Shown: one piece after another, positions 1-64,000 of the stretch
Position numbering within the stretch: position 1 is the first letter of the stretch
Layout: each line of letters opens with the position of its first letter
Source: Balanoglossus misakiensis
Taxonomy: Eukaryota; Animalia; Hemichordata
Assembly: GCA_040954595.2 (NCBI GenBank)
Contig: CM082585.2
Span: 5,853,808 to 5,917,807 of the forward strand
Length of the DNA stretch: 64,000 nt
Direction of reading: 5' to 3'
Notes under the pieces: generated by a model
Database searches by the model: none
Seen by the model: the letters and a program-made list of their open reading frames with translations, nothing else
What the model was told of the DNA's origin: nothing
Position numbers and translations under genes: made by a program

Positions 1-1796
1 AGTAAAAATAACGATGTCAAATATACAAAATTTATGAAAATTGCGAGAATTATGCGAGAGAACTATGACGAAATCGCACGCATCACGCCAGAACTATGAC
101 GTCATTCTTCTACACTACGGCGGCCAAAGATTTAAAAAAAATCGCTAAATAAAAAAAATGTCCCTACCTACCTACCCTATTTTTGAAAACCATCTAATCG
201 GAACAGCACATATTATTTTTTTGGCCTTACATAATGGCTGAAAGTGTTTTGTCTATACATCAGTCCAGTTCTTGCATGACTGCTTCCCCAATGCCTGCAT
301 GCATTGAGACGGATTCAAGCTTTGCCTGTATATATTTTCCTCTCAGGGGGCCTGACTTTGTCTACCTTTTGTACCTGCCGTAGCCACTTCGCACAGGAGA
401 AAGCTCATTCTGTTATGCAGATAAAACTTGTCAGTGACAGTTTCTCATGTGACATCTGGACTACATTCCACATTTCGCTTTTTAAAAAAAATAATAAGTT
501 AACAAAAGATTACATGAACAAGAGAACAATAGTTTGTTTTGCGCTGCCCACTCTCTCTATAATAACACTTGAAAGATCGAGGTGTCAAAAAAAAGACAGT
601 TGTAAAATAAAATTGAGCCGAATTCATTCTTGATTTTTGAGTCTGTTATCGACAAAACATTCGTAATATTGACCGATAGGAACAGAATAAAGTGTGAATT
701 TTGGGATTAACCAGCTTATGTTGCGCACAGTTAAATTCAAGACAAGTTCGTGAATAACATCTTAGACATACACCGGGGACAATTAACACAACGGTTTGAC
801 ATGTTAACAGTAATTGATGACACCTATTAATCACCTGATTCCACCTACCACTGATTGCCTGTTAACGTTGAGGACATGGTCAAAATGGCCTTGAGACAGT
901 ATCTATTTCAATGTTAAATGTATAGGGGTCATCAAAGGTGAGTTTTGCATATATGTGTCCTGGGAGGTTGTACAGTACTACAATTGTTGAGACCAGGTCG
1001 AATGGTAGAGCTTGGGGCCGTTTCCCAGAATGCACTATTTTGAAGCCCTTCAAATTTAGTTTTTTTTCTTTAATTTCAGCGGAAACGGGTGACTTGTGGG
1101 TGGTGAAAATGACTTTTACTGGCTACCCAACCTACCAGAAGACATGTATGCAAAAATTACCCTAGGTGAACCCCCTCCCTTTCACTGCTCCATTGGGTGT
1201 GATGTTTCGCTGTGTTTTTAATGTTTTTGCGTACGTGTGTGTCTCCGCTGCAGTTTCACGTTCAACTCCCTCAAACATGATGAAATGCGCAGTATCCAGT
1301 ATCCAACCCACATGGACATAGTCAACACGGTTATGGTGCAAAGTTTGATTCCATGTCCGGACCAGAACTCATTTATTAACAATAGCCTGAACACATGGTT
1401 TATGAGCACCCGTGACAGGCGACGGCTTCCCCTCCCGCGTCGGGCCAACGCCAACCACCCCCCCCCCACCCCCACCCCCGCGCTTGGGACCTGTAAACCC
1501 ATGCATTAAGGCAATACTATATGAATAAAGCCATTGGTAGATATAGAACTGGGGTCAGTAGAAAATCTGTTGGCTCGGAGAATTGCTTCATCATCAGTCA
1601 AATATTCTCATGTTCTTTATCGTATATCTGACATAAATATCTTCAATCTTACAGGTACGCAATGAAAATCACACTGTCTTGAATATTTTTCTCATTTTAA
1701 CAGCACATCTTAATAGCTAAATAGGAACATCTGTCTGCTGTCATACAGAAAAATAACAATACAAGGTATATAAACACGCCAGAAAATTTCGAAGCT

Positions 1797-4700
1797 ATGC
1801 CCGAAATAAGCAAGGTAATTATCATTGAATGAGTGATAGATTACATAGAACCTTTATTTGAATTAATTACCTCACCAGCTGCCTTAATTTCCCCCCCCCC
1901 CCGCTAGACTGGAATGGAAATAAAGTAGCTGGTGAATTAGCTTTATTAAAAACATAAATCAGAACCTGTCAGCGTATGTGTGTGTTTGTCTAATAAAGCA
2001 TGATCATGAAGTAAAGTCTACTTGTACTTTGCGAATGAATATGGAAGGAAGCGAAGGCAGTCCACTATGTGAATGCGTCGAACGCAAGATTTTCAGAACA
2101 TTTGGATCGGGTGAAATGTTTTGTACGCACGAAATTAATACGCACATGCGCATAAGACGATCGCATTACACCGCATTTTAAACATAAGTGAAACAGAAGG
2201 AAACACTATGTTTTCTATTTAACTTTGTTCCATTGGCTTACAACATATATAAAAATCCGAAACATTGAAATATATTAATTCTGAATGATCCCTACATTTA
2301 GGCTACCATATGCATGTTTTTTTTTCTGTTTAGATAAAGTTAACCTTCGGTGTGACGTTATGTTTCTGTGCTATTGCTTCCTCGTATTTGCTGCTGGCTC
2401 AAGACTTTTCGACTGCGTTCGTACAAAGGACATACGGGTTAGTGATTAAGTGAAATCTTTTCTCATATTTTGCTCAAGGCAACTCGAGATTTTAAATTGA
2501 GGGTCACCGTGCAAAATGTCGAATGACATAGCAAATTTGTCTTAAAGCGCGTAGCTCGTCTCACACGCATGTTCCAACTGTAGCCGCTGGTTACAGACGT
2601 TTAGCGAACAGTCAATCCCACAAGGCAGTGCTCACACAAGATGGCGGCGACCATAATCTGTGTCGCGGAGATCGGGAAAAGAATTTCTATCACATTATGT
2701 GCCGGGTATGATGACACGAGAATGACTCGATCGCCCTCTACAGTTATATATTTTCAGAATATGCAACAAATGAGTCAGTCTCGGAGGGTCACGCACAACG
2801 TTGGATACCATTCTGGGAAGGTGGTGGATCCACGAAAAATAGTACTGTGTTGAGCAGTAGTGACACGACGTCCCTTCTTGAGTACGCCAAACACTGCAAG
2901 CAACTGAACAACGTTGCGTACGTCTTCAACCGCAAGACAGGCAGTACCACTCTGGTGACGGTGATCGACAGATTCGCGCATAAAAATAAACTCACTCACC
3001 AATTACGATTTGTGTACCACGAGGGTAGGGGATACAAAGGAACTATGCACCTCTATCTCGTGAACGGAGAAAACCACGGCGCCGAACTCCCCGCGCTGGA
3101 CATGAAACGAAGTAACCGTGTTCACGTGCCCAGAGAGGGCGGGACAGTAAACATCATCGGCGCTGATAAAACCGGACTGAACTGCACGGTAAAATCTCCC
3201 GACACGATTTTGGTCTCAATCGTACGCGAGCCAGCTGCGAACTTTGAATCCGCGTTTAATTTTTTTGGTTTGGGACGGTTTCTGAAGAAGAAATCTTATC
3301 GAAATAACACCGCCAAAATGGAAGAATTTCTACAGAACGCTGAATATTACTACAAAGTGATTCAAAGAAAGGGAAGAGAGGGTCACGTGGCCGTGGCATG
3401 GAATGGCCAAGCCTGGCATCTTGGTTTGGACCAGGAATATCACCACGACCCTGAAATTACCGACAAGTACTTTACAACACTGGAGAAAGAACTTGACTTA
3501 GTTCTTGTGACTGAATATTACGACCATTCCCTGGTGTTGCTGAAAAGGATTATGTGCTGGAAAATGGAGGATATATTGTATATATCACGCCGGGTGCGTT
3601 CGAGATCAGAGCGTGTTCCTCTCGATGAACACTTAAAAGAGTCCATACGCAAATGGAACTTTCTGGATGTCCAGATATACGACATGTTCAACAAAACGCT
3701 GTGGCGGAAAATTAAAGAATATGGGCCAGATTTCGACAAAGATTTGACAGATTTCCGCTTGGTCAAGGATACCGTGTCGAAGGACTGTGCCAAGTTTAAA
3801 AAAGTTTCCCCGAGTACTGTTCGATTTCTTGCGAAGTTTGGCATCATTGTGAAAAAATCAAAAGAATTTTGCAGAAGACTGACGGCCTGGTTCAGTATGT
3901 CAAAAGGTCTTGAATTGCATTCGGGTTATACAGGAAACGATGCGTTTTCGTTCACTCGGCAAGGTAAGGGTTTCATATCCATTTGGGATCGTCTGAGATT
4001 ATCGCAAAGGTCAATAATGCTGATAAGTAACCCATTTACTGGAAGGGGATTCTCACTTCTATTAAAGGGACAAAGTCTCTCTCTCGCTGCCTTTATTCCA
4101 TTGATTATGTATGATACAAGACACCGTTTATGTTAATGTACATGTGGATATATAATGAATCAACTTTCAACCACACACAACTTCTATCCCGTTTGCAGGA
4201 TATGAGAGTAAAGTCCCGCCAAAATGAATAAATGGTAAACACCGATTATTTATTTTGGCGCGTTTTTCACTCTCGTGTCTTCAAGTAGGATGGAAGTTGA
4301 GTGTGGTCAAACTTTTGATATCCTATTCGATATCCAAATATTTGATATCCTCAGGTTCACAAAGACGGTCGCAACATAAGGTGGCAGACGCGGGAAACAC
4401 GACTCACTGCGCCAAAGTCTATTATCACGAACGAAAATTGGCACAAGACAACAGGAGTTTAAATATATACATTTCAGCGAGTAACAGAATGTTGCAGGCC
4501 GATTTCAAGGTTGAGAAGTTGGCAAATGGGTCATACATCGCAAAGTCTGAAATAAACGACACAGAAGACATACAGGTATGGGTTTGCCGTTGAGTTTGCA
4601 ATTCTGTAGCCCTGCGTACAGGTCCGTGGTACTAGTACATGGTGGAGGCCGTGTAACGCTGGGAACACACAGACCTGTACGCAGAGCTAGCAATTCTGAA

Positions 4701-5064
4701 CGCTAAGTCATGAAACTGTTGCGGGAATCATACATTGGCCTTTGAAGATGATGCACGAATTTCACGATGAAATTAACCGATGGTGTCTATAGATAATATC
4801 GCTTCAGGCAAATAATGACCCCTGAATATATATAGTGTTTACTTAGAAATTGTGCAGACAATCTTACTTATCCAGTATCAGCTATCTTTAACATGTCATT
4901 TGAAGATTTAAGTTAGACTATGTTGTTATCCATGACTTGTTTTGCCCTTTTCTATAGACTGTCTCTTTTTATCCCCTTTATAACAGATGACTGCTGAAGC
5001 AACATTCACCCAGGACAAATTCCTCCTCGATCAAATTACACTGGTCAAGGGCCGGTGTGATTAA
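1797..5064 (+). CDS. Galactose-3-O-sulfotransferase-like (GAL3ST/cerebroside sulfotransferase family) type II membrane protein, divergent, with C-terminal extension
   Basis: Hand-spliced exons 1797-1814 (MPEISK), 2334-2437 (hydrophobic anchor IKLTFGVTLCFCAIASSYLLLA), 2744-3963, 4355-4575, 4987-5064, all GT-AG and phase-consistent. The large exon has a 5'-PSB-like motif (RKTGSTT), a 3'-PB motif (IVREPAANFESAFNFF) and the family C-terminal motifs LDLVLVTEYYDHSLVLLKRIMCW and WNFLDVQIYDMFNKTLWRKI. The small flanking exons are less certain than the core. Confidence 0.8.
4066..4318. mobile_element. Truncated copy of the TTAA-flanked non-autonomous element seen complete at 24306-24642
   Basis: Starts TTAA-AGGGACAAAGTCTCTCTCTCGCTGCC and aligns by eye with 24306-24550; the right TIR is absent. 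Lies in intron 3 of the sulfotransferase gene. Confidence 0.7.
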
Positions 5065-5154
5065 TCTGTGGCTGTGATGACTCCTGAAATGATACAGACG
5101 TCTGGAATTGTCAACAAATAAACCATAAACTCTACGAAAAAATTAACTATTAAA

Positions 5155-8100
5155 TTGATCTAAATCAATTAGCGAAATTGTATATACTACTGCGTACACA
5201 TAGAGGGCGCGAATGTCTTTCAAACCCTACACAGCTAATTCATCTGAGCTGTCATTTGAAAGAAGCCCCCTTAGCACGCTGAAATTTTTCATTGACCCAA
5301 ATATTATCACTGTATATTATAATTAAGCACTTCATGTCTACCTTTACATGTTCTTTATACGTTTTAATAGTGCTCTTAGTTGGTACTTACAGTCAATCAC
5401 TCCAAAAATAATCGTTGCTCCTGAGAGAAATTTGAAATATTTTTATAATCAACGGGTATACTTTGTAAATCTCGTCCAATCATATCCATATAGTAGATTT
5501 GAAATGTGGGAAGAGCATTTTGAAATAACAAAATAAAACAAGGAAAGACAATGTTCACAATTTTGTTATAGTAAAAATCCTCGCTTTAATTTTTTACAAG
5601 GTCAATATAAAAATTTGATATTATGAGAAACTCTGTACTAAGTCAAATATTCCAGTTAGAAGCATAACACGTGGTATTTGGACAAACAGGCGGAGGTATC
5701 CCATTGTGTGCAATTTAACTCTGTAAACAACCAGTGTTATTTCCATATTTGTTCCATCTGGAACTAACCAGCACGATACCTCTTTTATCACCACGGAAAT
5801 GCCAGAATTTCTCGACATGTAAACCACGGTCAACCATGCGTAATTACAGTAACTTGTGGCGTTTTGTAAGGCCCAAGGGCCGCCGATACTCAAGAACTGT
5901 CGAGTAGCTAGTATTACGAAAGATGAAGAAATTTGAAGAAAATTACCAAAAGTCCTGACATATACTCGTGCTATTAATTGAAATCCGGTAATACATACAC
6001 TTGCTGTGGTTGGTGTGGAATGATACATGTGCTTTGGATCTATACATAAAATGTCACATCAAATAAGGTGATATAGCTGGTCCCATTAGTCGCGTCTGAC
6101 TATACTTTACAAAATAACTCGTCCAACAGAAGTCATATATAGTAGTCGCAAATAATTTCATTTTCTTCAACATCATGAAATGAAACATGGAAAGTTTGCG
6201 TTGCACGTCACGGTTCTCATAAAAATTATTCACGAATTAAACGAGTAAAATATAACATGTGGTTCCATTCAACCATGATCTGTAATGTGTAAAGGAAGAT
6301 ATACAAATATAATCTATCTTCATGTTGTCATGCTGAGGACTCTCCGTATCAGTGTTTGTTTCATTTGAGATAAATGACTTAAGCAAACTTCTAATTAATG
6401 TACCCTTGATTAATTTTCGATTAAAGTTGGGACACCCCAATGTTTTTTGCATTTATCATGATGTGAGTTCTGTACTCCAGTGTTTACTTGGTTTTGAAAA
6501 AATACGTCTCCAGCAGCTTTAGAATTAATGTACCTTAATGTACCTGTCATTATTTTTTCTAATAAATTTGGGACACGCTTTTCGTGTTAACATTGCATTC
6601 GTATCACTTTACCCGTCAACTGGTCTTGCCGGAGATTGTGCCAATACCTGCAGAAGATCCACTCCATCGTAAGTCAAAAAATTCTACTTCTTTTTATACT
6701 ACATGTAGATTTTGTTTGGACCATACTTTTCGAATTTCGTGCATATTGCATTGCGTGTGCTCAAGACACTTTACAATTTCTGTTCAACGCCTTGTAAAAT
6801 ATAATCCAACAATACATCATGCTATCGGCACTATAAACTAAACATAATGTAGTCAAATATATTGGCAAACTAATAACAAAGTTTCACTTGGGATTATAAC
6901 TAATTTTGCTGCGTCTGTCTACACGTGAGGTTGTTTGATACCAATACATGTACTATTCTATTTCCACTGCGATCGTTTTATTATACAACGATGCATATAC
7001 GTGCAAGCACCCTCTATTTAAATTAGGACGAACTCTCTACAGAATTATGAAGCCAAATTTGCGGGTTTTATTTTTCTGCAGGTATCTTGTACAATGGCGT
7101 TTAAGACAGTAACATGGATGACATTCGTACTGTTACTGGTGTTTCCCGACAGTGCGTTACTCACAGACGATAGTGTAGGAACCGATCACAAAGTTGGTCA
7201 GTATTAATCTTCGCGCATTTATACAGTCACCTGTCTTCGGACTACTTTCATTACATATGACACCCTGATGTGACACAGTCCCTCACATATGACGGCACAG
7301 GTCGCGCGCAGAGGTCATATTCTTCTGTTATTATTGGATGTGTTTCCTGAGGTTTCATGAAAATTCAAGTTTCGACTGTGGCGTTTTAATTTTCAGTACA
7401 GTGATGCAGCAGAGACAGTCCAGAGACGTTCGCTCATTGTTCCTATTTACACAACTTTAGTTATGCAAATTAGGGTCATGTTGGGTCAGGTCATCAGTAG
7501 ATTAGCTCAGGTCGGGAGATCGAATCGCCAACATTCGAAAACACTAGCGATAGCGAGAGATTTTCGTCAATGATGAAGTTTCAAAGTACACCGACAAGTA
7601 AATGTTTTGTTATTCTGATGATAGTTTGGGAGAATATAAACTTAGGCCTACGTGCCAAAATTTCGCCGATCTGCTCTAGCGTTCGTGGAGTTTGATGTTT
7701 ACAAACAAAACGTAGTCCCACTTGTTTACTCATTGGAATGATATGCCTTGAATATATTTTTCTCACCTAAAATTCATTTAATGACCACATGACTAGTTTG
7801 CATAGTTCCGCTCTGAAGTTAGTTTACAAAACTGATAACATATGGGATGTATATTTTTATACGGTACGCTTATATAGTTCCCCCGTATTTCGAACGATTG
7901 TGCCTGCAATGCGCATCGCGGACGAGTGGTTGTCGTGTGGCGACCGTTTGCAGCGCTAATTTAAAGTCAATAATGATTTACAAATGATGTTTGCATTTCA
8001 GAGCATCGGCCACCGGTGGATTGCTATGACATTTATCAGTGGAACAAAGAAGCCCCAAGTGGTGTATACACTGTGCAACCCACAGACGGTGGAACCCAAT

Positions 8101-8676
8101 TCGAAGTCTACTGTGATATGGAGACAGATAACGGAGGGTGGACGGTATGTAGGAATATTGTTTTGCAATGTTTGCACATACCAGTAGACCCTTCTCTCTA
8201 TGGTATATTTTTGGCATTGAAAATAAAACGTTCTTAAAGAAAAACTAAATTAAATCTGCATCTCGGGATTTGCATTCAACTAAGTATTAGTATGTAAAAC
8301 TAGTGCCAACTAACGCAATAATCTATTTCAGTCTGGTGGTGATGGCTTTCACGATATTACACCCATTCTTTTAATATTAAAGGTCTTTCAAAGAAGACAC
8401 GATGGCAGCTTAGATTTCTATCGTTACTGGAATGACTACAAGAATGGATTTGGGTTTCCATCTGCTGAGTTCTGGCTAGGAAATGATAAGCTCTACCGAT
8501 TAACAAATCGACGGACTTATGAACTCAGAATCGACATGGAAGACTTCGATGGCGAAACCAAATATGCAAAATATGATAAATTTGTCATTGGTGATGAATT
8601 CAGTAAATATAAGCTGACTGCTGGAGAATATAGTGGAGACGCAGGTACGTAGACAGTTGTCTCAGCATGCAAGCCA
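5155..8676 (+). repeat. Segmental duplication, copy 1: upstream region plus exons 1-3 of FReD-A, near-identical to 10262-13724
   Basis: Long collinear near-identity with small indels, e.g. TACTGCGTACACATAGAGGGCGCGAATGTC at about 5187 and 10288. The spurious ORFs 5621-6028 and 10727-11164 are also near-identical. Confidence 0.95.
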
Positions 8677-9111
8677 GCGTAGACTCGTTCCTAGTCCAAT
8701 GAGGGCGCTTAATACTCCACTGTTGGGAGCACGTGGGGAACAACTTGCAATGCATCATAATTACTGTTTACGTCATGGTATTTTTAACATGAGTATAATT
8801 AAGAAAAGCCGTAAGAAAACAATGGACATACTATTTTCATTTGTATATGTTTTTTTACAGGAGACAGTCTTGAATGGCACAGAGGCCAATATTTCACAAC
8901 CAGAGATAGTGACAATGACTTAGATACGGCAAACAACTGTGCCAAATTGTACACCGGGGCATGGTGGTACAAACATTGTCATAAATCCAATTTGAATGGT
9001 CAGTACCTTGGTGAGAAGGAAGAGTACGGTACGGGGATAGTTTGGAAAACGTGGAAAGAGTATTATTATTCTTTGAAGAGTACTGAGATGAAAATAAGAC
9101 CTGCTCAGTAA
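7094..9111 (+). CDS. Secreted fibrinogen C-terminal domain protein (FReD-A; ficolin/tachylectin-5/MFAP4-like, no collagen domain)
   Basis: Exons 7094-7196 (signal peptide [23 protein letters not shown]), 8002-8144 (PVDC...[13 protein letters not shown]), 8383-8644 ([24 protein letters not shown]...EFWLGND...GDAG), 8861-9111 (DSL...FTTRDSDND...NCA...GAWWY..CH.SNLNG...EMKIRPAQ*). Frame is intact across all junctions. A possible 5'UTR exon donor lies at 6669. Confidence 0.93.
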
Positions 9112-9216
9112 CGAATTAATTAGTCGAAAATGTCACAACTAGTATATTCAGAGGTAGAATGTGTTAATTTTGCTGTTTCTCAGAAGATATTAAGAAAAAT
9201 TAGCGATCAAGAGAAA

Positions 9217-10264
9217 GACATTAAATCGGTTTTCAGGTGAACTTTAATCTACTGACACTAGTTTGAGACTTTTCAAAACTTGAAGAGAATAAAACACAAT
9301 GAAAACATACTGGACAGCCTGTCATGTCATCATTTCAAATTGGGATAGCGGGAAGGTTGAAAATTCAACATCTTAAGACATCGAATAACCAAACGCAATT
9401 CTGTAAACGCATAACCGGGTATTGAGGCAGAAAACTGATTCACCAAGTTTCATTCGACTTCCAATGACAGAAATGGCTAACAATTCTGCCATCGGGCACT
9501 CGGTGAGAATATACATAAACCATAAATGGTGACCGAGGAAATATCAGTTGAATGCAAAGACGTTTCCTGAAAACAAGGCAGTACAACTTGTGACTTGGAA
9601 AAAAAAAACTTAAAAGAACACAGGAATCTGCGTGGAGATACAGATGCTTATACAAAAGAATACACATCAACTACAACTAGAAATGCACGTTGGGGGCTCC
9701 CTCTCTCTCTCACTCACACATACACAAGGATATACAACAGATTCATACATACATTCTGTCAAACACTGACATATTGCACAATGTATGGCTACTTATTATT
9801 CATAATGCATAAATTAAAAAAAGGGTAGATTGGTACTACGACCACGGTCTATGTAGCCATTCAATGAACTGCCTTTGCCGCGGAATAGAAAACAACCCTG
9901 TCCTCGTTGTCATGGAGATAAGGCTTGTGTTAATTCAGTGCTTGGTATGTACAATGGCTACTCGCACACTGCCCTTATACTAGTCCACACCAATCTACTT
10001 GTGTGTCTCTGATTTGGATACGATGAGTTGCACATCTGGTTACCTCTAAGTGACACACGCTGCTTGAGTAGAAGACGTCTAATAGAGACCGAGTTGTAGA
10101 AAAAGTGTCAGAGGTTGACAATATCACTAAAACTGCCAAATTCACAATCTGAATGCAACAGGGGTCTGCCCAGGTTGACTTGAGCATTTGCGACTCATTA
10201 ATATTAATGTTCATTAATATTCATGTACATTAATATTCATACTCATTGATATTCACGTCTGTTG
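9217..10264 (+). repeat. About 1 kb segment duplicated at 22400-23535
   Basis: Begins AGACATTAAATCGGTTTTCAGGTGAAC and ends GATATTCACGTCTGTTG in both places; collinear with small indels. Confidence 0.95.
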
Positions 10265-13200
10265 ACCTAAATCAATTAGCAAAATTGTACTGCGTACACA
10301 TAGAGGGCGCGAATGTCTTTCAAACCCTACACAGCTTCTTACCCAGCTTATTCTTCTAAACTGTCATTTGAAAGAAGCCCCCTTAGCACGCTGAAATTTT
10401 TCATTGACCCAAATATTATCACTGTATATTATAATTAAGCACTTCATGTCTACCTTTACATGTTCCTTATACGTTTTAATAGTGCTCTTAGTTGGTACTC
10501 ACAGTCAATCACTCCAAAAATAATCGTTGCTCATGAGAGAAATTTGAAATATTTTTCAACGGGTATACTTTGTAAATCTCGTCCAATCATATCCTTAGTA
10601 GATTTGAAATGTGGGAAGAGCATTTTGAAATAATAAAATAAAACAAGGGAAGACAGTGTTCACAATTTTGTTATGGTAAATATCCTCGCTTTAATTTTTT
10701 TACAAGGTCAACATGGAAATTTGATATTATGAGAGACTCTGTACTAAGTCAAATATTCCAGTTAGAAGCATAACAAGTGGTATTTGGGCAAACAGGCGGA
10801 GGTATCCCATTGTGTGCAATTTAACTCTGTAAACAACCAGTGTTATTTCCATATTTGTTCCATCTGGAACTAACCAGCACGATACCTCTTTTATCACCAC
10901 GGAAATGCCAGAATTTCTCGACATGTAAACCACGGTCAACCATGCGTAATTACAGTAACTTGTGGCGTTTTGTAAGGCCCAAGGGCCACCGATACTCAAG
11001 AATTGTCGAGTAGCTAGTATTACGAAAGATGAAGAAATTTGAAGAAAATTACCAAAAGTCCTGACATATACTCGTGCTATTAATTGAAATCCGGTAATAC
11101 ATACACTTGCTGTGGTTGGTGTGGAATGATACATGTGCTTTGCATCTATACTAAATTGTGTCACATCAAATAAGTTGATATAGCTGGTCCCATTAGTCGC
11201 GTCTGACTATACTTTAAAAAATAACTCGTCCAACAGAAGTCATATATAGTAGTCGCAAACAATTTCATTTTCTTCAACATCATGAAATGAAACATGGAAA
11301 GTTTGCGTTACACGTCACGGTTCTCATAAAATAATTATTCACATATTAAACGAAAAAAATTAACATATGGTTCCATTCAACCATGATCTGTAATGTGTAA
11401 AGGAAGAAAAACAAATATATTCTATCTCCATGTTGTCATGCTGAGGATTCTCCGTATCAGTGTTTGTTTCATTTGAGATAAATGACTTTAGCAAACTTCT
11501 AATTAATGTACCCTTGATTAATTTTCGATTAAAGTTGGGACACCCCAATGTTTTTTTGCATTGATCATGATGTGAGTTCTGTACTCCAGTGTTTACTTGG
11601 ATTTGAAAAATTACGTCTCCAGCAGCTTTAGAATTAATGTACCTGTCATTATTTTTTCTAATAAATTTGGGACACGCTTTTCGTGTTAACATTGCATTCG
11701 TATCACTTTACCCGACAACTGGTCTTGCCGGAGATTGTGCCAATACCTGCAGAAGATCCACTCCATCGTAAGTAAACAAATTCTACTTCTTTTTATACTA
11801 GATTTTGTTTGGACCCTACTTTTCGAATTTCGTGCATATTGCATTGCGTGTGCTCAAGACACTTTACAATTTCTGTTCAACGCCTTGAAAAATATAATCC
11901 AACAATACATCATGCTATCGGCACTATAAACCAACACAATGTAGTCAAATATATTGACAAACTAATAACAAAGTTTCACTCGGGTTTATAACAAATTTTG
12001 CTGCACCTGTCTTCGCGGGAGGTTGTTTGATACCAATACTATTCTGTTTCCACTGCGATCGTTTTATTATACAACGATGCATATACGTGCAAGCACCCTC
12101 TATTTAAATTAGGACGAACTCTCCACAGAATTATGAAGCCAAATTTGCGGGTTTTATTTTTCTGCAGGTATCTTGTACAATGGCGTTTAAGACAGTAACA
12201 TGGATGACATTCGTACTGTTACTGGTGTTTCCCGACAGTGCGTTACTCACAGACGATAGTGCAGGAACCGATCACAAAGTTGGTCAGTATTAATCTTCGC
12301 GCATTTATACAGTCACCTGTCTTCGGACTACTTTCATTACATATGACACAGTCCCTCACATATGACGGCAAAGGTCGCGCGGAGAGGTCATATTCTTCTG
12401 TTATTATTGGATGTGTTTCCTGAAGTTTCATGAAAATTCAAGTTTCGACCGTGGCGTTTTAATTTTCAGTACAGTGATGCAGCAGAGACAGTCCAGAGAC
12501 GTTCGCTCATTGTTCCTATTTACACAACTTTAGTTATGCAAATTAGGGTCATGTTGGGTCAGGTCATCAGTAGATTAGCTCAGGTCGGGAGATCGAATCG
12601 CCAACATTCGAAAACACTAGCGATAGCGAGAGATTTTCGTCAATGTTGAAGTTTCAAAGTACACCGACAAGTAAATGTTTTGTTATTCTGATGATAGTTT
12701 GGGAGAATAATAAACTTAGGCCTACGTGCCAAAATTTCGCCGATCTGCTCTAGCGTTCGTGGAGTTTGATGTTTACAAACAAAACGTAGTCCCACTTGTT
12801 TACTCATTGGAATGATATGCCTTGAATATATTTTTCTCACCTAAAATTTATTTAATAACCCATTGACTAGTTTGCATAGTTCCGCTCTGAAGTTAGCTTT
12901 ACAAAACTGATAACATATGGGATGTATATTTTTATATAGTTGGCTTATATAGTCCCCCTTTATTTCGAACGATTGTGCCTGCAATGCGCATCGCGGACGA
13001 GTGGTTGTCGTGTGGCGACCGTTTGCAGCGCTAATTTAAAGTCAATAATGATTTATAAATGATGTTTGCATTTCAGAGCATCGGCCACCAGTGGATTGCT
13101 ATGACATTTATCAGTGGAACAAAGAAGCCCCAAGTGGCGTATACACTGTGCAACCCACAGACGGTGGAACCCAATTCGAAGTCTACTGTGACATGGAGAC

Positions 13201-13724
13201 AGATAACGGAGGGTGGACGGTGTGTAGGAATATTATTTTGCAATGTTTGCACATAGACCCTTCCCTCTATGTTGTATGCTTGGCATTGAAAATAAAACGT
13301 TCTTAAAGAAAAACTAAATTAAATCTGCATCCCGGGATTAGTATATAAAACTAGTGCTAACTAACGCAATAATCTATTTCAGTCTGGTGGTGATGGCTTT
13401 CACGATATTACATCCATTCTTTTAATATTAAGGTCTTTCAAAGAAGACACGATGGCAGCTTAGATTTCTATCGTTACTGGAATGACTACAAGAATGGATT
13501 TGGGTTTCCATCTGCTGAGTTCTGGCTAGGAAATGATAACCTCTACCGACTAACAAATCGACGGACTTATGAACTCAGAATCGACATGGAAGACTTCGAT
13601 GGCGAAACCAAATATGCAAAATATGACAAATTTGTCATTGGTGATGAATTCAGTAAATATAAGCTGACTGCTGGAGAATATAGCGGAGACGCAGGTACGT
13701 AGACAGTTGTCTCAGCATGCAAGC
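10262..13724 (+). repeat. Segmental duplication, copy 2: upstream region plus exons 1-3 of FReD-B
   Basis: Near-identical to 5155-8676. Confidence 0.95.
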
Positions 13725-14461
13725 TTGACTAGAAAATATGTCGTACGAGGGCGCTCACTGCTTTCCCCAGCGTATACTCGTTCCCTTTCCAATGGGGAAG
13801 CCTTGCTATTCTCAGCTGTAGGGAGTGGTGTACATGTACATAATATGTGGAGAATTTGAATGTACTACAATCCCGGTAGTGTAGATAGCTGTTAATATTT
13901 GAGGTTGAAGAAGTAGTGAAACAAAAGGGAACAATTGGCAGTACAGCTTTAATACTATTATGTCGTGATATTTGGCGATTAGCCACGATATTTCTTTGAT
14001 GAACTAACTTTTTGCTAGAAGATGACATGTCTCTCTCTCTCTGACTGACTATGTCTTTCTGTCTCTTTCTTTCTCTCCCTCTCCCCCTCTCTCTCCCTCC
14101 CACTCCCTCCCTCTCTCCCTCCCACTCCCCCCTCTCTCTCCCTCCCACCCCCTCTTCCCCTCTCTCTCTCTCCCACCCCCTCTTCCCCTCTCTCACTCTC
14201 TCTTCTGCAGGAGATAGTCTTGAGTACCACAACAACCACTATTTCACAACCAGAGATCGGGACAATGACATAGATACGGAAAACAACTGTGCCAAATTGT
14301 ACACTGGGGCATGGTGGTACAGAAAGTGTCATATATCCAATTTGAATGGTCAGTACCTTGCTGAGAAGGAAGAGTACGGTACGGGGATAGTCTGGAGGGA
14401 ATGGAGAGGAGTATACTATTCTCTGAAGAGTACTGAGATGAAAATAAGACCTGCTCAGTAA
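12180..14461 (+). CDS. Secreted fibrinogen C-terminal domain protein (FReD-B)
   Basis: Exons 12180-12282, 13077-13219, 13433-13694, 14211-14461. Same exon sizes as FReD-A (103/143/262/251 nt), intact frame, canonical FReD motifs. Confidence 0.93.
14028..14205. repeat. Polypyrimidine (CT/CCCT) low-complexity tract in FReD-B intron 3
   Basis: Almost pure C/T run immediately before the exon 4 acceptor. Confidence 0.9.
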
Positions 14462-15629
14462 CGAATAAATTAGTCGAAAATGTCACAAATCGTATATTCA
14501 GATGTAGAATATGTTAATTTTACTGTATGTCGAAAGAAAGCACATATACAAATTATATATACATGTATAAGAAAAATTACCAAACAAGAGAAATGTCCTT
14601 CAAAATGTAGAAAAAAACTATTATATATGTGAAATAAAGTTAAGTAGCACAGGGATTCCTTTATTGCCATCGGTTTATTTCCAGACATGGATGCATGAAA
14701 GAGATCGAAACAATTTACTCGCATATCTCAGAAGTATTTAAGAGATATAGCATAATATTTTGATGTGCTATTAAGTGATTTATACAAGAATAACGTTTTA
14801 CTCCAGACTGATATTCACGCCCACCCTCACTGGCAGTGGTGATAGAAAGGTTTGGTGTTGTCCTAGCCAATCACATATCAGTGTCTACATGCATGCATTG
14901 TCGTCGTAATCATATTACTCCAGTAAGCATGGAAGGAAGATTCCGGGGGAGGGGTATTAGAAAGTGTATTAAAAATTTCAATTGCCAACTTATAGAGAAT
15001 GCGGCTCGCTCATATAAGAACACCGGAGACAAATGAAATGAACAACTCGAGTAGGCAGGCCCGTGGCAAACTTTTAACTCCTTTTCAAACCACGTGGTCC
15101 CATGAAAGCAAACATTCTGGCATGGTCTGCAGCTATTACCTAAGAACAAAGTGGAAAATAATGAACCGGAACACCTTCAATCCTCTTATTCGTCGGAGCG
15201 GATTATATTTAAACTATTCAATTACCTTAGGAAAGGATATATTTATTATACATACATTCTTCCCAACACATGGTTGTAATCTCAATTGATATGTTCTTTC
15301 TTAAAATAATGAATAGTGTTCCATCGGTTCCCACTAAGATAATTTCACCTGAACAAATGAACGTTTTATACCATTCTAAACTAAATCTGTGTTGCCTGGC
15401 TACGTTTTTCTGCCCAAAGTTATTTTTCCTGTGTTCAAAGTGGTATGACCGTCGGTGACAGACAAAAACATAATAGCCCTCAAAACTTTGAAAACAGAGA
15501 ATAAAACTAGATGCACTTGTTTGATATCGCGAGACTTGCCGACGTCGACCCAAGTCAGAGACGCTCCTCGAAAGTGTTGCACTGTGATAGAAAGGAAGGG
15601 GACGAAACTGAAGTTATTTCACCTCCGAG

Positions 15630-18600
15630 ATGAAAAGCAGTAAAGTAGCACCATTTAGGGATAAGGTAAGGGGAAATTACTTGAAACGTAGAATTGTAGC
15701 CGTTTACCATCTGGCTGTAATAACTGCATGATAAGAATGTTTGATATGTAGTTTTTCGCCATGGTAAACAAACAGCTGTCTTCGGATTTAGGACGACGTC
15801 GACATGATGGTAACTAGCTCCAAACTTGAGAAATTTCTTGTAACAATTGTGTAGTATTAATAAGGCAGTTTTCATCGTTCAGTCAAACAATTTCTGAAAG
15901 AATTGAATAGCTTACGTCAAGCTAATTCAGTCGGAGAAAAATAGTCATCACGAGTAATTTCAACCTTAAAGAGAATTTTGTTTGAAATGAAAAGCTTTTC
16001 ATGGTGTTTTACTGCTTGAAACATGCTAAAATACTTGTAAACTGTACTCAATCTCTACATCGTGTACAACGGACAAGAGTGAACATTCAGGGAATCAATT
16101 TATGGTCGCTACCCAGTTATTCAATGTTGAGACAACTTTTGTCTATATGTATACAGTGATGCATAATGTTTAGATTACACGGGGCTTGTAAGGAAATCTC
16201 CGAGTGTGGATTCCTTTCATGTTATAGCTGTCATGTTCATGTCTTGTTGCCACTGTTCAGGGAGACCTTGCTATTAACCAGAATGTTTATCAAATTAACT
16301 TGGAATGTGATGACTAATCGACGAATTGTTTACCGTGATGTACAATGTAATACCAAAGTGCCAAACATTTTGCTTTCAATTCTGTACATTGTAGCAGTTA
16401 GATTGTACGCCCATTTAAGAAAAGTCTTGCTAGAAAGTGTGTCATATGCGACCCATACCAACAGCCGCAGACTAGACGACGACCGCCTTTCAAACCAAGT
16501 GTTGCCGAGCGACACGCATAATCTCTCCCTCTCGCTCTCTTTTTTTTTTCTCTCTCTCTCTCTCTCTCTCCCCCTCTCTCTCTCTCCCTCCTTCTCTCCC
16601 TATTGTTATTGAAATGCTATTCCATGTGATTTATTATTCTACATGGTGTTTTGTATGGCTTCACTTTCGTGGTGGTGTTGCCATGGTGACCGTTACTGGG
16701 CTGCCTTGTATGATTGACACGGATGGAGGGGTTCCCCCATCCTCCCATTGGTGGGTTCTACACCAATCAGAAGTGCGTTCTGGGTCACGTGTTTAGCCCC
16801 AAGTTTCGGCTCTGTGCAACGTTTCCCGATTAGTCCGGTTTAATCCCTACCGGATAGCCAGCCCCGGGTCACCGATCGCGGGATCTAAGACGTGTTCGCC
16901 GTAGCAGTTCGGTGTGGGCCGATATCTTCGACGAGACGTTTGCTTTCCGGCGAGTTCCGACCGCCGTGTGTGGAGAGAGCTGGTCCGTCTGCGCTACCGG
17001 TTTTCAAAGGCGGGAACGTCCGGGCTTCCGTCACAATATATATATATTTGGTTTTCTTCACAGACCGATGTCAAGACGGGCCAGAAACGGCGGCGGAAGG
17101 TTATCATCGGGGTCTTACTCACCACAGGGCTGATACTCGCTGGTGGTGGTGCTGCGGTTGGGGTTTTTATTGGTATATATTCTTTTTTGTCCATCTCAAT
17201 CACGGTTTAATAGAGAACATCCATTTAATTTCTTCCATTTATCAAGTTTTCTTGCAGGCGGGTAAAAATTTATTGCTCTTCGAAATATCCAAACATCTTT
17301 AATCGCACGTTAACTTATAAATATACGTATATACTCATATTAACCTAGTTAGGCAATTTGAGTACATGCATATGTTGATTCCTTCTTAAGGTGAAATGTT
17401 CGGCCTTGGTGAAAAGGGACAGCCCGTTGGAAATCCTGAGACAACGCTCATGCCATTGCATACAACACAACCATCGGATCCAGGTAATTGATAACATAAT
17501 CTCCTTTTCTAATTAAACATACCAAAAGTATTACCATGGTCAAGACGATCAAAGTGTTTCAATAAATGTGCAGTACAAAATTTTACAATATTCTGTTGGA
17601 TTTTCAATTATTTGCGAGTTATAATTATATGTGTATAGTTGCTGTAAGTTGGCATCGATGGCAGATACGTGTGCGTATATAAATGGATTGGCTTCCATCT
17701 GCCCTTGGTCTTTTTGCTTCTTCTCAGTAGGCCAGTTTTAGCCACTGTTCCTTATCACACGATACTTGACATGTTAGTAACACCAATGGCTGCAATTTTG
17801 TAACAACAGCTATATAAACTACCCATCTCACGTTGACTTTGCTAACATTAATTATTAACCCTAAAATAGCCCAAAATGACGTGGTCAAATCTCTTTCTCT
17901 TTGAAGCATTGATCAGTGCGACTCCAACCCTCCGCGTCCACCCTGATTATATCCCGGACGTTGTGCAAGGTCGGCAGATTGACTTCCATTTGAACGTTGA
18001 ACTGCCGATTGTTTACGCCAGCCGAACAGTAGAGGGCACTGCAGCGGATTTGTTTTCAATCAACGCTTTCCTGGCTGTGTCTGACGTCAGCGGGGCTGGG
18101 GGTGACTTGGTTTCGTCGACAGCTTCCCAAGAGACTGCTCCCACGAATAGCTCTCTGGGTAATACAACAATGGCAACTGGGACTTCCAGTGGTGCAGACA
18201 AAACAACCGGCGTGCGTGTCAATACAACAGAAACGTCGGCGCTCGTAACACTGGGAGATGAGGGGGCAACGCAGACCCACAGGACAACAGCTGTTGTACC
18301 TGGACATGACGTCACACTTTCTAATCATATGGCTGTGCTGGTAGATGTTCAGGCCAACTTCGATCCTATACCGTGCAACCACTACAACTTCATTTGTGTT
18401 GAGATTTATCCAGTTGACACAGAAGTTTGGCAGTGGACAGGCGACGTGAAGAGAACTGCCTGTGTAAAGATAGGAGATTGTCTCTGTGAGTATATAAGTT
18501 CAATAATGATGATTAGGTCGTGGCTTTCTATCAAACATTAGATTGATGTCATGACATTTGTGGCGTTTTTGTACCGTATCAACACTTGCGTGACTCTATT

Positions 18601-21600
18601 TTACAGGTTAAGAAACACGTAAGCTATCAGTCAGAACATTTAATACTCATTACATGCAATGTACCGGCAAGAGAATCATGGATAACCCATTTCCAGGAAG
18701 TTTTCAATGCACGATGCCATGTTCATACATAATAGTTTTTCATCTTTTCTTCACAGACCCCATTGATCCAATTGCTATGCAAGTGTTTGCAGACATGAAC
18801 GTAACCATGGGAACATCACAGTTGTTATGTATTGGCGTTGAATTGTACCTCGGAAATGATACGGGAAACTACACAAGTATGGAGGATATCTTATTCGACG
18901 TTCAGCTCTACTTCTCCGCCAATGCAACAGGGCATCCACACTCGAAGAAAGTTTTAGCTGATCATATCTCGCCAACAATGGCCGTCATTCTTCCAAATTC
19001 CAACGTGAACATGGAAAACCTGATGGCAACCTACGACCTCCGTGATATGGGCTGTGCAACGTACCCGTATGTATGCGCCGATATTTCTCCTATGAAGGAC
19101 GCCCCCCTTTTGTGGCTCTACGATGACTGGTGTATCACAAACTGTGTTGGGGTGACGACTTGTACACGTGAGTTAGAATTAAAATCATGGTTTCTATCCG
19201 TAATCAGAGCTTCAGAGATGCAACTATTTCCGGGTAATTTTTCTCGTGCGTTTCCTTGTAGATACACAACTCGACACATGTAGCATTCTGCAGTGCATTT
19301 GTAGCAGATGCACATGTTTAAATTGATTGTCTATGGAACATGAAGCTGGCAGATATACGTTTACTGGATCATCAGATTTACGTCTAGCTTTCTTATTCCC
19401 TTCAGATCAAATCGACGAACTATTTCTCGATGTGAGTGTTAGTTCCAACAGCAATGTTGACCTCGTCATGGGTTCATCGAAACGCTTTTCCCTCGACGTT
19501 AGCATAGCGATTGGACCGGACACAGCACGGTTCTCCAGTGAAATTAACCATGTATTCGGCATGAATTTGAACCTGAAGACTACCGAGGAAGACCCAGCTC
19601 TTGTGACTTCTCCACCAACCAACGTCACTTCCGGTACCTTGTCTATCTCACCGAACATATCAATATCCATGTATAACGTTACTTTCATGGAAACAGATCT
19701 AGACTTGGTTGATATCGGATGTCACGACGTCAAGTTTATCTGCGTTGATGTATTCCCTGGTGGTAACTCCGGGTTTCCATGGAAATGGTCCGGAGGCGAA
19801 ATTCTTTCCGGTTGTCTGGCAGTGAACGGAACCTGTATCGGTAGGCTTAAAGAGATTCTTGCACTTTTTGCACATTTTTGTCTTTGTTTAATGGAAAATT
19901 TGAATTTTGGAATATGGAAGCTTTGAGTGATCGCAGTTGTTCTCCTGGTGGAATTTCTCTGTGTTAACTCCTATATTCCTTTCATCTAGTTCAAGTGGCC
20001 CCGGACACTCAGAGCCCATTGCAAGTTAGCGGAACGAGAGGGGGAGGGGAGAGAGAGAGAGGGGGGAGGGAGGGAGAGAGAGGAAGAGAGGGAGGGGGAG
20101 AGAGAGAGAGAAGCTGGTCAGTATTAATCTTCGTGCATTTATATACGGGGTCTTGTGGTCGAGGTTATGTTGCGTAGCGCCCGCCATTACCGTAAGCCGA
20201 GACCCGGGTCAGAACACATATTTTGTCATAAGCTTCTACCTCACGGAATAACAAATACTTGAGTTCTTATAAGTTTCGGAGCTAAAGATAAATGTGCATT
20301 GACATGTACGATTTCAATAAAGAGCGAAAGTGAAACTTTTCTATGGGATTCATAACATTATTCCTGCCGGGACATGCGCTACATACAGCTGTTAACGTTC
20401 TCTCAATTGCAATATGCCATGTCAAGATCTTTTTTTAGAATACTCAAACTCTTCCCTTGTTAATTCTGCCCCGGCCCTTGTCGAGTCACATAGCTGGATT
20501 CACGACCCTGTGTAACGCTGTCCAGAAAAAGCCCTACCGTCTATCGAATATTACGTTGTCGACGTTATCGATTCGCTTTATCTAAACGTCAATAATGATT
20601 TATAAATGATTTTTGCATTTCAGACCATCGGCAACCAGTGGATTGCTATGACATCTATCAGTGGAACCAAGGAACCCCAAGTGGCGTATACACTGTGCAA
20701 CCCATGGACGGTGGAACCCAATTCGATGTCTACTGTGATATGGAGACAGATAACGGAGGGTGGACGGTGTGTGGGAATATTATTTTGCAATGTTTGCACA
20801 TAGACCCTTCTCTCTATGTTGTATGCTTGGCATTGAATGTAAAACGTTCTGGAAGAAAAATTGTGAATTAAATCTGAATTCAACTAAATATGTCAAGCTA
20901 GTACGACGTGAGTAACGCAATAATCTATTTTTTGCCCCACCCCTTCTTTTAATATTAAAAGGTCTTTCAAAGAAGACGTGATGGCAGCTTAGATTTTTAC
21001 CTTTACTGGAACGACTACAAGAATGGCTTTGGGTTTCCTGCTGCCGAGTTCTGGCTAGGAAATGATAATCTGCATCGATTGACATATCAACGGAATTATG
21101 AACTCAGAATCGACATGGAAGACTTCGATGGCGAAACCAAATATGCGAGATATGATAAATTTGTCATTGGTGATGAATTCAGTAAATATAAGCTGACTCT
21201 TGGAGAATATAGCGGAGACGCAGGTACGTAGACAGTTGTCTGAGCATGCAAGCCATTAGCCACGATATTTCTTTGATGAGTTAACTTTTTGCTAGAAGAT
21301 GATTGAAAAAGAAATATAATTCAGAGCCACTGAACAGGATTTCTCTCTCTCTCTCCCTCCCACTCCCTCTTCCCCCTGTCTCTCTTCTGCAGGAGATAGT
21401 CTCACGTACCATAACGACCAGTATTTTTCAACCAGAGATCGGGACAATGAAGAGCATGAATCAGACCACTGTGCCCAAAAATACACCGGGGCATGGTGGT
21501 ACAATCATTGTCATCTATCCAATTTGAATGGTCAGTACCTTGGTGGAGAGACGGTAGAGTTCGCTACGGGGATCAATTGGCAATCGTGGAGAGGGCATTA

Positions 21601-21643
21601 CTACTCTTTGAAGAGTACCGAGATGAAAATAAGACCGGCTTAG
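15630..21643 (+). CDS. Type II transmembrane protein: short cytoplasmic tail, TM, stalk, three repeats of an unnamed Cys-containing domain, and a C-terminal fibrinogen domain (FReD-C; FIBCD1-like topology)
   Basis: Exons 15630-15665 ([12 protein letters not shown], strong AAG/GTAAGG donor), 17064-17172 (KRRRK then [27 protein letters not shown]), 17391-17483, 17907-18485, 18757-19167, 19406-19840 (last four all phase 1-1), then FReD exons 20624-20766, 20962-21223, 21393-21643. The frame is open throughout. The first exon and the 19840-20624 junction are inferred from phase compatibility. Confidence 0.82.
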
Positions 21644-22399
21644 TAACGAATTGAATTAGTCGAAAATGTCACAAATCATATATTCAGAGGTAGTAGACTA
21701 TATTAATTTTACTGTTTGTCGAAAGAAAGCACATATTAATTCAGAAATTATCTATACATGTATTATGAAAAATTACCAATCAGGAGAAATGTAGAAAAAA
21801 CTACTATATATGTGAAATAAAGTAAAGCTAAAGCAATGCAAATAGCATAACGATTTCCTTTTTTACCACGAGTTTATTTCCAGACCTGGACGCGTGAAAG
21901 AGAAACAATTTACTCGCATATCTCAGAAGTATTTATGAGACATAAAATATATGTTTGTGTGCGTGATTGCTTGATATTTTGACTTCGAGATTGATTATAT
22001 GGCGGTTGTGACATGTGGAGCAGGGTGCGCTTACTATTTACGAAATACTTGACAACACTTCCTGGTCTTTTAAGCTGAAAGTCCATACTTTCTTGACGGA
22101 CTTGACTTTTCATGACCCTACATCCTTGTACTTCCGTTAGTAAGAATCCATCAGACCTCTATAATTGCAGCTGTAGTCAATAAATTATGCACTAAATTAC
22201 ATAATTGACTCTTTTCAAGCAACATTTCCCACATTTCCTTCCTGGAATGTTGAATCTTGACATTCCCATACGAACTGAAGCACACAATGTACAAGGATGT
22301 AAGGTCAAACAGGGGTCACGAATGCGACCTATTGGAAGCTTCCCTGCCACTCATAAAGTAAACACACACAAACCTACTGAGGATGAATTCTTACAGACA

Positions 22400-23535
22400 G
22401 ACATTAAATCGGTTTTCAGGTGAACTTTAATCTACTGACACTAGTTTGAGACTTTTCAAAACTTGAAGAGAATAAAACACAATGAAAACATACTGGACAG
22501 CCTGTCATGTCATCATGTCAAATTGGGATACTAGGGAGGTTGAAAATTCAACAAAGCCTTGCGTATTCTTGTTGAACTTCACGAAAAAAATGAAAATCTA
22601 TAAAAATCAGAACAAAGTTCGTTTTCTGTTCATCTTAAGACGTCGAATAGCCAAACGCAATTCTGTAAACGCATAACCGGGTATTGAGGCAGAAAACTGA
22701 TTCACCAAGTTTCATTCGACTTCCAATGACAGAAATGGCTAACAATTCTGCCGTCGGGCACTCGGTGAGAATATACATAAACCATAAATGGTGACTGAGG
22801 AAATATCAGTTGAATGCAAAGACTTTTCCTGAAAACAAGGCAGTACAATTTGTGACTTGGAACAAAAAACCTTAACAGAACACAGGAATCTGCGTGGAGA
22901 TACAGACGCTTATACAAAAGAATACACATCAACTACAACTAGAAATGCACGTTGGGGGCTCCCTCTCTCTCTCACTCACACATACACAAGGATATACAAC
23001 AGATTCATACATAAATTCTGTCAAACACTGACATATTGCACGATGTATGGCTACTTATTATTCATAATGCATAAATTAAAAAAAAAAAAGGTAGATTGGT
23101 ACAACGGTCTATGTAGCCATTCAATGAACTGCCTTTGCCGCGGAATAGAAAACAACCCAGTCCTTGTTGTCATGGAGATAAGGCTTTGTTAATTCAGTGC
23201 TTGGTATGTACAATGGCTACTCGCACACTGCCCTTATACCACACCAATCCACACCAATCTACTGCCGTGTCTCTGATTTGGATAAGATGAGTTGCACATC
23301 TGGTGACCTCTAAGTGACCTACGCTGCTTGAGTAGAAGACGTCTAATAGAGACCGAGTTGTAGAAAAAGTGTACTGTGTCAGAGGTTGACGATATCACTA
23401 AAACAGCCAAATTCACAATCTGAATGCAACAGGGGTCTGCCCAGGTTGACTTGAGCACTTGCGACTCATTAATATTAATGTTCATTAATATTCATGAACA
23501 TTAATATTCATGCACATTGATATTCACGTCTGTTG
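22400..23535 (+). repeat. Counterpart of the 9217-10264 duplicated segment, between FReD-C and the 3' end of the Mtl-like gene
   Basis: Collinear near-identity with 9217-10264. Confidence 0.95.
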
Positions 23536-23999
23536 CTTATTATATTAAGTACAGGAACACTATCTCGGGTACTATTTTGGAGCAGAGCATAATTGCACCA
23601 AACCTATACCATGAAGTACATCTTTAAATATGTTAAAAATTAAAGGGTCTGAATTTTTAGTGTGATGAAAACACACTCATTACTTTACTGATGGCACCAT
23701 TCATTGAATTGGGTCGAATAGTACCTACTAGTTATGGTCAATACTCATGCAATATCCCTTGGCAGACGATACTATCGACTTTGAACTATTAGGGTAAGGA
23801 GGAGGGGGGGGGGGGTGAATGAATTTCAATTTTTTGAACTCGTGTGACAATGTGGGACAGGTTCTGGCATGTACATAGAAAAATTCACATCAAATTGTAT
23901 ACAATGTTGACTACAACTGTAACTTATCAGATATCACAGACTCCCATAGCACTTGATGGCACTGCAATTATTAAGTAATTCTGTGTCATTCTTTTGGCA

Positions 24000-26998
24000 T
24001 TACAAGAAATTACACCGCTTTCGTCGCTTTCTCCTCGGAACCGGCATCAAAACAACACGAGCTGCTTCTTCAAATATCTGCCAAAAAAAGGTAGAGAGAA
24101 ATACCGTAAGAATTGAAGCTTTGCTGTTTCTCATGAATATTAATGTGTGTGATTTGCATACTGACAAGAAATTCTGTGGCATGTACTTTATATGCCATTT
24201 GACAGACACACTGGGGCAACTTTTACCCCTCTCCCCACAATGGTTTGGTCCAAATCCATTGTCTTCTATGGTTACGTTAGACCTCTAAGGAGGGAAGCAG
24301 GTTAAAGGGACAAAGTCTCTCTCTTGCTGCCCCTTTTCCATTGATTATATTTGATATTTATGTTATTGTATATGTGGATATATAGTGAATCAACGTTCGA
24401 CAACACACAACTTCCATCCCACTTGTAGACACGAGAGTGAAAAAATCGCCAAAATGAATAATCGGTGTTTACCATTTACTCATTCTGGCGAGATTTTTAC
24501 TTCTACTTCCTACAAACGGGATGGAAGTTGTGTGTGGTCGAACGTTGATTCAATATATATCCACATGTAGAATAATATAAATGGTGTTATGTATGAAACA
24601 TAATCAACGAAAAAAAACGGCAGCGAGAGAGACTTTGTCCCTTTAAGGATGTACGCGCAGAACATAAACCGGAAACAGTGCACGCCCGGTCTTTTTCCCC
24701 ATAGGATTACATTGAAAATTGCTAGAAAACAAATTTCTACTATTGTCATTTTCACAAAATTTTACACATAGCTCAGTCCAGCAAATATAAATTCATTGGT
24801 CAAATAAAATATAGGGGTCACGGCGCTCTATTTTGAGATAAATTGCGTCAAAAATTTTGCCCATAGACAAACCATTGGTGAAAAATGCTGAGTCAGCAGT
24901 TTTCTTCTATTATCGACTAAATTCAAGGCTCTGTATTTCAAAAACAAGCGCGGTGACCCCTATATTTTATTACGGATTTTCATTATACATACAAAGGAGA
25001 ATAAAAAAATCCACAATTAAAAAAAATGACAATACTTTCAATTTTACTGAACGTACATCCTTAATATGTATGAGAAATATCACCTCCATACAATGCTCAC
25101 CTGTTTCAATCCTTTTTGAGTCAGTGCCGAACATTCCATATACTTCACTGCATTGACTTTAGAAGCCATCTTCTCGCCAGCTTCTTTCTTCAGAGGCGAT
25201 TTCCCCTGTTCCGCTAATTTACGAATCACTTCTTTGTCTTCGCGCAAATCAATCTTAGTTCCTAGATAACAAGTAGCGGATTCATTATTACAAAAATCAT
25301 CAACAAAATTTTTTTTTCCAAGGGGGTAAAATACTGCAATAAAGTGTAATGCTGCCACTTTTGAACAACACAGTTTTTGAACAACCCTGTCATATCTATA
25401 CAAACAAACCTGCATGATCAACATTTCGAACACCCTTGGCTTTGAACTTTCACTATTTTACAATGCCAAAATATCTGCCCTCAAACACAAATGTGACTTG
25501 ATTGTGTATCAGGGCATTCAGGATTTAGCATCACCCTGAAGACAGTGGTTCACAATCTGATTCATTGACATCAAAACTTCCTATTGACTACCCAGGGCCA
25601 TCTCCTAGGGAAGATGGTAAACGTGGTATAAACTCACCAACTAAGATATACGGTACATCGGGGGAATGATGCGTGAGTTCAGGGTACCATTTTGCCGTAA
25701 TATTTTCGTATGAAGTCTGACTAACGACACTAAAGCAAATTAAAAACACATCAGTCTGAAATGAGAAAATGTAAAAGGGTTATTTCAGTACAGCGGTGTA
25801 GATACAATGATGTCATCCTAGACTGGACACTGTGCATGTAATATTTGGTCCCGGAACAGATGGAACTTTCCAAATGACATCATAGGTCACCAGGGGTCAG
25901 GATGAAAACGTTAAAGTAAATTGATGAACTCGTCGCTAGGGGGCGCCCTCGACAAAGAACACCATGACCCACATCCTGCCTGACCATTGGTCCCAAAAAC
26001 ATGGCTGTCTCATCTTTAGAATGAATGGTTTTGTTGTTCCTATCTACGTAAGGCTTAATAAGTCATTTCTGCTGACTAGACACCATGCTATCTTACCTGT
26101 GGATACGACAAAGGTCGTAGTCTGTCGTAGTCTTCTTGACCCGCGGTATCCCATAATCCTAAGCTGACTGGAATTCCATCTACTACCATGCCAGCATTAT
26201 AGTTATCAAAGCTAAAAAAAACATAAATATTGAAGAAAAGTCTGATGAAAAATCGTGAAAGAAAACAAGTGTATACCATTCATACCAAACACAGAAACGG
26301 AAAACAAAACACTTGATTTTTTTGTAATCTCCTGTTTTAAGTAAGACTGGTATCATATTCGTTCTAACGATAATACTAAAATGAGCCATTATATATTAAA
26401 TTCAATTCCTGTTTCTAAGGACATAAACCCCACTAAAGGTCAGATAGTCAGTCTTTTAAATGTATGGTTTGTGGTGTTTCCATATTGCCACTGGTAAGAT
26501 ACATAATTTGGTAGTACAGCCACATGTAACATGTGTTGCAACCTCATGTCAATTTCTTTGTCAATTCCAAAACAGCTTGAAGTTTCTTTATGTCAGGGTG
26601 TTAAAATAAACGCATGTTGTGATATTGTGACATTTACATAACCATACTAAACTGTCCAACTGAATTCTTTTTATCTGATCTAAATTATATTCATAGGTTA
26701 ATTCCGATTTCTATAAAGTACATTACTATAAATCATGATTTATTTTAAGATTCATATTGCAATTGCTGACCTGCCCCCAGGTTGCCACTGTCAACAACGT
26801 GCCCAATCCATAATTAATTTAAGGTAACATTACCTAATTTTTAGATAATATTAGCTAACCCCAGAGTAATTTTGCTACTTACACAGTTGGTATGTACTCG
26901 CCGGGAAATGCATTACTGGTGTAGGATATCAACATGCATGTTTTACCAACCGCTCCATCCCCTACAACAACACATTTTATAGGTCTTGCTCCGGACAT
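24000..26998 (-). CDS. Rho-family small GTPase, Rac/MIG-2-like (Mtl-like)
   Basis: Exons (minus) 26998-26883, 26211-26097, 25755-25638, 25261-25101, 24077-24000: [43 protein letters not shown]...[24 protein letters not shown]...GTKIDLR...ECSALTQ...polybasic RRKRRKR plus CAAX CNFL. The RPIKC/KTCML signature resembles Drosophila Mtl and C. elegans MIG-2. Confidence 0.95.
24222..24305. mobile_element. Degenerate copy of an about 90-bp TTAA/CCCTTT-ended MITE-like repeat (reverse orientation)
   Basis: CCACAATGGTTTGGTCCAAATCCATTGTCTTCTATGG is the reverse complement of the core at 34602-34696, 46973-47065 and 51042-51128. Confidence 0.65.
24306..24642. mobile_element. Non-autonomous DNA transposon with TTAA TSD (Kolobok-like)
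   Basis: TIRs AGGGACAAAGTCTCTCTCTTGCTGCC ... GGCAGCGAGAGAGACTTTGTCCCT, flanked by TTAA on both sides. The superfamily call is inferred from TTAA TSD plus purine termini. Confidence 0.85.
24647..25060. mobile_element. Second non-autonomous element with TTAA TSD (Kolobok-like)
   Basis: TTAA-GGATGTACG ... CGTACATCC-TTAA, with an internal inverted repeat AAAATATAGGGGTCAC (about 24806) / GTGACCCCTATATTTT (about 24953). Confidence 0.8.
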
Positions 26999-29054
26999 CG
27001 TTGTTGATGCCTGAAAAAAATTGTACATGTAAATACGTGACGTTAGACACAAGACGTCCGACTAGTCCTGTTCTACTAAAAAGAACCACAGCAACGATGA
27101 TCTGAGACGCCGTAGCCAGTAGTGGTGAAAGTAAACAATTTGGCTGAGGTGATAGAGATCAAGTCGTTCTCTGTTTTAAATTCAATTGTTCAGAGATCGC
27201 ATCCTGTGACGGCTGGCCGGCCATGGCTCGGCCTTGTAACTAGTATTGTAATCACTGAATGAGTCAGTCTATATATTTCGAATGACTCGCTGAATTGTGA
27301 GAATTCTCGGGATGATCATCATGTCGTTCTGGTTTTCTCCAGATCTTAACTCAGCCCCGATTTCATCGCCTACACTGCCGAGAAAACAACGCCGTCGAAC
27401 TGACAAAAACAAAGGGTCACTAAATATCGTCTTAAAACCAGTAATTAGATATTCTGTCGCATTACAAACACACACAAGTGTCACATTCGGAATGTTGTCG
27501 ATCGCACGGATCGCGCGAGTTGATTCTATCGTAATGACGGTTCTCGTGTGCTTCGATTGATTGTGAAACCTTTGAACTCGCGCGAAACCCACAATTAAAC
27601 AAACGTACCTTAGCACTTCTGCCGAAATGTCCAGAAGCCGAATCGGCGTACTAATCGCTGACCAGGAAGTAGTATTATAAATGTCTGTCACAAGCATTTA
27701 TAAATAGCAACCAATCAGGGCAAGGCTTCGGAAGTACCGATGAGGGCGCCATCTCATCGACTCAAGGCTATGCAGGGACATACAGTAATTCCAAGACGTA
27801 CAACTTCTCCTGGTATTTAAAAACAAATCATGTTGAAGCATAGACACTGTCTATGGTTGGAATATAATTCTAAGATCGGTAACTTCTTCACACACTCCTC
27901 TTCAAGACGCGTGTGGTTAGGGCTAAAGTTGAATGAGTCTGATATTTATCGTTCCAAGTTTTTGTAAAAGTGTCATCCCTAAAACATGGTGCGAATCTCA
28001 GCATCAATTCATAGGTTAGACTGGGCTTAAGAGAAAATGATTTCCTTGCGTAATTTATGTTGATTAATCTTCTTAATTAGCCTAAGTTAATTACATGTAT
28101 TCAAATAATTCAATTAAGGAAACTATCTGTTCACTTTTGAAGAGACTGTTTTGTTCACTGGGGTCTAAAATGAGTAATGTAAAGTTGTATGTCTATTTGA
28201 CATGTCGTTTGCATAGTTTGATACCTGGTGCATCATGCAACCGATTGAAATTCTTTTTCGGCCTCTGTTTTCTATTGTCAGCCCTACTTTTGCAGAAGAT
28301 TGTTCCCCTCCACATCGTCTGTCAACCCCCCCCCCCCGAATCTTCCATACCCCCCAGAAATCAAATGGTTCCTCCCTCGCCTCCTGAACGGTGCGCGTGC
28401 GCTTGACAGTCGAGTACGCGTTGACTTTGACTGAGATGCTAAATCTTTCCGTAGAAATCGCCACCATATGTTTGCTTGGCGACTTCGTCAGAAGCCACAA
28501 GTTCAAGTACCTCAACCCAACTTGTGCATACATTCATCGATGCACAGCCTCCCCGCAAAAGCGAGTCTAAAACCAGCAGGACTTGAAATCTACATGTAAC
28601 ACTGTAAACAAACAAGCTCTCTTCCGGTTTCAAGGCAATGTGGGATATGCCGATTTGCTGGTTGGAGAGTACGTGACGGAAGGGGATATTTAGCCGAGAA
28701 CTGGGAAAACCGAGACGGGAAAAACACTGCCTTCATCCGGCTGCACCAAAATGCTTGCACTAAAACCGGGCAACGAACATCTACCACAGTTCCATTACAA
28801 CCAGATGTGCAGACAGCAGGTTTGACAGGAAGTCGTTTTTGTGTGTGTCATCAACAGGGCTGTCGATTTCAAGTTTTTGTGTAGACATTTGCCCCGTCGC
28901 CTCAGAACGGATCACTTTCTAAATGGTCTGGATTTAATATCTTGAACCAGCTGTACGTGAATCGTGTTATGAACGGTGCGTCAACGGAGCAGTAAGTGTT
29001 GATGGGTCGATCGATGACCACTCCATAAAACCTCAGGTCACACGTATCGCCACG

Positions 29055-30887
29055 ATGGAGAAAAGATACTTGAAAATATTTGCCATCTTGACACTCTTTT
29101 CAGTCGTGTTGACTCTGTTGTATTACGGCTTATGTTGGAGTTCCTTTCACAAATCAACCACACCTTCTCCAGGTATAGACGGCGTACTTCTCGACACCGA
29201 ATTCAGAATTAAGAAAGCCAAGGGGAAGAAATTCAACGAAAATACCTTGGACCGTGATTTGGAATTCAACATTACCGGAAATGATGTGCTGGTGTTCCTA
29301 CACATGCAAAAGACGGGAGGGACTACGTTTGGCAGACATCTAGTTAAAAACATAGACCTGGACAAACCCTGTAAATGCTACAGGGGCCAGAAAAAATGCG
29401 ACTGTTTTCGGCCAAACAGTGACAGAGAACTGTGGTTATTCAGTCGTTTTTCTACTGGGTGGTCCTGTGGCTTGCATGCTGATTGGACAGAATTAACAAA
29501 CTGTGTTGATGATGTCATGGATAAAAAGGAAAGGCAAGAGAAGAAAAGACGGTAAGTCGAATTCCTGTGTCCGCCCCTTCCATGCCCAAGTCAAAATTTC
29601 TGCGGACGTTCACTTTAACGGTCAAGGACATTTATAGAAATTCTAGACTTGGGCAAACCACAGTCTGTTTCCTTATCTCTATACTCACTCACTGGGAACC
29701 AACACTCCATAGCATGGGGCCAGTACTAAGTACAGAACCTGGCTAAGTTCCAGTGGGTCAGTTCTGAGCTAACCCATGGCCAATTCAGGTTAGCAAATTT
29801 AGCACCGCATTGTCACATTCAATTATAACTATACAAACAATAAATGCTGCCATAGCAGGACACTGGTTATTCTCATCAAACATTAGAATTTATGATAATT
29901 TAACATTGGTTATTTCACAGTGTCATTTATTGGGTAGAACAGAGGTGTTTGATACAAAACTCAGGAAATAATTATCACATTTTCCAATTGTCTATGTGCA
30001 ATTTACTATATTGGCACATGGGCCATACTGTAAACACTTTATTTTCGCGAGTTGAAATTTTCGCGATATCGAGAGAGGCCACTGTTTTGCGAGTATTAAT
30101 TTTCGCGTTCTCTTATTTCATTCACTGCATCGTTATCTTCAAAAAAAATTTACGCGACTTTTTATTTTCACGCTATTTTGGCTCTCACGTATTTGGCGAA
30201 AATTTATTGCTCGCGCAAATAAAGTGTTTTACAGTATTCTTCCATACTAATTTGTGTTTATGAATTTTCCATCCCAGCAGCTATTATTTCATCACGGTGA
30301 TCCGGGAACCGATCGCTCGTTACCTGAGTGAATGGCAGCACGTGCAACGGGGAGCGACGTGGAAAGACGCGGTGCACATGTGCGACGGCCGGCCGCCGAC
30401 CTCCGAGGAGCTGCCCGTCTGCTACGAGGGGGAGGACTGGCGGGGGGTCTCGCTGGCGGAGTTCATGGACTGCCCCTACAACCTGGCCAACAACCGGCAG
30501 ACGCGCATGCTGGCCGACCTGGCGCTGGTCGGCTGCTACAACCACTCGGCGATGTCCGAGGCGGAGCGCGACGACAAGATGCTGGGCAGCGCCAAGACGA
30601 ACCTGCGGCGCATGGCGTTCTTCGGCATGACCGAGTTCCAGAAGCGCACGCAGTACATGTTCGAGAAGACGTTCAAGTTGAAGTTCGAGGAGCCCTTCGA
30701 GCAGCACGACGAGACCAAAGGGAGCTCGACGACGGTCACCGACGAACAGAAAGAAAGAATCCGACAGCTGAACTCTCTGGACACTGAACTGTACGCTTAC
30801 GCTAAAAACTTGTTTATGCAGAGATACAAGTTCATGGTACAGGGTAATGTTACGATGGAATTCATGAAGGAAATAGAACAGTGGTAA
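29055..30887 (+). CDS. HS6ST: Heparan sulfate 6-O-sulfotransferase
   Basis: Two exons, 29055-29551 and 30278/30281-30887. N-terminal TM, DVLVFLHMQKTGGTTFGRHLV, WLFSRFSTGWSCGLHADWTEL, YLSEWQHVQRGATWK, CPYNLANNRQTRMLADL are HS6ST hallmarks, and the two-exon structure is typical. Confidence 0.97.
30028..30234. mobile_element. MITE with TA TSD (Tc1/mariner-like) in the HS6ST intron
   Basis: TA-CTGTAAACACTTTATTTTCGCGAG ... CTCGCGCAAATAAAGTGTTTTACAG-TA. A second copy is at 59896-60104. Confidence 0.88.
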
Positions 30888-33359
30888 CATGTATGCCTAG
30901 TGAAATTTGTAATAACCCAACTCAGTGTTCTCCCCAAAACAATGAAAGAATATCAGCCTTTAGAACAATAGAAACTCATTATCATAACAATTAATTGTAT
31001 TGTTATGCAAATTAGCTGATATTCCTGGGGTGTACACTTCAACTATATTCAAAATACAGTTAGTATTATTGATAATTTTTGGCATTTGAGTTTCGCATTT
31101 GTGTTGTCAGATTTAGTGTCTTTGTGTTTGACAGTTGCCAGCGCTTCCAAGCATTAATTGCTATACTTTTGATATACAGCTGTTATAATGGAGTATTTTC
31201 TTATGCAAAACATGATTGAAATTCAAATTGATAGCAGAGATGTATGCTTTGCACATGCACATGTCAGTATTAATTATATATCATATGTAATGTCAATCAT
31301 GAATTTTAAAATTGATTTCAGTCAACAATTATGGTTGCCGCTAGTTTTCATTCGTTGACAATCATTTTTGTGTGCTGTACGTTTTCCAAACTATCCCTGC
31401 TGTGCTGTATTTACCAGTATTTGTTTTACTTGCCAGTATAAATTTAATGTTGCTGGTAACAGCATCTGCCCAATGAACTTTGGTCTTGGGATAGTCACCC
31501 CCTGGACATTACCACCCAGGGGGTGACTGACCTAGAACCAGTACTTTCTCCACCAGTCAATATAACCTTAGTACCAGTTTTGTCCAGCAGTTCTCAATGA
31601 AACAGTATTGTACTTTTTCTAACACTTTGAAATAGTGCTTTTAATAAAAAAATAAAATTCTTCTGTACGTGTTTAATCCACAATTAAATAAGGCTGCTGA
31701 TATTTCATGTCGCCTTGGTAACAGATGTGATCTGCAAGCCAAAACTATGTTATTTTTGTACACGTCTTTACATCAACAACTTAGACAACAAAGACACAAT
31801 CAATATCAAAGTAGTTGTCATATTGTTAAAATCATTTCACCTAGCCTAATTCCAGATTCTAGACTAATGTTAACTATACAAGAACTCTGTTGTTCCTTTC
31901 CATGTCTTGATGTGAATTATTTTTCGTATTCCATTTATATTTGCCAGCAAAAGATTTGAACTCTTCGCTTAGTATTTTTTATTTGTACAAATAATGCTTA
32001 AAATATAACGCTTAAAATAAACATATCTATTATCAAAGCTTCGTCTGTTGTACTTATATACGACTGGCTTGCATGTTTATGAAAACTGCAAAGTCATATC
32101 CCAACCAGCCATATTCTTAATGGTGACATTTCCGAAGATTAGCTTACATCCAAATTTGCGGAAATTATCTCTGGACAATTGGTTTCCTAATCAAAACTAA
32201 TACGATTTTACTAAATACATCATAATGAGATCAATCATCATCAACAGGTAATTATATTCAAATCATGAAACAGAGGAATCCAGAAGGCCTATATTCCTGA
32301 AATGTAATTGACTTTACTGCATACTATATATTTTAGACCATGTGCAATGACTGTAAAACCTGCTTAGTAACATTGGACCTCTGAAGAGGGAACTGGGGGT
32401 GAAACGGTTAAAACATTATGAGTGAACACAAGAAACTACTTATAAAAATGCATCATGATTCATTTATTGTTTAAAAATGACGGTATACAATTTCAAGTAT
32501 ACAAATAAAAAGGGCATTTTCTTTTGAGTCGTTGAACAGCCTGTGAGGGTTAAAAATCAACTACAAAAAGCACATAATGTAAATTCTACCCAGCAAATTC
32601 ATGAATTCGCACTACATGATTTATGCGCTATGATATAAACTTTGTGGTTTCCATGGCAACAACTAAAATGTCATACAACTGTTTACTTTCACGTAAGTCT
32701 GTCTATGGAAAAACAAAATACCTGTTTATAGAAAAAACAAACGCACCGGTTTACCGTATAAAACAATTGTGTATGAAGTCAACATCTACCGGGGTACTTA
32801 CATTTTGTATTTGGATCTGTCTGTTTACATAAAACAAGATATCAACATAGTCGCATGATCTCATGGACAGCTGCATATGAAGAATAGGATACATCTTGTG
32901 ACCCAGTGTCTAGCCGCATCTAACTACATGAATCGTCATTTTGCCGGATCTAGGCCAGTGAAGTTCATTCTTACTAAAGATTTCATCATAAAGTTAAATT
33001 TCACACCGTGTGTCTGACTTGATCGAGTCTTCCCTGCATTATGTAGTAAACGTTACAATTCTGGCTTGTAAGTTCATGAAGTTTGTAAATAAGAATCAAG
33101 TTGTAGACATTGATGACTACAAGAAGTTCACACACAGGATAAGTTGGCTGAACACCTTTGATCGAAAGGGATCCATATAAGACATTAAAATGAATGAATA
33201 CACCAGTTTCAGAGTAAAAAATCTTTCAATATATATTTTCCTGTAAGATTAGTGAAAAATGTGCAATTGTGAAAATGTTGACAATAGCTGGTTACACTTT
33301 GTGTCATCAAAGAGTGCAATTTTTGTAATTTCTAATCCAAGATGGAAATAAACTCATAA

Positions 33360-34162
33360 GGCTGCATTCACAAACACCTCTGGAGGGGGGGACGGGAGAA
33401 TTCAATTTTTTTTACCGCTAATTTTCACATGCCCCCCTTCCGAACTGCCAATATTTTCAAATCCCCCCCCTTCCGAACTGCCAAAATTTTGAAATCCCCC
33501 CCCCCCCATTTTCTTTCACAGAGCAAAACACATCACCTATCTATCTTGTAAAAAGAAAAACAGCGCTCCCATGAAAAGAATTTGAAACTGATGTTTCCCC
33601 TCATCAGTGGGTATTAAAACTGAACATTGTTTTTATTTTTTAAGTACATATATTTGTATTCTGTGTTGGGAGACATTGTAAACCGAGAATTGAAGGGGGT
33701 GGGTTTGGGAGGGGGTGTCCCCCTCCCACCTAAGAAAATTTTATAAAATACAGTGCTCAAAGCTGCATTTTAATGAACCTGGCAAAAGCAAATTAACTCA
33801 ACTACCGGTATGTTGGGGAGGACAAATTTAACCGTCGCCGCTCAAAGTTATCATGGGGTGGGGCAAGTCCCCTGACCTGGGACACTAGATAAACCAGTCA
33901 ATGATTGAAAGGTGTTGATGAATGGAGGGGGTGGGTGTGGGAGGGGGTGTCCCCCTCCCACATTAGAAAATTTTGTAAAATAAAGGGCGCGAAACTGCAT
34001 TTTTGTGGACTCAAAATAAATATTTAGTCATTAAAGTTTTCAAGTCCCCCCCTTTCAGTCCCTTAATTATTTCAAATCCCCCCCTTACATACCCTCAATT
34101 TTTTCAAATCCCCCCCCTCAATTCTCCTGCCCCCCCCTCCAGAGGTGTTTGTGAATGCAGCC
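33360..34162. mobile_element. Non-autonomous PIF/Harbinger-like element
   Basis: Perfect TIRs of about 30 bp, GGCTGCATTCACAAACACCTCTGGAGGGGGGG / CCCCCCCTCCAGAGGTGTTTGTGAATGCAGCC, 3-bp TAA TSD on both sides, subterminal AAATCCCCCCC repeats and an internal direct repeat (about 33695 and 33926). Confidence 0.9.
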
Positions 34163-34423
34163 TAAATAGCTGCGCTATGAAGGAATGAAATTCTGTGGGC
34201 AAGATAGTTATTTAAAAGTGCATTTAAAACAGCGTATTTTACGTTATGTACAAGTGAATTTTGTGAAAAATCTACCGATTCTACATGGCTTAAGGTAGAA
34301 TGACTACTCCAAAGTTAGAATATTGTCATATACTGAATCTGCCATGCACTGAGATAATGTTTGCAGGGTGAGGTCAAAGGTGAAAGGTCAAATATCTGTA
34401 CTGTGGAAGCTCGATGTTTAAAT

Positions 34424-37400
34424 TCACAAAACAATGCACTTCTTTCCTCCCGGTTTCTTGATTTTACGTTTCGGCGACACTACCGCTCTGGAGGCCTCTT
34501 CAAAAACCTGAAAAAAAGTTGGTAGTCAAAAAATGACCGAAAAAATTTGCTTCCATCAATTGATGGTAATGTGTTGTGGCATGATCTGAAGCATTATGAA
34601 TTTAACCCTTTCACCCCCAGTTGCCAATTTATAGGTCCAACCTTACCATAGAAAAACAATGGGTTTGGACCGAACCATTGTGGTGAAAGGGGTTGATATC
34701 TCACCTCTTTGACGCCTTTCTGTGTCAACGCAGAGCACTCCATGTATCGCACTGCATTGATTCTCCCGGCTAGTTTCTCCCCAGCCTCTTTCTTGATTGG
34801 GGATTTTCCTTTCTCTTTCAACTTTGCGATAACCTCTTGGTTTTCCCGTAAATCGATTTTCGTCCCTGTACATATCAAAGCAGAAAATCACTTCACAGAT
34901 TATTTCGTACAAGGCCGTAGAATGAATTTTTCGAGATGAGGTCAACCTTGGGTGATAAATTTGCATATAATTTATGAAGACGCTTCCGTAGTTGTCAATG
35001 CAGTGCAGTATACATGTATACTACACTGTGCTGTCAACTGTGCCTGTGGACAAACTCTGCCAGAACAGTGTGGGTATTGGTGACAGTAAAAATAGATACG
35101 TTTAGATTTCTTTGGTAAGATTGAGGGCGCTAACACAGGGGTAGGAATTGCTTCTGACGGCAGAGATAAGCAAATTTAAAAGAATCAGCTATCCAGAAGT
35201 GGCAAATGTAAAGTTTCAATTAAAGCTCCAGAAACTCAAACTTCGGGCTGTTTTCTCGGTATTTTTGTTTGGGGATCAACTGTGGTTTCTTGTTCTTTAA
35301 TTAATACTAAAAGATCAACTCAATCGTTACATTTGTCTGTGAATGTGGAATAGTGGAAAATCATGGCAATATGGTGGACGTGCCTTGTGTGTGTGTCTGT
35401 CTGTCTGTGTGTCACCATATTATCTAAAGCTTTGTAGAAAACCAGGTAGGTTGAATGCAGTACTTACCAACAAGTATTTTTGGAGCGTTTGGTACATGAT
35501 GGTTGATTTCTGGGTCCCATTTCGAAAGCATATTGTCATACGAGACCTCACTAACTACACTGAAACACATGATGAAGACATCGGTCTGCAGGAAAACAAC
35601 GATCAAGATTTAATTAATACTAACTAGGGACAAAATAAAATTAGCCTGACAGTCAAATTCACAAAACAATGATACAAAAAGACTTTAGCAGAACAACATA
35701 AATGACCTATCAAAAGAAACTAAAATAACAAAAATAATGTCAAAAATGACGGGAAGGACTAAATTATTTTTAGGCAATCATCTTACCTGTGGATACGACA
35801 AAGGCCGAAGTCTGTCGTAGTCTTCTTGACCAGCAGTATCCCATAACCCTAGGTTTATCATCTGACTGTCAACGACTAAATTTGCACTAAAATTATCAAA
35901 ACTGCAAAAATAAAATAAACAGAAAATTTTATTTAATCAAGTAGTCAGCAGTTTCATTATTGTGTAATCAATCCAAATTTGTCTCAATTTGATACATTCA
36001 TGAATGGGTGTGACTTGCAACAGAGGCGAATATTAACGAGTATGAATATGAATGAGCAGGAATATTAATGAGTAACTGGGCAGAACCCTGACTAGATGAG
36101 AATAAAATCCTTTTCAGAATGAGTACATTCTGAAGTTTGTTATGGAAAGGGAAGTAAATTTAGAATGATCTGAAAGTATGGATATTAGAATTACACAACA
36201 TTACAAATCACACAATACGTCGTTTCCTCCATCATAGAAAACCATGGTATAAAGCAACCGGTCGTTTTCAAATAACTGGCGAGTGTTTGGTGGGGTCATC
36301 GTAGGGGACAGGGAGACAGAGGGGGTCATTTTGAAATGGGAACTGGTATTAAACTTGTTGTGGACAGGAATGAAGCTGGTAGCAGCTATTAGAAAACAAA
36401 TTCACTGTGCATTCTCCAATGAATGTTACAATTCATGAATCTGTATACTATTACTGTAATAGTCATGACAACTACAGCCCTCTGTTTTATACAGGTAATA
36501 TGACAGATTTTCAACTGTCATGGGTGACTGCTTGTGCCAGACGTCCGCCATATTGCCTATGAGACAAATGAGCGATTATTTGGCATCACAAATTAAAAAT
36601 GAATTTTGCAGCTGACTTGGAGACCAGCTCAAAGTTCGATTGGCATCAAAACACTCCCGGCAGTGCGGAGAAATGTCAACCCAGTGGTGTAGACATGACA
36701 GATTACAGGTCTGGACCTTTCACAGACAGAATTGTCCATTTTACTGACACGCAAACCAAAAAGTGATTACCAGTACTTCATTGTGGGAATATTCAAAGAG
36801 AAAATGACTTTCTGTGTACATACTTACAACTTCTGGTATTCTGTTTGTCACAAAGACCATGACAAGATGTAATAATGATGTCAGAGTTTAAAAAAATAAA
36901 CAGGGAAATGGGCAGACAGAAGTGTATAAATCAAATAATACAATATAATTTTTGTAAAAGACATTTCCCTTGTCATGGCTTGTCAACATCGCTGACACTT
37001 GCTAAACAACAAAACATGTTTTGATTCAAGAGTATGTTGTCGTGCCCTCAATGACCTGACAGCCTCAGATTTATGACTTTCTTATCAGTAGACTCGAAAG
37101 AATTTGTAGTGTTTTATTTTGCTGCAAGGAGCACGACCTATCATTTCACTTGTATGGTACATGTAGTTTCTTTTACCTTTTGTTTGTTGAAGAATTTAAA
37201 TTAATACATTGTGTTTTAAGAGTGTGACATTACAGGTGTGCGTGTGTGGGGGGAGAATTGTCCAGTATTCAGGTCACTGTGCATTGTCGATTGTGCCAAG
37301 TTTGAAAGAAATCCATTATGGCATACCAGTGCATCTCCAGTAATGGACCCAGATGGCTCCAAACGGCCATCTTGTAAGATAAGCAGAGAGATCACATCAG

Positions 37401-38522
37401 CCATCTCTGACAACTGTGGCTCCACGGAAGTAAAGGTTTGAGTTTCTTGCACTCTGGTCCGACAAGGTGGTATGCGCCTCGAAAATCAAAAGTTTAAACT
37501 TTTCACTCAAAATTTTGCTCAAGTCAACTTAAGATTAATCTCTCTCAACAATGAGGATAAAAATTGGAGATCAACAAGCAGAATGTCGAATGAAAGAACA
37601 TCTACACTGTGAATGCCGGGGTCAACATTATGTTGACATGATAAAGAGGAACTTGCCAGGATAGTGCTAACTCCTTTTAAAGACCTTGTATTCTAAGAAT
37701 GGGTTTATGTCTTTCTTTGAAATAATTGTTTATTACCGGTATTACATTAACTATTTTAATTATTTTTAACTTTTATGTTATCATTACCTTCAAAAAGAAA
37801 CATTACTTTAAAAAAGAAATAGTTCAGTAATTGAAAATAATTTTATACTCTAAATTATAACATCACAACAAGAATCTGCCAAATATGACACATCTCCTAA
37901 ATATGAATCTGTGTTTATATATCAGATAAATCAACAATGGAGTATATGTCAAAAATTCCTTATCAAACACTTAGGTTTGTAGTCCTAAGTAGGACCCCCT
38001 AGCATATGACTATTGTGATATGATATGTCTTATAAATACAATATCTTATAGTCTATGGCATATTTGTATAGTAAATTTTTGCCTGCTAAATCAGTTTGGT
38101 AGGGACACAAAAGTTGTACACATTTCCATCTTTGAAGCAAACAAATATTAATTATAATGTTAACATGGAAGGAACCACTTCCTAGGGGGGGTGATAAAAG
38201 TCCATCCATTCACCATAGGAAGGACTGCCACAACTATTAAAATATGGAAGAGATCCTTTTCAAAACTCAAGTGTTATTACCAGGTTACAGCTGCCATGTC
38301 AACGCAGTGCTGGTAAGCTATGGTTGCTATGGAAACACAAATAGCAATAAGCCACCAAACAAACCTGTTGGTCAAAAAAATTTAATAACATATTTAGGCC
38401 ACTTACACTGTTGGGACATACTCGTGTGGAAATGCATTGTGGGTATAGACCCAAAGCATACATGTCTTCCCGACTGCTCCGTCACCCACGACGACACATT
38501 TTATATTTCTGGCCGCTGACAT
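34424..38522 (-). CDS. Second Rac/Mtl-like Rho-family GTPase paralog
   Basis: Exons (minus) 38522-38407, 35901-35787, 35585-35468, 34865-34705, 34507-34424: [50 protein letters not shown]...[18 protein letters not shown]...[21 protein letters not shown]...KKCIVL*. The first four exon lengths (116/115/118/161) equal those of the 24000-26998 gene. Confidence 0.95.
34602..34696. mobile_element. About 90-bp MITE-like repeat with TTAA-CCCTTTCACC / GGTGAAAGGG ends (piggyBac-like termini)
   Basis: Short TIRs, and the core is shared with copies at 24222, 46973 and 51042. Confidence 0.75.
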
Positions 38523-40816
38523 AGCTGCTGTCAGTCACTGCGAAGAAATCAAACCAACGATGAAACAAGTGAATTATAGTGTTGTCCATGTAGGCAAAAA
38601 ATCCTGGTCCTTACTGGGCAATAGATTTGGTTGTCACAAATTGACAAATGCTTTATAGCCTACAACCTATTAAATTTCAAAATGATGGATTTAAATTTAA
38701 GGCATTTGTTTCTGTTCATACTTTTTAAAAAAATTGTATTTCCTTAAACATGTCATGATTTCTGTCAGTTTCAAGAGTAGTTGTCAATGAGCTGTTTCCC
38801 TGCTGAACATGTTTTCGTTGGGTTTTCAAACTTTTTGTAATTCGATTTTCACAAACTTTCATGCTATAAATTTATTATCATAATATATTTACACGTGTTT
38901 ATACTGGGATAGTAATGACTAATGTACTGATAAACACGATTGTCAGTACAGTGAAGTAATTAGCATAATAATAAAAAGTGACCTCGCAAAGGTCAATGTG
39001 CACGATTGTCGTTAATAATGTCTACCGCTCGAATGAGCTGTTTTGTTTCCTGTTGCGAGATTTGGGTCGGAGGAAAGTAAAACTATGTCGTACACTAATT
39101 TGATTGCAGAATGAAATCACTTGGAAACAATCTACTTAACCGGGTCAAAGCAGGAACATTCTAGCGAATAAAACGTCTTTCTTTGGCATGTCCAATTTTA
39201 CATACTGAAGTCGACGCCCAAGGCTTTGACTGGCGTCGACGCTTCGTTGTCCAAGATTTCAGAAACACACCCGCGATCTACACAACGAAGACTTCCGCAG
39301 TCTTTGCCGGTGTCACGTAACGTGTGTTTAGCGACCGTAGTTATATAATACTCTGAGACAGATACCATTTCTCAAGTGGGAATACGTGTTCAAGTTTTGT
39401 TGAGAGAGACCTCTCTTCCAACGCCCTTCAAGATCTTTGTCAGTAGTGTCTCTGCTGTTCTTATTTGTTCTGGTACTTCGTCTACAAAACACATATTGGC
39501 CGGGAGAAAACTAAATGCAACACATACTGTTGCGAATTCGACCGGTAGACAAGCAAAGTCATATCTTATTACACGGGAAGTATTTGTACTGTGTCCCTTG
39601 GGGGCTGACCGATCTTCGACAAGAGAAGAGGGGGTGCATGTTTTCGAAGTTCGCAGTGACCGCGCGTTTTTCGGTGTCAACGTTGCGGTTACCCACCAAA
39701 TACTCATACTCAATGAACAGTACATACCTCGGGGGATCTCCAATCTAACTCCTCAAAGTTTCGATGGTCAAGACCTCTGACATGTATCAAAACGGAAGCA
39801 CCGGGAAGAGTTTGGAGAGTATATATCAAGTTCCTCACCTGGTGCTAAATATAGCGGCCAATCGTCGTGATCACAAGTTTTGTAGGTAACGCTGGGGGCG
39901 CTACACGTTGGACCCACCCTGTTGATATCAATATGGCAAGGCATGTCGATTTCTGTCTGACAACAGTGTCCCAGGCCTTCCAGGCTGATCGACCGGCGGA
40001 TCACGTCGCGTCCGTCATAATTTTATTAACTTCTTATAAGTGATGACAAGTTCTGAGGATCTCGTTGGTGACAGAAACAAAAATACGAATTCACCATGGC
40101 ATGACATCATACACGTGCTTGGAATACCAAAGCGACTTTAAAAAGTAAACTTTTTGTGACTTTGTCTACAATAGTACTATTGGTAAACGTACACTGATCG
40201 GACTGACTGGAAATGCATAGTAACAATATTAAACTCAACTATTTAACAACAGACTGCCGTAAATATATGAGAAATAAATGTTGCGGTAAAATTTCTCATC
40301 ACTGATATCATAGTGCAAGTTCAGTGGAAGTCAATTCATTCCGCGTTCACTTGTTCATATTTTGCTGATATCAACATTTTTTATGTTTGAGCAATATTTT
40401 GTCTTTTTAAGATTTTTTTTTAAAAATATGTTGCATGGGTATTATATTCAGGGATGTTGTCTCTCAGATTTCTTAACATCACCTCCCCTCTTTTGGAAAT
40501 GGACGGGTCGATGTTTATTTGTCAACAGCGTACGCGTAAGCGCGTCTGCTGGCGTGTAATCCATTTCCGTGCGGTGTCTGTTAAAGCTAGCTTCAGAATC
40601 ATATTTAAGTTTTAATTCCCTGTGGGCCCTGCATATTTTTCCAAATTTACCTGGGTTAATCTCGTATTTTCGCTAAAAGCACGTTTAATTATACACTTAT
40701 GGATGTAAATTTTATCCAGCTGTAAAATTCAAGACACTCTGTCGGATGACTTTACATTATATTCCATCCGACTTCCTCTACAATATGAAGTCAAAATCTT
40801 GCCTGGAAAGGACAAA

Positions 40817-41422
40817 ATGGCGGCCACCGAAAAACCTGTCGGCGTCGATCAACTTGACTCGCAAGCTAGCAATCCGTTGTCCCGGAAACTGAATAAGATA
40901 TTGGAGACGAGGCTCGACAATGACAAGGTATGGGAATCAAGTGCATCGCGTTTTGCCGCCCCGTCTTCGTGATTTATCTTCTTTGTGGGCGGGTCGGGAC
41001 AGTGTGTGTGTTAGCTGGTGCATCTGTGTCAGTCATTCAATCACAGATTACTGGGGTACACGTCACCACGGTTTCGTTGCACTGTGATCGCCCTTTCAGT
41101 CGTCACTATCGACAACAGTCAAGTGCACATTTCCGATGTCACATCCTTCTGAAGAAAAAAAAATCCATGTACTGCCGTGGAAGACGCTCAAAGACACTCG
41201 TGATGACATCATGATCACTTTTGTCATCTGAAGTGAAGGGGTGGGGAACATTTCGTTTGGGGTTGAATATGATACTATTTATGTATTGAACTTCTAAAAT
41301 TAAAAATTGAGTCTTTAATTGGAATTTTTGCTCACTTTTGTTTTGCCCGATTTTGCATTATTTTAATGGTCACCCGTTTGATTAGATGATGATGATGATG
41401 ACGATGATGATGATGAATTGAC

Positions 41423-41462
<40 letters not shown>

Positions 41463-44400
41463 GGGATCATATACCGTAGTTTGCCGGGTAAGAGCCCCTG
41501 CTCGGACAAACGCCCCCCCCCCCCTGGTTTTAGGGCCCATTTGTAGATCGAGGCCATATCCGGTCTAAAGCCCCCCCCCCCCCCCCCCCGGCCGAATATC
41601 CATTAAATTCTTGGAAATTTAATAAAGTGCAATGCAAAAAAGGCGGATTTTCATCCCCAAAGTCACTAAAAGTGAAAAAAAAAATGTATGATGATTTACT
41701 TTCGCGCTGATTATCGTACCCACCGCGGCCGACTGGCCACGCTGAGTTATATATAGCCGCTCTAGAAAACATGACCTCAGACAGGTCCCTCGGGACCGTG
41801 CCTCGAATTCAACGATCACGTAGATGGACGCGCTGCCGCGTGTGAGGTCACCGGGGAGCTTTCCAAAGCGGCCGCGTGGAGCTGCTTCAGTCCGTCCTCG
41901 ACGCGAAACACCCAACATTGGAAGATCCCGACTTGGACTCGGAGAATGAACCACTCAAAAATTTGCATAAAAGTCGAGGTGGCCATCCCTCATTTGCATA
42001 AATCTCGAGGCCATATCCGGGCTAAAGCCCCCCCCTGTTTTTTCGCTAATCTGTTGGCCCAGCACCCGGGGCTCTTACCCGGCAAACTACGGTATTGAGG
42101 CAATTGTCTATCCCCGACTAGTTTTACCATATTTGAAAGCCTCCTCTTTCTCTAACAACAGGAAGTATTGGAGGCCCTGAAGGCCTTGTCGACATTCTTC
42201 CATGACAACAGTCTGAGAAGTCGTCGTAACTTGAGAGGTGACATAGAGAGAAGAAGTTTGGCAATCAATGAACAATTTGCCCAGGCAATTCAGGAAGTGA
42301 AAGAGGTAAATATGAATGTGTAGATTTGGAATTTAAGTGGTAAGGCTGATGTATCTGTTCCTGAACTTGACGGTGAGATCCTTCATTTTTGTCAACAGTA
42401 CACCATTCCACATCTCTGAAACTGTTCAAAAATAGACATTTGCTGGCATCAATATGGAAATAATGTTTTTTGATCTTGAGTATGATTGTTTTGAAAGTCG
42501 GTGGATCATTGAACAACTGTCGTGTGTTCTCTTCACTTGACTCGTGATTGAAACTCTTTATCAGTTGATTTTTAAAAGAAAATCAGTACATTGTTGTTCA
42601 TTTACAGCAACTCGATAGTGTGTACTTGGATGTGGAATCCATGGCAACATGTTGTCAAGAAATGACAAACAGACTTCAGGTAAAGATACATTTTTGTTTC
42701 AGTCAACAGAATTACAGGAATGAAATTCTCACAGAAATCACAAAATACAACTATTAAAAGAAGTGACATCATTTGATTTCAGGGTCCCCGACTATATCTA
42801 ACTATATCTGTGTATCTTTTCTCTCATCAAGACGGCAAGAAGTCAGACGTCCGATTTGATCAACAAGACCACAAAGCTACAGACAGAAAGGTGTGTGTGA
42901 CTTTCATGAATGTCACCCGGTTTCCTTCTTCAAGGGTCCAACTTCACCCTAGATAAGAATCAATTGGAATCTCACCATGGTGGCGAAATTGTTGAACCCA
43001 TTGAGTTTGTTAAGTTTGAGATAGTAACTCAGTGTACCGTCATTCTATAAGGTAAATTTTAACCATGATGTGGATTTCTCCTCTATTCTTGGTAGTCAAC
43101 GACTACAGATGAGAGCAGAAGTGGCCGACGCATTTCTGAACAGATTTCAACTGACATCAGAAGAAGTGAAAGTCTTACGAGGCACCAGAGATGGTGTTCT
43201 CCATGAAGTATGTATTACTTTCTAGCTATCGTACTGTGTCATACTTTATAAGTGTGAATAAGCTGGCGTGAATTAGCCCAAAATGAAAACATTTTCTGTA
43301 GGAATTTTTATGGAAAACCCTTTCTAAAAGTAACAAAAATTGTATACTGTATATTCATAATTCAATTAAACAGAAAAAATATATGAATTAAATTTGCAGA
43401 AGAGTATGTGCATTCATGTTCAAATTTAGATGCAAGCTGTTTTTGCATGCAGTAAGTAATAACTTCAGGATTATGTTTTGTTTCTCTTGTCAACACTTTT
43501 CTCGTAATTCTAATTTCAGGATTTCTTCAAAGCAATGGCAAGAGTGAAGCAAATCCACAATGACTGCAAAGTACTCCTCAGAACCAACCAACAAACAGCA
43601 GGGTATGTTTTTGGATTTGTATTTTAGAAATGTTTTTCTCTCACCCATAGAGGTTCGAATGAAGCATGGCTTCACAACCCAAGTCTACAGTAGTCATTTC
43701 AAAAAACTTTAGCAAACTGTTAATAGAGTCAGTATGTCTTTCAATTGTCTCTCTTTCTCTCTGTGTGTCTGTCGGTCTGTTTGTCTGTCTGTCTGCCTGT
43801 CTCTCTCTGTCTCTCTCCGTGCCTGTCTATCTCTCAAAACTGACTTTCCAAAGACATCTTTTTTGACTAACATTCATCTGGTAAATTGCAAGATATACCG
43901 ATGGACTTAGTGAGTTTGATGTGTTCTAAAAAAAATTATTCCATATTTCTCACACAGGTTAGAAATCATGGAGACAATGGCACTACATCAGGAAACAGCT
44001 TACGAGAGACTGTATAGGTGGACACAAGGTATATGAGTGACTCATTACTATTTTAAGACGTTGTGTTGTTATTGATCAGTACTGATATTAATACATGAAC
44101 AAACTTGCTAAGATTTGCAACATCCCTGAAAGTTATTGACAGTCTTAGCATCTGAAACAGGCCTGGGATAGATACATCTTTGTTTTAGGTGTTGATCCAC
44201 CCAGTGCCCTGCTTGGAATATTTGTCATGAAGTTGTCTCCTTCTGTTTCGTTTTCAGCCGAATGTCGAATGTTGAGCAGCGACTCGGTAGAAGTCTCGCC
44301 GTTGCTTTGTCAGGCCATGCAGACGTTGCAGGATAGGCCTGTCTTATTCAAGTAAGTTAAGTCAAGACTGGATTGCTTCAGAACACTGTATTAACAACAC

Positions 44401-47400
44401 AAGTCGCCTTTTTCTAAAATAGTGTTCCAAATCTTGACATTCTTTTCAGCATTCATAGACAGGACAGTTTTTGTTGAGAATGTTCAAATCCATTTTTCAC
44501 AGTTCAATTTTTCAGCAATCTGCCTTTTTCATAGCGTGCGGCCATTACAGATTTTCTTATGTATGACATAATGCTGCACTCGAATCAAAAAGTTTTAGCA
44601 GCCTAAAAATATAGTCATGAGACCCAAGTTAATAACTTATCTTATCAATATCTTTATGACTAAATAATATTTTTTGTATTGTTATGCTAGATATTCCCTT
44701 GATGAATTTGGCACAGCCAGGAGGACGGCCGTGGTTCGTGGATTCATCGATGCATTGACTCGCGGAGGTAAGATCGACCTGTACATGTCATACTGGCTAC
44801 GTTTGTGTGCTAATTTAAGGGAAGGGGTCGTCATGCCACGTGGGTGTCCCCTTTGATGAGAATGTGTCCTCCCATACCAGCACAAACCTCACTGCAGTCG
44901 CCACGACCTACTAGGATCTTCAATTGCTGTCATGCCCAGTCTACGCTACGGTTGGCTGCTTCGTTCAGTCTAAGAATTATCTAATTTCAAGGATTTGTGG
45001 GTGAATTCTTATGTTTATCAGCAAACAAACATGGCACGACGACCACTTCCCATTAATGACAAATCAGTTTATTTCTGTAAAGCTATAGTATATCAAACTT
45101 CGTTACTTCATGATGCAGCCAACAGGTTCTGATACATGTATGTGTATACGTCTTGTGTCTCACAGATTTCTGAATGATACATATGGCATTTCATAATTAT
45201 TGTATTATTTGATGCTAGGTCCTTCGGGCACACCTCGTCCAATAGAACTGCATGCCCATGATCCGTTACGCTACGTCGGGGACATGCTAGCGTGGCTCCA
45301 TCAGGCCAGTGCTTCAGAAAAGGAACATTTGCAGAGTTTGGTGAAACTGGTCTCAGATAAAGGTTTGTCCCGTTCTTACATTCCACAATCTCATCTTAAA
45401 ATAAATCATTGCACTAAACAATTAGCACTAAACTGTACTATAGAATTAAACACAACATTCAGTATCATTCAGTACAGTACAGTACAGTACAGCACAGCAC
45501 AGTACAGTACAGTACAGTATAGTATAGTATAGTATAGTAAAGTATAGTACAGTACAGTACAGTACAGTACAGTATATTACAGTAGAGTATTGTACAGTAC
45601 AGTACAGTATAGTGTAGTATAGTACATGTATATGAACATCAGATCACCTAAGAAATTAAATTTTTGCATGTGTCATTTCAGCCGGTAATCTTCATCTTGA
45701 AGATATCATTGGCCATATAACAGAGGGTGTCTGCAGACCATTCAAGGTACGATGGCGAGTTTTATCAATTTTCTTGCATGCAGTGATCAACTCTTCCCAA
45801 ATGTGAAACAGACTTTTTGTATTCCATTCCAGTGACCGCAATCATTTTCAGCAAACTTTTACTCTACCTTCCAGGTCCGAGTGGAACAGGTTCTTGTCTC
45901 AGAGCCTGGTCCTGTGACGTTGTATAAATTATCCAATCTCTTGAAATTCTACCATAACATTATTGGGTGAGTAAGGTACCGTTCGTTCATTTTCATAAAT
46001 AGTTTATTGACCTAAAGTAAAGCTCTGGATAAAGAGGGTGACATAGCATATTTGAATATTTACGATGTCTGTCAGTGAGCTTAGAAAATTAGATTACCCA
46101 CTTGTCGATGTAATACAGTGTGAAGTTTTTCACCAGTTGTAGGTACCAGAATATTATTTTTTACATGTAATGATTACAAAATTGATACAAGAAATATTGC
46201 TATTGGAGAATGTATTATCAAGGATTACAAAAGATTCTGCCATATTTTTTAGCGTACCACTGAAAATTCTCGTCTCTGTCTTTTCAGACAACTCTTGAAT
46301 GCAGAAGCCATTCTTCTCAGCACAATCTCTGAAGTCTACGAGTTATGCCATAGGATGTTTTACAACGCTTTGAATTGCCACGCTCAGAGACTCATGGAAA
46401 AGGTGATCATGACTACGATAATACGAAAATCTTTTCCCAATCGGACAAACAAGCAAACAAGTTGTATTTTATATTATGGAATGATTTACATACATGAAAA
46501 GCTGTCTTGGAAAACAAGTTAACATAAAAGGTTCACCACCTAGAATCATTTCTAATGAATCATATATGATTTGAAAGTTTTCATGACAAAAGCAACCCTG
46601 TCTTTAGCTATACTGTTGTGGAAATACATGGTGAAGTATGAAAGTCTGTAATAATCACACAAAAGTTTTACTGGTAAATTAAAATTTAAATGTCAGTTGT
46701 TTTATCAGAACTCTAATGCCCGGACAGCTTTACTTTGTTTCTGTCAATGATGCATAAAGATATTAAAGATAAAGTTTGAATGTATTTTCAGGTAGAGCTT
46801 CCCCCAGCAGACTTGGGACCCACACAGTCATTGAACCAAACCTTATCGCTGCTGAGACAAGTCTTGGCGTCCCATGATTCCTCTGTTGTACCACTTGATG
46901 CCAGACAGGAAGATTTCGCTAAGGTGAATTAGTTAATCTGGTGCACTGTTTGTTTGTGACATTGTCAGTACTTTGACCCTTTCACCCCCAGTTCCCCCTA
47001 TAGAGGTCCTGGTTTGCCGTAGAAAACAATGGATTTGGACCATACCATTGTGGTGAAAGGGTTAACTAGCCTTTTGTGTGCTTGGGTGCTGTGTGTAAAT
47101 ACTATAATTACCGGTAACGCAATCATGTCATTGAACTATTTTTATGTAATGTCCCACGCACATTGTGTGTGTGTGGAATATGGCTGACAATTCTGCATAC
47201 ATAGCTGAGAACATCTGTAAGACTTCTTGGAACAAAAAAAAACCCACCAAAGCATCTTTTTCTCTCAATATAGCAACTGTGTTTCCTTTGACAGGTTTTA
47301 ACCTGTGTGTCGGACCCAAAACATAACTCTCAATATAGCAACTGTGTTTCCTTTGACAGGTTCTAAGCTGCGTGTTAGACCCACTGCTTCAAATGTCTGC

Positions 47401-49044
47401 TGTGTCGGCCAGCAAACTGAACCAAGCCGATATGGCTGTCTATATGGTGAACTGCATCTACGTGATGCAGTCTACTCTGGCATTGTATGAATTCACAGAT
47501 CAAAGATTGGAAATGCTGGAAGGCCAAGTAAGTGTTTCTAGATGTGTGATAGTGCAGTGGTCAAAACAAGATGGAGTTCCCAGGTGGCGTGGTTTCTAGG
47601 TTTTCTACCCAGATAACCCTCTCCACAGAATAAATGATACAAGAGATTGTATATATGTTTTCAACAGTGACATTGCTGTCTCTCTATATACAACTTGGAC
47701 AAGCCAATCGCTTGGTAATTCAACATGCTCTAGGAAGTAGACATAAATTAAAATTCTGTTAAAAAAACATCAAGGCTGCAACTACTGTCCCTATGCCTCT
47801 AATCTACTATGTCCGTGTATTGTTAAATGGGTGTGTCTATATGGCCACCTCTATAGGTATATACACCATTGGGACCTTATGCGTCTGTCTGTATGTTTCA
47901 TGGTTCTGTTTTTCCCCTTTCTTTCAGATTGAAGCTCATCTCGACACCATCATCAATGAGCAAGCATCATTCGTATTATCCAGGGCCGGACTGGCTCATA
48001 TCTATAGTATTATTCAAAGACACCAACCAAAAGAGGTTAGCGTGGCAATCAATTATTAAAAGCTAGACATACATGGTGGAATTTGGTGTTTCAATCACAT
48101 CTGTAAAATATGCCAAAATTACATACAATGGTCCAGGTTGTGTTGTATTTTCATTTGTTATGTTCGTACGGACCGAATCAAATCATCGCATTGTATGTTT
48201 GATTTTTAGGGGCCGTTGTCATCAATTCATGGTATGGATGCCAACACTTTGAAAGCAGCAATGGTAAGTATCACAGGGCTGACAAGCTCTCCTTGTCTGA
48301 AATGTCCTTCATATTACAAGCTGGATATGCTGTGGAAATAGTTATGCTGAGATTTTGGGTTTCATTGTCCCGGCCTATGTAGGCTTCAGCACATATTAAT
48401 ATTCTAGCAAAATGCTGTTATAGCATTGGTTTTCAACTGGTATTTATTTTCACTGTTTTGCAAATTTGGAGTATCATGAATTTGGATCGACCTAAGTCTA
48501 CTTACAGAAACGAAAATGTGAAAGAATGTTACGTTTTTCTCGTTAAGTATCTAATTAACTGATAATTTGTGTGATGACACATTGGACTGTTTATTGAATG
48601 GACTGTTCTTTTCACACAGGGCAAGTTTGATTCGTACTTGTCGTCGCCCGACAGCCTGATAATGCCACAAATGAACTTTATACAGAGTACTTCATTGCGG
48701 TGAGTTGAACAGGGTACTATTCAAATTTTGAACATAAATAACATACGAATACCAGTATACTTAATGCCTCAAGATGTTTGCCGTTAAATTTATGTGCTTT
48801 TTGCTTCAAATATTGGCTATATAACTAGTTGGTTTCATCGATTCTTGATGCTGAGATAAACATGTTATTCATTAATGATGTCCTATCTTCACACAGGGAC
48901 AAAGTTTACAAACAGTCGACGGAATTGGTGTCAGCCAGTTACGAGTACGTCTACAAATGCATCATGGATCCCAAGAGCGGATACACCGATCCAAGATCTG
49001 TCGTCATCAGAACTCCTCAGCAGGTGAAAACGTTACTCGGCTAG
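40817..49044 (+). CDS. COG6: Conserved oligomeric Golgi complex subunit 6
   Basis: 19 phase-consistent exons: 40817-40927, 42162-42305, 42608-42679, 42832-42890, 43096-43207, 43520-43602, 43958-44028, 44258-44351, 44691-44767, 45219-45362, 45682-45746, 45875-45966, 46288-46402, 46792-46923, 47360-47527, 47928-48035, 48210-48263, 48620-48699, 48897-49044. Motifs [66 protein letters not shown]. Confidence 0.97.
41383..41462. repeat. (GAT)n microsatellite in COG6 intron 1
   Basis: Interrupted GAT run seen directly. Confidence 0.95.
41474..42092. mobile_element. Non-autonomous Tc1/mariner (pogo-like) element with TA TSD in COG6 intron 1
   Basis: TA-CCGTAGTTTGCCGGGTAAGAGCCCC ... GGGGCTCTTACCCGGCAAACTACGG-TA (perfect 25-bp TIR), with an internal direct repeat TCGAGGCCATATCCGGNCTAAAGCCCCCCCC at about 41548 and 42005. 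Confidence 0.92.
45468..45625. repeat. (CAGTA/TAGTA)n pentanucleotide simple repeat
   Basis: Seen directly in a COG6 intron. Confidence 0.95.
46973..47065. mobile_element. Copy of the about 90-bp TTAA-ended MITE-like repeat
   Basis: TTGACCCTTTCACCCCCAG ... GGTGAAAGGGTTAA. Confidence 0.75.
47263..47383 (+). repeat. 65-bp-period tandem duplication of a COG6 splice acceptor and exon start
   Basis: TCTCAATATAGCAACTGTGTTTCCTTTGACAGGTT occurs twice, with AG ending at 47294 and 47359. Confidence 0.9.
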
Positions 49045-51041
49045 CGTGGAGTTTTGAGTCTGCATCTTGTGCCAAATGTGCACACCTAAACTGTGACAGA
49101 ACTCTCGTCATTGGACTTAATTTGACCTGGTACTATTACACACATAGACACGTTACCGAGCCATCTTGTCACCCACAATGGACTAGAGATGTTGATAAGA
49201 ATTGAATGATACCAGCATTGGCCTATATTTATGAGTCTGTTTCTGACTTTCTGTGTACAACATAATCACCATTAATTTGCACAAAATCTCCAGTAATTTT
49301 GTGTAGACAGCTTTTAATAGCTGAAGCTTTGTACCTATTAAAGTCCCGATGCTTCGAATTAATTTTTGGGGCTACCTGGTTTAATTTGATATCGAATTGA
49401 GCATGTAGTGCAACCATAGTCTTAATTTTACCTCATGTTTTGGTTTATTTAAATTTTTTGCATACTTTTGCATACTGTGAACTATTCTTCAGTATAACCA
49501 TTTATATTGGCGTTATGTCTGCAGAACAGGTAGCAGTGGTCAAGGTGCATGCTAAAAATCTTGAAAAGGGGGCAAGGTATCGAAATAATACTTAGGGTGG
49601 ATGTATCTGTGCTATTTGAGCCTTTCAATCATGTTGCGGTGATTCCACTCTATAAAACAAAATGGCCGCCACACTACATAGCCAACTATGTACCCTGCAT
49701 CACAGTGCGATCTACTCCTGAAGTTTATATGCATGGTAGTGACATCTGTTTTTGTCATTCATCAGTTTCCTTTGCAAAAGTCATAATTATCATGAAGGTT
49801 CTAATGGTCTGCTTTGTCTTCTTGCAAATAGTGCAATATTCTACATGGATGTAAAGGTTTGCATGTAAATGTGACGAATGTGGGATTCAATTTTGGATTG
49901 GTAAAAAGCATTTTTTTTCAGAAACTTATTTTTACTTCACGGTAATGTACATACTTTTACATATATTGGAATTCTTGGTTAAATATATTAATTAAAATAA
50001 AGATATGTTTGACATGCAAAACTTGTGTTATTGTTCTTTGAGTAACCGCATCCGGATTGTCTGGATTAAAGGGGCACATTTTTTGACAGTTTTGTTTATA
50101 TGTGCATCTTTCGGTACTAAGATTAAAATGTTATGTTCACTGAAATATGAGTAATGGCTGGATGTCAAAACTGATCAACTCACACTCTTTATATGGACAT
50201 AATATGCAAATACTTCCATCATACATACATACATACATACATACATTCATTCATTACATACATACAAAATACATACACAAAAAATATAAACACACACATG
50301 TATATAAAGCTTGTAACCACATTCTCACATACTGTTATAGAGAAACACAACATTTATTCTGAATTTACAGCGGCATTTAATGTTCAAAGAACTGTTGTAA
50401 TAAATATGACTTCTTTTTTGTAATATTTTCAAAACTAACTAGGAAAATAAACAACATGTTCATTTACAGTACGTTTCTTCATCGTTTTTCTTCATTTTTT
50501 ACGAGCGGAATCACGGCGTAAAATCATGGAATAAAACTACGTGGGAAAAAGCGCTATACATATATTGAGTTGAAAAATACATTTGAGAAATAACGTTTCA
50601 TAACACTGACAAAACAAAGACTTCATAAGTAATGATATGCTGAAAACAGGCATACACACATCCAAAATTCTAGTTTATAAACCGACGGTAACAGAAATCG
50701 TATACTGTACATTATTCTGTATTTAACCATCTCGTGAAATTTATACATGACTTAAACGTGGATTTAAAACTGCTTGATGTTTTAAAAATCTAAAATACTA
50801 CATGCCTTTGTACAATGTTTTGTTAGAATTTCACTACGCTAACACAACGACTGGAGATAACCTACGAAAAGTGTACCTCAAGGTAAAAGATATGAAATAT
50901 TGGAGCAATACAATCGAATAAACCATTCTTAAAATGACTTTTTTTTACATATTTTGCATGACGTTTCACTCACTGCTTGATTGTGTTTGTACACATAGAA
51001 AACCAGGGTGATAACTGAACTGGAAATTTTGGTTTTAGTAT

Positions 51042-51128
51042 AAACCTTGCACCCCCATTTCCCTCTTTTAGAGGTCCAATTTTACCATAGGAAACAATGG
51101 ATTTGGACCAAACCATTCGGTGAAACAG
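51042..51128. mobile_element. Degenerate copy of the about 90-bp MITE-like repeat
   Basis: Core CCATAGGAAACAATGGATTTGGACCAAACCATT is shared with the other copies. Confidence 0.6.
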
Positions 51129-53407
51129 TGTGCAGTGGAATGCTATCCCTCCACACGCGTATTTAGGGACTGTTTCTGGCTGTGATAATTACAAGCGGAG
51201 TCAATGGCAGTCCCAAGAACCACTTTACGACTCTAACCGCACTCAGAGAAGACAAGCAGCCCCTTTCATTGGCAAGAGAATGCTGTTCTACCATTATCAA
51301 CCAAGTTTCAATGACAGTAAGCTACCATGGTTGGCCATACTTGAGGCTGTGGCAAGTCATATCATGGCCGATTGTGATTTATTCACCAGGAATAATATAT
51401 CCCAATGATAGTTTACCTTACTCATCACAAAAAACATTTTCGTCTGATACTAATCTACACCATGGGTACTGTGTGTTAAGATGAATGCACGATAGAGATG
51501 ATGGTAATATCAACACGACAAAAAAAAAATGAAAGCCCAAACACTGGCCAACTGGGATACTTCAATTGACATTTATATCTGCTGTTTTTTAACTATAAAT
51601 CCTCCATGTCAATTCTGATTTCAGAATCATCAGTTGAATCAAAACTGATTCTACTCAGAACTGAAAACCATGCACCAGTACAACAGAATCGATTTGGGAA
51701 ATATCTCTTGCTGTTCAGTGCCCACTAGATACACTCTACCAATGCGATAATTACTTTGATACTCAACAACTTTATTAAAACAGGTTATACATCCTAAAGG
51801 GTTACTCTACACCACTTAGTGGTAAATATACACTGAAAATGAACACACAAAATATTCTTCGCACAAAAAATATCAACTAAACCATAACATGAAATGTACT
51901 CTTTGTAGGTTTTTCTTCAATGAGGACACAGTAAGTAGTAAAGATTATACAAAGTAGTCTGAAAATCTAGGACCTTCAGACGTATCGCACACAAATCACC
52001 TCTCTGATTTTTAGCTAGTTGCAGAGAATGGCAGGTTACGTGATCTAGACATGCCATGAAAATTATGCTTTCGTTGCGGAACAGATTTTTGCTATGGAGA
52101 TGGTACATACATGTATACCAACAATACTACTGTCATAGAGTAATTAACATATGAGCTGGGCCGTGTTATATATTATCTGAGTCAAAGGTCTCAGACCGTT
52201 AGTTATATGGACCTGTTGCAATGTGTCAACAACTCTTGAGGAACATTAATATAGATTAATCCATATGTACCTAAATGTGATTTCATCAAATAATGATGGA
52301 AAGAGAGAACAAAATATTAAAACGATGCATATGTTTGAAAACGCAGATTCAAAACAATTAATTAGCAATATCATGAAGATTTCCTAGTACCTTAAATTAT
52401 TCGCAAACTACATACTAGTAGTAAGATAACGACCTTGGCCATTGTTCATACAAAGTTAGTATATACTGCACAAGTTTTAGTATCCCAGCATGCTTAGCAA
52501 AGTGGCCCATAGGGACAAAGCAATTCTTGGGGTTGAAACCTGTAATAGTTCTGGCATCTAGATATCAGCCAAGTCTTAAGAGGGTACGACCCAACAGATA
52601 TAAGTGATAGTGATATTTAAAATTACGTTAATAGTGACATACTATTGGAGGGGTATTTTGGTAGCCATGGCAACTGAAGCTACCATAGAAACAGAATGGG
52701 TACTGTGTATTGCCATACCTACTAGTATATGGCACTGATGAAACAGTTACGCACTGTTTAACGCTAATTTCAACATGCATGTACACAGTATATTTTCAGT
52801 ATCATTTTTTAATACACGCCACATTGTAGCGATAAAAAATAGGTACAGCCTCACTACTCTAATCAGACAACAACAACAGATTTAAGCTAACACATCGAAG
52901 TTAGTTACCCACATTAAAAGACTGAAAATGTTAAAAGTTAGTTAAAAGTTTGATAGCATATGATATATGTACTTTACTTTTTTGGCAGACTCTCTCTGTT
53001 TTTAATAATGAAGGGGAGTTTACGATAAAAACACAGACAGCTGGCTTAAATTTACAATATCTGGATTTTGCTAAAGACATATTTTAGGAAAAATACTCTT
53101 AATTTAAAATTCACCGCTTTTTCGAAAGCAATTTTATTGATTGATTGATTGTAGAAGCTGTATTAGTATAACTGCAGTCTTTTGTGTTGACAGTATCGCT
53201 GTTCTGAGATGCTGTGCGTATATAACTATCAACTGGGTTCGTCTGCACTTTTGGGTTCAGTCAAATCTATCAACTCTGCAGCTTATCAGTTGCAATGTTT
53301 CACACTGCAACAGAATGAGTATCCAAGCACTGTGCGATACTACTGGTCCATCAACTGATGCAAATGTCTCGTCTATACTACAGAGAATTTTTTTTTTTTT
53401 TTCATTT

Positions 53408-63093
<9,686 letters not shown>

Positions 63094-64000
63094 GTTGGAT
63101 TGTAATTATCCTTGCGTGAGGGCGCACTTGTCAATAAATTTTCGTGTTTGTAGATTTCAATCACTGCTGTGAGTTGTGTTCACCTTTCGACCATCTGACA
63201 TCTACACACAAGGACTGTCGTACCTTTTTGTCGTACATAGAGAATTTTTCCACGGAATAAAGTGTCGGTGGAATCTTTTGTGGCCAAATTTCATCCATTC
63301 TTTGCTTTGCTTTATTTTTAGGTAGTTGCTGTACCATAAGCTTACTAGTGACTGTTCGAAAAAGCGCCGCATTAACCCATTGTTAAAAGTGGCGATACAA
63401 TATGCTATCTAGAATCTAGTAGAAGGAAAATTATTACAAATTGTGTTCTCCAGAGTCGTGCACCAAGACAAGATGCCTTTGTTTTTATAGCGCATGTACA
63501 ACTATGGGGGCGCTGCTACTAATTAAGAGTACAATGTACTTGAGTGAAATAGCTTGAATACTAGTACATTTATAAGAATCTAAGGCAAAGTAGCCATTTT
63601 TGCAGACTAACTCAATTGCCAGCTTTGCATTTGGAAACTGTATGTCGTGCTTGCGGGCACATATAACGTGTGGCAGGACTGATCTCATATGATAGAATGC
63701 TACAGGTTGAGCAGAATGAAAAAATGAACACTTTAAAAAGATCTTGACGTCACAGATGATGGAGTTAATGTCGAGCGTGCAAAATTTTAAGGTAAACACT
63801 TCGTGATATCGACATATCTGATATCTTTATTTCTCCTTGTGGTCGTTTCATTGAATTGCATTTTGACAATACGGACTGTTTGATTACGATTGTTTGGACG
63901 TAATCCCAAAATATGACGTCTCCGTGGGCATAAAAAAGTTTCTGCTGTGGTCGAAATTCGTGTGAATTAGCGCGAAAAAAAATGTATGAGTGAACTGGTA

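Follow-up and report, generated by a model that had tools for sequence, protein, structure and literature searches.

Does the locus at positions 15630 to 21643 of the window (the whole 64-kb stretch of Balanoglossus misakiensis DNA analyzed) encode one membrane receptor, or have parts of two different genes met there? The initial annotation had read it as a single gene in which three module exons are spliced in frame between a KRRRK-plus-transmembrane (TM) exon and a fibrinogen domain (FReD). At the level of predicted splicing this agrees with our gene model: nine predicted exons, all with GT-AG borders, join into a frame of 2319 nt (772 aa) with no internal stops in a splice-site and translation check. 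The reading frame is real, and a 772-residue TM-SURF3-FReD protein is its predicted product, encoded by the following exons.

15630..15665 (+): first coding exon, 12 codons for the cytosolic tail, phase 0 donor, with an M-x3-KV-x-P start common to the P. flava proteins P0063 and P0009
17064..17172 (+): exon 2, KRRRK and predicted type II membrane anchor (hydropathy; P0063 alignment), phase 0-1
17391..17483 (+): exon 3, 93 nt, a 31-codon Pro/Thr-rich linker, phase 1-1, absent from the initial annotation
17907..18485 (+): SURF-type module 1 (M1), 193 codons including a Ser/Thr-rich insert, phase 1-1, the weakest match to the collagen-repeat profile
18757..19167 (+): SURF-type module 2 (M2), 137 codons, phase 1-1, grouping with module 1 of P. 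flava P0062/P0046 (support 97)
19406..19840 (+): SURF-type module 3 (M3), 145 codons, phase 1-1, predicted all-beta sandwich, grouping with the matching P. flava modules (support 99)
20624..20766 (+): FReD copy 3 exon A, phase 1-0 (PF00147)
20962..21223 (+): FReD copy 3 exon B, phase 0-1 (PF00147)
21393..21643 (+): FReD copy 3 exon C, calcium site, acetyl pocket and stop codon (PF00147)

An AATAAA hexamer lies at 21816, 3' of the last exon.

The three module exons are indeed all phase 1-1, as had been noted, and the modules were right to be called related: by pairwise BLASTP, M3 matches both M2 (E 2e-10) and M1 (E 8e-9), and no relatedness is detected for the M1-M2 pair (E 28). The C-terminal cysteine signature given for them is present as written. 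Its four cysteines, which span fewer than 40 residues at the module end, are Cys156/163/185/191 in M1 and Cys105/112/136/143 in M3; M2 adds two more, for six in total, and the insert of M1, overlooked earlier, is of ~55 residues. The four-Cys pattern recurs in 254 of 279 family matches of at least 100 aa (isoforms counted).

The view that this repeat belongs to no named family does not stand. The SURF (sea urchin fibrillar) module is described as a tandem four-cysteine module (PMC2852846, section 5). The starfish (Acanthaster) collagen XP_022088426 (P0014), itself found with a profile built from the window modules, has a VWC domain at 72-123 (25.8 bits, below the Pfam cut-off of 27.6), seven four-Cys repeats at 136-1142, a collagen region from 1174, and a COLFI domain. 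A profile of these seven repeats alone scores M2 at 22.3, M3 at 16.7, and M1 at 8.1 bits, and 0 of 1000 shuffles reached the score of any of the three (the best M1 shuffle gave 7.5 bits). By profile comparison, then, the window repeat is homologous to the four-Cys repeats between the VWC domain and the triple helix of a starfish fibrillar collagen, an arrangement published as SURF; the name SURF, as used here for the window modules, rests on that architecture match. The repeat half of the proposed new architecture thus matches a family already described.

Pfam holds no model for the repeat, and the modules match none of its Ig families; a Pfam VERL match on M3 (E 0.051, under the cut-off) was rejected. 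Structure prediction gives M3 an all-beta, Ig-like beta-sandwich fold, which supports the earlier description of the modules as Ig-like in a broad sense; prediction from the single sequence reached a pLDDT of only 33.6. With the predicted module fold, Foldseek returned no match at E<=0.001 and VIA-align none at Z>=8 among 48,161 chains, a lack of specific structural relatives that is no proof of a new fold. Searched against PDB sequences, the three-module profile yielded a single match (E 0.5). The word-index search with M3 alone found 0 among 331 candidates, and the blanks of this tool are weak, since 42%-identical relatives exist yet were missed. An Atlas search gave no usable match for M3 and, for a sea urchin two-module stretch, only CARDB leads (0.82-0.84). 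A bacterial match, P0017, was discarded as false, not being recovered by an iterated profile.

SURF-type modules occur in hemichordate, echinoderm, and amphioxus proteins, among them collagens, lectins, receptor phosphatases, perlecan-like architectures, and GPI-type surface proteins, and the lectin heads that they carry comprise CTL (P0009), SUEL (P0025), and, at this locus, FReD. This range of relatives, and the description of SURF modules in collagen N-propeptides and fibrosurfin (PMC10817530), would suit a receptor for matrix or adhesion rather than for immunity, whatever the splicing; its SURF modules would bind collagen-associated SURF proteins and its FReD would act like those of MFAP4 or the tenascins. 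Against the last FReD exon, MFAP4 also falls only a little short of the FIBCD1 score. We consider such a function rather unlikely, as the FReD derives from a tandem leader-plus-FReD array whose differences are concentrated in the ligand-binding exon (dN of 0.12 versus 0.003 between copies 1 and 2). Divergence concentrated in that exon is the usual pattern of recognition lectins.

The 5' half of the gene has its own relatives. Hydropathy identifies one hydrophobic segment after KRRRK; the predicted anchor looks uncleaved and follows a 24-residue basic tail, and the alignment of exon 2 to P. flava P0063 was reached by 18 of 5000 segment-wise shuffles. The type II topology proposed earlier is supported by the homologous N-termini of P. 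flava proteins: a tail and anchor homologous to those of the window gene are found in P. flava and Saccoglossus type II TM proteins with SURF modules, a C-type lectin (CTL), and, in some, LDLa repeats (XP_070568995, XP_070569079, XP_070573078, and XP_070579359; XP_077867454), of which XP_070579359 has a gene model without tail and anchor. The exon 3 linker resembles that of P0009 in length, with a weak sequence match. M2-M3 is 42% identical over 286 aa to XP_070579359 (P0062) and 40% identical over 229 aa to XP_070568995 (P0046); the order of modules 2 and 3 is common to the window gene and this family, and in both a lectin follows the stalk. Past this point P0062 and P0046 add a further module along with a C-type lectin and LDLa repeats, whereas in the window gene only 16 codons of the final module are left, CTL and LDLa are gone, and a FReD stands instead; tblastn (E<1) found no CTL or LDLa match in the 64-kb window. 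M1 has no counterpart in these hemichordate proteins. The cytosolic tail contains no tyrosine or dileucine motif.

The 3' half belongs with two neighboring genes:

7094..9111 (+): copy 1 of the secreted FReD paralogs, 252 aa, encoded by a leader exon and three FReD exons
12180..14461 (+): copy 2, likewise secreted and of 252 aa

As had been recognized, the FReD of the locus (copy 3) is their close paralog, with 173 and 176 of 218 residues identical, and it groups with copies 1 and 2 (98/96), so that parsimony makes secretion the ancestral state. Copy 3 has no leader exon at the locus. Beyond the window, the nearest FReDs belong to short proteins of P. flava (82-85% over exon B; a leader in two of three), encoded on a different chromosome-scale contig from the P. 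flava SURF-CTL genes. Copy 3 has a complete PF00147 domain, with all three exons over the Pfam cut-off, a FReD-profile score on a par with those of copies 1 and 2, both disulfide pairs (Cys562/592 and Cys716/729), and a dN/dS of 0.33-0.35 versus its paralogs. At the S1 pocket positions (FIBCD1 Tyr405, His415, Tyr431, and Trp443) it has Y, H, F, H, copy 1 has Y, H, Y, Y, and copy 2 has Y, H, Y, V; L-ficolin likewise has Phe at the third. At the calcium ligands (FIBCD1 Asp393/Asp395), copies 1 and 2 have Asp, Asp, and copy 3 has Asp, Glu, the Glu (residue 709) occupying a column that is 95% Asp in an alignment of 108 homologues. These predicted pockets favor the earlier suggestion that the FReDs differ in specificity. 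The combination of TM, modules, and FReD, unrecognized before, was likewise not met here: no SURF+FReD protein occurs in 120 FReD matches or 58 SURF-set proteins. Exon shuffling at the locus, as had been proposed, is supported.

The proposed intron 19841-20623 contains an intact acceptor (19989/19990) and an intact donor (20116/20117) absent from the initial annotation. Together they delimit a 127-nt junction exon that consists of the start of the donor gene's fourth module, a GA tract, and the exon 1 donor site of the secreted genes:

19990..20036 (+): relic 5' end of the SURF exon that comes next in the donor gene; acceptor intact, 15 residues encoded at 19992-20036
20036..20113 (+): purine-only GA tract of 78 nt at the fusion point
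20111..20143 (+): relic of the boundary between exon 1 and intron 1 in the secreted FReD genes; donor intact (GT at 20117)

Scored against the next-module starts of the homologues, site 19990 ranks first among the window's 6933 AG positions (37.7; next non-overlapping site, 21.0), and 8-9 of its 16 relic codons agree with the homologues, a level that the intact modules do not exceed. The acceptor lies 149 nt past the 19840 donor and has 14 pyrimidines in -20..-4, as against 9-15 at the 14 modeled acceptors. The relic donor, GTCAGT, is the same as in copies 1 and 2, and 31 of 33 nt of 20111..20143 match both 7191-7223 and 12277-12309. The core 18-mer of this relic occurs 3 times in the window against 0.10 expected; as the 33-nt relic is found at the three FReD loci only, a dispersed repeat is unsupported. 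The relic has no exact match in metagenome contigs, where few animal contigs are expected.

The clean junction of 19840 to 20624 predicted earlier thus retains its open frame and canonical sites but is weakened by a nearer acceptor and donor: inclusion of the junction exon, as assembled, adds 42 residues and then a TG+A stop just 5' of the FReD. The predicted receptor hence needs exon skipping or another tract length. One reading has the exon regularly skipped and selection acting for the 772-residue receptor. It is possible, if unlikely: the frame is open with canonical splice sites, copy 3 is undecayed, the homologues likewise end in a lectin after their modules, and neither half is expressible whole alone, since the window lacks a CTL/LDLa end and copy 3 lacks a leader exon. 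Had skipping long been selected for, however, the intact acceptor and relic donor should have eroded, and the sets of FReD and SURF proteins above hold no such receptor. Purine-rich exons, moreover, tend toward inclusion.

We prefer to regard the locus as a likely recent fusion of the front of a membrane SURF-repeat gene with a secreted FReD gene, in which the full receptor comes only from exon-skipping transcripts, and we give this reading an even chance. The locus itself shows the homology of each half, both relic splice sites, and the frame arithmetic. The 5' half would derive from the hemichordate type II membrane family with SURF modules, a C-type lectin, and LDLa repeats, and the 3' half would be a third copy of the adjoining secreted FReD genes that lost its secretion signal. 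Probably a deletion or rearrangement was at work, with breakpoints in the donor gene after the first 16 codons of its next SURF exon and in the lectin gene where its leader exon ends. A study of a sea urchin immune cluster reports GA tracts at putative deletion sites (PMC5103432). The near acceptor would often be used, and transcripts with the junction exon would then yield a 596-residue lectin-less protein or undergo nonsense-mediated decay; this splicing outcome, like the age of the fusion, we infer. A young fusion fits the relic codons, since they match the homologues no worse than intact modules; an old one would have to be functional, since the whole frame is open, which at 5% divergence happened in only 30 of 2000 neutral simulations. 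The dN/dS and FReD profile score of copy 3 are as compatible with a working receptor as with a young fusion. The Glu at residue 709 counts against this explanation.

Two alternatives turn on the tract and on the relic exon. Changes in GA tract length of -1, +2, or -4 nt put the junction exon in frame, and the assembled length may reflect an assembly error or one allele. Should the exon truly measure 126 or 129 nt, or do so in common alleles, a receptor of 814-815 residues with a Gly/Glu/Arg linker would result, and tract length would act as an on/off switch for the lectin. A tract of purines alone leaves no room for a stop codon. The two splice sites are intact, as are the 16 relic codons, whereas the alignment to intron 1 of the paralogs breaks down in mid-intron. 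We nonetheless find this improbable, as 127 nt were assembled and a frameshifted allele or an error must be assumed; intron turnover is fast elsewhere in the FReD cluster too, and hence the kept intron ends are weak evidence. Alternatively, two broken genes might lie side by side, a SURF gene with its terminal exon from 19990 and copy 3 as a promoterless, newly dead FReD. Read-through from 19990 adds 62 residues up to a TAG at 20175, followed by the one AATAAA of the intron (20316), and the Glu at the conserved calcium Asp of copy 3 points the same way. Against this, the intronic hexamer of the relic donor at 20116 is identical to that of a used donor, AATAAA is common at 39% GC, and copy 3 is otherwise free of signs of decay, making this reading very unlikely.

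If the fused protein is made, the locus would be a chimeric gene whose birth can be read base by base, with the splice sites of both parents still at the joint, and a FIBCD1-like receptor built independently from other parts. Whatever the splicing, SURF modules extend from echinoderm connective tissue to a mobile domain of hemichordate, echinoderm, and amphioxus proteins, and gain a confident predicted fold; our literature search found no description of SURF as a mobile domain beyond connective tissue, nor of its fold. A Pfam model and a structure would ease tests of SURF function in mutable collagenous tissue.

Among known systems, the echinoderm 2-alpha/5-alpha collagen N-propeptide and fibrosurfin SURF modules are likewise tandem, four-Cys, and of ~130-145 residues. 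Compared with these, by way of XP_022088426, the window modules stand in a type II membrane protein of a hemichordate, and their subfamily has W or F and a longer loop before the second strand motif, with an insert in M1 and six cysteines in M2. The skipped form of the fusion product would be FIBCD1-like, with a short cytosolic tail, a single predicted N-terminal membrane helix, a glycosylated stalk, and a C-terminal FReD that, by analogy, would oligomerize and bind glycans with calcium at the cell surface, copies 1 and 2 acting in solution. The equivalents of FIBCD1 Tyr405, Cys414-His415, and Asp393 are kept in copy 3, whereas Tyr431 is Phe, Trp443 is His, and Asp395 is Glu. The stalk of FIBCD1 is a polycationic coiled coil; here three SURF-type modules, predicted beta-sandwiches, would take its place. 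FIBCD1 is further characterized by tetramer formation, chitin binding, and endocytosis. FIBCD1-like endocytosis is not evident, given the motif-free tail, and the shared design is likely convergent, because the nearest relatives of the FReD are short hemichordate FReDs.

In the snail VIgL family (FREPs, CREPs, and GREPs), an Ig-like stalk is reused under different lectin heads (PMC5433772), and SURF stalks are alike in bearing CTL, SUEL, and FReD heads. FREPs are secreted, and their IgSF domains have a cysteine loop of >40 aa (PMC7588048), whereas the SURF cysteines all fall within the last 40 residues; in place of the FREP signal peptide the window gene has an anchor homologous to those of P. 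flava membrane proteins, and in place of one or two IgSF domains it has modules matching no Pfam Ig family. As a long shot, a surface lectin receptor might be in the course of being born here by a swap of lectin heads on a SURF stalk, as a deuterostome counterpart to the FREP/CREP/GREP kit, with the GA microsatellite in the junction exon as a phase switch: one more repeat unit would put the FReD head in frame, so that individuals or cells would differ in its display. The sea urchin Sp185/333 cluster offers a last parallel, being a tandem array with GA tracts at rearrangement sites (PMC5103432). The window is alike in array and tract; the proteins are unrelated, and a single junction tract shows no pattern.

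The gene proposed in the initial annotation lies on the + strand of the window (exons 15630-15665, 17064-17172, 17391-17483, 17907-18485, 18757-19167, 19406-19840, 20624-20766, 20962-21223, and 21393-21643). Its nine-exon frame holds, with GT-AG at the exon borders and 772 stop-free residues; all 11 N-glycosylation sequons fall within the stalk, and PF00147 matches all three FReD exons (A to C, 20624-21643; FReD copy 3). The three module exons (17907-18485, 18757-19167, and 19406-19840; M1 to M3) share the 1-1 phase. The claim that they are related is borne out by the pairwise similarity of M1 and M2 to M3; similarity between M1 and M2 was not detected pairwise. Two adjoining genes (copies 1 and 2) each code for a 34-residue leader and a FReD. 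Other features of the window are as follows.

2715-4133 (+), long single open frame with a galactose-3-O-sulfotransferase match (PF06990)
7094..9111, secreted FReD gene, copy 1
12180..14461, secreted FReD gene, copy 2
25080-25457 (-) and 34597-34887 (-), a similar pair of small-GTPase exons (PF00071 for the second)
28938-30887 (+), sulfotransferase-like gene between the two small-GTPase exons, possibly a heparan sulfate 6-O-sulfotransferase
40709-49041 (+), COG6 exons (PF20653)
53411-61000 (-), acidic chromatin-factor-like gene, possibly RSF1, with no Pfam match in the two exons examined

The three-module profile, run against 1.84 billion representatives (E<=0.001), recovered 34 matches. The 25 of these traced to a source comprised 12 from echinoderms, 9 from hemichordates, 2 from unnamed sources, and 1 each from amphioxus and a bacterium; the bacterial match was dropped because an iterated profile failed to recover it. 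No Pfam family scored above the cutoff on the repeat in the window modules or in the 30 of 34 matches examined, in which VWC, collagen, CTL (C-type lectin), LDLa, SUEL, fn3, and phosphatase domains, with no PF00147, lie beside the repeats. The repeat does, however, appear to belong to a named family, contrary to the initial annotation, being homologous to starfish collagen repeats that are arranged as published SURF (sea urchin fibrillar) modules. The Acanthaster collagen concerned (XP_022088426) comprises VWC, seven four-cysteine repeats, a triple helix, and COLFI; SURF modules are defined as four-cysteine modules that lie, in sea urchin collagens, between VWC and the minor triple helix (PMC2852846), and fibrosurfin also bears them (PMC10817530). 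A profile of the seven starfish repeats alone placed each window module above 1,000/1,000 of its own shuffles, M1 only narrowly; the SURF name is taken from the matching architecture of the Acanthaster collagen. For M3, the structure predicted from a 46-row alignment agrees with the expected beta-sandwich (nine strands, pLDDT 85.6, pTM 0.81). Its top structural match (Z 7.5, rmsd 4.0, 115 aligned) is the beta-sandwich of transglutaminase 3, tied with other Ig-like sandwiches, and the predicted fold is a common arrangement that indicates no specific structural relative.

Among the protein matches, the members of a ~320-aa echinoderm family (P0018, P0019, P0022, P0023, and P0058) have a pair of SURF modules together with a signal peptide and a hydrophobic C-terminal tail, from which we infer a GPI-type anchor; their hemichordate counterparts P0006 and P0007 have eight modules. 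SURF arrays also occur in receptor tyrosine phosphatases of hemichordates, in a crinoid protein with 31 modules, and in a divergent protein from amphioxus (P0013, P0033, P0008, and P0031).

Relatives of the 5' part are found in Ptychodera flava, which has at least three SURF-CTL-LDLa genes (3 proteins among 2,907 candidates); two of the proteins carry a basic cluster and anchor like those of the window, and the third model begins downstream. Modules 2 and 3 are 42% identical to P. flava XP_070579359 over 286 aa, and in a quick 52-module tree, which combines the window's 3 with 49 from 11 chosen proteins, they join their P. flava counterparts at 97 and 99, with no such grouping for module 1. 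The first 49 residues align with the P. flava membrane SURF proteins P0063 and P0009 better than 5,000/5,000 full shuffles; segment-wise shuffles reached the score in 18/5,000 and 29/5,000 cases, respectively. The same plan recurs in a Saccoglossus protein, whose N terminus shows no significant alignment to that of the window protein (853/5,000 shuffles).

The 3' part leads to secreted lectins. Exon B matched 869 of 1,086 candidate proteins, and the closest by sequence identity among the 120 matches listed are three short P. flava FReDs (82-85%; next, 69%), two of which equal copies 1 and 2 in leader length. They lie on a 39.8-Mb contig, and the SURF-CTL genes lie on contigs of 63.0 and 41.5 Mb. 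In a tree that sets the three window copies among 17 of the 120 listed matches, copy 3 clusters with copies 1 and 2 at 98/96, and all three join the P. flava trio at 94/90, below the tool's star threshold. A hemichordate related to P. flava is therefore the likely source of the window. In these partial samples, no SURF module was detected in 120/120 listed FReD matches (best E, 0.89), nor was a FReD detected in 58/58 SURF-set proteins.

The junction intron (19841-20623) retains what would be the scar of a fusion. In the homologues, the module following module 3 begins VQV; the window acceptor 19989/19990 opens a frame matching 8 to 9 of 16 positions of this start, the top of 6,933 AG sites tested. 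After these 16 relic SURF codons comes a 78-nt purine tract, and the 33 nt 3' of it agree at 31/33 positions with the border between leader exon and intron in copies 1 and 2, with the donor intact; the core of this relic occurs three times in the window (0.10 expected). In the remainder of the pre-FReD intron of copy 3, the paralog match is confined to the last 44 nt; its intron A-B aligns with the paralogs at 87%. No CTL or LDLa is left within the 64-kb window. Together, the relic SURF start, the relic leader border, and the missing CTL and LDLa point to a SURF donor gene that would have broken inside a SURF exon and a lectin gene that would have broken where its leader exon ends, a fusion history we consider well supported. 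The junction GA tract resembles the reverse complement of CT-rich tracts at 14040-14200, 16535-16601, and 21340-21390, in the FReD cluster and the first intron of the membrane gene.

Three products are possible from this region. Skipping of the 127-nt junction exon gives the 772-aa protein. Its inclusion adds 42 residues before a TG+A stop (596 aa total); since two introns separate that stop from the normal end downstream, the transcript is a likely decay target. Read-through from 19990 meets a stop at 20175, with AATAAA at 20316. A length change of -1, +2, or -4 nt would bring the junction exon into frame. The relic splice sites appear as strong as the used ones, as judged by eye and pyrimidine count. 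A meaningful amount of full receptor, all routes considered, is uncertain, with the balance tilting slightly against it.

The open frame, a dN/dS of 0.33-0.35 against the paralogs, a FReD profile score equal to theirs, a count of departures at 91 conserved columns that equals that of each paralog (4), and 11 derived changes in copy 3 versus 8 on the paralogs' stem would favor a live gene (the last three figures using 108 of the 120 listed homologues). Against this, the conservation figures also span prefusion time, the undecayed relic indicates a young event, and one calcium ligand is altered in copy 3. In a neutral simulation without indels (2,000 runs per divergence level) the frame was still open in 390/2,000 runs at 2% divergence and 30/2,000 at 5%. 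The fusion gene is either young or selected.

Both secreted genes show an acceptor-like site a few bases 5' of the ATG (7070-7093 and 12156-12179), so a noncoding first exon may lie upstream. Between copies 1 and 2 (8002-9111 versus 13077-14461), identity is 98% across exons A and B and intron 1, but exon C reaches 89% and its preceding intron 76%, a contrast that suggests gene conversion ending short of the ligand-binding exon. The distal 3' flank of copy 3 is 94-96% identical to that of copy 1 (9212-10264 versus 22395-23535), and its proximal 3' end has a longer alignment with copy 2 (14462-14768 versus 21654-21962); the flank appears to be a mosaic formed by unequal exchange. Copies 1 and 2 are one residue apart in exons A and B, with a dN of 0.12 in exon C. 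By the FIBCD1 numbering of PMC3908420, applied to our FReD alignment, the pocket residues are Y,H,Y,Y (copy 1), Y,H,Y,V (copy 2), and Y,H,F,H (copy 3); the three FReDs likely differ in ligand specificity.

The full-text literature searched, with most subscription papers and the original SURF papers outside its coverage, yielded no description of SURF modules outside echinoderms; nor, the original SURF papers again lying outside, did it yield a SURF structure. No SURF-FReD protein was found there either, although genome-paper supplements, beyond this coverage, could list such architectures. The combination of SURF and FReD was absent from the protein sets and literature searched; its component parts are already known.
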